NCBI GenBank assembly: GCA_964523905.1
Contig: CAZFYQ010000001.1
Coordinates: 121,739-185,738 of the forward strand
DNA length: 64,000 nucleotides
Source of the DNA: an uncultured Gammaproteobacteria bacterium
GTDB taxonomy: Bacteria; Patescibacteriota; Microgenomatia; Daviesbacterales; UBA10151
Direction of reading: 5' to 3'
Shown here: one piece after another, positions 1-64,000 of the stretch
How positions within the stretch are numbered: position 1 is the first letter of the stretch
Layout: each line of letters begins with the position of its first letter
Notes under the pieces: model-generated
The model's input: only the letters and a program-made list of their open reading frames with translations
Databases searched by the model: none
What the model was told of the DNA's origin: nothing
Program-made: the position numbers and the translations under genes

Positions 1-472
1 CTTTAAGCTGCGTAAATCCTTTTTCTACATTATGCTGTCTAGCTTTTTATTTGCCTGTGCTCAGGTGCTTTATAAATTTGGAGTAACAAAGGTTCCTTTT
101 TGGCAAACCTTGCCGTATGAGGGCCTTGGTATTGCTCTGGGAGCCTTAACAGTGTTGTTATACAAAAATAATTGGCAGAATTTTAAAAAACAAACTAAGA
201 AGTTCAAAAGTAGTGTCTATTTGCTAATGGGAATTAACGAATCAGCCTATGTTTTAGCCCGGTATGCAGGATACTTTGCTATCTCTTTAATTTCTGTTAG
301 TTTAGTAAGTGTTTTGGCAGAGACTCAACCGTTGTTTGTTTTATTATTTGGAATCGGCCTGTCGCTATTTTTTCCGCATATTATAAAAGAAGTGCTTAGC
401 AAACAAACTTTGGGTCTTAAATTTTTATCCGTAGTGTTAATTATTGTAGGATCTTATTTCATCTTTTTCTAA
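1..472 (+). CDS. Membrane protein, probably the C-terminal half of an EamA/DMT-family transporter. The reading frame is open to the window edge, so the gene is 5'-partial.
   Basis: No stop between position 2 and the ATG at 32 in the same frame. Several predicted TM helices and a C-terminal EamA-like hydrophobic pattern. No catalytic motifs. Confidence 0.4.
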   Translation, partial: FKLRKSFFYIMLSSFLFACAQVLYKFGVTKVPFWQTLPYEGLGIALGALTVLLYKNNWQNFKKQTKKFKSSVYLLMGINESAYVLARYAGYFAISLISVSLVSVLAETQPLFVLLFGIGLSLFFPHIIKEVLSKQTLGLKFLSVVLIIVGSYFIFF

Positions 473-485
473 AGAGAACGTTAGT

Positions 486-1388
486 TCATTTTCTTTTAAT
501 AGTATATTTTTTTAGAAAGAAATTAGGTCCATAAGACATTTTTGATTGTCTTAAGCCCTCAATGCCCAGATCCTGCTCATGACTTAAATATTTACAACCC
601 TTCTCATGGAGATAAACTGCGGTGATATGTCTTAAATAGGGGTAGATGCCCTGAAAAGCAGTATCACCTTTCTCAAATAAGTTCATGGCATAACCATTTT
701 TTAATACTTCATTTACTGAAAAACCGATTAATTTTCCTTCATGATAAATTCCAATACAGAGCATGTCTAAGTGCTCGGCAAACTTAAATAACTTTTTTAT
801 AGCTGACAATTCATTTTCTACTTCTGATTGATCTTTACTCTTTAATTTCATCCAGGTCTCAAATAGATTGACCATCTCGTTTTGTACGACAATCTCTCTA
901 ATATCTATTATTTGGCTTGTAGTTTTGTAAAGTTTTTTAAATCTATTCACAAAATTTCTTTTGCCGCGGTGTTTTTTTCCCTGAAAAGTTAATGCCTCTT
1001 CTATCAGATAAATGTAATCAAAATTATCCCGGTCTTCTAAAACATCAAAATGGTTTAATAAGTCCGGATCAGCTTTTAAAGCTACTTCAGGAATTAATTT
1101 TAATCTTAGCTGAACACCGTCCTTATCAGACTGTTCCAATAGAGTTTTAATAGTATCTTTAACCTTGTTAATTCCGATGAAGGTATAAAACGGTTCGCTG
1201 GTAATATAATCTCTAAATTTAATAACTAGGTTACCATCTAAGGTTGAAATGTAGGTTTCTTCATCACCCCAACTCCAAAGGGAAGTGAAGTTAAAATCTG
1301 AATATGGTGGAAATTCAGAAATATATTCTTCGATATGATTTTTATCTTCTATAGAAAGTTTTTTAAACTCTGGAAAGGTAGGTAGCAT
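486..1388 (-). CDS. Possible DUF2156 / MprF-C-terminal-like (GNAT-fold, tRNA-dependent aminoacyl-transferase-like) protein
   Basis: Soluble protein of 300 aa. Its length and composition resemble stand-alone lysyl-PG synthase C-terminal domain proteins. The assignment rests on recall of the family and was not searched. Confidence 0.3.
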   Translation of the reverse strand: MLPTFPEFKKLSIEDKNHIEEYISEFPPYSDFNFTSLWSWGDEETYISTLDGNLVIKFRDYITSEPFYTFIGINKVKDTIKTLLEQSDKDGVQLRLKLIPEVALKADPDLLNHFDVLEDRDNFDYIYLIEEALTFQGKKHRGKRNFVNRFKKLYKTTSQIIDIREIVVQNEMVNLFETWMKLKSKDQSEVENELSAIKKLFKFAEHLDMLCIGIYHEGKLIGFSVNEVLKNGYAMNLFEKGDTAFQGIYPYLRHITAVYLHEKGCKYLSHEQDLGIEGLRQSKMSYGPNFFLKKYTIKRK

Positions 1389-1446
1389 AATTAGTTATTA
1401 TATACTTTAAGTTGACTTTAAAATCCAATAGTGTTTTACTGAAGGT

Positions 1447-2265
1447 ATGCATGTAGATACTATTAAAAAAGATTGGGCGGCTAGGGTAGTCGCCATTTTT
1501 TTCCTGTTACAAACTATTTGGTGGATAAGCATTTTTGTTTCAGGGCTTAAAGAAACTTCACAAAATTATCTATTTGCCGCTACTTATGGGTTGATTTGTA
1601 TTTGGGGAGCAGGATGGGGATTTATTATCTCCAAAAAATGGGGGGGTTTTTCCTCGGTTTTGGGTAGATCACTGATCTTTTTATCTTTAGGTCTGCTAGC
1701 CCAGGAGTTTGGGCAATTAGTTTTCAGTTATTATAATGTTTTTCTTCATGTTGAAGTACCTTATCCCTCAGTAGCAGACATTGGTTTTTTTGGAACAATT
1801 CCTTTTTACATCTATGGGATTTGGTTAATGGCTAGAGCATCGGGGGCTAGATTTTCTTTAAAAAGTTTAGGAAATCAAATTCAGGCATTCTTAATTCCGG
1901 CTGTGATATTAACTGCTTCTTACTTATTCTTTCTTAAAGATTATACCTTTGACTATAGTCATCCTTTACAGATCTTTTTAGATTTTGGATACCCCCTGGG
2001 AGAAGCTTTTTATGTATCTCTGGCGATATTAACTTATACACTATCAAGAAATTTGTTAGGTGGGATCATGAAAAGTAAAGTTCTATTTATTGTAGCTGCC
2101 TTTGCAGCTCAATATACTGCTGAGTTTAATTTTCTTTATCAAAATAGTAAAGGTACCTGGATTAATGGGGGATATGGAGACTATTTATACTTTTTATCAT
2201 ATACAATTATGGTACTGGGAATTATCCAGTTTGGTCATGTTGAAACTCAGCTAAGATCTGAGTAA
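1447..2265 (+). CDS. Polytopic membrane protein of unknown function
   Basis: ORF of 272 aa with 7-8 hydrophobic segments. The start lies at a plausible distance from the divergent upstream gene. Confidence 0.45.
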   Translation: MHVDTIKKDWAARVVAIFFLLQTIWWISIFVSGLKETSQNYLFAATYGLICIWGAGWGFIISKKWGGFSSVLGRSLIFLSLGLLAQEFGQLVFSYYNVFLHVEVPYPSVADIGFFGTIPFYIYGIWLMARASGARFSLKSLGNQIQAFLIPAVILTASYLFFLKDYTFDYSHPLQIFLDFGYPLGEAFYVSLAILTYTLSRNLLGGIMKSKVLFIVAAFAAQYTAEFNFLYQNSKGTWINGGYGDYLYFLSYTIMVLGIIQFGHVETQLRSE

Positions 2266-2273
2266 TTAAAATT

Positions 2274-2552
2274 ATGGATCCTTATGTAGAGGCGGTTAGC
2301 CGAATAATTAAGGAACAGCAGTCAATTATTGGTCCGATCGCAGTTGATCAGGCTAATAAGGTGACTGGACTTTCGGTTGGAGCAGGAAATGACGTTAAAA
2401 TTTCCGGTGATAAAAAAACCGTTTTAACTAATTTGGTCAATCAATACGCCAAGTTGTTTGGCCAGGCTTCAATTGAAGTATGTAAGGAAGCTATCGAACC
2501 ATTCAGAGATAAAATCGCAGTCACTGATATTCCCGATATTCTTAAAAACTGA
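2274..2552 (+). CDS. Small hypothetical protein (92 aa)
   Basis: Intact ORF immediately downstream of the membrane protein. No recognisable motifs. Confidence 0.35.
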   Translation: MDPYVEAVSRIIKEQQSIIGPIAVDQANKVTGLSVGAGNDVKISGDKKTVLTNLVNQYAKLFGQASIEVCKEAIEPFRDKIAVTDIPDILKN

Positions 2553-2580
2553 CCAAGTCAAACTGTGATATATTTATCTA

Positions 2581-3927
2581 ATGATATCCGAGGATAAGAT
2601 CCAAAGTTATTTAAAACTGCAGCAGTTGGTGCTAGATACTGAAGATAGTACCAAATTGCTGGAACAGTTTCTTCCAGCAGTATTAGGGGATTTAAATTTA
2701 GTGGGTTTTTCTGATATTTTTCTCTCAGCAATTTTTATTAATTCCGCAGGTGGTCTTAAAGAGAGTTTTTTTACTGATCTGGCTAATACCCAAATGGCTC
2801 AGGTAACCAATCCGGACAGTTTCTTTCAAAAAGGTAGTGAATGGGAAATGAAAGTCATGTACGGAGAAGCAGCGGTCATAGCTGATACAACTACTTTTAT
2901 TAACCCGGCTTATCCGGAAATCTCTAAAATTCATTCCTTGCTGGTGTTACCAATCCAACACGCTAAAAAACTTTCCGGCATTTTAATTTTAGCTAGCACA
3001 AAAAATGCCGATCGAATTACTGCTGAAGAAATTGAGTATGGTCAAATGATTACCCGTTTGGTGAATATTTCATTTCGGCTTCAGGATACAGAGTCATCTT
3101 TAACCAAGATTACCCAACAAGTATATGAAATGAATGCAAAGTTATATGAATTAGACAAGCTAAAAGATGATTTTGTCTCGGTTGCCTCTCATGAACTGCG
3201 GACCCCCATGACTGCAATCCGCTCTTATGTCTGGATGGCTTTGCACCGTTCAGATGTGCCGGTTTCCCAAAAAATGGAAAGATACTTATATCGGACCATG
3301 GTTTCCACAGAAAGGCTAATTAATTTGGTTAATGATATGTTAAATGTTTCGCGTATTGAATCAGGACATATTGAAATAACTCCCAAAGCTTTTGATATTG
3401 TGGCATTAGTGAAAGATGTGATGGAGGAAGTTAAAGTTAAAGCAGATGAAAAAAGATTGGGACTAGTGGTATTTGAGCACCGCTTACCTTTGGTATTTGC
3501 TGATCCGGATAAAGTACATCAGGTGCTGCTTAATTTAATCGGTAATTCTCTAAAATTTGCCTATCCCGGAGGTAGTATTACAATTGATTTTTTTAGTGAC
3601 GGAAAAATGATTGAAGTGGCGGTTAAAGATAACGGGGTGGGGATTTCCAAAGAGGATTTGGCAAAATTATTTCATAAATTCGGCAGACTGGATAATTCAT
3701 ATGTATCAATTTCCACCTCTGGTGGAACTGGTCTGGGGCTTTATATTTCTCGAAGCCTAGTAGATTTGATGAAGGGTAAAACTTGGGCTAGTTCTGAGGG
3801 TCGCGATAAAGGTTCTACTTTTACCTTTTCCTTGCCTATTGCCAGCGAGCAGGTGTTACAACATTCTGACAGTTTTAAAGTAGCAGCTAATGGTTCGGCT
3901 AAAACTCTAGAACCGGTTGCAATTTGA
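2581..3927 (+). CDS. Cytoplasmic sensor histidine kinase with a GAF-like N-terminal region, HisKA and HATPase_c
   Basis: H-box 'SHELRTPMTAIRSY'. N and G boxes 'NLIGNSLKF', 'DNGVGI', 'GGTGLGL'. No TM segment. Confidence 0.75.
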   Translation: MISEDKIQSYLKLQQLVLDTEDSTKLLEQFLPAVLGDLNLVGFSDIFLSAIFINSAGGLKESFFTDLANTQMAQVTNPDSFFQKGSEWEMKVMYGEAAVIADTTTFINPAYPEISKIHSLLVLPIQHAKKLSGILILASTKNADRITAEEIEYGQMITRLVNISFRLQDTESSLTKITQQVYEMNAKLYELDKLKDDFVSVASHELRTPMTAIRSYVWMALHRSDVPVSQKMERYLYRTMVSTERLINLVNDMLNVSRIESGHIEITPKAFDIVALVKDVMEEVKVKADEKRLGLVVFEHRLPLVFADPDKVHQVLLNLIGNSLKFAYPGGSITIDFFSDGKMIEVAVKDNGVGISKEDLAKLFHKFGRLDNSYVSISTSGGTGLGLYISRSLVDLMKGKTWASSEGRDKGSTFTFSLPIASEQVLQHSDSFKVAANGSAKTLEPVAI

Positions 3928-3957
3928 GGCTAAATATCCTATAATTGTAACAATAAA

Positions 3958-5034
3958 ATGAATGCACAGGATCTGGAATTTGAGGGTACCGCGAAAAATA
4001 GCACTCTTCAGGAGTGTTCCGATGGTTGGAAACCAATTGCCGGAATCGCTTCTGCTTTTCAACAAACTCAAGTACTGGGAGTAGCAGTTAATCGAGGAAT
4101 ATTCACTGAAATTTCTAGATTTGGCAGAACTGATGCTGAAGCTCTTAGCCATTCTTTAGATCTGGCTGTTAGACCGGTGTCAGCAGTCCTCACTTGTTTA
4201 ACCAGTATGGGGTTAACTCAAAAAGAAGGGGATTTATATGTTAATTCGCCAGCAGCTGATGAATTTTTAGTAAAGCAAAGACCCTATTATTTGGGTGGGT
4301 ATATTAGTTTTGTGATTGATCGTTTATGGGATAAGTGGGGCAGACTTGATCAGGAATTAGAAAAAAGCGGCCAATTTGATCCAGTAAATATGTATGAAGA
4401 ATTTGATAATGATCCGGTTAAAAAAAGAACTTTTTTTGAAGGAATGCATGCTCGGGGTTTATTAACTGGTCAAGTTTTGGTTAGGGCTTTAAACTTTGGA
4501 GATATACTAACACTAAGGAGTGCTCCTTTACTGGATTTAGGAGGTGGCACAGGTGCAGTTAGCCTGCAAATAGCCAGAAGCAATCCTGATCTAAATGTGA
4601 TTGTTTTAGATCGCCCGTCTACCTTGGAGATTACCGAGGAAAAAATTGCTGAGGCTGGTTTAGTAAATCGGGTTTCTGCTAAAGCCGGTGATCTTTTTGA
4701 AGGTCCATTGCCAGAAAATGGTGCCACTATTATTTCCCGGGTGGTCTGTGATTGTACAGAGCAAGAAAGTTTAAGCATCCTGGAAAGAGTTAACAAGGCA
4801 TTGCCACCAGGGGGTATCTGCGTCATTAGCGAGTTAACTTTAAATGATGATAGAACAGGACCGGCCTCTTCCGCATTTGCAGCTTTAAACATGCTACTAG
4901 AAACCCGAGGAGAGGGGACTACTGGTGAAGAATATGTAGACAGACTGAAGTTTGCTGGTTTTACTGATATCAGAAGAATTCCAGTTGATTCTTTGGGGGT
5001 TAATGAGTTGATTATTGGACAAAAAGCTGCTTGA
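3958..5034 (+). CDS. Class I SAM-dependent O-methyltransferase (family-2 OMT-like, with an N-terminal dimerisation region)
   Basis: Motif I 'LLDLGGGTGAVSLQIA', downstream acidic residue 'VLDRP', and a length of 358 aa typical of COMT/CrtF-type OMTs. Confidence 0.6.
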   Translation: MNAQDLEFEGTAKNSTLQECSDGWKPIAGIASAFQQTQVLGVAVNRGIFTEISRFGRTDAEALSHSLDLAVRPVSAVLTCLTSMGLTQKEGDLYVNSPAADEFLVKQRPYYLGGYISFVIDRLWDKWGRLDQELEKSGQFDPVNMYEEFDNDPVKKRTFFEGMHARGLLTGQVLVRALNFGDILTLRSAPLLDLGGGTGAVSLQIARSNPDLNVIVLDRPSTLEITEEKIAEAGLVNRVSAKAGDLFEGPLPENGATIISRVVCDCTEQESLSILERVNKALPPGGICVISELTLNDDRTGPASSAFAALNMLLETRGEGTTGEEYVDRLKFAGFTDIRRIPVDSLGVNELIIGQKAA

Positions 5035-5067
5035 CAAAGTCTTAGGAAAAGAACTACATTAAATTTA

Positions 5068-6090
5068 ATGCTGCCCTTTATTAAAAAAAACCTGCAAAAA
5101 GGTGTTTCGCCAATCTTCATAGTTGTAATACTGGCAGTGGTGGCAATTGCCGGATTTGTTGGCTATAACCAAATTCAGCAAAATTCAAAACCAAAAGTTT
5201 TACCAGTAGTACCTTTAATAACCACCAATAGTACGGGTACTGGTTTAGAAGCCAAAATTATTGAAAAATATGGTTTGGATAAAAAGAATGGTTTTGTTCT
5301 TGATTCCAAGCATTATTTTCCTGGAGATTTAGAAAGAAGAATCGGTGACCGGGAAACTGATATTGGAGATTTTGGACTAATTGCCCTAGGTGCACCTTTG
5401 CAAGGTAAAAAACCTTTGAAAGTATTACTGGCTACCTATCATGCCAATCATTTGATTGTAGTTCCTAATAATTCACCAATTAAAACAGTGGCTGATTTAA
5501 AAGGGAAAACCATTGCCATGCAGCCTAAAGGCGCTGCCGGCTATGTTACTTTTGCCGTAACAATGCGTGAATATGGCATTAATATTGATAAAGACGATAA
5601 ACTGCTTTTTGGTAGTAACCCAGAAATTGTCGACTTTTTAGTTAAAGGTGACGCGGATGCTGCGATCATGTCCCATCCATCAATTACCGCCACATTATTA
5701 ACCGGTAAATACCGGGTGATTGGTAAAATGGAAGACCTCTGGAAAGCTAAAACCGGTCGTTCTCAACCGTTTGTGGTACTGGTAGCTTATGATGATTGGA
5801 TTACCCAACATAAAGATTTAGCTAAGAGTGTAATCGCGGCCTATACAGAAGCAGCTCAATTGATTAAACAACGTCCTGAAGTCTTGACTGAAGACACTGA
5901 CTTTTTAGCTGCCATGGGTGTTAAATCTGATGCAGCCAAAAAGATGATTCAGGACAATTTACAGTCAGATTATTACACGGAGTGGAATGATCAGGTAGCA
6001 GGTGATGTTAAATTCTTATTACAAAAATCAATTGATGCCGGTCTTTTCCCTAAAGATATTAATTTAGACGATGTTATTGCTAAACTATAA
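5068..6090 (+). CDS. Membrane-anchored periplasmic-binding-protein-like protein (NMT1/SsuA/PhnD-like substrate-binding fold)
   Basis: N-terminal TM helix followed by a roughly 300-aa region with an 'ADLKGKTIA' motif typical of SsuA/TauA/NMT1-type SBPs. It sits directly upstream of a sensor kinase. Confidence 0.4.
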   Translation: MLPFIKKNLQKGVSPIFIVVILAVVAIAGFVGYNQIQQNSKPKVLPVVPLITTNSTGTGLEAKIIEKYGLDKKNGFVLDSKHYFPGDLERRIGDRETDIGDFGLIALGAPLQGKKPLKVLLATYHANHLIVVPNNSPIKTVADLKGKTIAMQPKGAAGYVTFAVTMREYGINIDKDDKLLFGSNPEIVDFLVKGDADAAIMSHPSITATLLTGKYRVIGKMEDLWKAKTGRSQPFVVLVAYDDWITQHKDLAKSVIAAYTEAAQLIKQRPEVLTEDTDFLAAMGVKSDAAKKMIQDNLQSDYYTEWNDQVAGDVKFLLQKSIDAGLFPKDINLDDVIAKL

Positions 6091-6099
6091 AATGATTTC

Positions 6100-8160
6100 A
6101 TGTTTGATTCAGAAAAACAGCGTATTTTCCCGCTAGCTTCAAATCCGATCTGGCTAAATCTGGTTGTTGTAATAGCAACCAGTATTTTTTTGGCATCCGT
6201 TGGCTACTTTTTATTGTTACCGGCGATTGATCAGGCTCAAAAAAACGCCATTGATTTCCAGCATGCCTATGCAGTTCATACTAAAGATTTAATCGATCTA
6301 TATGCAAAAAATAAATTAGAAAGTATGAAATTTTTAGGTAGCCAGATTTTAGTTAATCAAAAAGATCCCTCCAGTGTGGATAAATTAGTACAACTGTTTT
6401 TTAACAGCCGGACCGATTTTTTAACAGTAGAAGTATATGATTTAAAGGGTACTCCAATTGTGAATTTAACTAGAGATTCATCTGCTTCTGGTTTCGCAAA
6501 TGTGGTTGCTGTCGACTCAATTTTCTTTTCCAAGGCTTTAAGTGATGATATTTACTTTAGCCCGGTTTATCATACTGATAAAGGGCCGGTAATTAAAGTT
6601 TCGGCACCTTTACAGCAAAATGGACAAACAGAGGCGGTGATGATTAGTGAGATTAATTTAAGTTTGCTGCAGCAAATTGCTAATACTCCGGTAATTGAAA
6701 ATGGTAAAGTTTATATTACTGATCAAAACGGCACTTTAATTGCTGACCCTGATCCTCAAAGAGCCTCTTCCGGTATTGATCTTAAATATCGAGAGATTGT
6801 GCAAAGGTTAGTTAGTGGTGAAGAAGTCATTCCTCAAAGCAGTTACAAAAATGAAAATGGTATAAAAACACTCGCTTCCGGATTAAAGGTACCGGTTACT
6901 GATTGGAATGTGGTGGTAGAACAATCGGAGCAAGAGGCGTTTTCGCAAAAAAATCAGACAATTCTGGCTACTGGGGCTTTTACTTTAGGTAGTTTTGTTT
7001 TGATAGCACTTCTTTTAATAGGAGCAATTAGGTTAAATAGTACTTTAATTAGTTTACGCCATGAAGAAAAAAAGTTATTAGGGGAAAAGGATAAGCTTTC
7101 CCTGACTCTTTCTGCAATTACAGATGGTGTAATTGCTGTTGATTTAAGTAGAAATATTATCATTTTTAATCGGGCAGCAGAGAAATTAACCGGCTACCAT
7201 GTAGGTGAGGTTTTAGGAAAAAATATTGATGATGTTATCAAAGTGTTTGACCGTGGGGAAGGTCAAATACCCAGCTCGGTTTATTGTCCCATTTCGCTAA
7301 ATACTACAGAAGAAGGGATTATTTATTCAAGAAATGATCTTAAAATAATTACTAATACCAAAGAAGCATTTGTTAATATGCTATCCGGTCAAATTAAAGA
7401 AAGTACTGAATCTAATTTAGGTTCTATTTTGACCTTACATAATGTGTCACAAGAAAGACAACTCGAAGAAATGAAACTGGATTTTGTTTCCATGGCTGCC
7501 CATGAGCTGAGAACGCCGTTAACTGCTATTAAAGGTTATGTTTATATTTTTATAAAAGATTACATGAAGCAAATGAATGAAAAACAAGCGACCATGTTAC
7601 AAAGGTTAAGTATTTCTGCGCAAAAATTGTCTACTTTGGTAGAAAATTTACTGAGTATTTCCCGGATTGAAAGCGGATCTTTAACTGTTAATTTACAGCC
7701 TACTGATTGGATTGAAAGTGTAAAAAGTACCATCCTGGAAGTAGAACCGCAAATTAAAGATAAAAAATTAGAATTCACAGCTGATCTGCCACAGTTTTTA
7801 CCTAAGGTGTATGTTGATCCGCTTAGAATTGAAGAGGTTTTATCAAACCTGTTAACCAATGCTGTAAGCTACACGGCACCGGGCGGTAAAGTTAGGGTTT
7901 GGGTAGAACAACAAGGTCAGGAGATTATTACTCATGTTTCAGATACTGGTGAAGGAATACCCGAAGAAGCTTTGCCGCATATTTTTACTAAATTTTTTAG
8001 GGTATCAGGTTCTTTGGAACAGGGATCTAAGGGTACTGGTTTAGGTCTGTATATTGCAAAGTCAATTATTAACATGCATCATGGAAGAGTGTGGGTGCAG
8101 TCAGAGTTTGGAAAGGGATCTACCTTCAGTTTTGCTTTACCCGTTTTCAAGCAAGGATAA
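6100..8160 (+). CDS. Membrane sensor histidine kinase (extracytoplasmic Cache-like domain, TM, PAS, HisKA, HATPase_c)
   Basis: Two TM segments flank a roughly 250-aa extracellular domain. H-box 'AHELRTPLTAIKGY'. G-box 'GTGLGLYIAKSI'. Confidence 0.75.
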   Translation: MFDSEKQRIFPLASNPIWLNLVVVIATSIFLASVGYFLLLPAIDQAQKNAIDFQHAYAVHTKDLIDLYAKNKLESMKFLGSQILVNQKDPSSVDKLVQLFFNSRTDFLTVEVYDLKGTPIVNLTRDSSASGFANVVAVDSIFFSKALSDDIYFSPVYHTDKGPVIKVSAPLQQNGQTEAVMISEINLSLLQQIANTPVIENGKVYITDQNGTLIADPDPQRASSGIDLKYREIVQRLVSGEEVIPQSSYKNENGIKTLASGLKVPVTDWNVVVEQSEQEAFSQKNQTILATGAFTLGSFVLIALLLIGAIRLNSTLISLRHEEKKLLGEKDKLSLTLSAITDGVIAVDLSRNIIIFNRAAEKLTGYHVGEVLGKNIDDVIKVFDRGEGQIPSSVYCPISLNTTEEGIIYSRNDLKIITNTKEAFVNMLSGQIKESTESNLGSILTLHNVSQERQLEEMKLDFVSMAAHELRTPLTAIKGYVYIFIKDYMKQMNEKQATMLQRLSISAQKLSTLVENLLSISRIESGSLTVNLQPTDWIESVKSTILEVEPQIKDKKLEFTADLPQFLPKVYVDPLRIEEVLSNLLTNAVSYTAPGGKVRVWVEQQGQEIITHVSDTGEGIPEEALPHIFTKFFRVSGSLEQGSKGTGLGLYIAKSIINMHHGRVWVQSEFGKGSTFSFALPVFKQG

Positions 8161-8567
8161 TGATGAAGAAGATTTTGCTAGTGGAAGATGAATTTTTCAT
8201 GGCTGATTTGTATAAAAGAATTTTGGAAAAGGGTGGCTTTGAAGTCACTGTAGCAATTAATGGCCTTCAGGGATTTGAATTGGCAAACCAGGGATTTGAC
8301 TTAATTTTATTAGATATTATGTTACCGAAATTAAACGGCTTACAGCTTTTAAAAAAATTAAAAACAGAGCAGCCACTTAACAAAACTCCTGTGGTTTTAC
8401 TTAGTAATTTAGGTCAGGCTAATATAATTAAAGAAGCTTATGAACTGGGAGCTCAGGGATATTTTCTAAAGGTTAGTTTAAAGCCCCAGGAGTTAATTAA
8501 ACAGGTTAATTTGTTTTTACAAGACCCGCAGTATAAGATGGATTTTCACAAATTGGCATTTGACTAA
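8160..8567 (+). CDS. Stand-alone response-regulator receiver (CheY-like) protein
   Basis: 'MMKKILLVEDE', phospho-acceptor 'LILLDIMLP', and conserved K in 'YFLK'. No output domain. The start is taken at an internal ATG overlapping the kinase stop, because the upstream 23 codons overlap the kinase. Confidence 0.7.
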   Translation: MMKKILLVEDEFFMADLYKRILEKGGFEVTVAINGLQGFELANQGFDLILLDIMLPKLNGLQLLKKLKTEQPLNKTPVVLLSNLGQANIIKEAYELGAQGYFLKVSLKPQELIKQVNLFLQDPQYKMDFHKLAFD

Positions 8568-8612
8568 AAAAGTCTTTTCCGCTACGCTATCACTGCTACA
8601 TAAAATATTAAT

Positions 8613-9002
8613 ATGGATAACAAAAAAAGAATTTTAGTCATTGAAGACGATCAATTTTTAAGAGAATTTTATCAGGAATTATTACAAGGTGAGGGTTATG
8701 TGGTGGAAGTTGCTCCTGATGGGGAAATTGGTTTACAACTTTTGCAAAATAACCATTATGATCTTAAGTTGTTAGATATTATGCTTCCCAAAAAAGACGG
8801 GCTACAGGTGTTAAGAGATTTAAAAATTAACCCGGGTAAGTCCAAAGAATCTCCCATTGTAGTGTTAACCAATTTAGGCCAGGATACAATTATTAAACAG
8901 GCCTTTGCACTTGGCGCCTCTGGTTATTTAATTAAATCTGCTCTTAGCCCTGATCAAGTACTTAAAGAAATAGCCAGCTATTTACAAAAAACTGCTCAAT
9001 GA
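8613..9002 (+). CDS. Second stand-alone receiver-domain protein, paralogous to the previous one
   Basis: 'RILVIEDDQ', 'LKLLDIMLPKKDG', 'GYLIKS'. The 129-aa protein is a REC domain only. Confidence 0.7.
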   Translation: MDNKKRILVIEDDQFLREFYQELLQGEGYVVEVAPDGEIGLQLLQNNHYDLKLLDIMLPKKDGLQVLRDLKINPGKSKESPIVVLTNLGQDTIIKQAFALGASGYLIKSALSPDQVLKEIASYLQKTAQ

Positions 9003-9763
9003 CGGATATATCAGTTATCTTCGAAGATAACTCACTTTTAGTTATCAACAAACCTGCCGGACTGGTGGTAGATAAATCCGAGACCCAATCAGAAAACACT
9101 TTAGAAAATTGGCTGGAAGAGCACGGCAATAATCAGCTAGAACGAGCGGGGATAGTACACCGGTTAGATAAAGAAACCTCAGGAGTGATCTTGGTTGCTA
9201 AAACTCAAGCTGCTTTGGAAAATCTACAAGCTCAATTTAAAGAGCGTACTACTAAAAAAGAATACATAACATTAGTCCATGGTGCAGTAGAGGAGTCAGG
9301 AGTGGTGGAGGGAAATATCGGCAGGAATCCTGGTAATCGGGAGAAATTTACGGTACTTAATCAAGGAGATGGGAAGGAAGCTGTAACAGAATACGAGCCA
9401 ATTGAGCGTTTAGCGTTTAGTGAACAGCGTATAGAAGAAATTTTTCCTGATTTTAATAAAATCCAAATGCGCAAACTATACGCTCAACGCTATTTTAACT
9501 ATACGCTTGTGCGGGCTTTGCCCCGCACTGGACGGACTCATCAAATTAGGGTACATTTAAAACATATTGGTCATCCTGTGGTATCTGATGAAAAGTATGT
9601 GGGTAGAAAAATTTATCGCTTGGATAAAAGATGGTGCCCGAGACTTTTTTTGCATGCCCAAAAGCTGGGTTTTAAACACCCAGTAAGCGGGGAGTGGATG
9701 GAGATGGAAGCTAAGTTACCGGAAGACCTAGAAAAAGCATTATCGTCATTGCGAGGAGCGTAG
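8999..9763 (+). CDS. RluA-family 23S rRNA / tRNA pseudouridine synthase
   Basis: Catalytic motif 'HRLDKETSGVILVAK'. The start shares an ATGA overlap with the upstream gene. Confidence 0.8.
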   Translation: MTDISVIFEDNSLLVINKPAGLVVDKSETQSENTLENWLEEHGNNQLERAGIVHRLDKETSGVILVAKTQAALENLQAQFKERTTKKEYITLVHGAVEESGVVEGNIGRNPGNREKFTVLNQGDGKEAVTEYEPIERLAFSEQRIEEIFPDFNKIQMRKLYAQRYFNYTLVRALPRTGRTHQIRVHLKHIGHPVVSDEKYVGRKIYRLDKRWCPRLFLHAQKLGFKHPVSGEWMEMEAKLPEDLEKALSSLRGA

Positions 9764-9778
9764 CGACGAAGCAATCTT

Positions 9779-11467
9779 ATGAACTCAATCTTTATACAAC
9801 TGGCCGTTATTTTAACCTTGATCTGCGCCCTGGGCTTTATTACCTATCGCTTAAAACTACCACTTTTGATAGCTTATGTCCTGGCCGGACTGTTCCTGGC
9901 AGCCATTGCCACTTTTGATATTAGTAAGTCTTATGTGTTTACTTTTTTGCCGGATATTGGCATTGCCTTTGTGCTTTTTTTAGTGGGAATGGAACTAGAT
10001 CTTCGTGAGCTAAAAAGCCTTGGTAAACAAATTATCACTGCTGGAATTTTACAAGTAATTATTTCAGCCACACTGGGCACTTTTATTGCCCAAAGTTTTG
10101 GTTTCCAAATTCCGGAGGCAATCTATTTAGGACTTGGTTTATCCTTTTCCTCAACTTTGGTAGTGGTTAAATTATTACTAGATCGTAAAGATCTCACTTC
10201 TTTGTATGGCAAGCTCTCAATCGGCGTATTATTACTAGAGGATTTATTGGCAGTACTAGTGCTATTGATTATGACTTCCGCAAATATTGCCAATTTTTCC
10301 ACCACCTCGATCCTACTACTACTGAAAATAATCACTTTATTTGGAGTGGCTGCCATTATCACTAAATATATTTTACCAACTGTTTTCAAAGCAGTGGCAT
10401 CATCTGGAGAATTATTATTACTGACTGCCTTGGCCTGGTGTTTTGGGTTTATTACTTTATCCGGCAGCTTAGGCTTTTCAGTGTTAATCGGCGCTTTTTT
10501 GGCAGGAGTTGCTTTGGCTTCTTCGCCATATCATTATCATATTGAGGGAAAAGTCACGCCAATGAGGGATTTTTTCCTGGCTCTTTTTTTTGTTTACTTA
10601 GGGACTAAGGTTAATTTTAACCAGATTGGAACTCTTTGGCCTTTAATCTTAATTTTTGCCTCATACGCGGTGTTAATTAAACCACTAATATTCCTGCTAT
10701 TGTTTGGCATTTTTGGTTTTAGAAAACATACCATGTTTAAAACAGCCTTAAATTTATCTCAAGTTTCTGAATTTTCTTTGATCATTATGCTAATTGGTTT
10801 TAACCTTAAAATTATCTCAGAAACAGCTTTGACAGTGGTGGCACTGTCATCAGTGATTTCTTTTATTGCTTCATCTTTAATGATTTCTCAGTCTAATAAG
10901 ATTTATAAATCTGTTTCTTCTATGATTACTTTTTTTGAAAGAAAAAAAACCACTGAAAAATCCCTTAATGAGGATTTGGAATTATCAGATCATACTGTGG
11001 TTATTGGGGCGCATCGGGTAGGAGGAGAAATCGTACGATTTCTAAAAAAGGAAAATCAGCCGCTGGTGGTGCTTGATTTTAATCCGGAACAGGTAGAAGC
11101 ATTGCTGGCTCAGGATATCCCAGTAATTTATGGGGACATGGGCGACCCAGAAGTACTTGATATCCTATCACTTGAGAGTGCCAGGTTGATTATTTCTACC
11201 TCACCTGATTTGACTGATAATAAAACCTTGCTGGAGGATTTAAAGCTTCGACATATTGCTGTGCCAACTATTGTCAGAGCAGAAACAGTTAGGGATGCAA
11301 AGTCTTTATATAAACGGGGAGCGGATTTTGTGGTGATTCCGGATATCTTAGCAGGTGAAGTATTATTGAATATTTTAAAAGATCATTTGCATGATAAGAG
11401 CTTTTTTAAGGATCGTCCGCGAATTGAGCTGGATAAATTATCGCATAAAATACTCGCTTGGAAGTAG
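9779..11467 (+). CDS. Kef-type monovalent cation:proton antiporter (CPA2) with a C-terminal TrkA-N/RCK domain
   Basis: A 12-TM exchanger core is followed by a Rossmann motif 'VIGAHRVGG' and the RCK domain. Confidence 0.75.
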   Translation: MNSIFIQLAVILTLICALGFITYRLKLPLLIAYVLAGLFLAAIATFDISKSYVFTFLPDIGIAFVLFLVGMELDLRELKSLGKQIITAGILQVIISATLGTFIAQSFGFQIPEAIYLGLGLSFSSTLVVVKLLLDRKDLTSLYGKLSIGVLLLEDLLAVLVLLIMTSANIANFSTTSILLLLKIITLFGVAAIITKYILPTVFKAVASSGELLLLTALAWCFGFITLSGSLGFSVLIGAFLAGVALASSPYHYHIEGKVTPMRDFFLALFFVYLGTKVNFNQIGTLWPLILIFASYAVLIKPLIFLLLFGIFGFRKHTMFKTALNLSQVSEFSLIIMLIGFNLKIISETALTVVALSSVISFIASSLMISQSNKIYKSVSSMITFFERKKTTEKSLNEDLELSDHTVVIGAHRVGGEIVRFLKKENQPLVVLDFNPEQVEALLAQDIPVIYGDMGDPEVLDILSLESARLIISTSPDLTDNKTLLEDLKLRHIAVPTIVRAETVRDAKSLYKRGADFVVIPDILAGEVLLNILKDHLHDKSFFKDRPRIELDKLSHKILAWK

Positions 11468-11470
11468 AAT

Positions 11471-11530
11471 TTTCCCTTGAAAAAAGGGTTATGGCGAGTT
11501 AACTCTAATTTCCATAACCCTTTAATCTAA
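11471..11530. terminator. Bidirectional rho-independent terminator between convergent genes
   Basis: Perfect 11-bp inverted repeat, AAGGGTTATGG (11484-11494) and CCATAACCCTT (11512-11522), with a 17-nt loop. A nested CCCTT/AAGGG mini-hairpin is present. Read on the minus strand, the stem is followed by TTTTTT. Confidence 0.5.
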
Positions 11531-11761
11531 TTAAACAGTTCCACCATTACCACCCATTTCCGGAGCAGGAGTAGTTGGTTGTTCAGCTGGTTGTTCTGTA
11601 GCTGGTTCTCCACCCATTTCTGGGGCTGGAGCACTTGGTTCAGCAGTAGGTTGTTCCCAACCACCGGCAGCTGGTGCTGGAGGAGTTTGAGCGTTAGGAT
11701 CAGCTACTGGTGCTTGTGCACCTGGATCATTTTGTTGATTGTCCATAATTGTTAAATTCAC
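11531..11761 (-). CDS. Small Pro/Ala/Glu-rich repeat protein (76 aa)
   Basis: Internal repeats '...APAPEMGGEPATEQPAEQPTTPAPEMGGNGG'. Low-complexity sequence, so this may not be a real gene. Confidence 0.25.
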   Translation of the reverse strand: MNLTIMDNQQNDPGAQAPVADPNAQTPPAPAAGGWEQPTAEPSAPAPEMGGEPATEQPAEQPTTPAPEMGGNGGTV

Positions 11762-11838
11762 CCCCTTTCTTAATATTTTTTTAGTGTAGCCTTAAAGCAC
11801 TTGCGCGGTCAAGGGGGAATTGTCTAAACTAATACTAT

Positions 11839-12849
11839 ATGCCCAAAAAAACTGGATGGAAAGCTCAACAGTCTCGTCAGCAAGTGGCCAGAAAAACAAA
11901 ACTTGCTTTAATTGCTTTGGCAGTTATTCTAGGTGTTATACTTTTAGCTCAGGCAGTTAGATTTACCCACAGTCTGTTTAGTCCTTGGAAACTGTCCAGC
12001 AGTAAGCAATTTCTATGGAATGATCAATATAATTTAAACTTTATAGTAAAGACTAAAGGTATTGCTTTGGTGTCATTTGATCCCTCACAAGACAAAATCA
12101 CCATTATTGATTTACCCGCCTCAACTTTTATCGATACAGCGCACGGGTTTGGTCAGTGGCAGTTAGGCTCGGTTTATGATTTAGGTCAAAGTAGCGCATT
12201 GTCCGGCAGTCGATTACTGGAACTTAGTTTAACCAATTTTTTTGGCTTACCAATTGAAGGAATGATGGATTTTTCCGGAAAACCAGCAGAACTTACCTCC
12301 CAAGGTATAGTTGATATGCTTAGAAAAAATCCCTTATCAGTTCTAGATTTACTGCCCAATGTTAAATCAGATTTTACACCGTTTGAATTACTACGCATTA
12401 AAATGGCCTTAGCCGGGGTCAGATACGACGGCATTAGTGAAATTGATCTCAGTCAAACCGGCGCGCTAGACATGTCAAAATTAGCAGATGGCACTACGGT
12501 ATATGTTGCTGATCCCCAAAAAATGGATTCTTTGCTAAGTGTATTAGCAGATCCTAAAATTAAAAATGAACATCAAACCATTGCAGTGTTTAATGCGACA
12601 GACCATTCGCAGCTGGGTAGTAAAGTCGCCCGTTTGATTAATAATTTAGGGGGTAATGTGATTATTGTGGCCAATTTTGATAGTAAAATCAAACAGACCA
12701 TCGTAACCGGCAATAAGTCACAAACCTTGGATCGATTGAAGCAAATCTTTGGCAAAAATGATAATATAGCTTTAACTTTGAATGATCAAATCCTAGCGCG
12801 GGCTCAAATCAATGTGTTTTTAGGGGAAGATTATTTTCAAAATCAATAA
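11839..12849 (+). CDS. LytR-CpsA-Psr (LCP) family cell-envelope phosphotransferase, N-terminally membrane-anchored
   Basis: N-terminal TM segment, then an LCP-like core with 'ITIIDLPASTFIDTAHGFGQWQLGSVYDLG'. Length 336 aa. Confidence 0.5.
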   Translation: MPKKTGWKAQQSRQQVARKTKLALIALAVILGVILLAQAVRFTHSLFSPWKLSSSKQFLWNDQYNLNFIVKTKGIALVSFDPSQDKITIIDLPASTFIDTAHGFGQWQLGSVYDLGQSSALSGSRLLELSLTNFFGLPIEGMMDFSGKPAELTSQGIVDMLRKNPLSVLDLLPNVKSDFTPFELLRIKMALAGVRYDGISEIDLSQTGALDMSKLADGTTVYVADPQKMDSLLSVLADPKIKNEHQTIAVFNATDHSQLGSKVARLINNLGGNVIIVANFDSKIKQTIVTGNKSQTLDRLKQIFGKNDNIALTLNDQILARAQINVFLGEDYFQNQ

Positions 12850-13515
12850 ATGATTGTTTGGCTGTTTATTTTTCTGGTGCTGGTAGCCATTTCCTATTTG
12901 TTGGCGCTTCGCTCAATGCGGGATTTTCAGGAGGTGCCGGGTGAAGACGAAAATTACAGTCTTTATTTAATCCGTCAACCGCAGGCCCTTACAGCAGACA
13001 CTTTAAACTTACTGTCTGATCATTTTTTAAAATCCAATCAGGTGATCAGTTTTGAAAGACTGTTTAAAGGTCATCAATCAGCTTTAGCTGTATTTGCCCC
13101 AACTAGAATCACTCAGGTATTAAAAAATCTGGATTTACTAGAACTGGAAGATTACAGTTTAACTTCGCATTTACACTTTTCTGCTTGGGAAATGGAATTA
13201 AAGCATAAAGGTCCGCCAAGTAAGATATTTGCCAATTTTCCGATCTTGTCTCCTACTGAGCAGTTATGGTGGCAAGTGGTGCTTTCTACTAGCTTTAAAC
13301 CCCAAATTCGGGCTGTTTTAGTGTCTTCCGATCATCATAAAAAAGAATCCATCAGTAAACTAATTGAAAAATCATCGGAGCATCATTTAACTCGGGTGCC
13401 CAAAGGATTTTCAAATCACCAGTTATTAAAATTTTACCAGCAACGCTCTTATCAAAACAGAAAAGGAAATTTAAGCTTAAGCATGGATGAAGCTTTGCAC
13501 TTGGTTAAACTCTAA
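12850..13515 (+). CDS. Hypothetical protein with an N-terminal TM anchor (221 aa)
   Basis: Start adjacent to the stop of the LCP gene. No motifs. Confidence 0.4.
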   Translation: MIVWLFIFLVLVAISYLLALRSMRDFQEVPGEDENYSLYLIRQPQALTADTLNLLSDHFLKSNQVISFERLFKGHQSALAVFAPTRITQVLKNLDLLELEDYSLTSHLHFSAWEMELKHKGPPSKIFANFPILSPTEQLWWQVVLSTSFKPQIRAVLVSSDHHKKESISKLIEKSSEHHLTRVPKGFSNHQLLKFYQQRSYQNRKGNLSLSMDEALHLVKL

Positions 13516-14240
13516 ACCACGGTTTCTTCTTCAGATTCATCCTGGTCATCAACCGCATCTTCACCAAGCGATGTAAAAATTTCGGTCGTTACAGAAACTT
13601 CGGAATTTTCCAGGAAAGAAGGTTGGTTTTTAAAGCGCTTACTGCGATAAACCTCTTTTATCAGTACTGCCAAGCCATTAACCTTAATGGATTTAATGTA
13701 AATTTCATATTTGTTACCGCCCTTAATTAGTTTTAATAAATGAAAGCTAATATCATCAGGAAGTACCCCCAAATAGTTTAAGTGCCCGTCAATAATGGTA
13801 ATTTTGTGATTTTTTACCACCATGCTAACTGGCATACCACAATAAGCTTGGGATAATTTCTGAGGTTCAGCCACTTTCAAAAGTGATACCACCTTAGTTT
13901 TGCCCGGTTCTTGTAAGAATAAAGAAGGGGACAAACGAATATGGTTGGTTAAAGGCACATGGTTTTCCCCGTTAGTAAATTTAAAAGCCTTAATAATCTT
14001 TAAGTTTTTAATGGCAATTGGATTATAAGGGTCCAGTTTTACCACTTGGCCATAATATTTCTTGGCTAGGTTACCTTTACCCATTTCCATATATACCCGG
14101 GCTTGTCTGTTTAAGGCATCAATATTAGCCGGGTCATCTTTGATAATTCTTTTATTGAGTTTTAATGCCTCTGGCCATTTGGCGTCTAGTGCTGCATCAA
14201 TTGCCTGTTGGGCTAAGTTAAAGGAAGGGGAGATATCCAT
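13512..14240 (-). CDS. TPR-repeat protein
   Basis: The N-terminal roughly 100 aa have a TPR-like pattern ('ALNRQARVYMEMGKGNLAKKYYGQVVKLDPYNPIAIKNL'). Confidence 0.45.
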   Translation of the reverse strand: MDISPSFNLAQQAIDAALDAKWPEALKLNKRIIKDDPANIDALNRQARVYMEMGKGNLAKKYYGQVVKLDPYNPIAIKNLKIIKAFKFTNGENHVPLTNHIRLSPSLFLQEPGKTKVVSLLKVAEPQKLSQAYCGMPVSMVVKNHKITIIDGHLNYLGVLPDDISFHLLKLIKGGNKYEIYIKSIKVNGLAVLIKEVYRSKRFKNQPSFLENSEVSVTTEIFTSLGEDAVDDQDESEEETVV

Positions 14241-14353
14241 CTAAGAAAGAGAGTATAGAGGTATGCCCAAGTACTTGTCAACCCGAATGAATATCGAAGT
14301 AGGCGACTTCCTCATATTGAAAATCTGATGTTTTTAAGTTACCATCTAACATC

Positions 14354-15115
14354 ATGTCAGGACATTCCAAGTGGTCAACTATTAAACGCGCCAAAGGGGC
14401 CAATGATGTTAAAAGGGGTTTAACTTTTACTAAGCTTGCTAACGCTATCACTATTGCTGCAAAAGTTGGTGGCTCAGGGGATCCTGATGCAAATCCTCGT
14501 CTTCGTATGGTAATGGAAGAGGCAAGATCTGTTAATATGCCCAAGGAAAATATGCAGCGGGCCATTGATCGGGGTCTGGGAAAATTACCGGGACAGATTT
14601 TGGAAGAAGTGGTTTACGAAGGGTTTGGTCCTGGTAAAGCCGCTTTTTATTTGGAAGGAGTTACGGACAATAAGTTAAGAACTCTGCAGGTTATAAAAAA
14701 TTTGTTTGATCGAGCAGGGGGTAACTTAGGTGGATCTGGTAGTACGGCCTATATGTTTTTACCAAAAGGAGAAATTAAGGTGGTGTCAAAAGGTGGCAAT
14801 AGTGAAGATGAGCAGCTGGAGTTAATTGATTTGGGGGCAGAGGATGTTGAGGAATATTTAGATGAAAACAAACGAATGTACTTAGTATATACACAAGGCT
14901 CAGAACTAAATACTATGGGTACAAAAATTACTCAGGCAGGATTTGTGGTGCAAGCGCAAAATTTCGTTATGAAACCAACTGTTTTACAGCAAATTACGGA
15001 TGGGGAAATAGCCAAAAAGGTGATTGAATTTACTGAAAAACTAGAGGAGATTGATGACATCCAAAAGATCTATAGTAACTTTGATATTAATGAGAGTTTG
15101 CTGGAAAATCTATGA
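14354..15115 (+). CDS. yebC: YebC/PmpR-family transcriptional regulator
   Basis: N-terminus 'MSGHSKWSTIKRAKGANDVKRG'. Conserved yebC-ruvC synteny. Confidence 0.85.
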   Translation: MSGHSKWSTIKRAKGANDVKRGLTFTKLANAITIAAKVGGSGDPDANPRLRMVMEEARSVNMPKENMQRAIDRGLGKLPGQILEEVVYEGFGPGKAAFYLEGVTDNKLRTLQVIKNLFDRAGGNLGGSGSTAYMFLPKGEIKVVSKGGNSEDEQLELIDLGAEDVEEYLDENKRMYLVYTQGSELNTMGTKITQAGFVVQAQNFVMKPTVLQQITDGEIAKKVIEFTEKLEEIDDIQKIYSNFDINESLLENL

Positions 15116-15645
15116 TAATACTTGGAATTGACCCGGGAACCGCTACCACCGGATATGGAATAATTAAAGTGCCGGATGATATTTTAGGCCGGGAATTCAA
15201 TTATGATATTGAACTAATTACCTATGGCAATATCAGTACTCCTAAAGATCGTTTAATGGAGGATCGGCTAGTGATGATTCACAGCGAGTTGACTTCAGTG
15301 ATAGAAAAGTACAAGCCAGAACAAATGGCCTGTGAGATGTTATTTTTTGGCGCCAATACCAGAACCGCAATTATGGTTGGTCAGGCCAGGGGAGTGATCA
15401 TGCTAACAGCCGCCCAGCATCATTTACCATTTACTGATTACTCAGGTTTATCTGTCAAATTAATGGTGGCAGGATCTGGTAGGGCAGATAAAAATCAAGT
15501 GCATGAAGGAGTTAGAAAATTTTTGGGAACACCTGGCAAAAGAAGAAATAAACTGAAAGTAACATGGAAAGGTGGCCACTTAGATGATGCCACTGATGCT
15601 CTGGCCATTGCCATTTGTCATGTCTTAAAACTGGCTGCCAAATAA
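15112..15645 (+). CDS. ruvC: Crossover junction endodeoxyribonuclease RuvC
   Basis: 'MIILGIDPGTATTGYGII' RNase-H-fold N-terminus. ATGA overlap with yebC. Confidence 0.85.
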   Translation: MIILGIDPGTATTGYGIIKVPDDILGREFNYDIELITYGNISTPKDRLMEDRLVMIHSELTSVIEKYKPEQMACEMLFFGANTRTAIMVGQARGVIMLTAAQHHLPFTDYSGLSVKLMVAGSGRADKNQVHEGVRKFLGTPGKRRNKLKVTWKGGHLDDATDALAIAICHVLKLAAK

Positions 15646-15646
15646 A

Positions 15647-16432
15647 ATGAATTTATTATTTCTCAATAAACGGCAAAAGATTATTATTACAGCAGCCATC
15701 TTGACCTTAGGTTTATTGTCTACACAACTTGTTGATTTTACCCTGCGCTTTAAGTTTATTGCTGGTTTATCAGTTCTGGCATATTTTTTGTCTTTGTGGG
15801 CTTTATGGGAAGGCATTAACTTTACCAAAGCCATTGTCTTATTAATTTTGCCAGTGTTTTTTACCGCCACAGTGGCCAGTTTCTATTTCTTATTGCCGGT
15901 GAGATGGCTAACTCGTTTGCCTGTAGCTTTGGCATTTGGTTTGATGTTTTATTTGTTGTTACTGGCGCAAAATGTTTTCAATGTAGCAGCCATGAGAACT
16001 ATTCCTTTGTTTAGAGCAGCCTCCACCGCTGCTTTTCTATTTACGCTTTTATCAGCCTTCTTTATTTATAATGTTATCTTTGCTTTTAACTTATTATTTA
16101 TCTGGAATGGGGTAGTGGTGTTTTTAATATCTTTTCCTTTAATCCTGCAAGTGCTTTGGTCAATTACCATGGAAGATCGAATTAGTGCGGAAGTTTTAAT
16201 CCAAAGTCTGGTATTAAGTTTTATGTTAGGGGAGTTGGCCATTGGTTTCTCCTTTTGGCCGATGAGAACTACTATTTGGTCCTTAGCACTGTCTTCTTCA
16301 ATGTATGTATCCTTGGGACTAGCTACCAATTTCCTGCGGGGTAAAGGCAATAGGAGAGTAGTGTGGGAATATCTGGGGATCGGGTTAGTGGTGCTGGTAG
16401 TTAGCTTTCTTACAACTTCCTGGGGCGGGTAG
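15647..16432 (+). CDS. Polytopic membrane protein of unknown function
   Basis: ORF of 261 aa that is almost entirely hydrophobic helices. Confidence 0.4.
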   Translation: MNLLFLNKRQKIIITAAILTLGLLSTQLVDFTLRFKFIAGLSVLAYFLSLWALWEGINFTKAIVLLILPVFFTATVASFYFLLPVRWLTRLPVALAFGLMFYLLLLAQNVFNVAAMRTIPLFRAASTAAFLFTLLSAFFIYNVIFAFNLLFIWNGVVVFLISFPLILQVLWSITMEDRISAEVLIQSLVLSFMLGELAIGFSFWPMRTTIWSLALSSSMYVSLGLATNFLRGKGNRRVVWEYLGIGLVVLVVSFLTTSWGG

Positions 16433-17280
16433 CGTGAAAAAAACTACAGGATATCGTGAAAAGAAACTGTGATGTAGTATGATATATTTGCTAGGCACGG
16501 ATGTGGAAAACTATAGGGCTTATTGTGCCTGCTTATAGCGCCCCTTGCATACTATTGCTAACTCGTTCGTGCGTAATGAGTAAATAATACCCGAAGGCCT
16601 CTTAGAGAAGAGAGGTGCCTATATCTATATTTTAGTGCGGACGAACTTTGAAGAATGAACCTAATTGCCGCATTATCAGGTACAAATCTATAGTAGCTCT
16701 CTATTCGTTAGTAGCTTCAAATTCCCTGTTATATTTCGATGTCGCACAATATAGATATTAAGATTTGCCGGAGAAGTGGTCTGGGGTCTATAAAACAGGA
16801 TAGGTAAAAATATGTAAAGAAAATAGATAGATTTTTAAGTGCCAAATTTAGCCTTAAAACTTGTTGTCGCCGACTAACATTAATAACCATAATTTTGTAG
16901 ATTTATTAAAATACCCATTGATAGGATTAGTTTGCCACAAAGCCCTAAACTACGGATGACTAACTAGTGCTCCTATCCCCTTAGCAGCCGTTTTTGAGGC
17001 ATTGTAGGGCCTCGTGCCTAAATAGGCTCAGAGTACCTAATAAGAGTATTTATATCAAAGAATCCTTTTAAAGTGGCGTAGTTACAAAGTATAAAAGCAT
17101 ATAGAAGATTTTATGTGCAACTCTACTTCATAAAATCTTCCCTAAGTAAGACTAGATCTAGTATTTAATGTCCGGGATTATTCTAGTCGAACGATGCTTT
17201 TTACTGTAACAAGCCACACTTGACAGATCCTTTTAGCCTTGGTATTATTCTTGTAATCAGCATTACACGAAGTAACCTTT
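16433..17280. other. ORF-free intergenic region of about 0.85 kb with no ORF of 60 aa or more on either strand. It extends to about 17352 if the recombinase starts at its internal Met.
   Basis: The six-frame track is empty here. GC content is similar to coding DNA. The region contains local hairpins (for example CCTCTtagagaagAGAGG around 16595-16620) and a 12-bp palindrome ACTAGATCTAGT (about 17150-17161). Confidence 0.6.
17218..17248 (+). promoter_or_regulatory. Sigma70-like promoter upstream of the tyrosine recombinase
   Basis: -35 TTGACA (17220-17225), exactly 17-nt spacer, -10 TATTAT (17243-17248). The promoter is preceded by the imperfect inverted repeat CTGTAACAAG ... CTTGACAG. Confidence 0.4.
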
Positions 17281-18294
17281 ATGCTCAACCCTGACCCGGA
17301 AAAATTAAAAAGTTCTACTACTCCTGTTAAGACTGCAGTGTTATTTTCTAACATGGATATGATTGATGACTTCTTTCTATTCCTTCAAACCAATAACTAT
17401 TCCCCCCAAACCCTTTATCATTATAAAAATGATTTAGCGATATTCGATAACTTTTTAAAATCCCGCAATTTAAAAATTAAAGACTTAGACAAACGCGCCA
17501 TCTTTGAATTTAAAGCCTACCTAACATCTGACAGCAGAGAAACTGCCACCACTCACCAAGAAGACGCCTTAAAATTGTCATCTGCCAGCATTAATCGTTG
17601 CCTTTCTGCAATCAGAGCTTATATCAGGTTTTTAATTGACCAAGACTATGCCACCCCAGTAACACCGGATCATTTTAAGATGGTTAAAAGGGAACATCCA
17701 CATCCCAATGTGGCCGAGCTAAATGAATTGATCTCTTTGATAGAATCTCCTAGCAAGTTGGAAGAAGAGCCTATAATTGCTGCACGCAATCGGGCGATTC
17801 TGGAACTGCTTTTTGCTACTGGAATGCGTATTAGTGAGTTGACCTCTATTAATAGAAGAGACTTAAATGAAGAGGGTAAGATCTTTATTACTGGAAAAGG
17901 CAGAAAACAAAGATTTGTTTATCTAACAGAGCGGGCTAAACAATATGTTGACCAATATCTAGAACTGAGAGACGATAATCAGCAAGCCTTATTTATTCCC
18001 ACTAAAACCAGAAGTAAAGATAAACTAAATTCGCGGCTCACTCCTCGCTATGTCCAAGAAAGATTAAAAACGTACCGTGAAAAATTAAGAATTAATTTAC
18101 CAACTACTCCCCATTCATTCCGCCATGGTTTTGCCACTTACCTTGCAGAAGAGGGTGCCTCCCCTGCTGCCATACAAATATTATTAGGTCACGAATCCTT
18201 AAATACCACTACTCGTTATGTTAACGCTAGTGATAGGTTTGCTCAGGAATCACACCGTAAATTTCATCCGCTATCCGGGGTTGACAAAGGATGA
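17281..18294 (+). CDS. Tyrosine site-specific recombinase, XerC/XerD-like (phage integrase family), predicted catalytically intact
   Basis: 'ARNRAILELLFATGMRISEL' (Arg I), 'TPHSFRHGFATYL' (H-x-x-R), 'LGHESLNTTTRYVNAS' (His and the Tyr nucleophile). The true start is probably the internal Met at about 17353 ('MDMIDDFFLFL'). Confidence 0.8.
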   Translation: MLNPDPEKLKSSTTPVKTAVLFSNMDMIDDFFLFLQTNNYSPQTLYHYKNDLAIFDNFLKSRNLKIKDLDKRAIFEFKAYLTSDSRETATTHQEDALKLSSASINRCLSAIRAYIRFLIDQDYATPVTPDHFKMVKREHPHPNVAELNELISLIESPSKLEEEPIIAARNRAILELLFATGMRISELTSINRRDLNEEGKIFITGKGRKQRFVYLTERAKQYVDQYLELRDDNQQALFIPTKTRSKDKLNSRLTPRYVQERLKTYREKLRINLPTTPHSFRHGFATYLAEEGASPAAIQILLGHESLNTTTRYVNASDRFAQESHRKFHPLSGVDKG

Positions 18295-18327
18295 ATTTAT
18301 GGTGCATTATGAAATAAATACTCATCA

Positions 18328-18597
18328 ATGAACGAGATCCTAAAGGATAAGAAAAACCTGATTAATATTTTAGTGCTGGCAGTCCTCATATTGGCTGTGC
18401 CAATTGGAATTGCGCTAATACAAAGACAGCAGACTTTAAGATCTCAAGCTGTGCAGGCAACGACCGTGACCTTTTCCGGCCCCAATGTTTCTGTAAATAA
18501 CGGCACCACTATTTTGAAATTACAGGATAATGGAAATGGTGGCTTGCAAGGCAAAGCTAACCTGGTAATTACAGCACCTAATCCCCCTGCACAATAA
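18328..18597 (+). CDS. Small membrane-anchored protein (89 aa) whose N-terminus resembles the leader region of the downstream giant protein
   Basis: TM helix followed by 'LIQRQQTLRSQA'. The giant protein has a TM helix followed by 'LAQTTQIFRPKA'. Confidence 0.35.
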   Translation: MNEILKDKKNLINILVLAVLILAVPIGIALIQRQQTLRSQAVQATTVTFSGPNVSVNNGTTILKLQDNGNGGLQGKANLVITAPNPPAQ

Positions 18598-18600
18598 TCT

Positions 18601-21600
18601 ATGAAAATAAAACTACCATATATTAAATTAGGACAAAAAGGCATTGCCGAATGGATTGTGTTATTACTTTTAGCCATAGCTATCCCAGCCACTTTATATC
18701 TAGCCCAAACAACTCAGATTTTCAGACCAAAGGCGATTGGTTTAGATACTTCAGGTAGGGCTCCTACAGCTTCTTTCCAACCCCCTACTCCGTCTGGTGG
18801 TTCTAATATTGAAGCAGGCGTGCCAGTAACTTTACATGCTCATGCAGCGATAGGTTCATCATTTCAGTACCCACTTAATAATATATACCTTACTTTACTT
18901 CCTATTGGAGCAAATCCTTCGGATCCTAGTCAGTGGCAAACCATTGGTCAGTTTGGTTGTGGCGGTCAAACATCTTGTGATGCTAATTTTACTATTACGC
19001 CGGGTAATAATTTTATTGGACAGAGTTATGAATTAGCCTTGGTAGTTGATACTCGTGATCAACCCCCGGATCCGAATGGTGTTACTCATTTTAGCTGTTC
19101 TGGTAATAACGAAGATAATGCAATTAGACCATATCAGCAAGGTGACACCATAGTATGGTTTGCTTGTGGTGGTGGTAGTAATGTGGTATACAACATAGTT
19201 CCTCCAGGCGGCGGTGGACAACAGTGTCCTAATCCAGCTGGTTGTTATGCACCAATTGCCGGTTGTGCTCCGGCTACAGGATGTGCTGCTCCGACTACCC
19301 CACCTGCTCCAACTACTCCTCCGGCTGGTGGAACGTTTTTTTACTGTAATGCCTCACAACAATGTACTTCTACTAATAATACTAATGATTGTCCTTTGGT
19401 TGGTACATCCCATTTCTGTTACGCAACTAGCTCCTGTGGCAGTGGCTGTGCTGCTCCTACCAGTGCTACTGGTCAGTTTTATACCTGTCAAGGTACTCCA
19501 GGATCAGGACAATGTATTGGTCCGGTTGATAGTTGTCCTGCTGGTCAGAGTTGCTATAGTCTGGGTAATCACGCTAGTTGTATTAGTTATTGTGAAGGTA
19601 GTACTCCTAGCGCTCCTGCTGCACCTACTTTGTCTGGAACTGCTGGATGTGGAGTTGATCACCTTTCCTGGACAGCACCAACTGGGGCAGCAACTTACCT
19701 TCTGGGAAGTATAAATGACGGTAGGCATATTACACTTAGTGGAAATAGTTTTGATGATACTACTGCTGGTGGACTTGTTGATGGCACTACCTATCAATAT
19801 CAAGTGGTTGCATATAATAGTAGTGGTACTCCTAGCCCGTTATCAAATACAGTTACACTTACTCCTCAATGTGGTACAACACCAACTAACACACCTATCC
19901 CAACCAATACGCCGGTTCCTACTACGCCTCCAAACCAGCCGACCAACACTCCAATTCCTACTAACACACCTATCCCAACCAATACGCCGGTTCCTACTAG
20001 TGGTCCTGGCCAAGTTCATGCGACTTGTTCTGGAGGTCCAAGTTCAGTTTCAGTTGGTCAAACTGTGACCTGGATAGCTTCTGCTTCAGGAGGCAGTGGC
20101 AATTATACCTATACTTGGGTATTACCAGGTGAAAATTCAACTCTACCGCAAACGCAATCTTTTAGTTGGATTTATTCGACAAGTGGGATTAAAAGTGCCC
20201 AAGTAATTGTAGTAGATAATGCAACAAATGGATTTACTACTGGTTTTGTAAATTGTTCCAACTCAATATCTGTTACTGGTGGAAGTGGGCCAGTTGCTAC
20301 AAACACCCCTGCTCCCACTGTAGCAGCTACTAATACTCCAACCCCTACTACTGGAGTAACGGGTTGTTCAAGCTTAACTCTTAATGGTAGTACTAGCTTG
20401 CCTGTTTCTTCTGCGGGCACTAGTGTTAATATCGGTATTGCTTTTTCTCCTAAAAATGCCAGTGTTGATTTCTTTAATCCTTCTGGCCCATCTTTACTGC
20501 CTGGTCAACCAACAGTAGTTAACAATGATCCAAATGATCCAACAGCCGGGCGTCGTTGGACACTGACAGTTCCTTCAAATAGTACAACTTCTCCAATCAC
20601 CTATACTCTAAATGCCAATATTAATGGTACTTTCTCTTGTACCCCGGTGACTATTCAGGTGGCTGCAGCTGCTCCTAATACTGCTTGTCCAGCTAGTATT
20701 ACCTCTACTCAAGTTAAATTTAGAGCTGGAAATAACACTGGCACATGGGTAGCAACTAAGACTGTCAGCATTGGAGATAGTGTTAGTGTGGCTGGTTTCC
20801 ACAACAATACCACTGATGTTCCTGCCTCAGATACCTCTATAACCATCTCTGGTCCAAATGGTTTTTCTAATACTATAAGTGGAGGTGGCGCAGTGTTTTC
20901 TCCCACCAGTGATGTTGGTCCCGGAATATATACCTTTAACGCTACCACTACTGGTTTACAAGGTGCTGCTTGTACTGGCACAGGTATTTTATCCGTCAAT
21001 CCTGTTCCAACAGCAGTTCCAACTGCAACTCCGGTGCCTACTGCAACCACAATTCCTACTGCAACTCCGGTTATACTGGCTCCGACCACTACTTTTGTTA
21101 GAATTGCCGAATCCCCAACCGGTGTAGATGATGTCACTCAATATATTCGGGTACCATATACCAATGAAGCCCTTAATGTGCCTTATACTTTCAAAGATAT
21201 TACTCCCGGAGTACACCAGATTTACGTTAAGTTTGAAGGTACTGGAACACACATCGGTGAAACTACCTTGTCTACTCTGCAAGGACCATATAACATCACT
21301 ATTGTTAATCCAGACCCCACCTTTGATGTGCCAGGTGGAGGTATTTCCTGTGACATTGGAGTTGATGGTAATGTCAACTTTATCCTAACTGGTAAATACT
21401 TTGCCGCTGCTCAGGGTAAGGGCACAGTCAAAGATGGTCAATTCCCGCTCAAGATTTCTACCTGGGCAGATGGATCTGTCACCGGTACTTTGGAGCAAAA
21501 TGGAGCAACAACTGGTCAGGACTTCCCGATTATTCTAACTCGTGATGATGGCGCAGCCACTATTCCCACTGTTTGTTCAGTGGCAACTTCTGCCCTGCAA

Positions 21601-22164
21601 CTTAATCCTAACTTCTTCTGTCATCAGACTTTAACTCAAACACTGTCTAATGTCACTTTGACCGTGGCAGAGGGTAAAAATGGTGGTAATAAAGCTGATC
21701 AGACAGTGACCATTGGTACTAATGGCTTGATATCCGGTTTAACCACTAAACTTCAGCAAGGTAAACCTTACCGAATTAGTATTAAGGCCCCTGGTACTTT
21801 GCGACACACTCAAGAATTTATTGCCAATAAAGGTACTACTAACTTGGGGGCATTCAATCTGCCAGTGGGAGACATTTTCCCGGTTAACGCTGGTGGAGAT
21901 GGAAAAATTAACAGTGGTGATTATGCTGAGTTAATCAGAGAATGGTCCTTAAATGCCATTACCGGTCAACGTAATGGTGATTTAAACCTTGATGGTCGGG
22001 TTAATTCAGTTGACTGGGCTTGCATGAGAATCTACTTTAATAGCAGTGATGATCCTGCAGCAGAAGCCGGTCCATTAACTACCATTAATGTTTCCCCAAC
22101 TCCTGCCGCTACTACGCCCTCTCCTACCCAGACTGTCTCAACTACACCCACACCAACGCCTTAG
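18601..22164 (+). CDS. Giant cell-surface protein (1187 aa) with an N-terminal signal-anchor, a Cys-rich module, an FN3-like domain, Pro/Thr linkers, a PKD-like domain, Ig-like beta domains and a C-terminal type-I dockerin
   Basis: Dockerin Ca-binding repeats 'NAGGDGKINSGDYAELI' and 'NGDLNLDGRVNSVDWACMRI'. FN3-like 'HLSWTAPTGAATY...YQYQVVAYNSSG'. PKD-like 'GSGNYTYTW'. Linkers 'TNTPIPTNTPVPT'. Confidence 0.7.
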   Translation: MKIKLPYIKLGQKGIAEWIVLLLLAIAIPATLYLAQTTQIFRPKAIGLDTSGRAPTASFQPPTPSGGSNIEAGVPVTLHAHAAIGSSFQYPLNNIYLTLLPIGANPSDPSQWQTIGQFGCGGQTSCDANFTITPGNNFIGQSYELALVVDTRDQPPDPNGVTHFSCSGNNEDNAIRPYQQGDTIVWFACGGGSNVVYNIVPPGGGGQQCPNPAGCYAPIAGCAPATGCAAPTTPPAPTTPPAGGTFFYCNASQQCTSTNNTNDCPLVGTSHFCYATSSCGSGCAAPTSATGQFYTCQGTPGSGQCIGPVDSCPAGQSCYSLGNHASCISYCEGSTPSAPAAPTLSGTAGCGVDHLSWTAPTGAATYLLGSINDGRHITLSGNSFDDTTAGGLVDGTTYQYQVVAYNSSGTPSPLSNTVTLTPQCGTTPTNTPIPTNTPVPTTPPNQPTNTPIPTNTPIPTNTPVPTSGPGQVHATCSGGPSSVSVGQTVTWIASASGGSGNYTYTWVLPGENSTLPQTQSFSWIYSTSGIKSAQVIVVDNATNGFTTGFVNCSNSISVTGGSGPVATNTPAPTVAATNTPTPTTGVTGCSSLTLNGSTSLPVSSAGTSVNIGIAFSPKNASVDFFNPSGPSLLPGQPTVVNNDPNDPTAGRRWTLTVPSNSTTSPITYTLNANINGTFSCTPVTIQVAAAAPNTACPASITSTQVKFRAGNNTGTWVATKTVSIGDSVSVAGFHNNTTDVPASDTSITISGPNGFSNTISGGGAVFSPTSDVGPGIYTFNATTTGLQGAACTGTGILSVNPVPTAVPTATPVPTATTIPTATPVILAPTTTFVRIAESPTGVDDVTQYIRVPYTNEALNVPYTFKDITPGVHQIYVKFEGTGTHIGETTLSTLQGPYNITIVNPDPTFDVPGGGISCDIGVDGNVNFILTGKYFAAAQGKGTVKDGQFPLKISTWADGSVTGTLEQNGATTGQDFPIILTRDDGAATIPTVCSVATSALQLNPNFFCHQTLTQTLSNVTLTVAEGKNGGNKADQTVTIGTNGLISGLTTKLQQGKPYRISIKAPGTLRHTQEFIANKGTTNLGAFNLPVGDIFPVNAGGDGKINSGDYAELIREWSLNAITGQRNGDLNLDGRVNSVDWACMRIYFNSSDDPAAEAGPLTTINVSPTPAATTPSPTQTVSTTPTPTP
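19886..19999 (+). repeat. Direct nucleotide repeat, two perfect 38-bp copies with 85-bp periodicity, encoding the TNTPIPTNTPVPT linker
   Basis: The sequence 'ctaacacacctatcccaaccaatacgccggttcctact' occurs at 19886-19923 and again at 19971-19998. Confidence 0.6.
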
Positions 22165-22212
22165 TAGTGGAGACTTTACTAATTAGTTAAGAGATATTAT
22201 GCTAAATAAACT

Positions 22213-22791
22213 ATGACAGATAACAATAAAGGTAAATTAAACGTTAAAATAATTTTTATTATACTAGGAGTAATCTTAGTAATTGAACTGATCCTAGGAA
22301 TCCGCTCAATAATGACGAATCAATCTACTGGCTCTTCACAGTCAGTAGTTAGAAAAGTACCCTTAAAAGGGACGATTACACTTACTGCAGATAAAACTGA
22401 GGTAAATGTTGGTGATAAAGTTACGCTTACCATAATAGTCACCTCCCCTGTAGCAGTTGATGGCGTAGATTTGGTAGCTAAATATGACCCGAAGATTTTA
22501 TCAGCTAGTGATAACAGTATTCATACTGGTACAATTTTTCCACAATATCCACTTAGTAAAATAGACTCTGCCGGTTTCCTTAGAATTTCCGGAATTTCTA
22601 ATCCTAACACGGCTAGATTTGCTGGGAAAGGAGTCTTTGCAACAGTTGATTTTAAAGCTGTAAAATCAGGTAAAGCGGAAATATCAGTAGTGTTTACCCA
22701 AGGCTCAACAACTGATTCAAATATTATCGGTGCTGCCAATGAGAAACCATTGCTGGAGGAGGCAGGAAAACTGGAGGTTACGGTTAAGTGA
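22213..22791 (+). CDS. Cohesin-domain protein with an N-terminal membrane anchor (192 aa)
   Basis: TM helix followed by a beta-sandwich of about 140 aa with a cohesin-like pattern: 'VDGVDLVAKYDPKIL...GFLRISGIS...GKGVFATVDFKAVKSGKAEI'. Confidence 0.55.
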   Translation: MTDNNKGKLNVKIIFIILGVILVIELILGIRSIMTNQSTGSSQSVVRKVPLKGTITLTADKTEVNVGDKVTLTIIVTSPVAVDGVDLVAKYDPKILSASDNSIHTGTIFPQYPLSKIDSAGFLRISGISNPNTARFAGKGVFATVDFKAVKSGKAEISVVFTQGSTTDSNIIGAANEKPLLEEAGKLEVTVK

Positions 22792-23552
22792 AGTTTTTTA
22801 AAAAAACTATCCTTGCAATTGTCACATCAATTGTAATGATAATATCTCCCTCAGCTGTATTTGCTTCCACACTGGCTCTTTCGCCTTCAACAGGTACATT
22901 TAATCAATCCTGTGCTTTTTCGGTTGTGATTAATCTTGATACTCAAAGTGCTCAGACTGACGGCACTGATGTGGTATTATTTTACGATCCTACCCGTTTT
23001 AATGCCACCTCAATTTTAAATGGTACTATTTATAATGATTATCCTAACTCCAATATAGACTCTGTTAACGGAAAAATCCAAATCTCCGGTATTGCTTCTT
23101 CCTCCTCTCCTTTTAACGGCAAGGGAATTTTCGCCACAGTTAACTTCTCTGTTTTACCGGCTGCTCCAACTGGCGCCACAGCCATGACATTTGATTTTGA
23201 TCCTAATGATAAGGCCAAAACCACTGATTCAAATGTGATTGAACACGCTACTTTAGCTGATACCTTAGCTAATGTGGTTAATGGTAGTTATGTGGTGGGA
23301 AGTACCGGATCTTGCGCAGCCGTTACTCCCACGATCACAATTAAACCAACTGGTGCCCCTCCGGTGGTTTATTTACCACAAGGACAAGTTTCAACCGGTA
23401 CTCCCTCAGCTTCTCCTGCTAGAACTACTCTTGATCAATTTGTTGATAAAAATGGTAAAGGCCCGGGAATCTCCTCTGAAGCTACTTTTACCTTAGCAAT
23501 AGTAGGTTCAGTTTTAACTGTCCTGGGGGTAGTAGGTTTGGCAGTTTTGTAG
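22788..23552 (+). CDS. Cohesin-domain protein with a signal peptide, a Ser/Thr/Pro linker and a C-terminal TM anchor (254 aa)
   Basis: 'TDVVLFYDPTRF...GKIQISGIAS...GKGIFATVNFSVLP' parallels the previous gene. C-terminus '...LAIVGSVLTVLGVVGLAVL'. Confidence 0.55.
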   Translation: MKFFKKTILAIVTSIVMIISPSAVFASTLALSPSTGTFNQSCAFSVVINLDTQSAQTDGTDVVLFYDPTRFNATSILNGTIYNDYPNSNIDSVNGKIQISGIASSSSPFNGKGIFATVNFSVLPAAPTGATAMTFDFDPNDKAKTTDSNVIEHATLADTLANVVNGSYVVGSTGSCAAVTPTITIKPTGAPPVVYLPQGQVSTGTPSASPARTTLDQFVDKNGKGPGISSEATFTLAIVGSVLTVLGVVGLAVL

Positions 23553-23555
23553 AGT

Positions 23556-24248
23556 ATGAGTTTGTCGGCCTTAATTGCAGATTTCCTGGAAAATTTAGAA
23601 GTATCCAACACTTCGCAATTTACTATTCGTGATTATGATCATTATTTAAAAAGATTCATGGAATTTACAGGAGATATTCCCTTAACTGATATTAACCTGG
23701 CTTTAATAAACAAATACAAACAGCATCTATCTCAACTTGAACTTAAAAAAATCACTCAAAATTATTATTTAATTGCCATTAGGGCACTTCTTCGCTACCT
23801 AACAGAGCAAAATATCCAAACTCTTCCTTCAGATTCGGTGGAACTGATAAAACAAGAGCGCAGTGAGACCAAAGAATTAGATGAGGATCAGTTAAAGATG
23901 CTTCTGGAAAGCCCGGTGGTAAGCCTTAAAGCCGGCGCCAGGGATAAAGCGATCTTAGAGACTCTGTTGTCCACTGGATATAAAGTATCTAAACTGGTGG
24001 CTTTAAATCGGGGGGAAGTTAGATCAAACTGGGTTGATCAGTATTTGTCCCAAAGACAAGACAGCTTTAAACCATTATTCATCAGATTTCAGGGAAGAAA
24101 AGATACTACCCTGGATGGAGAATCAATGAGGTTAACCCCCCGCTCCATCCAAAGGATAGTAGAAAAATACGTTAAAATAACCGGACTGGCAGTTAAGGCA
24201 ACGCCACAGACTATTCGAGCAGCTGCTCAGAAAAAATCTCCAGTTTAG
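23556..24248 (+). CDS. Degenerate or truncated tyrosine-recombinase paralog, likely catalytically inactive
   Basis: Integrase SAM-like N-domain present. The catalytic Arg is replaced in 'TGYKVSKLVAL'. H-x-x-R is degenerate ('ATPQTIRAAA'). The protein ends before the Tyr-containing segment. Confidence 0.55.
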   Translation: MSLSALIADFLENLEVSNTSQFTIRDYDHYLKRFMEFTGDIPLTDINLALINKYKQHLSQLELKKITQNYYLIAIRALLRYLTEQNIQTLPSDSVELIKQERSETKELDEDQLKMLLESPVVSLKAGARDKAILETLLSTGYKVSKLVALNRGEVRSNWVDQYLSQRQDSFKPLFIRFQGRKDTTLDGESMRLTPRSIQRIVEKYVKITGLAVKATPQTIRAAAQKKSPV

Positions 24249-24249
24249 A

Positions 24250-24609
24250 TTATTTTTTGCCTAATTTACCTAAGTCTTTTAACAAAGCGTTTAAGATTGT
24301 AGCAACAATTGATAAGACAATTGCTCCTAAAATGGCGGCGATCCAACCATTAATCATTAAACCAGGAACAAAATAAGACACGATAAATAAGACCACTGCA
24401 TCAACCACAAAAGTAAACAGACCTAAAGTCAAAATAGTCAAAGGTGCTGTTACAAAAGATAATGCCGGTTTGATGAAAGTATTGACTACTCCCAAAACAA
24501 TGGCAGCGAGAATTGCAGTAGTGTAATTATCCACTTTAAAGCCTGGTACAACATAAGCAGTTGCCAGCAAGGCTAAAGCATTTAAAACTAAAGCTAGAAG
24601 AATTTGCAT
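24250..24609 (-). CDS. DUF360 / Phage_holin_4_2-family 4-TM membrane protein
   Basis: 'LTILTLGLFTFVVDAVVLFIVSYFVPGLMINGW' matches the PF04020-type pattern. Length 119 aa. Confidence 0.55.
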   Translation of the reverse strand: MQILLALVLNALALLATAYVVPGFKVDNYTTAILAAIVLGVVNTFIKPALSFVTAPLTILTLGLFTFVVDAVVLFIVSYFVPGLMINGWIAAILGAIVLSIVATILNALLKDLGKLGKK

Positions 24610-24658
24610 TTAATTCACCCCCTTTCTGTATATATTAATAGTCTAATAAAACACAGTG

Positions 24659-24701
24659 TCTGTCAAGCATATTTGACAGATAGCCTCATTTTTAGTACTA
24701 T
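24659..24701 (+). promoter_or_regulatory. Palindromic operator overlapping a sigma70-like promoter of the amidase gene. It lies in the divergent region shared with the DUF360 gene.
   Basis: TCTGTCAA-GCATAT-TTGACAGA (24659-24680), a perfect 8-bp inverted repeat. The -35 TTGACA (24673-24678) is followed by a 17-nt spacer and -10 TACTAT (24696-24701). The ATG is at 24714. Confidence 0.45.
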
Positions 24702-24713
24702 AGTCCCAAAGTT

Positions 24714-25733
24714 ATGGCTAGAATAGATTTATCAATCCCCTCTTTGGGAAACAAGTTTGTTGATATTAGGGATACCATCCCTGGAGATTCCTTTAATTGG
24801 AGTTGGGTAAGGCCGTTGTTTCAGGTCAAATACCTGGCTATTCATCACAGCGCCTCACCAGATAATCAAACACCGGTCGAAATAGCTAACTATCATATTA
24901 ATAACAATGGTTGGGGTGGTATTGGTTACCATTTTGTAATTGCTAAAGATGGAACAGTTTATTATGTTGGTGATATCTCAACAGCCAGGGCTAATGTGGC
25001 CAATTTAAATGAGCAAGTGATCGGCATTTGTCTGGTTGGTAATTTTACCTCTGGTCAAGTTCCCTCTCAAGAACAGTTAGATTCAGCGCATCAGTTATGT
25101 GATTTTTTTATCAATCATTTTTCTGATTTGTCTAATGTCAGTTCCTGGGACGCGGTCAAAGGTCACAAAGAACTACCAGGTCAAGCTACCACTTGTCCTG
25201 GTGACAACTGGCCGGCTTGGAAAATGCAGATTGTGGATAATGGTCCGGTTGACGTTTCGAATCCGCCTATTAATCAACCAACTGAAGACCGCGGCGCGCA
25301 AATTAGCAATCTTTACCGTGAAGTTTTAGGGAGAGATCCGGACATGGGTGGATTGCAAACATATACCAATAGTCCAATGACCATTGATGAGATTATGCTG
25401 GCAATGGTCACCTCAGAAGAACATCAAGCTTTGATTCGTCAGTCTCAGCAAGCCAATTCATTACAAGATCAAGTCAATAACTTGCAAGCTTCACTATCCT
25501 CTGTTAATCAGCAGATCATGAATTTGCAACAAACTATTCAGGAAAAAGATCAGCAAATCAGCGATTTGCAAAACCAGTTACAAAATGTTGCAACTACCCC
25601 TACTGCGCAACCAACCTCCACCCCTGTTCCCGTGCCTGCTCCTAGTGAAAATGTGGACACTACTTTGACTATTATCGGAGCCTTGATTAATCTGTATAAG
25701 TTTATTTTTATGCCTGGAAAGGTGACTAATTAA
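24714..25733 (+). CDS. N-acetylmuramoyl-L-alanine amidase (Amidase_2/PGRP domain) with a DUF4214 domain, coiled coil and C-terminal hydrophobic tail
   Basis: 'AIHHSASPD...GYHFVIAKDG...TTCPGDNWP' are Zn-amidase signatures. 'LYREVLGRDPDMGGLQTYTN' is DUF4214-like. A Q-rich coiled coil follows. Confidence 0.65.
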   Translation: MARIDLSIPSLGNKFVDIRDTIPGDSFNWSWVRPLFQVKYLAIHHSASPDNQTPVEIANYHINNNGWGGIGYHFVIAKDGTVYYVGDISTARANVANLNEQVIGICLVGNFTSGQVPSQEQLDSAHQLCDFFINHFSDLSNVSSWDAVKGHKELPGQATTCPGDNWPAWKMQIVDNGPVDVSNPPINQPTEDRGAQISNLYREVLGRDPDMGGLQTYTNSPMTIDEIMLAMVTSEEHQALIRQSQQANSLQDQVNNLQASLSSVNQQIMNLQQTIQEKDQQISDLQNQLQNVATTPTAQPTSTPVPVPAPSENVDTTLTIIGALINLYKFIFMPGKVTN

Positions 25734-26023
25734 TGGATCACGCCGCTTTACCAGCTTGGACTATTATTTTTGCCTTTACCACACTTAATGAATCTATTAT
25801 TGAATATATGTTTGGTAGCGTAAAAGCTCTACATCCATATCTACCTTTGTTATCTTTAGCAACTGGTATTTTCCTTTGTTTTGCTTATCAAATCAGTTTT
25901 TTTAGCTTAATGGGTATAAATAGTGGTAATCCTGGTTTGGATTTTTTGCTATCCGGGTTTATTATTTCTCGAGGTTCAAACTTCGTTAATGATTTTGCTC
26001 AAAAGATTTTGGGTAGTAAGTAG
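25733..26023 (+). CDS. Small membrane protein (96 aa)
   Basis: ORF with an ATGA overlap with the amidase stop. Two to three hydrophobic helices. Confidence 0.3.
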   Translation: MDHAALPAWTIIFAFTTLNESIIEYMFGSVKALHPYLPLLSLATGIFLCFAYQISFFSLMGINSGNPGLDFLLSGFIISRGSNFVNDFAQKILGSK

Positions 26024-26024
26024 T

Positions 26025-26234
26025 TTAAATTGGTTTGCCTGCTAATCCAAAAGCCCAAAGGTCTTTCACAAATCCAATTGCCTGAAAAGGCCAGGTTAAA
26101 ATAACTGCATAAAATCCCGGTGATAAAAATGATAAAGGTGACCAACGATAGTAAAGTGCAAATAAAATAGCAAAAACAAAACCAGCCACAAAGTAGATGA
26201 CTGTGATATTAGAGATCAATTTGCTTCTGGACAT
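26025..26234 (-). CDS. Small membrane protein (69 aa) at the distal end of the gyrA operon
   Basis: Two TM helices. The gene follows gyrA on the same strand. Confidence 0.3.
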   Translation of the reverse strand: MSRSKLISNITVIYFVAGFVFAILFALYYRWSPLSFLSPGFYAVILTWPFQAIGFVKDLWAFGLAGKPI

Positions 26235-26242
26235 GTTATCAA

Positions 26243-28792
26243 TTACTCGGCTTTTTCAGCTGATGAAACAACTGTTGCTGCTGCGACTGTTTCACCAGGG
26301 CGAACTCTCATTAATATTACTCCCTGGGTTTGCCTTTGTAAGGTGGGAACTTGTTTTAGATCCATTTTGATCAGCTGTCCTTTATTAGAGGTTAATACCA
26401 AAGTATCAGTTGATTTATCAATTGCCTGGGCGGTCACAATCAAACCGGTTTTACTGGTCACTTGTGCTGCTTTAACTCCCTGTCCTCCTCTACCCTGCCT
26501 GCTCCAGCCGGAAAACTTAGTTTTTTTGCCCAAACCATTTTCCATGATAATTAATAATTCGTCCTCGTTGTTTTTGATATTATTTAAAGATACTACTTCA
26601 TCGTCACTACCAAGTCTAATGCCTCGAACGCCGGACGTGTCACGATGAGTTGGTTTAACTTGAGTTTCTGAGATACGAATAGATTTACCGGCTTTGGAAA
26701 CAATGATTAAATCATCAGCACCAGAAGTTGGTGCCACCCATCCTAACTCATCACCGCTATCAAGCTTAATAGCCACTAACCCATTTTTACGAATATTGGC
26801 ATATTCGGCGATGGAGGTTTTCTTAACTGTGCCTTTTTTAGTACACATGAAGAAGAATTTGGCGGTCTCATCTTTAAGTCTGGTGGTTAAAACAGCAGTA
26901 ATTTTTTCTCCTTGTTCAACATTGATTAAATTAACCACCGCTTGTCCTTTGGCCACTCTTTGGGTTTCCGGAATTTCCCAGACTTTCACCTGAAATACCC
27001 GGCCTTTATCTGTAAAGAATAGAATATTGTCATGGGTTTGAGTGTAGAAAATATGAGACACTGCATCGGTTTCTTTAGTGGAAATTCCCATCACGCCTTT
27101 TCCACCACGCTGTTGGGTTCTAAACGAATGTGGTGCCTGTCGTTTAATATAACCACCAGCAGTAATGGTAGCAATGGTAGTTTCATTTGGCACTAAATCT
27201 TCTTCAGAAAACTCGCCGATTTTTTGTTTATAAACCCTGGTTCTTCTATCATCACCGTATTTTTCTTTGATTTTTTCCAGCTCATCTTTAATTACTTTTA
27301 AGATTTTTTCCGGATGAGCCAGGAGATCTTCCAAGAAAGCAATAGTTTCTCTAACCATTTTCAGTTCATCTTCGATCTTTTGTCTTTCTAAAGCTGCCAA
27401 TCTTCGAAGTTGCATGTCCAAAATTGCCACTGACTGAATTTCAGTGAGCTTAAATTTGGTCATTAAGTTAGTTTTAGCCTCGTCCGAATCTTTACTTTTT
27501 CTAATGGTAGCAATTACCTCATCAATATTATCAACGGCAATTTTTAGTCCTTCTAAAATATGTTCTCTGGCTTTAGCCTCAGCTAAATCAAATTCAGTCC
27601 GTTTTCTAACAATAGTTTGGCGATGATAAATAAATTCTTCTAAGATTCTTTTTAAGGTCAGTAAATGAGGTACTCCATCAGATAAAGCTACTAAATTAAC
27701 ATTAAACACTGATTGCATGGCAGTATGTTTGTAAAGATTATTTAACAAAGACTGTGGTTTGGCATCCCGTTTTAGATCAAACACAATCCGAACCATCTGT
27801 TTTCTATCAGATTCATCTCTTAAATCAGCAATGCCTTCTAGTTTTTTGTCTTTAACCATATCCGCAATTCGAGCGATCAAAGTAGCTTTATTTACTTGGT
27901 ATGGTAGCTCGGAAACTACAATTTGCATCTTGCCGCTGGGAGTTTCTTCAATTTCTGCTTTGGCGCGCATAATAATTCGACCTTTGCCAGTGGCATAAGC
28001 TGCTAAAATTTCGGTTTGATCATAAATTGAGGCACCGGTTGGAAAATCCGGACCTTTAATAAATTCCAGTAAATCTTCCACATTAGCCTCAGAAGAAAAA
28101 GCTCCTGAAATATTAGTTTCTTCAGTTGGTTCAGTTGCGATCTCACTGGTGGCGGGTTCTTTGGCCTCAGTTTTAGTCACAGGTTTGGCAGGATGCTCAA
28201 TCATATACATTAAAGCATCACAAACCTCACCCAAATTATGAGGAGGAATTTGGGTAGCCATACCAACCGCAATACCAGAAGCTCCATTTAATAATAAATT
28301 AGGAATCACTGAAGGAAGTAATACTGGCTCCTGCACTGTTCCGGAATAGTTATCAATAAAATCAACAGTATTTTTATTAATATCTCTAAGTAGCTCATCA
28401 GCAATGGCTGATAATCTGGCTTCGGTGTACCGCATGGCAGCTGGGGAATCACCGTCAATTGAACCAAAGTTTCCTTGTCCATCTACCAGCATGTATCGCA
28501 TGGAGAAATTTTGGGCCATTCTAACCATGGCTTCATAAATTGGTGCATCGCCATGAGGATGCAGATTCTTCATTACTTCTCCCACCACTGCAGCAGATTT
28601 CTGATAACGTGAAGTGTGGTGTAAGCCTTGTTCATGCATGGCAAAGATAATTCTTCGTTGCACTGGTTTTAATCCATCTCGAACATCAGGTAAAGCACGA
28701 GCTACGATCACTGACATTGCATAGTCTAAGTAGGATTTTTGCATCTCCTCAACAATGGGAGCCAGCTGTATTTTACCGATGTTATCTGCCAT
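26243..28792 (-). CDS. gyrA: DNA gyrase subunit A
   Basis: '[10 protein letters not shown]' active-site region and C-terminal beta-pinwheel repeats. Length 849 aa. Confidence 0.9.
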
Positions 28793-28866
28793 ATTTGGAG
28801 CTTTAAAAATGGCCGTATGGCCACTAAATTATTATACCTGGTTTAACAAGTCTAAACAAGATCGAG

Positions 28867-29892
28867 TTAGACTCGGCGACCCTTTTTCCTAGCCATCTCA
28901 ATTAGCCAATTAATTCGATAGGCTATTTTGCTTAAACTTAAGTCTCTGGCATGTAAATATTCAATATCATCTCCACCAAAACCTCTTTTAAAGATTGATA
29001 CTCCGTAGAAACGATGGTTAGTTTCACCCTCAGGAGCTACCCCCCAGAGATTATATTTTTTTAACCCTCTTTTTTTGGCTTCTAACATGGCATGCCACTG
29101 GATCAAATATGCACCGGGAAATTTTCTACCCTCCTGCGTGCTGGCACCATAGTGATAATCTGCCTCATTGCCATAGAAAATAATAAAAGCTTGAGCTAAT
29201 TTCTTTTTTCCTAAATATGCAGTGTATAAAACCGCTTGGTTTTCGCGAGCAAAAATCTCAAATTGCTCTTTTAAGAATTTTTTATTAAATGCTACAAATT
29301 TTTGTCTTTTGGCTGTTTCAATTTGTAATGCGTAAAACTCATCAATATCGGAAGTGTCTTGACTTTCTTTAATTGTAATATTTTCCTTAAGTGCTTGTTT
29401 TACTTCGTAACGGGTATTTTTTCGCATGCTAGACATCAGTTCCTCCTCAGATTTGCTAAGATCAATCTGACTGGTTAACTCGGCGTGTAAATGCATAGGA
29501 GCACTTGTAAAACCCAGTCCTTCAAATAATCTGGCATTATTTTCATTTTCTAAAATCTGGGGTCTACATCTTACAAAACTACATTTATTTTCTTTGCCAA
29601 TTTTGATAATTATCTCTCTAAAGGTTTCAATAGTATTGGCATCTTCAAAGTTGATTAAGGGGCCGCCGGGAATAGTTAAATAGGTGGCTCGTTTGGCTTT
29701 TTCAACAATTGCCAGCATCACTCCGGTCAGCTTTTCACCTTGATAAAAACCAACCCTTCTAATAACTTTTCCTAAATTTTGATGAAACTGCCCCCAATTA
29801 TAGCTTTGCAAAAAATTAGCATTAGGAAAGATAAGGACAAAGTCCTCCCAAATCTTTTTGTCAGTGACTTCTTCTACTGTGATTTTAGCCAT
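28867..29892 (-). CDS. FemAB/FemX-family peptidoglycan aminoacyl-transferase (tRNA-dependent)
   Basis: Protein of 341 aa with a FemAB-like pattern, in a mur gene neighbourhood. Confidence 0.6.
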   Translation of the reverse strand: MAKITVEEVTDKKIWEDFVLIFPNANFLQSYNWGQFHQNLGKVIRRVGFYQGEKLTGVMLAIVEKAKRATYLTIPGGPLINFEDANTIETFREIIIKIGKENKCSFVRCRPQILENENNARLFEGLGFTSAPMHLHAELTSQIDLSKSEEELMSSMRKNTRYEVKQALKENITIKESQDTSDIDEFYALQIETAKRQKFVAFNKKFLKEQFEIFARENQAVLYTAYLGKKKLAQAFIIFYGNEADYHYGASTQEGRKFPGAYLIQWHAMLEAKKRGLKKYNLWGVAPEGETNHRFYGVSIFKRGFGGDDIEYLHARDLSLSKIAYRINWLIEMARKKGRRV

Positions 29893-30972
29893 TGGTTAAC
29901 TAGGTTAGAAATATTTCTTGCATCATTTTCATTAACATTTATATGAGTTGGTAAATTTAATATTTGGCTGGACACAATTTCTGCATTGGGGCACTGATTG
30001 GTATAGTCAGTTTGATTAAGATATTTTTTAGGTGCGATAGGCGCATCATACCAAATATCAGAAATAAATATTTGTTTTTGGCTTAAGAATTTAATTAAAT
30101 CAGCTCTTTTTTCTACAAATATCGGAAAGCGTAAGTTTGAGGAAAATTCTATTTGTTTGACTATCTTGGAGGATAGAATTTTTGGATTAATTAATTTTGC
30201 ATAGGTTTGTGCAATTGTTTTACGGTGACTTAAATTCTGGTCTAATTTTTTAAATTCTTCATATACTAAATCAGCGCTTAACATTTGTCCCTGACTATTC
30301 ATAGGATTTGATAAAAGTCTTAAATTCTTTAAGACAAAGTGCATGAATTTACCTAATCCAATTGGGTAAGTATTTCTGATCAAATAAGTAAATAAGGGAT
30401 ATAGTCTATCGTTCAATTAAAGCACCTCCTGTTACAGTATCAATCATTTTGTCCTGGCTAAATGATAACACTACAAAATCACCTACAGTTCCTGCTTCTT
30501 GCCGATTACTATATCTGGTACCGACTGAATGAGCCAAATCCTCAATTAGTATGACTTTTTTCTTTTTACAGAGTTGAGAAATTCTTTCGATATCACAAGG
30601 ATAACCCAAAGTATTTTGAATTATTACCACTTTAATTTTTTGATTTTTTTCCAGATGTTTTTCAAGAGTCTTTGCTGAGAAATTTAAATCATCTTTTGCA
30701 ATATCTAAATATTCAACATCCAGTCCGGCTTTTTTAATCGCCTCGTATACGGCAAAACAGGTAAATCCATTAATTGCTACTGTTCCTTCTGATAAATTAG
30801 TTTTTTTAAGAGCCAGCTCAATTGCCTGACGGCCTTTACATAATAGTGTAGCTTTACCCTGGTATTTTTCTTCCAGAAAAGCTTTTAATTTCTTATCATT
30901 ATTACTGGCAAATAATGCTCTTATAGCGAATCCAAAATTATAATTAGAACCTAAAGAATTAAAGATACTCAT
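29874..30972 (-). pseudogene. DegT/DnrJ/EryC1/StrS-family PLP-dependent sugar aminotransferase split by a frameshift into two ORFs (30972-30406 and 30416-29874)
   Basis: The N-terminal half carries a PLP-Lys region ('SFSQDKMID'). The C-terminal half continues the family ('...GGALIER* / NDRLYPLF...'). The two ORFs overlap by 11 nt in different frames. Confidence 0.5.
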
Positions 30973-31687
30973 TGATTATTTTTACTACCTCCTTTGGATG
31001 GGTAAATTGGGGTGAATGTCTGGCGTCTTTAATAATACTTAATTTAGAGTTTTTAATTAAAGAATGCATTAATTTTCCGTCAACCAGTGGTGTAACTTTG
31101 TCTTCTTGTCCCCAAATAATTAAGGTAGGAACTTTAATTTTTTCCAGTAGATGAGCAATATCTGAAGTGATTAAATTTACCATGGTTTTTTTAACTATTG
31201 ATGAAGCTTCATAATAATCTCTTTCTCTGGTAAATTTGTAAAGTATTTTTTTTAATCTCTCAGAGCTGGTGAGATTTTTTCCTATTTTTGCAACCCCTTT
31301 AAAAAATAATCTTTTTAATCTAATTGGTAATTCATTATGATAAATGCCCGCACTATCTATCAAAACTAATTTAGAAACTTTATCAGGATATTTATTGACA
31401 AAGGCTAAAGAGATTCTTCCCCCATTTGAATGTCCGATTAATACAACCTTGCCTTTTTGCCCAACTACTTTTTTATTTAACCACTCAACATAATTATCCA
31501 GCTGCCAGATTTCTTTTAACTCTTCGGTTAGACCAGGAATTTTCAAAAATTCCACATCATTTTTCTCTTTTAATAAATCAATAAAATTTGACCATTTCTC
31601 CGTTGAATAGGTCCAGCCGTGTAATACTAAAATTTTCATAGTCCCCATTTCTTTCTTCTTTTTTGCCAGACTTTTTCCCTGCGACAA
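30959..31687 (-). CDS. Alpha/beta-fold hydrolase (esterase/lipase-like)
   Basis: Nucleophile elbow 'LIGHSNGGRISL' (GHSxG). Length 242 aa. Confidence 0.6.
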   Translation of the reverse strand: MSQGKSLAKKKKEMGTMKILVLHGWTYSTEKWSNFIDLLKEKNDVEFLKIPGLTEELKEIWQLDNYVEWLNKKVVGQKGKVVLIGHSNGGRISLAFVNKYPDKVSKLVLIDSAGIYHNELPIRLKRLFFKGVAKIGKNLTSSERLKKILYKFTRERDYYEASSIVKKTMVNLITSDIAHLLEKIKVPTLIIWGQEDKVTPLVDGKLMHSLIKNSKLSIIKDARHSPQFTHPKEVVKIINEYL

Positions 31688-32877
31688 AGTTTATGGATAT
31701 CATTTTTATCTTTTAATAAGTGTTCGATCACTCCTTCTAAAAATCTGGCTCCTTTAAAAAATAATATCTCTCCCCCACTAATATTTTGCTGCAAGTAGTG
31801 CAATACCTCATCTGGTCTTTCAAAACTAACAATATTTAATTTTGGTGCCAGTTCTTTAAGTTTAGGTAAAGTATATTTAATCATTCTTGGGCCCATTAGA
31901 ATGATCCTGCTCAGGTGTGCGTCAGCAATCAACTTAGCTAAATTTTGATGCTCAATCTCTTCTTCTTTTCCCAGCTCTACCATATCGGATAAAATTGCCC
32001 ATTTTTTAGCACCAGGATAAACCTTATACAAATCTAAACTTGCCATCATTGAAGCTGGTGTCGCATTATAACTACCGTCTATAATAATAGTGTTTTTAAT
32101 GCCTTTAAAAACAGAACTACGTCCAGGAGGTAAAATGAAATTCTTAAAATTGCTATTAAAATTAAAGTTTAAATAATCCATTAACATTTTAGAAGCACTA
32201 ATAGAATAAAAATTTTCTTCGGGAAGCAAAAACTTAAATAAGTATTGATTGCCATCTATTCTAAATCGTGAAGCATTATGAGTAATAGTATAATTTTCTA
32301 AATGATTTTGTTGGTGAATCGGCTTGACAGTAGCTTTGGTATTTGAGATTTGCTGGATAATTAAATCACTATCGCCGTTTATTATTGCCAAATTAGAAGT
32401 GTACTTTAAAAAGTTCCCGAACTCTTTAGCAATGGCGTCAAGATTTTTAAAGTTCATGCTATGTGTATAAGATACCGTTAGCCAAATAGTTACCTCTGGT
32501 TTAAGTAAAGAGCCGAGGAATTTTCCCTCGTTTGGGCGGTCACAATCTGCTTCAACAATATAAATATTTTCCTTGGGCGGAGATTTAAATGCTTTAAATG
32601 GAGCCTTTAAAAAAAGTACTGGCCATTCCATGATTTTTAATTCTTTTCTATCGATCCCTAAAATATTAAAAGGAATTCCAAAACTGCTGTTGGCATGATG
32701 AGAATATTTGGCCCGATTATTTAGTTGAGATTCAATTAAATGCAGTAAAGTGGTTTTACCATTTGAACCGGTAATTACAATTATCCGCGGTTTCCAAAGT
32801 TGTAGTTGTATCTTGGCAAAAAATCTAAAATACCAGGCTACGGGAAAATAAAAAGTCTTTTTTAAAGCGCGTAGCAT
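31636..32877 (-). CDS. murF: UDP-N-acetylmuramoyl-tripeptide--D-alanyl-D-alanine ligase (Mur ligase family)
   Basis: 'IVITGSNGKTTLLHLI' P-loop and Mur ligase middle and C-terminal domains. The start is taken at the internal Met ('MLRALKK') so that it abuts the murD stop. Confidence 0.65.
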   Translation of the reverse strand: MLRALKKTFYFPVAWYFRFFAKIQLQLWKPRIIVITGSNGKTTLLHLIESQLNNRAKYSHHANSSFGIPFNILGIDRKELKIMEWPVLFLKAPFKAFKSPPKENIYIVEADCDRPNEGKFLGSLLKPEVTIWLTVSYTHSMNFKNLDAIAKEFGNFLKYTSNLAIINGDSDLIIQQISNTKATVKPIHQQNHLENYTITHNASRFRIDGNQYLFKFLLPEENFYSISASKMLMDYLNFNFNSNFKNFILPPGRSSVFKGIKNTIIIDGSYNATPASMMASLDLYKVYPGAKKWAILSDMVELGKEEEIEHQNLAKLIADAHLSRIILMGPRMIKYTLPKLKELAPKLNIVSFERPDEVLHYLQQNISGGEILFFKGARFLEGVIEHLLKDKNDIHKLCRREKVWQKRRKKWGL

Positions 32878-32878
32878 T

Positions 32879-34210
32879 TTATTTAAAAATCCTTTCCACC
32901 GCTTGATTAAATTTACTGCCTCTATCAAATTCATTCTGAAATAAATTAAATGAGGTGGCTGCCGGAGAAAACAAAATAATATCGCCTGTTTTGGCAACTG
33001 TTTTAATATCAGTTAATAATTTTTCTAAATTATCATAGGTTCCGGCAATTTTATCAGCCGGTACTGCTTTTTTGATTTCTTCGGTGACATCCCCCGCAAG
33101 AAAGAATACAGTTTTGGCTTTAGTTGCTAGCTGTTTTGCATATTCTTTATAGTCCAAGTTTTTATTCATTCCCCCTGCTATTAGTATAGAATTGGGAAAT
33201 GCATCAAGGGCTGAAATACCGGAGGTAGGATTAGTTGAAGCAGTGTCGTTAATTATTTGGATACCCTGCCAAGTTTTAATCAGCTGTAACCTAAATTCTA
33301 CGCCTTTGAAATTTTTAATTGCCTCTTCGGCATCCTTCAAAGGGATTTTCAAGCTTTGTAGCAGAGCTAATGCAGCGGCGAAGTTGCTTAAGTTGTGATT
33401 GCCTTTTAAAACGGGATTAAAATCACTAGGTAGATCAGTTTTGCTATAAAAAATTACTTGAGCAGATAAACCATCTGTAAATTTTGGGTTGTTTAAAATA
33501 CTATCTTCTCTGTTGAGAAGTAAAAAATCATCTTCAGTCTGGAATTGAGTTATTAACCTTTTTGCTGCAATGTATTCATACATTCCTGAATAGTAATTTA
33601 AATGATCTGGGTGGATATTGGTGATGACGGCATATTTGGGAGAAATTTTATGAGGAATTAATCCCTCTAACTGAAAAGAAGAAATTTCCAGTACGACTAA
33701 AGTGTTTTTTTTGATAAGGGGAATGGTTTCTAGAACACTTGTACCAATGTTTCCGACCAATACAGCATCTTTCCCGTTTTGCCTTAACCCTTCATAAATT
33801 AAAGCAGCGACTGTAGATTTACCTTTGCTGCCAGTAATACCAATTATTTGTGAGCGGTCAACTACTTTAAAGAAAATGCCTAAGTCCGTTTCAATTGTTT
33901 TATTTTTTTTGCGAGCGTATTCTAAATATTCATTTTCCCGTTTCACTGCCGGGTTTTTAATAATTAAATCTGCCCAATCAATATCCTCATGTAGATGTTT
34001 TTCTAAACTGTAAGTGATTTCCGGAAAAGATTTTAATTCTTCTATAGAAGGTTTTAAGTCTTTGGCGGATTTTAAATCAGTAATTCTAACAACAGCACCT
34101 TTTGCTGCAAAAAATTTAGCCGCGCCTACTCCTCCTTGATTTAAACCTAATCCAAAAATTAGTACTTTCTTATTCCTGTTTAATACTTTTAAATTCCCGA
34201 AATTGTCCAT
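32879..34210 (-). CDS. murD: UDP-N-acetylmuramoylalanine--D-glutamate ligase
   Basis: N-terminal Rossmann-like 'VLIFGLGLNQGGVGAAKFFAAKGAVVRITD' and 'GITGSKGKSTVAALI'. Confidence 0.8.
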   Translation of the reverse strand: MDNFGNLKVLNRNKKVLIFGLGLNQGGVGAAKFFAAKGAVVRITDLKSAKDLKPSIEELKSFPEITYSLEKHLHEDIDWADLIIKNPAVKRENEYLEYARKKNKTIETDLGIFFKVVDRSQIIGITGSKGKSTVAALIYEGLRQNGKDAVLVGNIGTSVLETIPLIKKNTLVVLEISSFQLEGLIPHKISPKYAVITNIHPDHLNYYSGMYEYIAAKRLITQFQTEDDFLLLNREDSILNNPKFTDGLSAQVIFYSKTDLPSDFNPVLKGNHNLSNFAAALALLQSLKIPLKDAEEAIKNFKGVEFRLQLIKTWQGIQIINDTASTNPTSGISALDAFPNSILIAGGMNKNLDYKEYAKQLATKAKTVFFLAGDVTEEIKKAVPADKIAGTYDNLEKLLTDIKTVAKTGDIILFSPAATSFNLFQNEFDRGSKFNQAVERIFK

Positions 34211-34256
34211 ACTATGTTATTATACTTGTTTCTGGCCACAAATTCTTTGTAACAAC

Positions 34257-35054
34257 ATGAACAACGCAGCGATTGGTATATTCGATTCTGGTATTGGTGG
34301 ATTAACTGTAGCAAAAGAGATTGTAAAACAGCTTCCTAACGAGAGTATTATTTATCTAGGCGATACAGCTAGAGTGCCTTATGGTACCAGGTCAAAGGAA
34401 GTAGTTACCCAATTTGCCAAAGAATTAACTGATTTTCTTTTAAAAAAGCAAGTGAAATGTTTGGTTGTAGCTTGCAATACTATATCTGCATTTGCTTTGG
34501 AGGAAATAGAAAAATATGCTAAAGTCCCCGTGATTGGAGTAGTAAAACCAGCTGCAGATGAAGCTGTTAAGGTGACTAAAAATAAGAAAATTGGGGTAAT
34601 TGGTACTGATGGAACAATTCGAAGTCTGGCCTATGAGGAAGAAATTCACCGACTTGACCCTGCAGTAAAAGTTTTCTCAGTAGGTTGTCCGCTTTTTGTG
34701 CCACTGGCAGAAGAGGGTTTAGATAAACATGAAGCTACTAGGTTGGTAGCTGAAGATTACTTGGAAGATGTAGTGAAATCAGGTATAGATACCTTGATAC
34801 TGGGATGTACACACTATCCTCTGTTACTAGAAACTATCAAACAGACAGTAGGTCCAAAGGTAACACTGGTGGATTCCGCAATTCCCACCACACGTATTCT
34901 TAAGCAAGTACTGGAAAAAGAAGATTTATTAGCCAGATCAAATACTTCCACTTGGGAATTTTTTGTTACAGATGCACCAGAGCAGGTATACCAAATTGCT
35001 TCCCGGTTTTTTGGGACTGATTTAAGCAGTAAAATTAAGAAAATAACACTCTAA
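34257..35054 (+). CDS. murI: Glutamate racemase
   Basis: 'AIGIFDSGIGGLTVAKEI' and 'VVACNTISA' with the catalytic Cys. The start is at an internal Met, because the upstream 18 codons overlap murD. Confidence 0.8.
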   Translation: MNNAAIGIFDSGIGGLTVAKEIVKQLPNESIIYLGDTARVPYGTRSKEVVTQFAKELTDFLLKKQVKCLVVACNTISAFALEEIEKYAKVPVIGVVKPAADEAVKVTKNKKIGVIGTDGTIRSLAYEEEIHRLDPAVKVFSVGCPLFVPLAEEGLDKHEATRLVAEDYLEDVVKSGIDTLILGCTHYPLLLETIKQTVGPKVTLVDSAIPTTRILKQVLEKEDLLARSNTSTWEFFVTDAPEQVYQIASRFFGTDLSSKIKKITL

Positions 35055-35058
35055 ATTT

Positions 35059-35592
35059 GTGAAACCAAAAATTATTTCCGAAAAAGTAGTTTATAAAAGT
35101 TCTTTAACCAAAATAATTGCTACTAAAATAAAATTCTCCAATAATAGAGTTGCAGATTGGGAATATATTGATCATGCTAATGGTGTTGGTATCTTAGTAT
35201 TAGATAAAGCTAAGAATGTTTATTTAGTTAAAGAATGGCGTCCGGCATGGAAAGACTATGTCTTACAAATTCCGGCCGGTGGTTGTACTGCAAGTGATGA
35301 AAAAGGACGAATCAAGCAAGTGCATAATGAATTAAGAGAAGAAATCGGTTTAGACGCTAAGAAAATTAAGAAACTGATTTCTTTTATGGGTTCGGCAAAA
35401 ATTAATTATATGCCATATATTTATTTGGCAACAGATCTATTCCCCTCCACAAAAGCTCCTGATGAAGATGAATATGTGGAGGTTATAAAAATGCCTTTTA
35501 AAAAAGCTTACCAAATGTTTGTATCAGGAAAAGTGTTAACTACCAGTTACACGTTAGTGGCGTTTTTAATGGCAAAAGATTTAGCTAACTGA
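35059..35592 (+). CDS. NUDIX hydrolase
   Basis: Nudix-box-like 'GGCTASDE...VHNELREEIGL'. Confidence 0.5.
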   Translation: MKPKIISEKVVYKSSLTKIIATKIKFSNNRVADWEYIDHANGVGILVLDKAKNVYLVKEWRPAWKDYVLQIPAGGCTASDEKGRIKQVHNELREEIGLDAKKIKKLISFMGSAKINYMPYIYLATDLFPSTKAPDEDEYVEVIKMPFKKAYQMFVSGKVLTTSYTLVAFLMAKDLAN

Positions 35593-36803
35593 TCAATATT
35601 TCCTGCTCCCATAAAAAAGATTATATCTCCCTGATTTACTTCTGTTTTTAAAATACCTCTTAAATCTTTTTCCGGGACATAATCAATATTACTTTTGCTG
35701 ACAGCATCTGCCAGTTGTTTGCTGGAAACTATTCCGGTATCTGCCTCGCGGGATGGATAAATATCCAGAAGTATAGTTTGGTTAACTGGCAAATTTGTAA
35801 AAGTCTTCACGAATTCTTTAAAAAGTCCTTTGGTTCTGGAAAACATATGCGGCTCATATACCAGCCAGATATATTGATCGGGAAATTTTTCTCTGGCAGC
35901 TTCCATTGTGGTTTTAATTTCTGTTGGATGATGACCAAAATCAGTATAAATATCTGCTCCTTTGTATGTTCCTAGAAATTCAAACCTTCTTCCAATCCCT
36001 GAATAATTATTTAAGCTATTTCTGATAATTTCCGGATTAATACCCAGTTGTAGTCCTACCTCAAAAGCTGCAGTAGCATTTAAAATATTAAACTGCCCAG
36101 GTATTTTTAAATTTAAATCATACTGATTTTTGGAATAATCAAAACCAGTTACGCTAGACTTTTTCATCACATCTTTAAAAATTTCCGCCACAATTGGATC
36201 AGATAAGTTTCCCAAAATGATTTTTTTAGTTTGTAGTAAAAACTCTTCAAAACTATTCTGATAACTATTAAAATCTTTAAAATATTCCGGGTGGTCCATT
36301 TCAATATTTGTTACCACAGCAATATCCGGAAAGTAATTTAAAAAATTATCATAGGCCTCATCTGCCTCAATCACGAAATATTTGCCTTTCCCTACTCGAT
36401 AATTATTTTTCCACTTCGGGACCACCGCACCTAATAACACGCTAGGATCTAACTTAGCATCTGTTAGAACCTTAGCAATCATGGCAGTAGTTGTGGATTT
36501 GCCGTGAGTACCGGTAACTGCAATAACAAATTTGTCTTCTAATAAATATTTACCAACAAATGCTTGCCAGGTTAATACCTCCAAACCCTGTTTTTTGGCT
36601 TGGACTAATTCTGTATTTTTTGGATCAAAAGAAATAACTGCTGGCGTAATTGCCAAAATATCAACATCTTTTAAATGTTTTGGGTCATGACCCTCCAAAG
36701 ATAAATCACATCCAGTGACTGTAAACCCTTGGGCTTTAGCCAGTTCTGCAGCTGCTGAAGCGCCACTCCCTGCTATTCCCAAAAAATGCACTCTCGTTTT
36801 CAT
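35547..36803 (-). CDS. murC: UDP-N-acetylmuramate--L-alanine ligase
   Basis: 'VHFLGIAGSGASAAAELAKAQGFTVTGCDL' and 'GTHGKSTTTAMIA'. Confidence 0.85.
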   Translation of the reverse strand: MKTRVHFLGIAGSGASAAAELAKAQGFTVTGCDLSLEGHDPKHLKDVDILAITPAVISFDPKNTELVQAKKQGLEVLTWQAFVGKYLLEDKFVIAVTGTHGKSTTTAMIAKVLTDAKLDPSVLLGAVVPKWKNNYRVGKGKYFVIEADEAYDNFLNYFPDIAVVTNIEMDHPEYFKDFNSYQNSFEEFLLQTKKIILGNLSDPIVAEIFKDVMKKSSVTGFDYSKNQYDLNLKIPGQFNILNATAAFEVGLQLGINPEIIRNSLNNYSGIGRRFEFLGTYKGADIYTDFGHHPTEIKTTMEAAREKFPDQYIWLVYEPHMFSRTKGLFKEFVKTFTNLPVNQTILLDIYPSREADTGIVSSKQLADAVSKSNIDYVPEKDLRGILKTEVNQGDIIFFMGAGNIDQLAKSFAIKNATNV

Positions 36804-37858
36804 AGAATTTCCCTAAGCATTAATTTTACATCTTTTAGTGTATGTGTGGGAAAATTAGCAATTCTAATTTGAGATGCTTTATTATCCCCGTATCCTGCTC
36901 CAATTAAAAATCCTTTTTTTGCTAATTTTTTTCTTATTTTTTCTGAATCGTTGTTAACATCAAAGACTAAAGTAGTTGGAGATAAGAATTTCTCAGTTTT
37001 GATGGCTGTAGAATATTTTGAATGATTATTAAAAAAAGCATAAATTAACTTCGCTTTTTGTGTTATTTCCTGTCTGATGTTTTTTATTCCTTTTTTTAGC
37101 ATATCCATTGTAATTTGATTTAGTAAATAAATCCCCAAAACATTGGGAGTTTCTGGAGTCTGATACTTTAAGGCTTTTGAGGATAAATTTAATAAACTAT
37201 GATAGCTTCCGATACTCACACCTTTATCTAAAAGACTTTTTGCTTTTTCCAGCATTTTAGGTCCTACAATCATTACTCCCAAGCCTGCTGGCATACCAAA
37301 TCCTTTTTGTACAGAAAAAAATGCGATATCAACATAACGAAAATCAATTTCTACAAAAGGTACAGATGAAACAATATCAATTGCGATAAGTTTTTCAGGA
37401 AATTTTTTCTTTAAACTATAAATTTCTTCCATTGGAAACCAAAATCCGGTAGAAGTATCATTTTGGGTAATGCAAATAATTTCAGCACTAGCAGGAACTT
37501 CAATATTCTCTAAACTATCTTTTACATCATATGTAATGACATTTTTCCCCAGTTGTTTGGCATATTTTGCCCAGGTATTGCCAAATGAACCAGTGATAAT
37601 ATGGAAGGAATTTTTCTGAACAGTTCCTTGGATAATTCTTTCCATACTTTCTAAAGCAGAAGAGACAAAAAATATTTGATAATTTTCCGGGATGTTCATT
37701 AATCTTTTTAGATTGACAGTTGTATCCTGATACAATTTAGTAAAATCTTTTCCCCGATGACTTATTGACGAAATTTCCAATTCCATAGCCTTTTTCAGAT
37801 GTTTATATAGAGTTGGATAAACTTGTGATGGTCCGACTGTAAAAAAGACTCTTTTCAT
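36800..37858 (-). CDS. serC: Class-V aminotransferase, probable phosphoserine aminotransferase
   Basis: N-terminus 'KRVFFTVGPSQVYP' (compare SerC 'NFSAGPA'). Translationally coupled to the serB-serA fusion. Confidence 0.55.
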   Translation of the reverse strand: MKRVFFTVGPSQVYPTLYKHLKKAMELEISSISHRGKDFTKLYQDTTVNLKRLMNIPENYQIFFVSSALESMERIIQGTVQKNSFHIITGSFGNTWAKYAKQLGKNVITYDVKDSLENIEVPASAEIICITQNDTSTGFWFPMEEIYSLKKKFPEKLIAIDIVSSVPFVEIDFRYVDIAFFSVQKGFGMPAGLGVMIVGPKMLEKAKSLLDKGVSIGSYHSLLNLSSKALKYQTPETPNVLGIYLLNQITMDMLKKGIKNIRQEITQKAKLIYAFFNNHSKYSTAIKTEKFLSPTTLVFDVNNDSEKIRKKLAKKGFLIGAGYGDNKASQIRIANFPTHTLKDVKLMLREIL

Positions 37859-37859
37859 G

Positions 37860-39752
37860 TTAATAGAGAACTCGAAATCTAATAGTATCCGGAATATTTT
37901 TTAAACTATTTAGTACTTTTTTGTTGTATTTTTTATCCACATCAGTAATAACATAACCAATTTGCTCTTCGGTTTTTAAATACTGACCTTTAATATTAAT
38001 TTTTGCTTCTGCTAGAATCCGATTAATTTCTGCCAGAATTCCGGGAACATTTTTATGTAAATGTAATAATCGATGTGACCTTTTCTGTTCTGGTAATTGT
38101 AAATTGGGGAAGTTAACTGATAAATAGGTACTTCCGGAATTTATAAAACTGATGATTTTTTCCGATACAAAGTCAGCAATTTGTCGCTGTGCTTCCTCAG
38201 TAGATCCGGCAATATGTGGGGTTAAGATCACATTTGGTAAATTTTGCAGAATTGATTTAAAGATATCATCTTTTGCTCTTGGTTCCTCAGGGAAGACATC
38301 TATCCCTGCTCCTTGTACTGTGCCTGATTTAAGATATTTAGCTAGAGCTGTAAGATCTACATTTTTGCCCCGGCTTAGATTTAGAAAAATCACTCCTTCT
38401 TTCATTTGCGCAAATTCTTTTTCACTAATGAAATTAATATTAGCTTTATCCCCGCTAATATGTACAGAAATAATATCAGAACTTCTTAAAAGCTCAGATA
38501 AATTATTCATTTTTCTGGCATTTCCCATGGGCAATTTTTCTACAATGTCATAATAGATCACCTGCAGACCAATGCTTTCTGCTAAAACAGAAAGCTGGGA
38601 ACCAATATGACCATAGCCAATTATTCCTAAGGTTTTCCCTCTTATTTCATTTGATCCAAGAGCGGATTTATCCCAAATTCCCTGATGTAACTTATTGTTT
38701 TTTTCAAGGGTTTGTCTCATTAGCATAATCATTTCACCTAAAGCTAGTTCAACAACTGATCTAGTATTTTGAAACGGGGCATTAAAAACAGCAATACCTT
38801 TTTCTGTTAACGCCTCTAAATCCATCTGGTCCGTGCCAATGCAAAATGCTCCAATTACTTTTAATTTATTGGCATTTGTTAAGACTCTTTTGGTAATTTT
38901 GGTTTTGGAGCGAATTCCTAAAATTTGGATATCCTCAATCTTTTTTGATAGTTCAGTTTCGTCCAAGGCATTTTTTAATAATTCTACCTGATAACCTTCT
39001 TTCTCTAGAGCCGTTTTAGCTGATTCCTCGATATTTTCAAGTAGTAAGGCTTTAATTTTTGATTTGGGATAAGAAATTGACATTGGTAAATTTTGACTAA
39101 ATAAAAATTCATCAAAGTTACCCACTATGTGATCTGCAGTCTTGGTAACAGCTTCTCTACTGGCAGTTTCAATATAAGCAATAAATTTCTTTGCAGCTCC
39201 CAAATTCTTTATTTGTAAATCAGTAAAACCATCACCTAAGACAATAATCTCGCCATTTAATCTAAGACTTTTTACGGCCGTGACTTTTCCGTTATTCTTA
39301 GAAAGAGGATTCTTACTTTCAAATCCTAAAACAGTTCCCTTTTTATCAAATCTAAATGAATTAGCTAGAATATGATTTCTGGGAATGCCAAGTTTATTGG
39401 CAATCGGTTCTACATATTCAATAAAACCGCCGGTGATCAGATAGACACTATCCTTATAATTTTTGAAAAACTTTTTATTTCGCAGTACTGATGGTGAAAT
39501 TTTCCTTTTTAGGATCTTTGTGACATTCTGAATATGAGATTTATTAATTTTAAGTAGGGAAATTCTCTTTTGGAGACTTTCTTGAAACCCAATTTTTCCC
39601 TCCATACCTTTGGCCGTAAATTCCTGGATTTTTTTTAATACTGAATCTTTTTGAGGATTATTTTTTAAAACAATTTTTGCAAGCTCGTCAAATCCCTCGG
39701 TCTGAATAATAGTTGAATCAAAATCAATAATAAAATACTGCTTGTCCATCAA
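37860..39752 (-). CDS. serA: Fusion protein: phosphoserine phosphatase (HAD) joined to D-3-phosphoglycerate dehydrogenase with a C-terminal ACT domain
   Basis: HAD motifs 'IIDFDSTI' and 'GDGFTD'. NAD-binding 'GIIGYGHIGSQL'. ACT-like C-terminus 'VPGILAEINRILAEAKINI'. Confidence 0.7.
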   Translation of the reverse strand: MMDKQYFIIDFDSTIIQTEGFDELAKIVLKNNPQKDSVLKKIQEFTAKGMEGKIGFQESLQKRISLLKINKSHIQNVTKILKRKISPSVLRNKKFFKNYKDSVYLITGGFIEYVEPIANKLGIPRNHILANSFRFDKKGTVLGFESKNPLSKNNGKVTAVKSLRLNGEIIVLGDGFTDLQIKNLGAAKKFIAYIETASREAVTKTADHIVGNFDEFLFSQNLPMSISYPKSKIKALLLENIEESAKTALEKEGYQVELLKNALDETELSKKIEDIQILGIRSKTKITKRVLTNANKLKVIGAFCIGTDQMDLEALTEKGIAVFNAPFQNTRSVVELALGEMIMLMRQTLEKNNKLHQGIWDKSALGSNEIRGKTLGIIGYGHIGSQLSVLAESIGLQVIYYDIVEKLPMGNARKMNNLSELLRSSDIISVHISGDKANINFISEKEFAQMKEGVIFLNLSRGKNVDLTALAKYLKSGTVQGAGIDVFPEEPRAKDDIFKSILQNLPNVILTPHIAGSTEEAQRQIADFVSEKIISFINSGSTYLSVNFPNLQLPEQKRSHRLLHLHKNVPGILAEINRILAEAKINIKGQYLKTEEQIGYVITDVDKKYNKKVLNSLKNIPDTIRFRVLY

Positions 39753-39767
39753 TATTTGGGCAAGTAA

Positions 39768-42475
<2,708 letters not shown>

Positions 42476-42529
42476 GCCGCAATTTTAACATAATAAAACT
42501 ATGCCCTAAATCTTTAGGGCCTACTGCCA

Positions 42530-44218
42530 ATGGCTAATACAATTGAGGATCTTTTATTACAGCAAGGTTTACTGACTCCTGATCAAGTATCGGCTTTAAA
42601 ACTGGAGAGTATTAATTCCGGTCAGACGATCGATAAACTATTGCTCTCCCATAATTTGGTTTCACCTGATAAGGTCGCGGCTGCCAAAGCCCAAATGCTA
42701 AATATCCCTTTTGTTAAGCTTGAAGGTAAAGGTATATCTGCGGATATACTAAACATGATTCCTGAGCCAGCTGCTCAACGTTACCGTATTATTCCCTTTG
42801 AAAAATCAAATAATGAGTTATGGGTCGCTATGGAAGATCCATTGGATGTGCAGGTGATTCAATTTATTGAAAAAAGAAGCGGCATGAGAATCAAGCCCTT
42901 TTTAGCATTAAAAGATGATATTTTAAAAGCCATTGATGAACAGTACGCTCAAACTTTGACTACAGATGTAACTTCAGCTTTGCGTGAGGTACAGTCAGTC
43001 AAAACAGAAACCACGGCGGAGGAAAACACCGAAGTTATTCGCGAAGCTCCAGTTTCTAATATAGTTAAACAACTACTGGAGTATGCCATTAAATCAAGAG
43101 CTTCGGACATTCATATTGAGCCTCAAGAAGACAGGGTTATTGTTAGATACAGGATTGATGGGATTCTGCAAGAGAAAATACTGCTCCCTAAAGGTGTTCA
43201 TGATGCCTTAATTTCCCGCATTAAAATTCTTTCTGTTTTAAAAATTGATGAAAAAAGATTGCCTCAAGATGGTCGTTTTACTTTTAATGATGGGCAAAAT
43301 GAGGTTGATCTTCGTGTTTCAATCATACCTACTGTTTATGGTGAAAAGGTAGTGTTACGGCTACTGCCTAAATCAACTGCCGCACCTACTTTTGTGGAAC
43401 TTGGCATCAGAGGTGTTGCTTTAAAGGCATTAGAGTCTCAACTATTGCGGTCCCACGGAATTATTTTAATTTGTGGCCCAACTGGTTCAGGTAAAACCAC
43501 AACTTTGTATTCCATTCTGACAAAGGTTTCCACCAGTAAAGTGAATGTGGTTACTATTGAAGATCCGGTTGAATATCAAATTAACGGAGTGAATCAAGTT
43601 CAGGTTAATCAGGGTATTGGACTGACTTTTGCTGCTGCTTTACGAAGTTTTTTACGACAAGACCCTAATGTGATCATGGTTGGTGAGGTTCGTGATACCG
43701 AAACAGCAGAATTGGCAATTCAGGCAGCTTTAACCGGGCATCAGGTATTTTCTACAGTTCATACTAATTCTGCAGCTGGTGCTCCTCCCCGTTTGGTTGA
43801 CATGGGTGTTGAGCCGTTTCTTTTAACATCAGCTCTTAATTGTACGGTTGGTCAGCGGGTAGTTAGAAAAATTTGTACATATTGCAAAGTGGAATTTAAT
43901 ATTCCTGCGGAATTAACTAACACTGTCAAGGCTGTATTGGGTGCATATTTACCAACCACTACTCCGGTAATGAAACTGTATAAAGGTAAAGGTTGTAAAG
44001 CCTGTGGCGGCACTGGCTATTTGGGCAGAATTGGTATTTATGAAGTGTTGGTCATCACTGATGCCATTGCTAAGCTTATTCTGGAAAGTGCCACCTCTAA
44101 TAAAATAGAGGAAGCGGCAATCAGTGCCGGAATGGTAACCATGAAACAAGATGGATATTTAAAAGCCTTGGAAGGGATCACGACCCTAGAGGAGGTCTTA
44201 AGGGTGGCACAGGACTGA
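42530..44218 (+). CDS. pilB: Type IV pilus assembly ATPase (GspE/PilB family)
   Basis: N-terminal GSPII_E_N-like domain, Walker A 'GPTGSGKTTTLYS', tetra-Cys 'CTYC...CKACGGTG'. Confidence 0.85.
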   Translation: MANTIEDLLLQQGLLTPDQVSALKLESINSGQTIDKLLLSHNLVSPDKVAAAKAQMLNIPFVKLEGKGISADILNMIPEPAAQRYRIIPFEKSNNELWVAMEDPLDVQVIQFIEKRSGMRIKPFLALKDDILKAIDEQYAQTLTTDVTSALREVQSVKTETTAEENTEVIREAPVSNIVKQLLEYAIKSRASDIHIEPQEDRVIVRYRIDGILQEKILLPKGVHDALISRIKILSVLKIDEKRLPQDGRFTFNDGQNEVDLRVSIIPTVYGEKVVLRLLPKSTAAPTFVELGIRGVALKALESQLLRSHGIILICGPTGSGKTTTLYSILTKVSTSKVNVVTIEDPVEYQINGVNQVQVNQGIGLTFAAALRSFLRQDPNVIMVGEVRDTETAELAIQAALTGHQVFSTVHTNSAAGAPPRLVDMGVEPFLLTSALNCTVGQRVVRKICTYCKVEFNIPAELTNTVKAVLGAYLPTTTPVMKLYKGKGCKACGGTGYLGRIGIYEVLVITDAIAKLILESATSNKIEEAAISAGMVTMKQDGYLKALEGITTLEEVLRVAQD

Positions 44219-45270
44219 TGAATATTCAACAGCTTTTGGAATTAACAGTTGAGCGAAATGCCTCCGACCTTCATCTATCAGTTGGTTTTCCCCCAATGCT
44301 TCGGATCCAGGGCGATATGCTTGCTATCACTGGCGAAGAAAGGTGTACTCCACAGCAAATTGAAAGTTTACTTTTGCCTTTGCTAACCGATATTCAAAAA
44401 CAAATTTATCAACAGAATCTGGAGTTGGATTTCTCCTTTGAATTTGAATCTAAAGCTCGGTTTAGAGCTAGCGTTTACATGCAAAAGGGTTATTCGGCTA
44501 TTGCCTTACGACTGATTCCTCTAAAAATTCCTCTATTAGAAGAATTAGGATTACCCATGGTTGTTAGCAAACTAACTGAGTTAAAACAGGGTTTTGTTTT
44601 GGTGACCGGGCCAACTGGTCATGGAAAAACTACTACTCTAGCCTCTTTTCTTAATAAAATAAATTTGGAAAGAGCCACCCATATAATCACTGTTGAAGAC
44701 CCGATTGAATATGTCTATCCTCAGGGTAAAGCCTTAATTGAACAAAGGGAAATGTTTAAAGACACTCGGTCTTGGGGGAATGCTTTGAGAGCGGCGCTCA
44801 GGGAAGATCCGGACGTAGTGTTAGTTGGAGAAATGAGGGATTTGGAAACAATTTCTTCTGCTATTACCATTGCTGAAACCGGTCATTTAGTTTTAGCAAC
44901 GCTGCATACTAATTCGGCATCTCAAGCAGTTGATCGTATTATTGATGTTTTTCCAGAAGTGGCTCAGCCTCAAGTTAGATTACAGTTGGCATCCACACTT
45001 GAGGCTATTCTCTCCCTTCGTTTGATCCCCACTATTGAACCAGGCCGTGCCTTAGCTTATGAACTACTGTTTGCCACACCGGCCGTTCGCAATTTAATTC
45101 GTGAAGCGAAGTCATACTTAATTGATAGTACCATTGAAACCTCTGCTGAGCTGGGAATGCAAACTTTGGAAAGGTCTTTGGCAGATTTGGTCAGAAATGG
45201 AAAAATTACTGAGGAAGTAGCTTCCAGGTATGCGCTTCGGCCTGGTTTGTTAGCCAAGCTGCTTAAATAA
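44218..45270 (+). CDS. pilT: Type IV pilus retraction ATPase
   Basis: 'GPTGHGKTTTLASF' and 'AIALRLIP'. ATGA overlap with pilB. Confidence 0.85.
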   Translation: MNIQQLLELTVERNASDLHLSVGFPPMLRIQGDMLAITGEERCTPQQIESLLLPLLTDIQKQIYQQNLELDFSFEFESKARFRASVYMQKGYSAIALRLIPLKIPLLEELGLPMVVSKLTELKQGFVLVTGPTGHGKTTTLASFLNKINLERATHIITVEDPIEYVYPQGKALIEQREMFKDTRSWGNALRAALREDPDVVLVGEMRDLETISSAITIAETGHLVLATLHTNSASQAVDRIIDVFPEVAQPQVRLQLASTLEAILSLRLIPTIEPGRALAYELLFATPAVRNLIREAKSYLIDSTIETSAELGMQTLERSLADLVRNGKITEEVASRYALRPGLLAKLLK

Positions 45271-45273
45271 TTT

Positions 45274-46473
45274 ATGGAATATATTTACCGTGCCAAAACT
45301 AGTAACGGAGAATATCACTCCGGATCTGTTCAGGCATCAGATGTTCATTCAGCAGCTTTAATTCTTCGGAAAAAAGGTTTAGTAGTTATTAGCTTAAAAT
45401 CAAAAAAACCGGGTTTTGATAAATTTTTCGACAGCATATTTAATCGGGTTAGCTTTAGTGAATTGGTGGTACTGACTCGGCAACTAGCTACAATGGTAAA
45501 AGCCGGTTTGGTACTTTCAAATGCGATTGATATTCTAGAAGAACAGCAAACCAATAAAATTTTGAAAAAAGCCTTGCAAGAAATCTCGCAGGATATCAAG
45601 GGAGGTTTAACTTTGGCTCAGGCATTTGGTAGGTATCCTGATATTTTCCCTAAGCTTTATGTTAATTTAATTAAATCAGGTGAAACTTCTGGTAAGCTAG
45701 ATCAGGTACTAGTGCAAATGGCTGAAGGCTTAGAAAAGCAACGGGAATTTCAAGCTAGAGTAAAAGGGGCGATGATTTATCCAATTGTGGTTTTAGGCAT
45801 GATGGGAGGAGTGATTATCATTATGATGGTATTTGTTATTCCCAAACTAATTACTTTATATCAGCAATCAACAATTGAATTGCCTCTGCCCACCAGAATT
45901 TTGATTTTTACTTCGAATTTATTTGTGAATTTTTGGTGGCTCGGTATTATTATCATTATTACTTCAGTGGTCGTTTTTAATAGATGGAATAAGACTGAGG
46001 AACATAAATATATTGTGGCCAAATTGCTACTTAAGGTACCAATTGTAGGAAAAATTATTACCGGAGTTGCTTTAACAGATTTTAATCGAACTTTTGGTCT
46101 GCTAACTTCAGCAGGTATTCCGCTTTTGGATTCAATTGGAATTGTTTCAGATATGACTGATAATTCAGTTTTTAAAAAAACCCTAAAAGAAGCATATACT
46201 GGAGTAGAAAGAGGACTCCCCTTTTCCACATTACTTTCCAGCAATGTCTTTCCTAAGATTGTCGGACAAATGGTTCGGGTTGGTGAAGAAACCGGTAAAG
46301 TTGATGAAGTCTTTTTTACTTTGGCCAACTATTTTGAGTCTGAATCAGATAACTTAATCAAAAATCTGACTGTAGCAATTGAACCAATTGTGCTAATTAT
46401 CCTAGGTATTGGTGTGGGGTTTTTAGTGATCTCCATTATTTTGCCAATATACAAATTGACAACGTCATTTTAA
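45274..46473 (+). CDS. pilC: Type IV pilus platform protein (T2SS F family)
   Basis: Two T2SSF repeats and three TM helices. Confidence 0.85.
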   Translation: MEYIYRAKTSNGEYHSGSVQASDVHSAALILRKKGLVVISLKSKKPGFDKFFDSIFNRVSFSELVVLTRQLATMVKAGLVLSNAIDILEEQQTNKILKKALQEISQDIKGGLTLAQAFGRYPDIFPKLYVNLIKSGETSGKLDQVLVQMAEGLEKQREFQARVKGAMIYPIVVLGMMGGVIIIMMVFVIPKLITLYQQSTIELPLPTRILIFTSNLFVNFWWLGIIIIITSVVVFNRWNKTEEHKYIVAKLLLKVPIVGKIITGVALTDFNRTFGLLTSAGIPLLDSIGIVSDMTDNSVFKKTLKEAYTGVERGLPFSTLLSSNVFPKIVGQMVRVGEETGKVDEVFFTLANYFESESDNLIKNLTVAIEPIVLIILGIGVGFLVISIILPIYKLTTSF

Positions 46474-46563
46474 GCAGAGTTGGCTACTTGACTAAGTAGG
46501 TGAAGTTATGAATAAAATGGACTTACTAGTAGATAAATCTTTTTTGAAGGGAGGTGAATACGA

Positions 46564-47124
46564 TTGAAAAAAACTGTCCAAGTTTTAACTAACAAAAAAC
46601 ATAATGGTTTTACTTTAGTTGAACTTTTAGTTGTTATCGCAATTATTGCTATTTTAGCAGCGGTTGTTGTTTTGATCATTAATCCTCTTGAATTAACAAA
46701 ACGAGGAAGAGATGCGGCACGACTGTCTGATTTAGCAAACCTACAAAACGCTATTAATGTAGCTGTTCAAGAATCAAGTGGCTCTGGAACTGTTGCAGTG
46801 CTTTGTAAGGTTTCTGGTACTTACCCATGTAGCGGATCTTCCAATACTGGTACAAGAGTTGCAGATGGTACGGGTTGGGTAAAAGTAGACCTCTCAACAC
46901 AAAAGAGTGTCTCAGTGCCAACTCTACCAGCTGATCCAGTTAATGATTCTGCTCATCACTACACTTACTGTGCAGATAATGATAGTTGGGAAATTGATAC
47001 TGCCTTAGAATCATCCCAACAAGGAAGTAAGATGATTAATGATGGTGGTAATGATCCAGCTATTTACGAAGTCGGATCAAGCCTTAGCTTGATTGCAACT
47101 TCAGGTGGAAGCTGTACTTACTAA
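46564..47124 (+). CDS. Type IV pilin (candidate major pilin), TTG start with a strong SD
   Basis: Class III signal 'NGFTLVELLVVIAIIAILAAVV' (G|FTLVE with E at +5). The SD GGGAGGTG lies 8 nt upstream of the TTG. The gene sits between pilC and pilD. Confidence 0.65.
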   Translation: MKKTVQVLTNKKHNGFTLVELLVVIAIIAILAAVVVLIINPLELTKRGRDAARLSDLANLQNAINVAVQESSGSGTVAVLCKVSGTYPCSGSSNTGTRVADGTGWVKVDLSTQKSVSVPTLPADPVNDSAHHYTYCADNDSWEIDTALESSQQGSKMINDGGNDPAIYEVGSSLSLIATSGGSCTY

Positions 47125-47195
47125 ACTAAAAGCCCTTTTTGCAGCACTGTTTTTCGGAAACGAGGAAAAAGAGCAAGAGGGCTTTTTGGTAGATT

Positions 47196-48116
47196 GTGAT
47201 TATTATGGAAATATTGAGATTGATTATTACTCTGTTTGGATTTGTTCTCGGCAGTATCTTAGGCAGTTTTGCTAAAGCACTGGCAGATCGCAGTTTGAAA
47301 TTTCAAACCTTCTTTGGCAGATCAAAGTGTCCCAAGTGCAAGCATCCCTTAAATTGGTATGATCTTTTTCCGATATTGTCCTATGTCTTACTTAAAGGTC
47401 AGTGCCGCTATTGCCACAAAAAATTGGGCAATGAGTATTTATTAGTAGAACTGGCAGTGGGAATTTTAATTGGATTTTTGTTTTATCAGGAAACTGCTTA
47501 TTTTCAATTTTCTGCGGTAAATTTCCAGTTTTCACTGGTATTGCTTGATCTAGTATTTAAAGCCTTTTTTGTGACTATTCTAACTGCGCTTTTTTTAACA
47601 GACTTAAAAAAGATGTTTATTCCTGATCGGATTATTATTACTGCCATCTGGATTAGTGTTGGTTACCTTGTTGTAACTACAGTTTATAAAATAGTTTATT
47701 TTTACTTCCTGTTAAATCGAACCTATTTGGGTAAATTGTTGTTGCCTCCTCATACAGATTATTTTCAAAGACATTCTTTTATGTTAGCTGAACCACTTTT
47801 AACTGGAATCTTGTTGGGGATAGCCGTCGGGGGGTTTTTCTTGGCCCTTATTCTTGCCACCAAAGGTAAAGGTATGGGAGGGGGAGATGTAAAGCTAGGA
47901 GCTTTCATGGGACTTGTTTTGGGTTTCCCCAACTCCCTACTGGCTTTAGTAGTAGCTTTTGTATCCGGTGCTGTTATTTCATTAGTGTTAATTGTTGGGA
48001 AAAAAAAGCACTTTAAATCCCAAGTTCCATTTGGTCCGTTTTTAGTTTTTGGTAGTCTAGTAGCCTTGTTCTGGGGTGATTTGATCGTAAATTGGTACTT
48101 AAAACTGGGCCCTTGA
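47196..48116 (+). CDS. pilD: Prepilin peptidase (A24 family)
   Basis: N-terminal Zn-binding 'CPKCKHPL...CRYC' and the polytopic peptidase A24 domain. Confidence 0.8.
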   Translation: MIIMEILRLIITLFGFVLGSILGSFAKALADRSLKFQTFFGRSKCPKCKHPLNWYDLFPILSYVLLKGQCRYCHKKLGNEYLLVELAVGILIGFLFYQETAYFQFSAVNFQFSLVLLDLVFKAFFVTILTALFLTDLKKMFIPDRIIITAIWISVGYLVVTTVYKIVYFYFLLNRTYLGKLLLPPHTDYFQRHSFMLAEPLLTGILLGIAVGGFFLALILATKGKGMGGGDVKLGAFMGLVLGFPNSLLALVVAFVSGAVISLVLIVGKKKHFKSQVPFGPFLVFGSLVALFWGDLIVNWYLKLGP

Positions 48117-48172
48117 CAACATTATTTATTTATTCTAATAATTAGTACATAAGCTAAAAACTTAAAAAAGTC

Positions 48173-48676
48173 ATGAAAAAATATCTGCCCCAATCTCTCG
48201 GTTTCACCCTTATTGAACTTTTAGTTGTTATCGCAATTATCGCTGTTTTAGCTGTCATGGGATTTGCTGCTTACACTGGTTTAACCAACAGAGGTAATGA
48301 TGCCAGAAGAGTTGCTGACATGAAAGCCTTTGCTGATGCAATGGAGGTTAAAAGAGGTACTTCTGCAAATTACAGCACTAATGCATTAGCAGCTACGGAT
48401 TTTTCAACTGGTGCTTTTCCTGTTGAACCTGTTACTGGCAGAGCAGCAAAATATTGCTACCAGGATAGTACAACTACACCAGTTGCTAACCCATCTGTTG
48501 CTAATTGGGGAACTTTGAATGCTGCTGGATGTCCTACTGCTCCTGGTACCTGGGTCACTGCAAACGGTGTTGGTCCTTCAGTCACAGCTGGTGCCTTATA
48601 CTTTAAGTTCTGTACCATCAATGAGGCAAATCAAGGAGCAGGTGGTGCTGTAATTTGCCAAGGTAGCAGACAGTAA
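48173..48676 (+). CDS. Type IV pilin
   Basis: 'MKKYLPQSLGFTLIELLVVIAIIAVLAV'. Confidence 0.65.
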   Translation: MKKYLPQSLGFTLIELLVVIAIIAVLAVMGFAAYTGLTNRGNDARRVADMKAFADAMEVKRGTSANYSTNALAATDFSTGAFPVEPVTGRAAKYCYQDSTTTPVANPSVANWGTLNAAGCPTAPGTWVTANGVGPSVTAGALYFKFCTINEANQGAGGAVICQGSRQ

Positions 48677-48689
48677 TTTTTCTGCGGAT

Positions 48690-49127
48690 ATGAAAAAATA
48701 TCTGCCCCAATCTCTCGGTTTCACCCTTATAGAATTAATGGTTGTTATTACTATTATTGCTATTTTATCCACCACTGGTTTAGTTTATTATGGCAATTTT
48801 GAAAGAAGCTCCCGGGATGCCAGAAGACAATCTGATTTGAAATTTATTCAGTCGGCTTTGGAAGATTATCATGCAGATCAGCTATACTATCCTATTGCTT
48901 CTGCTGTAACTCCAGGTAGTTCTTTAACAGGCGGTGGCAAAACTTATATAACTACGGTACCAAACGATCCTCAGCCTCCCGCAAGCTATAATTATGCGCC
49001 TTCTGGCTGTACGGGTAGTCAATGTACAGGTTACTGTCTTTATGCACAACTGGAGAATACTACCTTAACTAGTGATCCTGGATGCACTCCTCCAACCGGT
49101 TATAACTATGGTGTTACTAGACCATGA
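48690..49127 (+). CDS. Type IV pilin, a tandem paralog whose first 41 nt are identical to the previous gene
   Basis: 'MKKYLPQSLGFTLIELMVVITIIAIL'. Nucleotides 48690-48730 are identical to 48173-48213. Confidence 0.65.
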   Translation: MKKYLPQSLGFTLIELMVVITIIAILSTTGLVYYGNFERSSRDARRQSDLKFIQSALEDYHADQLYYPIASAVTPGSSLTGGGKTYITTVPNDPQPPASYNYAPSGCTGSQCTGYCLYAQLENTTLTSDPGCTPPTGYNYGVTRP

Positions 49128-49152
49128 GTCAATAATGTGCTACGTTTAGAGT

Positions 49153-49707
49153 ATGCCTGCCAATGGTTATAGTTTAATTGAGCTATTAGTAGTTCTGGTG
49201 ATAATGTCTTTAATTGGAGTAGTTGGCTATGTTAGTTACAAACAGTTTTCTTCAGCTCAAGTTAATACTACCGGAATCAGCCAGATCCAATCTGTTTTAA
49301 GACTTGCTCAAACTAATGCGACATCTTCTAGTATCTGTCCTGGTGGTTCTGGTCCTGGTTCCTGGTCTGTTAGTTTTTATCAATCTTATTTTACCTTAAA
49401 TTGTTTTTCTGGAGATCCTGTTTCTCCAACTCCTGCCGCTCCAGTTACTTATAATTTTTCCGGTGCTAAGATTAGCGATATTCTAGGGTCCAGTTGTGGG
49501 AATACCTCTATCCCCCTTTCTACCAGCCCCCTTCTTACTGTAAATTACAATAATTTGGGTGCATTAACTTTTTCCTCAACAGGAGCCTTGCCTGCCTGTC
49601 TACAGTCAGCATATTGGACATTTACTGTTGATAACCTCGCAGGCGGTACTCCAAGCAAGAAATTTAGTATTTCGAAAGGAGGGGCAGTTGATATCCAAAG
49701 TCCATAA
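49153..49707 (+). CDS. Pilin-like (pseudopilin / minor pilin)
   Basis: 'NGYSLIELLVVLVIMSLIGVVG'. Confidence 0.55.
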   Translation: MPANGYSLIELLVVLVIMSLIGVVGYVSYKQFSSAQVNTTGISQIQSVLRLAQTNATSSSICPGGSGPGSWSVSFYQSYFTLNCFSGDPVSPTPAAPVTYNFSGAKISDILGSSCGNTSIPLSTSPLLTVNYNNLGALTFSSTGALPACLQSAYWTFTVDNLAGGTPSKKFSISKGGAVDIQSP

Positions 49708-50266
49708 TCAGCAAGGTCAAACCTTAATAGAATTAGTTGTAGTAACTGCTGTATCTGTTATTGTGGTGGGAGCTTTGACTTTTGCAACAGTATCATCTTT
49801 AAGAAATGCTCAATTTGCCAAAAACCAATCTCAAGCTACGCAGTTAGCACAAGAAGCTATTGAAGAGGTACGGTCTGGGAGAGATCAAAATAGAGCCGTA
49901 ATTATTCCTATTAGTAATCCGACTGTGTCTTCCTGGAATGGTGATAGCAATGGTGCGCCGATCTGGAGCTATCAGATTAATGGCAGCTGTGGCAATTTCA
50001 CTTTGACTCCTCCAACCTATTGTTATTTTAAATTAACAGATAATCAGGGGTCATTGCAATATATTGGTACCTCTGCGACTTTATCCCTTTCCCTTTCAGA
50101 GGCAATTCCACCAACTAATCCAGTCTTTCACCGGGCAATTTATTTATCTGATGATGCTACTACCTATTCTAGTCAGAAAACAGTGACTGCTGTGGTGCAA
50201 TGGACGGATTTTTCCGGCACTCATCAGTCAACGTTAAGTACAATTTTAGGAAACACGAATCAATGA
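49672..50266 (+). CDS. Minor pilin-like protein. The start is uncertain, with a possible TTG at 49672. It overlaps the previous gene.
   Basis: 'QQGQTLIELVVVTAVSVIVVGALT' has the G|xxxxE prepilin pattern. No in-frame ATG lies near the hydrophobic segment. Confidence 0.4.
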
Positions 50267-50970
50267 TAAAACATAATGGTCTGACTCTAATTGAATTACT
50301 GGTGGTAATGGCAGTTTTATCAGTGACCGGGATTTATATTCTAAATATCTTTACCTCTTCTTTGCGAGGCAGTAATAAATCTCAAGAAATAGGTATCATT
50401 AAACAAAACGGGCAGGCAGTTTTGAATGTCATGGATAGAACAGTTAGAAATGCCGATAATGTTGTTTGTCCCTTTTTTCTTCAGCCCACTGACACTACTT
50501 CTTATTCTAATACCCTGGTTACGGTTAAGGACGGAGTTTATACCAGATATCGTTTAATTCCAACAACTAATATCATCAATAATTCTCCAGGGAATAACTG
50601 TGGAACTACTATAGGAACCGGCTGTTTTGTCCAGGATAACCCTGTCAGGGGGTTAAATAGTGACGGTACAAAGCAATCAGATCCACAATTTGTTGATAGC
50701 ATTTGCCACGACGCCACACAATCACCAATGTTGCCAACTGCAATCTTATTAACTGACAGTAATCCCCAGACGGGTATATCAGTTAGCTGTATTAATAATG
50801 ATACTACTTGTACTCAAGTTAATACCCCGGCTTTTTTAAGACAAAGAGCTTCTGGGTATAAGGATCAGGTGGCGATTAGATTTTTGGCTAAGCCCGGGGT
50901 TAATGCACCTAACGCAGTTTCCGGTCAAATTGATCCGGTACCTTTTCAAACAACTATCAACTTAAGATGA
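50263..50970 (+). CDS. Minor pilin-like protein
   Basis: 'MIKHNGLTLIELLVVMAVLSV'. ATGA overlap with the upstream gene. The earlier in-frame Met at 50200 is rejected as an overlap. Confidence 0.55.
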   Translation: MIKHNGLTLIELLVVMAVLSVTGIYILNIFTSSLRGSNKSQEIGIIKQNGQAVLNVMDRTVRNADNVVCPFFLQPTDTTSYSNTLVTVKDGVYTRYRLIPTTNIINNSPGNNCGTTIGTGCFVQDNPVRGLNSDGTKQSDPQFVDSICHDATQSPMLPTAILLTDSNPQTGISVSCINNDTTCTQVNTPAFLRQRASGYKDQVAIRFLAKPGVNAPNAVSGQIDPVPFQTTINLR

Positions 50971-51875
50971 AACAACAAGGGCAAATTATTTTAATACTTA
51001 TTTTGGTCATGACTGTGGCTTTGGGCATTGGTTTATCTGTTATTCAAAAAAGTTTGGTGGATATTTCTACTGCTTCTAAGGTTGAGCAATCTTCCCGGGC
51101 TTTTTCTGCTGCTGAGGCAGGAGTAGAAAAAGTATTAGCAAATAAAGGACTAGATAAAAGCGGGCAAACTTTTACCGGTAATTCATCCAGTTTTCAGCCT
51201 GTTTCTGATTCCAAATCAATTCCTGGTCAACAATCAGGTAACAGTCCCCAAATTCCTGTTGTATATCCACCTTTGGCTAAAGAAGATGTAGTGCAAATTT
51301 GGCTAGCAGATCCAGCTACTGCTTTGCCTGGTAGTTGTGCTACCGGTGCGACTTGCTATAAACAGTCAAGCTTAGATGTTTATTGGGGAAATTCATCTTC
51401 TGATAAAGCAGCATTGGAATTGACTCTGGTTTATTATGGTACTGATCTTTCAGACCCAGTTGATCCGTCTACCACTAAATACAGATCTCGAAAATGGTAT
51501 CTCGATCAAAATATTACGAGGACACCAGATAATGGTTTTGAAAAACTTTCTTGTTTTGGAGGTATTGCCGAGTTACTTAACCTGGGGAATAATCAAACTC
51601 AACAATTCCAATGTAAGAAAACCATTACTGCTTTGCCATCAGGTTTAATGCTTCTTAGAGCTAGATTACTTTATAACACTGGCAGTCAACCTTTAGCAGT
51701 TCAGGCAGTCGGAACTTGTGGCAGTGATTGTTCTCTCCCCTCTCAAGCCAGGGAAATAATTTCCACCGGCACTTCCGGTAATACTCAAAGAACTGTTAGA
51801 TTATTTCAGATGAATCAAGTGGTGCCGCCATTTTTTGATTATGCTATTTTTTCAGCAGGAGAAATAAATAAATGA
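50967..51875 (+). CDS. Pilus-associated protein (PilX-like N-terminal helix), 302 aa
   Basis: 'MKQQGQIILILILVMTVALGIGLSV' N-terminal hydrophobic helix without the G/E prepilin motif. ATGA overlap. Confidence 0.45.
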   Translation: MKQQGQIILILILVMTVALGIGLSVIQKSLVDISTASKVEQSSRAFSAAEAGVEKVLANKGLDKSGQTFTGNSSSFQPVSDSKSIPGQQSGNSPQIPVVYPPLAKEDVVQIWLADPATALPGSCATGATCYKQSSLDVYWGNSSSDKAALELTLVYYGTDLSDPVDPSTTKYRSRKWYLDQNITRTPDNGFEKLSCFGGIAELLNLGNNQTQQFQCKKTITALPSGLMLLRARLLYNTGSQPLAVQAVGTCGSDCSLPSQAREIISTGTSGNTQRTVRLFQMNQVVPPFFDYAIFSAGEINK

Positions 51876-52303
51876 TCAATAATAAGCAAAGCTTGCGATC
51901 TAAAGATCTTGAACGCGGAGTTTCACTGATAGAATCACTAATGGTGGTTGTGGCAATGGGAGCAATAGTGCTTTTGATGGTTAATTTACCAAATGTGGTT
52001 AATCTAATGAATAAAAGTAATCATTTAAGCACTGCCAGGGAAATTGCCTTAAAACAGCTGGAAGATGAAAGAACTACTACTTACGGCAATTTAGCAACTG
52101 GGACTGTTAATATTGCTGATTCCAGAATTAGTTTATTGCCTCAGGGTTCGGGAACAGTCACTGTTTCTGATTGTGATTTAAGTATTTGTACCAATAGTGA
52201 GCATATTAAAAAGGTTACAGTGATAGTTTTATGGAAAGATAACAATAAACAACAGAATTTTAAAATAGATACTTTTATTGGTGAAGGGGGGTTAAATCAA
52301 TGA
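51872..52303 (+). CDS. Minor pilin-like protein
   Basis: 'RGVSLIESLMVVVAMGAIVLL'. ATGA overlap. Confidence 0.5.
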   Translation: MINNKQSLRSKDLERGVSLIESLMVVVAMGAIVLLMVNLPNVVNLMNKSNHLSTAREIALKQLEDERTTTYGNLATGTVNIADSRISLLPQGSGTVTVSDCDLSICTNSEHIKKVTVIVLWKDNNKQQNFKIDTFIGEGGLNQ

Positions 52304-52872
52304 AAAGAAATGGATTGACGTTAATTGAAGCTTTGATTGCCATGGGAATAGCAGCAATTGTCGGTACTTTGGTTTTGTCAGTCGCAATTAACAGCACCGG
52401 ACTTTTTTACAAAGAATCGTCCAAATTACAGGAAGGATTAAATATTAATGACGCTTTAGGCAAGATTCGGGATAGTGTTAATCAATCCAGTGGAGTTGCA
52501 GCCTCATTTACATCAGGTGGTATTACTTATACTTCTTCTGCCACTCAACTGGTCTTAAAAATTCCAGCCATTGATAATTCCGGCAATATTATTGCCAATA
52601 CGCTTGATTATATTGTTTTTTTCCAGGATCAAACAAAGCTACGTTATAAGCTGATCCATGATGTTGCCAGTTCCCGTAAATCCCAGGACCAGATTTTTTC
52701 TACCAGTGTTAACAGCCTGACTTTTAAATATCTTAATTCTCAAAATCCGCCAACTGAGGTTACCCCGGCTAGCGCTGCTAAAATCAGAACTATTTTGAGC
52801 CTAAAACAAAAAAATGGCCTGGCTACAGAGATTAATACAGCTACCTCGGAGGCAGGTTTAAGAAATGACTAA
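52300..52872 (+). CDS. Minor pilin-like protein
   Basis: 'MKRNGLTLIEALIAMGIAAIVG'. ATGA overlap. Confidence 0.55.
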   Translation: MKRNGLTLIEALIAMGIAAIVGTLVLSVAINSTGLFYKESSKLQEGLNINDALGKIRDSVNQSSGVAASFTSGGITYTSSATQLVLKIPAIDNSGNIIANTLDYIVFFQDQTKLRYKLIHDVASSRKSQDQIFSTSVNSLTFKYLNSQNPPTEVTPASAAKIRTILSLKQKNGLATEINTATSEAGLRND

Positions 52873-54640
52873 ACAGACAGGACAAATTTTATTAATAGTT
52901 TTTGTGGCTGTAGGGGTGGTGTTATTTACAGTTTTGTCAGTGATTGCCGGCGCCCAGATCTATTATCAAAATGCGACTTATTCTCAAAACAGCGAGAAAG
53001 CAATGGCTTTGGCAGAGGCTGGCATTGATAAAGCTGTAGCTTCGATGAATAAAACTGCCGGTAGTTACAACGGCGAAACAGAGACAGTCTTAGGAGACGG
53101 ATCCTATTCAGTAACAGTTGTTCCTAAGGATGCCGGAACAGCTATTATTACAGCTACCGGATATATTCCCAACAAAGCCAACCCTAAGACTAAGCGGACC
53201 ATTAAAATACAGCTTTCAAAAGGTACAGGTATATCCTTTGTCTATGGTATGTTAACTGGTAATGGTGGTATTACCATGCTTAATGGATCAACTATTAATG
53301 GATCAATTTACTCTAACGGCAATATCTCCGGGGGCAATAATGAAACTATTACCGGGGATGTTTATGTGGCAGGAGGTACTCAACCTAATGCTGACCAGCA
53401 AAGTGATTGTACGGGTGTAAACTGTACAGATTTTGTATTTGGCAAAACAGTCAGCGGTAATACCCAATTAGATGTAGCGCAGAGTTTTAAGCCATCCGCA
53501 ACAGCTGTAATTAATAAAGTTTCCTTAAAGCTTAAAAAAACCGGTTTACCTACAAGCATCACTGTTAGAATTCTGGCGGATAATGCTGGTAGTCCCGATA
53601 AAAATAGTGTTTTAACCTCTGGTACACTAGCAGCGGATCATGTAACTAATAGCTATGGTAGTGGCAGCGGTAGTTTTATTGATGTGACGTTTAATTCATC
53701 ACCCACATTAACTGCTAATACCACTTATTGGATTGTGCTGGACACATCGTCTGATTCAAGTAACTATTGGGCTTGGTCTGAGGATACCTCTCAAGGTTAT
53801 ACAGCAGGATCGCCAAAATGGTCCCCTGATTGGTCAGCCTCGCATCCTACCTGGAATAATATTAGCGGAGATTTAGGATTTCAAACTTGGATGGGTGGAG
53901 TGACAACCTCAGTTACCATGGGTAATGGTTCAGTGATACAGGGAAATGTTCATGCTAATACTATCAGCGGTGTCACAATAAATAAGGATGCTTTTTACCA
54001 GACGATTAATAATTCTACTGTTTTAGGCGTTTCTCATCCTAATTCAACTGATCCGGTACCAATTGCCATGCCAATTTCCAGTGGTAATATTTCTGAATGG
54101 CAAGCCCAGGCTGCAACTCATGGTCCTTACCCAGCTCCTAGTGGTTGTCCTACTATAATTGCATCAGGTAAATATGTTGGTGATTTTACTACCGGGAATA
54201 ATTGTACAATTAAAGTTATCACGCCAATTTGGTTAACAGGTAATTTGGTGGTGGGGAATTCAGTAATTTTCCAGATGGATTCCAGCTTGGGTAGTTATTC
54301 CGGACAAATGATTGTTGATGGAACCACCATTTTTGGTAATGGTGATGATTTAAAAGGAACCGGTCAAAGCGGTAGTTATCTTACTTTGCTTTCAACTTAT
54401 CCCTCACAAGTCACGCCAGCTATTAATACCGGTAATAGTTCAATTACGGGAATTTTATATGCCCCCTTTGGAATAATTTCTCTGGCTAATACTGCCAATT
54501 TTAAAGAAGCAGTAGCATGGCAAATTAACATGGGTACTGGAACTGTGCTAACTTATGATTCGGGGTTAATTTCAACCTTTTTTTCTTCCGGCCCTTCCGG
54601 ATCATTCAGCTTAGTTAAAGGTACCTACCAAGTAAAGTGA
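52865..54640 (+). CDS. Large (591 aa) pilus-associated protein with a PilX-like N-terminal helix and a long Gly/Asn/Thr-rich beta-helix-like repeat region. Candidate tip adhesin.
   Basis: 'MTKQTGQILLIVFVAVGVVLFTVLS', then repetitive 'GNGGITMLNGSTINGSIYSNGNISGGNNETITGDVYVAGG' segments. Confidence 0.45.
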   Translation: MTKQTGQILLIVFVAVGVVLFTVLSVIAGAQIYYQNATYSQNSEKAMALAEAGIDKAVASMNKTAGSYNGETETVLGDGSYSVTVVPKDAGTAIITATGYIPNKANPKTKRTIKIQLSKGTGISFVYGMLTGNGGITMLNGSTINGSIYSNGNISGGNNETITGDVYVAGGTQPNADQQSDCTGVNCTDFVFGKTVSGNTQLDVAQSFKPSATAVINKVSLKLKKTGLPTSITVRILADNAGSPDKNSVLTSGTLAADHVTNSYGSGSGSFIDVTFNSSPTLTANTTYWIVLDTSSDSSNYWAWSEDTSQGYTAGSPKWSPDWSASHPTWNNISGDLGFQTWMGGVTTSVTMGNGSVIQGNVHANTISGVTINKDAFYQTINNSTVLGVSHPNSTDPVPIAMPISSGNISEWQAQAATHGPYPAPSGCPTIIASGKYVGDFTTGNNCTIKVITPIWLTGNLVVGNSVIFQMDSSLGSYSGQMIVDGTTIFGNGDDLKGTGQSGSYLTLLSTYPSQVTPAINTGNSSITGILYAPFGIISLANTANFKEAVAWQINMGTGTVLTYDSGLISTFFSSGPSGSFSLVKGTYQVK

Positions 54641-54686
54641 CAATTGACAATTACAGGCTAACAATCGACAATTAAATAACTGCCCT

Positions 54687-55724
54687 ATGGGAAAAATTAC
54701 TGTTGGCTTAGACTTAGGAGTATCCTCAATTAAAGTTGTTTCTTTAAATAAAGACGGAGATACTCACAAATTAGTTTCGCTGGGAACAATTGGTTCGCCT
54801 GCTCCGGGAATGTTATCTGACAGTGAAGAAGTATTAGTTGGTGTGGGAGAAGTGATCAAAAAGCTGATGTCTGCTACCAAAATAGAGCAAACAGAAGTGA
54901 TGATTGCTTTGCCTGAATCAAAAGTTTTTACCAGGGTGATTGATGACTTGCCTTATTTAACTGATAACGAGCTTTCTACAGCTATTCGTTATGCAGCTGA
55001 AGAATTTATCCCAATGCCAATTACAGAGGTTAATTTAAACTGGCAGGTTTTACTAAGAACTGATCCTAAGCTTAAAGACGCCAGAACTATTGTGCTGGTA
55101 GTAGCTTCTCCGAAGAAGGTGGTAGAAAAATATCTGAAAATATTAACAGCGGCCGGTTTACGCCCCAAAGCTTTGGAAACAGAAACTATTGCAGCAACCA
55201 GGTCTTTAGTGGGAAATAATCCTTTTTCCCCTACTACTCTTATCATCCAACTGAGTGCAGCTACCACAGATTTTGCTGTAGTAACCAAGGGCTTAATTTG
55301 GTTAACCCGCTCTATTTCTACAGGTGGAATGGCCTTAACGCGTTCATTATCCCAGCATTTCAATTTTGAATTGGCGCAAGCTGAGGAATATAAAAAGGTT
55401 TACGGTCTTTTGGAGGATCAGCTGGAGGGAAAGGTCTCTGAAGTGTTAAAACCAATTGCTGATATTATGGTAGGTGAAGCAAAACGAATGATTCAGTCTT
55501 TTGAAGCTAAATATCCACAAAATCCGGTTAAAAGAGTAGTTTTATCAGGTGGCGGAGCCAAAATGCCGGGTTTAGTAATTTATTTTGCCAACAACTTAGG
55601 TTTGGAAGTGCAGGAGGCTGATCCCTGGTATTCGATTGCTAAAGATAAGGCTTTAGATCCTAAATTGGCACTAACCGCTCCTTCTTATGCTGTTGCTGTG
55701 GGACTGGCTTTAAGAGAGGATTAA
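54687..55724 (+). CDS. pilM: Type IV pilus assembly protein PilM (actin-like ATPase fold)
   Basis: 'ITVGLDLGVSSIKVVSL' N-terminus and 'VVLSGGGAKMPGL'. Confidence 0.8.
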   Translation: MGKITVGLDLGVSSIKVVSLNKDGDTHKLVSLGTIGSPAPGMLSDSEEVLVGVGEVIKKLMSATKIEQTEVMIALPESKVFTRVIDDLPYLTDNELSTAIRYAAEEFIPMPITEVNLNWQVLLRTDPKLKDARTIVLVVASPKKVVEKYLKILTAAGLRPKALETETIAATRSLVGNNPFSPTTLIIQLSAATTDFAVVTKGLIWLTRSISTGGMALTRSLSQHFNFELAQAEEYKKVYGLLEDQLEGKVSEVLKPIADIMVGEAKRMIQSFEAKYPQNPVKRVVLSGGGAKMPGLVIYFANNLGLEVQEADPWYSIAKDKALDPKLALTAPSYAVAVGLALRED

Positions 55725-55725
55725 T

Positions 55726-56274
55726 ATGCCAAAGTTAATGTCAATAGATTTATTGCCGGCTGAATTTAAGCAGGCCCAAATTAAAAATTCTAAATTTTAC
55801 AAGATCCAGTCAATTGGCATAGCCATTATTGGCATAATTGCATTTTTAGCTTGTTTAATGGTGGCTCTTAGACTTTTGCAAAGCCAAAAAATCGTCCAAT
55901 TGCAAAGCAGGGCTTCTGAAGCAGAGCAAAAAGTTTCCAGTTTAAAGACCTCACAGGGCTATTTATTACTGTTAAAAAATAGGCTGGATACCATTAATCA
56001 ATACCTGGGTACGCCTTCGAAGATTTCCGCAGTCTATGATCTAATTGAAAGACTTTTGCCACCGGATGTGTCTATTAGTACAATTTCAGTTAGTCGTGAT
56101 GGTGAAGTATCAATTTTAGCTACTAGTAGTAACCCAAACTCTTTGGATTTATTCTTAAGCACTTTGCTATCAAAAGACAGTAGTAATGGTCAAATTAAAC
56201 AAGTTAATATGGATAACTTAAGTAGAGGCAAAGATGGGATTTATAGATTAACTGTCACCATTAAACAAAAATAA
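55726..56274 (+). CDS. pilN: Type IV pilus assembly protein PilN
   Basis: Short cytoplasmic N-terminus, single TM and a coiled-coil periplasmic domain. Position after pilM. Confidence 0.6.
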   Translation: MPKLMSIDLLPAEFKQAQIKNSKFYKIQSIGIAIIGIIAFLACLMVALRLLQSQKIVQLQSRASEAEQKVSSLKTSQGYLLLLKNRLDTINQYLGTPSKISAVYDLIERLLPPDVSISTISVSRDGEVSILATSSNPNSLDLFLSTLLSKDSSNGQIKQVNMDNLSRGKDGIYRLTVTIKQK

Positions 56275-56277
56275 CCG

Positions 56278-56979
56278 ATGAAAAAAGAGGACATTGTCAG
56301 ATTCTATCTGGAATACAGAATGTTTATTTTTCCGGCTGTCACGGCTATTTTAAGCTTAATTTTCATTGTCCTGGTGATTTATCCCCAAACTATGAAGCTG
56401 CTTAGTAATCAAAAGGCCCAAGTAGATATCACTACCAGGTCAAGCTTTTTAGAAGAGAAAGCTCAGGAATTGGAAAACTATAATCAACAGGATTTAAATA
56501 ACAAAGTTAACATTTCCTTAAATTCTTATCCTGCTGATAAAGATTTCGCAAACGTGATCGGACTGTTGCAGAATATGACCAGTCAGTTAGGATTTACCAT
56601 TGTTTCGCTATCTCTTGGTGGAGGTACTGTTAAAGCCCCGGGCGTTCAAAGCTATAGTATTAAATTAGATTTGCTAGGGCCACTGGCTGCTGCTCCGGTT
56701 TTAGTAAACAATATTGAACAGTCTCCAAGACTGATGAAAGTATCCGGAATAGAAACTTCATCTGGGGGTAATCCTAATGCCGCATCTATCACCCTCAGCC
56801 TGGAGGTACTATATTCGCCCGCCATCTCAAGCTATGGTAGCGTTGACTCCCCGTTGCCTAAATTAACAGAAAAAGATCAACAGGTTTTAGCAACATTACA
56901 GTCCGCTGTTTCCCCGCTTGAGCAAACTTCAGCCACCTCTGCTGCGGTGGCCCGAGGAAGGGACAATCCCTTTCAGTAG
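56278..56979 (+). CDS. pilO: Type IV pilus assembly protein PilO-like
   Basis: Single TM, coiled coil, and position after pilN. Confidence 0.55.
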   Translation: MKKEDIVRFYLEYRMFIFPAVTAILSLIFIVLVIYPQTMKLLSNQKAQVDITTRSSFLEEKAQELENYNQQDLNNKVNISLNSYPADKDFANVIGLLQNMTSQLGFTIVSLSLGGGTVKAPGVQSYSIKLDLLGPLAAAPVLVNNIEQSPRLMKVSGIETSSGGNPNAASITLSLEVLYSPAISSYGSVDSPLPKLTEKDQQVLATLQSAVSPLEQTSATSAAVARGRDNPFQ

Positions 56980-57630
56980 TTCAGGTCTGACTGCTTTTGT
57001 TTTTGCAAGAGACTGATCTTTTCGCCATTGATCAATGGCTTCGTGGTTTCCGGATAGTAAAATCTCCGGAACTTTTAGTTTTCCCCATTTCTCTGGCCGG
57101 GTATACTGTGGACCTTCCAGCAAGTCTTCAGTAAAAGATTCATTAATTATTGCTTCTGGTTTTTCTAAAACTCCCGGAATTAATCTAGTTACTGAATCGG
57201 TAATTATCATGGCTGGAATTTCTCCGCCAGTTAAAACATAATCGCCAATAGAAATTTCCTCATCCACATACTGATCAATAAAACGCTGATCAACTCCTTC
57301 ATAGTGACCGCAGACTATGATGATGTGCTTTAATTTGGATAGTCTTCTGGCATCAGCTTGCTGGTATGTTTTACCAGAGGCGGAAGTTAGAATAACTGTA
57401 CCGGGTTTTACTGATTTTAATGCTTTGGCTAGGATGTCAGCTTTTAGAACCATGCCTGCTCCGCCGCCATATGGCCTATCATCAACTATTTGGTGTCTTC
57501 CTTCACCAAAGATTCTTAGATTGATTAATTCAAAGGAAATTTTCTTTTTTTGCTGTGCGCGCTTAAGGATGGATGAATTTAAAGTTGGTTCAAATACTTC
57601 GGGGAATAAAGTAATGATTGATATTTTCAC
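56929..57630 (-). CDS. trmD: tRNA (guanine37-N1)-methyltransferase
   Basis: 'MKISIITLFPEVFEP' N-terminus, SPOUT knot region 'GGEIPAMI'. Confidence 0.85.
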   Translation of the reverse strand: MKISIITLFPEVFEPTLNSSILKRAQQKKKISFELINLRIFGEGRHQIVDDRPYGGGAGMVLKADILAKALKSVKPGTVILTSASGKTYQQADARRLSKLKHIIIVCGHYEGVDQRFIDQYVDEEISIGDYVLTGGEIPAMIITDSVTRLIPGVLEKPEAIINESFTEDLLEGPQYTRPEKWGKLKVPEILLSGNHEAIDQWRKDQSLAKTKAVRPELLKGIVPSSGHRSRGG

Positions 57631-57899
57631 TTTTCAGTCTGATCTTCGGTTTTTTTGTACGCGCCTGCTGGTTCAGTAAGTTGCAGATTAACCCGGACAT
57701 TTTCAGCAATTGCCCTAATAGTAAGTAACTTACGGATCGCACGAATAGTTTGACCGCTTTTGCCAATAATTAAACCCATATCTGAAGGGTCAACCGTTAA
57801 ATTCAAATTAACATTGCCGGCATCTTCTTGCTCGTCAATTACTACAGCATCGGGATTACTAACTAAATTTTTAACAATATACTCAAGCAGATCCTTCAT
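57627..57899 (-). CDS. KH-domain RNA-binding protein (YlqC/UPF0109 family)
   Basis: 'GLIIGKSGQTIRAIRKL' is the KH GxxG loop. Conserved position between rpsP and trmD. The start is taken at the internal Met ('MKDLLEY'), because the upstream in-frame Q-rich extension overlaps rpsP. Confidence 0.6.
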   Translation of the reverse strand: MKDLLEYIVKNLVSNPDAVVIDEQEDAGNVNLNLTVDPSDMGLIIGKSGQTIRAIRKLLTIRAIAENVRVNLQLTEPAGAYKKTEDQTEK

Positions 57900-58413
57900 C
57901 TTTGGTCTCCTCTGCTTCTGCTGCTGGCCCTGCAACTGGTTCAGTATCTGTTGCGGGTGCTTCCTCTGTAGCCGGCTCTTCAGGAGTTGCAGTGGCTTCT
58001 TCTGTTGGAGTTTCAGCTGGAGCTTGTTCAACAGGTTCCACGGTCTCTGCAGGTGTCACAGCCTCTTCTGCTGCAGGAGCTGCTTCTTCTGTAGTTACTT
58101 TAGCAGCTTCATCTGGTTGTTGGGTTGGTTGAGCTGCTGGTGCTGCTTTCTTTTCTTTCTTTGGTTTTCTTGGTGGTCTTTGTGGAGCTTTGCCAATCAT
58201 TCGAAGGTACCCATCAGAAAGTTGAGCGCCTTTTTTAACCCACTCATCAATACGATCTTGTTTTAATTTGATTTCCTTAGGGTCTGTTAAAGGATTGTAG
58301 GTACCGAGTAATTCAATATAGGTTCCGGTTCTTTTGGCACGCTCGTCAACAGCCACCACCCGATAAAAGGGTTTCTTTTTTGCACCTATTCTTAAAAGTC
58401 TGATCTTAAGCAT
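57883..58413 (-). CDS. rpsP: 30S ribosomal protein S16 with a C-terminal acidic Ala/Glu/Pro/Thr-rich extension of about 95 aa
   Basis: 'MLKIRLLRIGAKKKPFYRVVAVDERAKRTGTYIELLGTYNP', then a low-complexity tail. Confidence 0.85.
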   Translation of the reverse strand: MLKIRLLRIGAKKKPFYRVVAVDERAKRTGTYIELLGTYNPLTDPKEIKLKQDRIDEWVKKGAQLSDGYLRMIGKAPQRPPRKPKKEKKAAPAAQPTQQPDEAAKVTTEEAAPAAEEAVTPAETVEPVEQAPAETPTEEATATPEEPATEEAPATDTEPVAGPAAEAEETKDEGSA

Positions 58414-58469
58414 GGTGATAAGTATATGGAAAAGCTAGCTTTAAGTCAATGTGTAGTTGAAAAAGGGTT

Positions 58470-59159
58470 CTAATCCAGTTTTTTAAGTGCCAGTGTTGCT
58501 GCCTGTTCTTCGGCTTCCTGTTTACTATTACCCTCACCTCTTCCGTATTCCTTAGCTTTCAAATAAACTGCCACCAAAAACTTTTTAGCATGATCAGGAC
58601 CCTTGGTTCCTAAGATTTTATAGTGAGGAGATTCTTTTAAGCGGTCCTGAACCATCTCCTGTAATAGCGACTTGGCATCTTTTGGCGGTCCGGATTTTAA
58701 CTCAGCTGCAAACAGCGTTAGTAAAGTTTTATCAATCACTTTTTCAACAGCAGCTAAACCCTGGTCTAGAAAAACTGCCCCAAGCAGTGCCTCAAAAGTA
58801 TTGGCTAGTAGCTGAGGGTTTATTCTGCCTCCTCCCAATTCCTCACCTTTTGAAAGTCTAAGAAAACTACCGAGATCTAATTTTTTGGAAGCTTCAGCCA
58901 AAGATTTTGTTTTAACAATGTAGGCTCTTAAGTTGGTGAGGTCTCCTTCAGCGTCTTGTTTCCTAGTCTTATATAAGTGGCTGGAAACTACAAAGGATAA
59001 AATAGAATCACCCAAAAATTCTAAACGTTCGTTTGATTCCAAGTTAAGACTGGTCTCATTTAAAAAAGAGCGGTGATGAAAAGCTTGCTGAAGCAGTTTT
59101 ATATCATTAAATTTGATATCCAGCCGGGTTAACAGTTTTTGAAATTCGTCATCTGCCAT
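58470..59159 (-). CDS. rnc: Ribonuclease III
   Basis: 'ERLEFLGDSIL' signature and C-terminal dsRBD. Confidence 0.85.
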   Translation of the reverse strand: MADDEFQKLLTRLDIKFNDIKLLQQAFHHRSFLNETSLNLESNERLEFLGDSILSFVVSSHLYKTRKQDAEGDLTNLRAYIVKTKSLAEASKKLDLGSFLRLSKGEELGGGRINPQLLANTFEALLGAVFLDQGLAAVEKVIDKTLLTLFAAELKSGPPKDAKSLLQEMVQDRLKESPHYKILGTKGPDHAKKFLVAVYLKAKEYGRGEGNSKQEAEEQAATLALKKLD

Positions 59160-59161
59160 GC

Positions 59162-59401
59162 CTAGTCTAATAAGTTATCCTCGACTAATACAATTAAATC
59201 TTCTACCCTGGCTAAATGTTCTACCTGATCTGGCTCAAAAGTGATATTAAACTTATGTGAAAGACTTGACAGCAGATCATTTAATTCAATTGGACCTAAG
59301 TTTAAATCCTCTGATAAAAGTGAATCCCTTTCAATATCATCCGGGGTTAAACCCAGCTGCGTTGCAATAATATTAATAATTTCTGTTTCAGTTGCTGACA
59401 T
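59162..59401 (-). CDS. Acyl-carrier-protein-like protein that lacks the phosphopantetheine-attachment serine
   Basis: Aligns to ACP helix I/II ('[11 protein letters not shown]...[14 protein letters not shown]' versus E. coli 'VKKIIGEQLGV...EDLGADSLDTVELV'). The DSL Ser corresponds to Pro here. Conserved position upstream of rnc. Confidence 0.55.
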
Positions 59402-59750
59402 GTTTACTCTTTACTACCTGACCCAAAGCACCATTGATAAATGCTCCTGAGGAATCAGATCCATATTCCTTTCCCAGTTCAATTGCTTCATCAATGATCA
59501 CTTTTGGAGGTGCCTCCTTTACTATTATCAACTCAAAAATTGCTAAACGCAAGATAGCTAAATCAATTCGATTGATTTCTGCAAACGGTCTGCCGCTTGC
59601 TGCCTTGGTAATTAATCCATCAATTTTTTTAAGATGCTTGATAATTTCGGCGATTTCCTTGGGAGTTTTCTTTTGATTGAAATTCCAAGAAAAAAGTTCC
59701 TGCATTAATTTAATGCGCTGTAAATGGCGGGGATCTTTGGCAGTTCTCAT
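59388..59750 (-). CDS. nusB: Transcription antitermination factor NusB-like
   Basis: Protein of 120 aa, '[13 protein letters not shown]' N-terminal helix pattern, all-helical composition. Confidence 0.55.
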
Positions 59751-59945
59751 CTAAGCTTTAGTAACTTTAACTTCAGGTTTAGCTGCTACCTTTCCTCCAT
59801 AAAAACCACATTCCTTACATACAACGTGAGGTATGGTAGGCTTTCCGCAATTTTTACAAGCCACTACAGACAGAACTAAATTAATAGATGCACGTCTGGT
59901 TTTCTTTCTACCTTTACTATGTCTACGTTTTGGTTCGCCTGCCAT
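59751..59945 (-). CDS. rpmF: 50S ribosomal protein L32 (zinc-ribbon form)
   Basis: 'PKRRHSKGRKKTRRA' N-terminus and 'CKNCGKP...CKECGFYGGK'. Strong SD AAGGAGG 8 nt upstream. Confidence 0.8.
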   Translation of the reverse strand: MAGEPKRRHSKGRKKTRRASINLVLSVVACKNCGKPTIPHVVCKECGFYGGKVAAKPEVKVTKA

Positions 59946-60048
59946 ATTGTTTAAGCCTCCTTAGATCCTTCGGGAACTCGAAGGTCGTTTAGACCTTCTC
60001 GCCCTCAGGATGACAATTTGCTTAGGATATATTATACGCAAATTGTCA
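59946..60048 (-). promoter_or_regulatory. rpmF leader/regulatory region with two overlapping small hairpins and a perfect 11-bp inverted repeat containing TTGACA
   Basis: Inverted repeat TGACAATTTGC (60011-60021) and GCAAATTGTCA (60038-60048) with a 16-nt AT-rich spacer containing TATAAT. Hairpins CCTTCG-ggaact-CGAAGG and AGGTC-gttta-GACCT at 59966-59995. Confidence 0.35.
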
Positions 60049-60067
60049 ATTGTGCCAGTTAATTTTG

Positions 60068-62110
60068 TTAATCAGGCATCACCTCGGACGATATACTTTG
60101 TAATTGTGCCTGTAGTAATGGATATTTGTCAAGCGTGGGGTTTTTTCCAAGCAGAGTTTTGGCAGCGGCTTTGGTTTTCTCAATCAGTGCCAAATCTGAT
60201 AATCTGGCAATCTTAAACTCCATTCTGCCGTGTTGGGCTGTTGAAAAAATTATCCCTCCGCCTCTTATTTTTAAATCAAGTTCGGCTAACTTTAAACCAT
60301 CAAAAGTCTCTTCCATAATTTTTAATCTTTCATTTTCTTCCTCAGAATTTTGTGAAGAATAAAGTAGACAAAATGACTCTTTATCTCCCCGGCCGATTCT
60401 GCCCCGGAGTTGGTGTAACTGGGCTAATCCATAGCGTTCTGCACCCTCAATCACCATTATTGTGGCATTGGGTATATCCATGCCGACTTCAACAACTGAT
60501 GTGGAAACCAGGATGTTAATTTGATTGGCCCGAAACTCTTCTATCACCTTGGCTTTTTCTGCTGACTTCATTCGGCCGTGTAATAATCCCAATTTAAATT
60601 TAGGGAAATAATCTTTCAATTTTTCTAGTTCCTTTTTGGCAGCTTTAACCGAAACCATCGTTTCTGATTCATCAATTAAAGGAGTAATTACATATGCTTG
60701 TTCACCAGCACTTAAGTGTTTTTTAATAAATCCATAACCATCTTCTCTTTTCTTTTCCGGGACTAAATAGGTCTTTATTTTCTGTCTGCCTTTAGGTAAT
60801 TGATCAATAACAGAGATATCCAAATCCCCGTATAAAGTTAAAGCCACTGTTCGAGGAATCGGGGTTGCAGTCATAGTCAAAAAATGCGGAGCTGGGCCTT
60901 TTTGACGCAGTTTGGTGCGTTGGGCAACTCCAAAACGATGCTGCTCGTCGATAATGACTAACCCAACATCAGGAGCTTCGAGTTTATCAGAAATCAACGC
61001 ATGTGTGCCAATAATTACTTGTGATTTTTGTCCACTTTCTGACTGGATCTCCTTTCTACTGCCAGTGTAAATACCAACTGTGATGCCAAATGGCTTTAGT
61101 AATCGGCTGACAGTTTCAAAATGCTGCCAGGCCAGAATTTCTGTAGGAGCCATTAACAAAGATGTAAAACCATTAATGCTGGCCAGGTAGATAAATAAAG
61201 TAGCTACTACTGTTTTACCTGATCCCACCTCTCCTTGTACTAATCTATTCATTGGATAATCTCTTTTTAAATCAGCAATAATTTCTTTGACTACTTTTTT
61301 CTGGGCTTTTGTCAGCTCAAAGGGCAAGCTTTTGGTAAACTGATCAAGATCTTTTTCCTTAATATCCCATCGCTTGATTAGGCTTTTTTTGATCCAGCTT
61401 AAACGGGCCTTTTGGGTGGCTAGGGAAACATAAAACAGCTCATCAAATCCGAGACGTTCGCGCGAAGCATTGATATCCTCCATGGTGTTGGGAAAATGCA
61501 CTTTGGAAATGGCCTCAGGTAAAGTTAACATTTCGCCCCTGACAATATCCGGTAATGGATCTTCAATCTTATCAATGATAGTGGGCAGATATTTATCGAT
61601 TTTTGTCCTAATTGATTTGGAAGTAATACCAGCTGTTTCTGGATAAATTGGCACGATCCTGCCGGTATGTAGAGTTTGTGGAGTAAGAGCGAACAGATCA
61701 TCGACATTTTCCATCAGTTCCCATTTAGGAACCATAATGGATAATTTATTTTTATACCTTATTAATTTCCCGGAGATTTGCACCCGATCCCCTGCTTTAA
61801 GGCCTTTGGTAATGTATGGCATATTAAACCAGGTCAAGTTAACCGGTTCAGTATTGTCATTAAAAATTCCTTGAGTAATGATTTTGTGGGATCTTGTATA
61901 GATATTTTTGATAGAAACAATTTCACCTTGTAGCGTCACCACTTCATCGATCTGAGCATCACTTCCTTTTTTAATTACTGAGTAATCTTCATAGCGAAAT
62001 GGAAAGTGAAAAATTAAATCTCTTAAAGTATACAAGTCTAAGTTGGCCAGTTTATTGGCCACGTAATTACCGATGCCTGGTAAATTGGACAACAAAGTGC
62101 TGGGAATCAT
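60068..62110 (-). CDS. recG: ATP-dependent DNA helicase RecG
   Basis: Wedge domain N-terminus, 'GEVGSGKTVVA' Walker A, DEQH box 'IIDEQHRFG', helicase C. Confidence 0.85.
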   Translation of the reverse strand: MIPSTLLSNLPGIGNYVANKLANLDLYTLRDLIFHFPFRYEDYSVIKKGSDAQIDEVVTLQGEIVSIKNIYTRSHKIITQGIFNDNTEPVNLTWFNMPYITKGLKAGDRVQISGKLIRYKNKLSIMVPKWELMENVDDLFALTPQTLHTGRIVPIYPETAGITSKSIRTKIDKYLPTIIDKIEDPLPDIVRGEMLTLPEAISKVHFPNTMEDINASRERLGFDELFYVSLATQKARLSWIKKSLIKRWDIKEKDLDQFTKSLPFELTKAQKKVVKEIIADLKRDYPMNRLVQGEVGSGKTVVATLFIYLASINGFTSLLMAPTEILAWQHFETVSRLLKPFGITVGIYTGSRKEIQSESGQKSQVIIGTHALISDKLEAPDVGLVIIDEQHRFGVAQRTKLRQKGPAPHFLTMTATPIPRTVALTLYGDLDISVIDQLPKGRQKIKTYLVPEKKREDGYGFIKKHLSAGEQAYVITPLIDESETMVSVKAAKKELEKLKDYFPKFKLGLLHGRMKSAEKAKVIEEFRANQINILVSTSVVEVGMDIPNATIMVIEGAERYGLAQLHQLRGRIGRGDKESFCLLYSSQNSEEENERLKIMEETFDGLKLAELDLKIRGGGIIFSTAQHGRMEFKIARLSDLALIEKTKAAAKTLLGKNPTLDKYPLLQAQLQSISSEVMPD

Positions 62111-62166
62111 AGGCTTTAGTATATCAAATTTGCATTTTAGTGCCTAAAGTAGGATAATCTGAAGCT

Positions 62167-62895
62167 ATGGAAAGATTAGACGTAGGTATAGATAGTAGAT
62201 ATCGAAATACTTTAGCAGTTGGTCCTGCTGCAGAAGCATTTCCTAAAAAGTCATTTCTATCAAAAATTAAGGATTCAATTACAGTAGACTCTGTTAAAAG
62301 TGGTTTAATCGGAGCAGCAATAGGAATTGGGGTTAAATATGGAGTAAAAACTTTTATTACTGGAATAGGAGTAGCTGCTCCACTTGCTGGAGTTGCAGCT
62401 GGTGCAGCTGCAGGTGCTGCCTTGGAAATGGAAAGACAATATCAGAAAGAAAATCATTCCAGTCTTTTTGGTGATATATTACGGATGAGACTAAAAGGAA
62501 CACACTTTCATAAGGGGAGAATAGTTTCCAGTGCCATTATTGGCGGAGTAGGGACCTTTATTGGAGGTGCAGTACTTGATGTAGTAGCAGATAATATAAG
62601 TCATTTTACAAATGTTGTTTCTGCTCAAACACTTTCTCCTAATGTTGAAATTCAAAATACTCCAGTATCAGTGGAACTAGCTCGTCCGGAGACTGACTTT
62701 AAAACTTTTGTTACCATTCAGCAAGATTCCAATCCTTGGAATACTATTAGAGCTTACCAATTTGAAGTTTTAGGTCATCAGCCATCTCCTCAGGAAATCC
62801 ATTATGGTGTATACAAATCACTAGAAATATCAGGGTTAGCTTCAGTAGATGATCATCTTCTCCCACCGGGAACAAGGTTATATCTTAATAGCTAG
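62167..62895 (+). CDS. Glycine-rich membrane protein of unknown function (242 aa)
   Basis: Gly/Ala-rich hydrophobic segments 'GLIGAAIGIGV...GIGVAAPLAGVAAGAAAGAALE'. Confidence 0.4.
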   Translation: MERLDVGIDSRYRNTLAVGPAAEAFPKKSFLSKIKDSITVDSVKSGLIGAAIGIGVKYGVKTFITGIGVAAPLAGVAAGAAAGAALEMERQYQKENHSSLFGDILRMRLKGTHFHKGRIVSSAIIGGVGTFIGGAVLDVVADNISHFTNVVSAQTLSPNVEIQNTPVSVELARPETDFKTFVTIQQDSNPWNTIRAYQFEVLGHQPSPQEIHYGVYKSLEISGLASVDDHLLPPGTRLYLNS

Positions 62896-62985
62896 TTAGA
62901 AGTGGTAGTAAAGAAAATAAAATAATCGCAATTCCACCGATTACAGATAAGATAATCCAAAAGATTCTGGTTTTTTTCGAAGGCA

Positions 62986-64000
62986 TCATATTTTGGTCAG
63001 CCTTTCAATTTCTTCTAGCGCAGCTTTTCTTTTAGGATCTTCAAAATATTTCCGGGCTGGTTCTAATTTCTGAATTAACCACTGCGCAACAGCTGCTTTT
63101 AAATCCATGGGATGCAATTTTTTATCTGCATAATCTTTTTCGAGGTCTTTGTAAGAAGTGTAACTTAAATCCCCACCCCATTTCTCATCTCTTTTAATGA
63201 CCAATGTGGTTGGATGATAAAAAACGAGCCATTTAACCCAATCTAAAATTGGATTCATTTCCACAACTCCCTCAGGAGCATAAGCATTGTTAACTTTTCT
63301 AGTAATCTCCTCTGGTGAATCGTGTAGGAAGACTGCACTGTCTGGTTTTGATTTACTCATTTTCAAGGCTAATTTAACTGATTCAGTGTCATCACCCTCT
63401 GTAACCTCTGGTTTTAAAAGTCCTTGTAACAGGTGATGATGAATGGCAATTGGTTTAGGAAAGCCAACTTCTTTGGCTGCATCTCTTGCTACAACATGAA
63501 CATTTCTTTGATCAGTTCCGGCGTGGGCTAAAGTTATTCCCATTGCAAAGATATCTGCTGATTGTAAAGCTGGATAAATTAACATGGCAGCATCGGAGAT
63601 TTCTGATTCTTTTCTACCCATAATAGTAGTAGAGCGAAGCATTCTGGCAAGAGTTGTTGCTTTAGAAACTTTAATCATAGTGGCCCAATATTCACTCCCC
63701 TTTTTGTCATAAAGCTCTGATCCTAAAACAAATTCTATTTTTTCAGGATTTGCTCCGACACATAGAGCGGCGGCTTTTAGTCCTTCTTCAAAATATTCCC
63801 TAGCCATTTTTCTAGCTGTTTCCAATGTCCCATCGAGTTTTTTATTAAGCCAGGTGTGCCAGTCAGCTAAAAGAATAGTAGTTTCAATTCCCGCATCTTG
63901 TAAGTCCTTTATTTTTAGCATTGAAGCAAGTCCAGTTCCAAGGTGAACTCTGCCAGAAATTTCAAAGCCAATATAATGCTTTAAAGGTGTACCGGAATCT
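62986..64000 (-). CDS. tyrS: Tyrosine--tRNA ligase of archaeal/eukaryotic type (class Ic). The N-terminus runs off the window end.
   Basis: KMSKS present ('LKMSKSKPDSAVFL'). The C-terminus 'KLHPMDLKAAVAQWLIQKLEPARKYF' and the 'YAPEGVVEMNPIL' region closely parallel archaeal TyrRS. The in-frame upstream extension '...YIGFEISGRVHLGTG' provides the HIGH-like motif. No bacterial S4-like C-terminal domain. Confidence 0.7.
   Translation of the reverse strand, partial: DSGTPLKHYIGFEISGRVHLGTGLASMLKIKDLQDAGIETTILLADWHTWLNKKLDGTLETARKMAREYFEEGLKAAALCVGANPEKIEFVLGSELYDKKGSEYWATMIKVSKATTLARMLRSTTIMGRKESEISDAAMLIYPALQSADIFAMGITLAHAGTDQRNVHVVARDAAKEVGFPKPIAIHHHLLQGLLKPEVTEGDDTESVKLALKMSKSKPDSAVFLHDSPEEITRKVNNAYAPEGVVEMNPILDWVKWLVFYHPTTLVIKRDEKWGGDLSYTSYKDLEKDYADKKLHPMDLKAAVAQWLIQKLEPARKYFEDPKRKAALEEIERLTKI

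Follow-up and report, generated by a model that had tools for sequence, protein, structure and literature searches.

Gene organization of the locus

The window, the whole 64-kb stretch of DNA analysed here, belongs to a Daviesbacteria-like bacterium of the candidate phyla radiation (CPR). This tiny bacterium of groundwater origin (Candidatus Daviesbacteria) carries a cassette in which the last three of the following open reading frames were confirmed on the + strand:

18328–18597, + strand: small secreted protein, 89 aa (open reading frame; hydrophobic N-terminal helix, 'IQRQQTLRSQA' motif, mature part of ~45 aa)
18601–22164, + strand: dockerin-bearing surface protein, head and stalk fusion, 1187 aa (open reading frame, Pfam, comparison with relatives)
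22213–22791, + strand: cohesin 1, 192 aa, with N-terminal transmembrane (TM) anchor, short linker and cohesin (Pfam, PDB profile search, AF2)
22788–23552, + strand: cohesin 2, 254 aa, with signal peptide, cohesin, S/T/P stalk and C-terminal TM helix (Pfam, PDB profile search, hydropathy)

The cohesin 2 frame starts with GTG, overlaps the stop of cohesin 1 by 4 nt and has a GGAGG 11 nt upstream of its start. The 89-aa gene, which ends 3 nt short of the large gene, is the first gene of the putative operon; a promoter-like site at 18281–18310, upstream of it, is a consensus match only. Many related loci have a homologue of ~90 aa in this position, and the 89-aa sequence is similar to the N-termini of dockerin proteins from other loci. 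The type IV pilus locus mentioned in the sequence-only reading is real.

Domains of the large protein

The 1187-aa protein was divided into the following segments:

18601–18735, + strand: N-terminal export signal or anchor, aa 1–45 (hydropathy; hydrophobic helix, then LYLAQTTQIFRPKA)
18736–19635, + strand: hypervariable head, N-terminal domain and Cys-rich modules, aa 46–345, 21 Cys (database search, BLAST, Pfam)
19663–19881, + strand: FN3-like domain, aa 355–427 (Pfam fn3, E 0.0026, below threshold)
20002–20286, + strand: PKD-like domain, aa 468–562 (Pfam PKD, E 0.4, below threshold)
20279–20370, + strand: head–stalk fusion junction, ~aa 560–590 (colinearity with split relatives)
20350–21582, + strand: stalk, Ig/TIG-like beta-sandwich domains with Pro/Thr linkers, aa 584–994 (locus comparison, Pfam in homologues)
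21583–21861, + strand: X-like module, a beta-sandwich immediately before the dockerin, aa 995–1087 (AF2, Foldseek, conservation)
21862–22050, + strand: dockerin, aa 1088–1150 (variant loop 1 GDIFPVNAGGDGKINSGD, canonical loop 2 DLNLDGRVNSVD, a helix after each)
22051–22161, + strand: Pro/Thr-rich C-terminal tail, aa 1151–1187 (composition)

A hydrophobic region followed by 'L..QQQ..KSRA' was present at the N-terminus of ~33 of the 44 homologous proteins, and the remainder had classical signal peptides at the same position. The signal of the large protein is probably cleaved. Pro at −3 of the putative 'RPKA' site is unfavourable for signal peptidase I, and a helix left uncleaved would hold the protein by its N-terminus as well as by its dockerin end.

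The head had a single relative (P0024) among 1.84 billion representative proteins and BLAST matches in 1–2 of ~55 related loci, and the Pfam search of aa 46–345 matched no family. The whole protein has a pI of 4.9, hence an acidic composition, in which Thr, Gly, Ser and Asn are abundant. It had been described as a Cys-rich FN3/PKD adhesin; it does contain 32 Cys, but these are concentrated in aa 120–350, and the matches to fn3 (18.4 bits) and PKD (11.1 bits) fall below the respective cutoffs of 25 and 23.5. The FN3-like segment aligns to aa 276–350 of the 450-aa protein of locus L006, the P0024 segment homologous to the PKD-like region matched PKD/PKD_4 at E 0.007–0.01, and locus L045 has a segment 42% identical to that region. 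The FN3 and PKD labels are tentative.

Within the stalk, conservation climbs toward the C-terminus, with aa 671–800 found in 6 loci, aa 828–905 in 13 and aa 906–994 in 14; Pfam TIG was detected in 13 of the 53 homologous dockerin proteins. The X module was modelled by AF2 with a pLDDT of ~75–85. When it was modelled together with the dockerin (pLDDT 72), the top four Foldseek matches were the type II X-dockerin (X-Doc) dyads 5m0y_B, 5g5d_B, 2b59_B and 5k39_B from Clostridium thermocellum, at modest E-values (best 2e-3, none at E ≤ 1e-3).

The dockerin was recognized by Pfam Dockerin_1 at 31.5 bits, above the gathering cutoff of 22.9 (E 2e-7, aa 1099–1145), and the PDB profile search returned type I dockerins (4fl4_A at 1.3e-6, CelS 2mte/1daq at 7e-6). 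Its predicted fold, with helices at aa 1105–1116 and 1136–1146 of the AF2 model after the two loops, agrees with a dockerin. The sequence-only reading had put two canonical Ca-binding segments at the very C-terminus. In fact only the second loop is canonical; the first follows a variant pattern common to the whole family, 'GDIFP-x(3-5)-GDGxINxxD', and in the large protein its ligand position 3 is a Gly. The 37-aa tail follows the dockerin. The relatives L002 and L006 have an additional Cys-containing domain at the position of the tail.

The two membrane cohesins

Both neighbouring genes encode cohesins, as had been proposed, with Pfam scores above the gathering cutoffs, and hydropathy agrees with the TM anchor of the first and with the signal peptide, stalk and C-terminal TM helix of the second. 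Cohesin 1 (43.1 bits, cutoff 24.1, E 6e-11, aa 55–169) has its TM anchor at aa 12–33 (nt 22246–22311; aa 12–30 by hydropathy) and its cohesin domain at aa ~52–192. The membrane linker has only ~20 residues, so that a docked protein would need to cross the wall starting at the membrane surface. The PDB profile search matched type II cohesins of ScaB from A. cellulolyticus (3l8q at 1.9e-8), the AF2 model had pLDDT >90 across most of the domain, and the top 50 Foldseek matches in the PDB were all cohesins (best 1qzn at E 9e-10). The fold matches included the Archaeoglobus fulgidus cohesin 2xdh and the Clostridium perfringens cohesin-like 2jh2. According to the model, cohesin 1 is type II-like and has the cohesin jelly-roll.

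Cohesin 2 (35.0 bits, E 1.9e-8, aa 44–142) consists of a signal peptide (aa 1–27, '...SAVFA|ST'), a cohesin (aa ~28–172), an S/T/P stalk (aa 173–230) and a TM helix at aa 231–254 (aa 236–254 by hydropathy) without a basic tail. It matched type I cohesins in the PDB profile search (4ums at 1.6e-3, 6kg8 at 5e-3) and, at a mean pairwise identity of 62%, is conserved better than any other part of the cassette. An invariant 'TTDSN' motif is common to both cohesins.

Conservation, fission and co-variation of the cassette

The cassette lies at one fixed chromosomal site in ~50 species-level Daviesbacteria/Microgenomates genomes. Its order, dockerin protein(s), TM-cohesin, SP-cohesin-TM, between RuvC/DUF5656 and a recombinase gene, with gyrA farther downstream, holds in essentially every one of the 53 GTDB species-representative loci with enough flank and in 5 metagenome loci. 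The gene order, recurring in ~50 species-level genomes, is far beyond chance. The dockerin proteins range from 480 to 1728 aa; their anchor end is conserved and their tip variable. Thus 50 loci have the dockerin, which contains invariant Asp/Asn residues, and 40 have the X module, as against 6–14 for the middle domains and 1–2 for the head.

In the two closest relatives, L006 and L062/L063+L002, the window protein is represented by two colinear proteins, a head protein (450 or 591 aa) with a dockerin or dockerin-like end and a stalk protein that opens with a cohesin. At the point corresponding to the fusion junction, the head protein of these relatives finishes in a dockerin-like tail and a stop, after which the stalk protein begins with its own signal and a cohesin. 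The relatives have in this way a second dockerin and a third cohesin, and the window holds the fused form. The alignments place P0024 aa 1–512 on aa 3–573 of the large protein, aa 198–523 of the L062 stalk protein on aa 562–875, and aa 216–771 of the 952-aa protein of L006 on aa 589–1160. Extra cohesins occurred inside the dockerin proteins of at least 8 loci. What is new here is the cassette at a fixed site, the conserved X-dockerin end with a near-orphan head, the split versus fused state of head and stalk, and an X-dockerin divergence that tracks cohesin 1 above all.

The divergence of the X-dockerin follows cohesin 1 more than cohesin 2 or the housekeeping neighbours. The pairwise-distance correlations with cohesin 1 were 0.75–0.82 for the X module and 0.58–0.69 for the dockerin, those with cohesin 2 were 0.26–0.50, and those with gyrA, RuvC or DUF5656 were 0.42–0.57, all such mirror-tree values being confounded by shared phylogeny and similar evolutionary rates. 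This points to the N-anchored cohesin 1 as the main dockerin partner. The single-chain chimeric cohesin–dockerin co-fold gave a pTM of 0.43. From synteny, co-variation and gene fusion/fission we infer that the dockerin binds a cohesin.

Comparison with known cohesin–dockerin systems

The type II cohesin–X-dockerin anchoring of C. thermocellum and A. cellulolyticus (CipA X-DocII with SdbA/OlpB/Orf2p; 2b59, 5g5d, 5k39, 5m0y, 4u3s) is alike in that an Ig-like X module precedes the dockerin, the two being conserved as a dyad, that type II cohesins are nearest to the likely partner cohesin by sequence and fold, and that the function would be the tethering of a long modular protein to the envelope. 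It differs in that the window anchors are single cohesins with TM helices instead of proteins with SLH domains, the protein to be docked does not act as a scaffoldin that integrates enzymes, the host is a CPR bacterium, and the dockerin is nearer type I in sequence with a variant first Ca loop.

CttA of Ruminococcus flavefaciens is reportedly a non-enzymatic X-dockerin cellulose adhesin that sits on the cell-wall cohesin ScaE, encoded in the same sca cluster. There, too, a C-terminal X-Doc adhesion protein is encoded next to a single-cohesin surface anchor, and docking attaches the cell to its target, as may be the case here. ScaE is sortase-anchored and CttA binds cellulose via CBM-like modules, whereas in the window two cohesins are anchored by TM helices, and the large protein has an orphan Cys-rich head but lacks a CBM.

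Hierarchical chains are built by adaptor scaffoldins, for example A. cellulolyticus ScaB (PMC4959524). Similarly, in the relatives L006, L062/L002, L014, L019 and L022 one protein contains both a cohesin and a dockerin, whose sequences fall into different specificity-like classes, and would connect a more distal protein with the cohesins at the membrane. However, their chain carries a single head protein instead of enzyme arrays, and in the window the adaptor link is replaced by covalent fusion. Non-cellulosomal cohesin or dockerin modules, few per genome, have been proposed to serve adhesion or complex assembly in bacteria and archaea (Peer et al. 2009, as cited in PMC10066038); the fold matches 2xdh and 2jh2 named above are of this kind. 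The window shares with them an organism without a cellulosome, but those modules are mostly isolated, whereas here there is a lineage-wide syntenic cassette with membrane cohesins, an X-Doc dyad and a hypervariable passenger.

Proposed function and alternative explanations

We believe that the cassette is probably a non-cellulosomal cohesin–dockerin system that holds an exchangeable protein, of adhesin-like or coat type, non-covalently on the cell surface. A host- or surface-adhesin role is one of two plausible roles of the large protein, the other being a surface coat or S-layer protein.

That the large protein is the main envelope or S-layer-like protein, with cohesin–dockerin replacing the SLH or CWB2 anchoring of other monoderms and the variable part forming an exposed lattice, was judged rather unlikely. 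It agrees with the occurrence of just one copy, always at the same core-genome locus, in all species examined, with the adjoining cell-wall genes (amidase, FemAB, Mur ligase, gyrA), with a conserved anchor end and highly variable remainder, which are typical of S-layer proteins, and with the acidic composition. S-layers have reportedly been seen on CPR cells, which also counts in its favour. However, S-layer proteins are usually Cys-poor and compact, whereas this one has 32 Cys and long Pro/Thr linkers; its beads on flexible linkers, with TSP1, TIG and FN3 in homologues, look fibrillar and adhesin-like, and the two-protein head and stalk chains of relatives suggest a stalked tip instead of a 2-D lattice.

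Docking in trans seems less probable still. Here the N-terminal anchor would stay uncleaved and the distal dockerin would meet cohesins of sibling cells, or the cohesins would serve other dockerin proteins and adjacency would reflect co-regulation only. The Pro at −3 speaks for it, as do the co-variation of cohesin 2 with the dockerin, which does not exceed that of housekeeping genes, and the existence of other dockerin proteins in related metagenomes, such as P0018 (X-Doc and cupredoxin). On the other side, the orthologues with classical cleavable signal peptides argue for secretion, the X-Doc co-variation with cohesin 1 exceeds the controls, and the colinear order of split head, Doc::Coh, stalk and X-Doc fits a chain hung from the X-Doc end.

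A mini-cellulosome or polysaccharide-degrading complex, whose cohesins recruit dockerin-bearing glycoside hydrolases encoded elsewhere, is very improbable: cohesin and dockerin genes of another Microgenomates lineage, a Ca. Shapirobacterales MAG, were proposed to form one (Bell et al. 2022, PMC9123182) and 2 of the 53 homologous-locus dockerin proteins have pectate-lyase-like beta-helix domains, but the window protein matched no GH, CE, PL or CBM family in Pfam, a multi-cohesin scaffoldin is absent, all six frames of the window hold only one dockerin and one canonical dockerin loop, and the passenger domains are of adhesion type. Absence of GH and CBM from the 53 dockerin proteins, whose domains were Dockerin, TIG, Cohesin, TSP1, fn3 and beta-helix, speaks against a cellulosome, and the earlier suggestion of an attachment device rather than a cellulosome is borne out to that extent.

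In the surface display that we favour, the 1187-aa protein would be exported, its signal probably being cleaved, and its X module and dockerin would plug non-covalently, probably with Ca2+ dependence, into a membrane cohesin of the adjacent genes. Cohesin 1, type II-like and anchored by its N-terminus, is the likeliest partner; cohesin 2, on its stalk, may be a second socket, which would give the two docking topologies put forward in the sequence-only reading. Docking would tether the stalk of Ig/TIG-like domains to the cell and push the hypervariable Cys-rich head outward. In close relatives, a second, orthogonal dockerin–cohesin pair would join the separate head and stalk proteins, and in the window genome a deletion may have fused the two covalently. 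The putative cohesin–dockerin surface-display system is part of the core genome of Candidatus Daviesbacteria, and the head would be its exchangeable, fast-evolving functional tip. This tip most likely serves as an adhesin toward host cells or surfaces; otherwise it would form the outward side of a protein coat.

The three genes and their domains

The sequence-only reading had described three consecutive genes as a cohesin–dockerin pair encoded in cis, and the three open reading frames were recovered as it had placed them.

18601-22164, + strand: 1187-aa dockerin-bearing protein (the giant protein)
22213-22791, + strand: 192-aa protein with an N-terminal TM anchor (cohesin 1)
22788-23552, + strand: 254-aa protein with signal peptide, cohesin domain and C-terminal TM helix (cohesin 2)

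The cohesin 2 ORF has a GTG start and a 4-nt overlap with the stop of the cohesin 1 ORF, and the genes of the giant protein and cohesin 1 share a reading frame. All three proteins scored above the Pfam-A gathering cutoff, as the earlier claim required. Dockerin_1 (PF00404) matched aa 1099-1145 of the giant protein with 31.5 bits (cutoff 22.9), and Cohesin (PF00963; cutoff 24.1) matched aa 55-169 of cohesin 1 and aa 44-142 of cohesin 2 with 43.1 and 35.0 bits, respectively. In NCBIfam the cohesins matched neither a sorting signal nor any other family, and for the three proteins it yielded nothing beyond Pfam.

Hydropathy bore out the membrane anchors of both cohesin proteins. Cohesin 1 has a TM helix at its N-terminus (aa 12-30), and cohesin 2 has a signal peptide ('SAVFA|ST') and an S/T/P stalk followed by a C-terminal TM helix (aa 236-254). 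The giant protein begins with a hydrophobic segment. HMM and sequence searches of the cohesin proteins found neither SLH repeats nor LPXTG, the anchors being TM helices. The C-terminal helix of cohesin 2 (window 23478-23549) is the end of the protein, basic cytoplasmic residues were seen in no homologue, and 'PGF' or 'LPSAG' stands directly before the helix in some relatives (metagenome proteins P0012-P0014 and locus L005). The C-terminus of cohesin 2 may be a dedicated sorting or processing signal, though it matches no known model.

Four details of the earlier description were corrected. The dockerin is present but does not form the very end of the protein, since a 37-aa Pro/Thr tail lies behind it. 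In a canonical dockerin the F-hand segment is duplicated, and each copy has Ca ligands at loop positions 1, 3, 5, 9 and 12 and a helix behind it. The second segment (D-L-N-L-D-G-R-V-N-S-V-D) is canonical at all ligands and invariant across 44 sequences, but the first, also taken for canonical, is a family-wide variant ('GDIFP-x3-5-GDGxINxxD') that keeps D5, N9 and D12, with Gly in place of the ligand at position 3 and extra residues inserted ('GDIFP-x3-5-GDG'). The 32 Cys of the giant protein are clustered at aa 120-350. Its FN3 and PKD labels are tentative: the Pfam-A matches were below threshold (fn3, 18.4 bits against a cutoff of 25; PKD, 11.1 against 23.5), and in the homologous protein P0024, too, the PKD match reached only an E of about 0.01. 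These regions are Ig-like beta-sandwiches at best.

Folds and module classes

The family profile of cohesin 1 matched best to solved type II cohesins, namely A. cellulolyticus ScaB (3l8q, E 1.9e-8) and the C. thermocellum anchoring proteins, and that of cohesin 2 matched type I cohesins weakly (4ums, E 1.6e-3). The two proteins are about 30% identical and have an invariant TTDSN motif in common. By best matches, cohesin 1 is closest to type II cohesins in sequence and fold and cohesin 2, weakly, to type I cohesins. The AlphaFold2 model of the concatenated X module, dockerin, tail and cohesin 1 had a mean pLDDT of 75.7 and a pTM of 0.43, and the pLDDT of its cohesin 1 part was mostly >90. In a Foldseek search of the PDB with this model, the best 50 matches were all cohesins, type II first (1qzn, E 9e-10), and the TM values of the cohesin 1 matches, normalised to the target, were 0.6-0.75. 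Cohesin 1 is thus predicted by AlphaFold2 and Foldseek to have the nine-stranded beta jelly-roll of cohesins.

The profile of the module plus dockerin matched the solved type I dockerins 4fl4_A (1.3e-6) and CelS 2mte/1daq (7e-6). Modelled alone, aa 992-1166 (pLDDT 72, pTM 0.63) formed a seven-strand beta-sandwich and then two helices, which are the dockerin helices at their expected positions. The best four Foldseek matches of this model were all C. thermocellum type II X-dockerin dyads (5m0y_B, 5g5d_B, 2b59_B and 5k39_B), with 143-148 aligned columns, an E of only 2e-3 to 5e-2 and a TM of 0.42-0.53; the matches ranked under them were noise. On these models and matches, the fold check succeeded for cohesin 1 and, with moderate confidence, for the dockerin. 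The Ig-like module directly upstream of the dockerin (aa 995-1087) is predicted to form one structural unit with it, as in X-dockerins, and the two are conserved together in 40 loci.

Conservation of the cassette in the lineage

The window is chromosomal DNA, in which YebC, RuvC, DUF5656, an XerC-like recombinase and an 89-aa ORF precede the three cassette genes, followed by a truncated recombinase-like gene (230 aa), a PF04020 membrane protein, Amidase_2 and gyrA. A word-indexed search with cohesin 1 returned only 14 relatives, all metagenomic, whose contigs share this gene order. Because the cohesin 1 alignment was too divergent, the cohesin 2 alignment was used as the query for scanning one genome per GTDB species, and 53 loci were obtained, nearly all titled Candidatus Daviesbacteria, Microgenomates or Patescibacteria. 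Many MAG records with the cassette (L011, L014, L016, L019-L022 and other 'binchicken' records) bear the title 'uncultured Gammaproteobacteria bacterium', which in these public entries is evidently generic, either a placeholder or a wrong label.

Gene order was compared with local HMMs and phmmer on all ORFs and was counted wherever the contig reached far enough. The common order was RuvC, DUF5656, a variable XerC-like gene and, in some loci, a small protein, then the dockerin protein or pair of dockerin proteins, a TM-cohesin of about 200 aa, an SP-cohesin-TM of about 240 aa, a recombinase of about 305 aa and, further on, gyrA. Because the order is the same wherever contigs reach, the cassette is a core feature of the Daviesbacteria lineage and no island.

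The cassette is flanked by two tyrosine-recombinase genes. Phase variation by an invertible element was rejected, as no convincing inverted repeats turned up and the recombinase on the downstream side belongs, in all loci, to the conserved core genes beside gyrA. A prophage or island, suggested by the holin_4_2 and Amidase_2 genes downstream, was likewise rejected, both genes being syntenic in nearly all species. In the window the downstream gene (23556-24248) is cut to 230 aa, which leaves a SAM-like N-domain and part of the catalytic domain, and its orthologue has about 305 aa in most species. The full-length XerC-like gene (17281-18294, 337 aa) occurs in the window and its closest relatives L006 and L048 and in only about a third of the loci. 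It is possibly a functional replacement of the truncated downstream recombinase. IS200/IS605-type Y1 transposase genes lie near the cassette in the closest relatives (L002, 5575-6258; L062, 2889-3557) and are absent from the window.

The anchor-to-tip gradient

Segments of the giant protein were searched by BLAST against all loci, and conservation was found to fall from the anchor to the tip.

Loci with a match to each segment of the giant protein
Dockerin: 50
X module (aa 995-1087): 40
aa 906-994 (TIG-like): 14
aa 828-905: 13
aa 671-800: 6
Head segments: 1-2

When 1.84 billion representative proteins were searched exhaustively with HMMER, the head (aa 40-345) had one relative only, P0024. The C-terminal 228 aa, Pro/Thr tail included, found no homologues as a query, and a trimmed 4-sequence C-terminal profile gave only 9 matches, mostly fragments. 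Exact database look-ups of the giant protein and cohesin 2 returned no record, and cluster look-ups returned no names. Mean pairwise identity was 0.62 for cohesin 2, 0.51 for the dockerin, 0.38 for cohesin 1 and 0.37 for the X module; the values for the recombinase, RuvC and GyrA were 0.70, 0.73 and 0.79, respectively.

The dockerin proteins ranged from 480 to 1728 aa across loci. Pfam families among the 53 were Dockerin_1 (38), TIG (13), Cohesin (5), TSP1 (2), pectate-lyase-like beta-helix (2) and fn3 (2). Passengers vary widely by species (L009-L061), for example thrombospondin type 1 repeats, a pectate-lyase-like beta-helix, DUF1554, an Endostatin/collagen-like domain and a Cys-rich region resembling Dickkopf. 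Two metagenome proteins carry the cassette-type X-dockerin in other fusions: P0020 joins it directly to a cohesin-2-type cohesin, and P0018 joins it to a cupredoxin (Cupredoxin_1, E 1e-9). Because of the latter fusion, the cohesin socket may also display redox proteins in some relatives.

Fusion and fission of head and stalk

Locus L006 has two genes where the window has one. The 450-aa protein consists of a signal, the head, an FN3-like domain and, at the C-terminus, a dockerin that falls just short of the Pfam cutoff with 21.7 bits, and its aa 1-123 and 276-350 align by BLASTP with aa 8-130 and 355-424 of the giant protein. The 952-aa protein consists of a signal, an N-terminal cohesin (28.2 bits, above the cutoff), an Ig-like stalk and an X-dockerin (34.9 bits), and its aa 216-771 align with aa 589-1160. 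In the closest lineage (L062/L063 and L002), head and stalk are split as in L006. P0024 (591 aa) lies at the syntenic position of the giant protein gene and is colinear with aa 3-573, PKD-like domain included (38% identity, E 6e-63). It ends in a divergent dockerin-like tail that scored 15 bits with the local HMM only and had no Pfam match. The stalk protein gene comes next; the N-terminal domain of its product shares 44% identity with the cohesin of L006 (E 2e-41) and was detected by the local HMM (21.9 bits) but missed by Pfam, and the remainder is colinear with aa 562-875 of the giant protein and 99% identical to an L002 fragment. A cohesin lies inside a dockerin protein in at least 8 loci.

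Because the giant protein is colinear with separate head and stalk proteins of relatives, it is a covalent fusion of the two. In the relatives, head and stalk are predicted to be joined by a second dockerin and cohesin whose sequences are distinct from the membrane-proximal pair. This relation is Rosetta-stone-type evidence that assembly is a real function of these modules. By the order head-Doc::Coh-stalk-XDoc, the chain would hang from its X-dockerin end.

The likely cohesin partner

Pairwise-distance (mirror-tree) correlations were calculated over 47 loci.

Mirror-tree correlations
X module and cohesin 1: 0.75-0.82
Dockerin and cohesin 1: 0.58-0.69
X module or dockerin and cohesin 2: 0.26-0.50
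X module or dockerin and GyrA, RuvC or DUF5656: 0.42-0.57

In the partial Mantel test against the recombinase, p was 0.001 for cohesin 1. By these values, the X-dockerin is more likely to have co-evolved with cohesin 1, the type II-like protein with the N-terminal anchor, though they are suggestive only, since phylogeny and rate confound the measure. Compared with cohesin 1, cohesin 2 is better conserved and type I-like, and the second dockerin repeat is the more conserved one (column conservation 0.68 vs 0.57). Cohesin 2 may bind this second repeat or another dockerin protein elsewhere in the genome.

The export motif and other features of the window

About 33 of the 44 complete dockerin proteins begin with a basic stretch, a Pro-containing hydrophobic helix and the motif 'L(V/A)xQQQxx(K/R)S(K/R)A', which reads 'LYLAQTTQIFRPKA' in the giant protein. 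The rest have classical signal peptides in place of the motif, an argument for the motif belonging to an export signal that is cleaved off. It occurs in secreted proteins of the locus (window 18601-18735 and 18328-18460; loci L006-L060) and is matched by no NCBIfam or Pfam model. The 89-aa ORF (18328-18597) is not specific to the window, as ORFs of about 90 aa recur at that position. Because its sequence ('...KNKKNL..L.LAVP.G..LI.RQQ.L.S.A....F.GPNV...') matches the N-terminus of full-length dockerin proteins elsewhere (L010, L020, L027), it is either a further, detached module of the system or a relic of gene replacement that has stayed conserved.

The type IV pilus locus noticed earlier was confirmed at 42530-56979 and is complete, with PilB-like and PilT-like ATPases, PilC, prepilin peptidase, at least 5 N-methyl pilin-like genes and PilM. 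Large family-less genes, such as 52865-54640 (591 aa), are part of the locus as well. In the region of 32998-34202 there is a 443-aa ORF. Between DUF5656 and the xerC-like gene, 16433-17280 (848 nt) contains no ORF of at least 60 aa and has three blocks with 75-97% nucleotide conservation in at least 18 Daviesbacteria loci, including loci without the xerC-like gene. Its invariant core is 'GCCGTTTT...GGGC..T..AGGGC.TCG', and a hairpin at about 16927-16950 co-varies by eye. This stretch had no Rfam match even at E<=1, and RNAalifold gave no consensus structure on either strand; Rfam families and tRNAs were found nowhere in the window. The stretch may encode an unknown ncRNA, serve as a leader or in regulation, or be a site of recombination.

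Comparison with known systems and proposed function

Cohesin and dockerin genes in a Microgenomates MAG have been interpreted as a cellulosome (PMC9123182). Non-cellulosomal dockerins of Omnitrophota giant proteins were suggested to be adhesins (PMC10066038, citing Peer et al. 2009). A cellulosome has a multi-cohesin scaffoldin and a CBM, whereas the window has single-cohesin proteins only and no CBM. No dockerin-bearing carbohydrate-active enzyme lies within the 64 kb, where a six-frame search found just one canonical dockerin loop and the other large family-less proteins were neither cohesin nor dockerin proteins. Among the 53 dockerin proteins of the homologous loci, Pfam detected no GH or CBM, and 2 have pectate-lyase-like beta-helices. 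Within the window and the homologous loci, the earlier view that this is not a cellulosome is therefore supported.

Mechanistically, the cassette comes nearest to the way in which cellulosomal scaffoldins are anchored through a type II cohesin and an X-dockerin. The anchor protein there is held on the wall by SLH repeats or a sortase signal, whereas the cohesins of the window have TM helices. The split head and stalk versions of the relatives resemble adaptor scaffoldins. We take CttA-ScaE of R. flavefaciens to be the nearest functional analogue of the Daviesbacteria cassette.

We propose that the giant protein would be exported and processed, and synteny, co-variation and fusion/fission suggest membrane cohesin 1, and possibly cohesin 2 as well, as the docking site of its X-dockerin dyad. 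The stalk of beta-sandwiches and Pro/Thr linkers would hold the hypervariable Cys-rich head away from the cell, where the head could serve as the binding tip for a host or surface or as the exposed face of a coat. A bolder reading, which we offer tentatively and which may well be wrong, is that an episymbiotic CPR lineage would recognise its host or partner with this cassette as an organ, with a conserved two-cohesin membrane socket and a plugged-in, rapidly replaceable modular tip adhesin. On this reading, the two cohesins might engage both non-equivalent faces of one dockerin simultaneously. As parts of such an organ, the cohesin–dockerin joints would be natural 'cassette connectors', with heads and stalks swapped, split and fused between species, and, in functional likeness to the modularity of phage tail fibres, the pairs would set host range.

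The sequence-only interpretation is thus supported, with binding and biological role as what we infer from it. Lineage-wide synteny, the anchor-to-tip conservation gradient, the X module and the fusion/fission relation are added to it here. We found no description of a conserved Daviesbacteria cassette in the literature.

Significance

To our knowledge, little has been established on the way in which ultra-small CPR/Patescibacteria cells attach to hosts or surfaces, and hardly any of these bacteria are in culture. The locus offers a concrete, testable surface apparatus for this question. The X-dockerin and the two cohesin ectodomains are small soluble domains suited to expression and assay, and about 50 natural sequence pairs are usable for specificity work. 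The locus also calls for caution in labelling cohesin and dockerin genes of Microgenomates MAGs as 'cellulosomes', as was done in PMC9123182. In this lineage, cohesin–dockerin joints would act outside polysaccharide degradation as evolutionary connectors, won and lost by gene fission and fusion.
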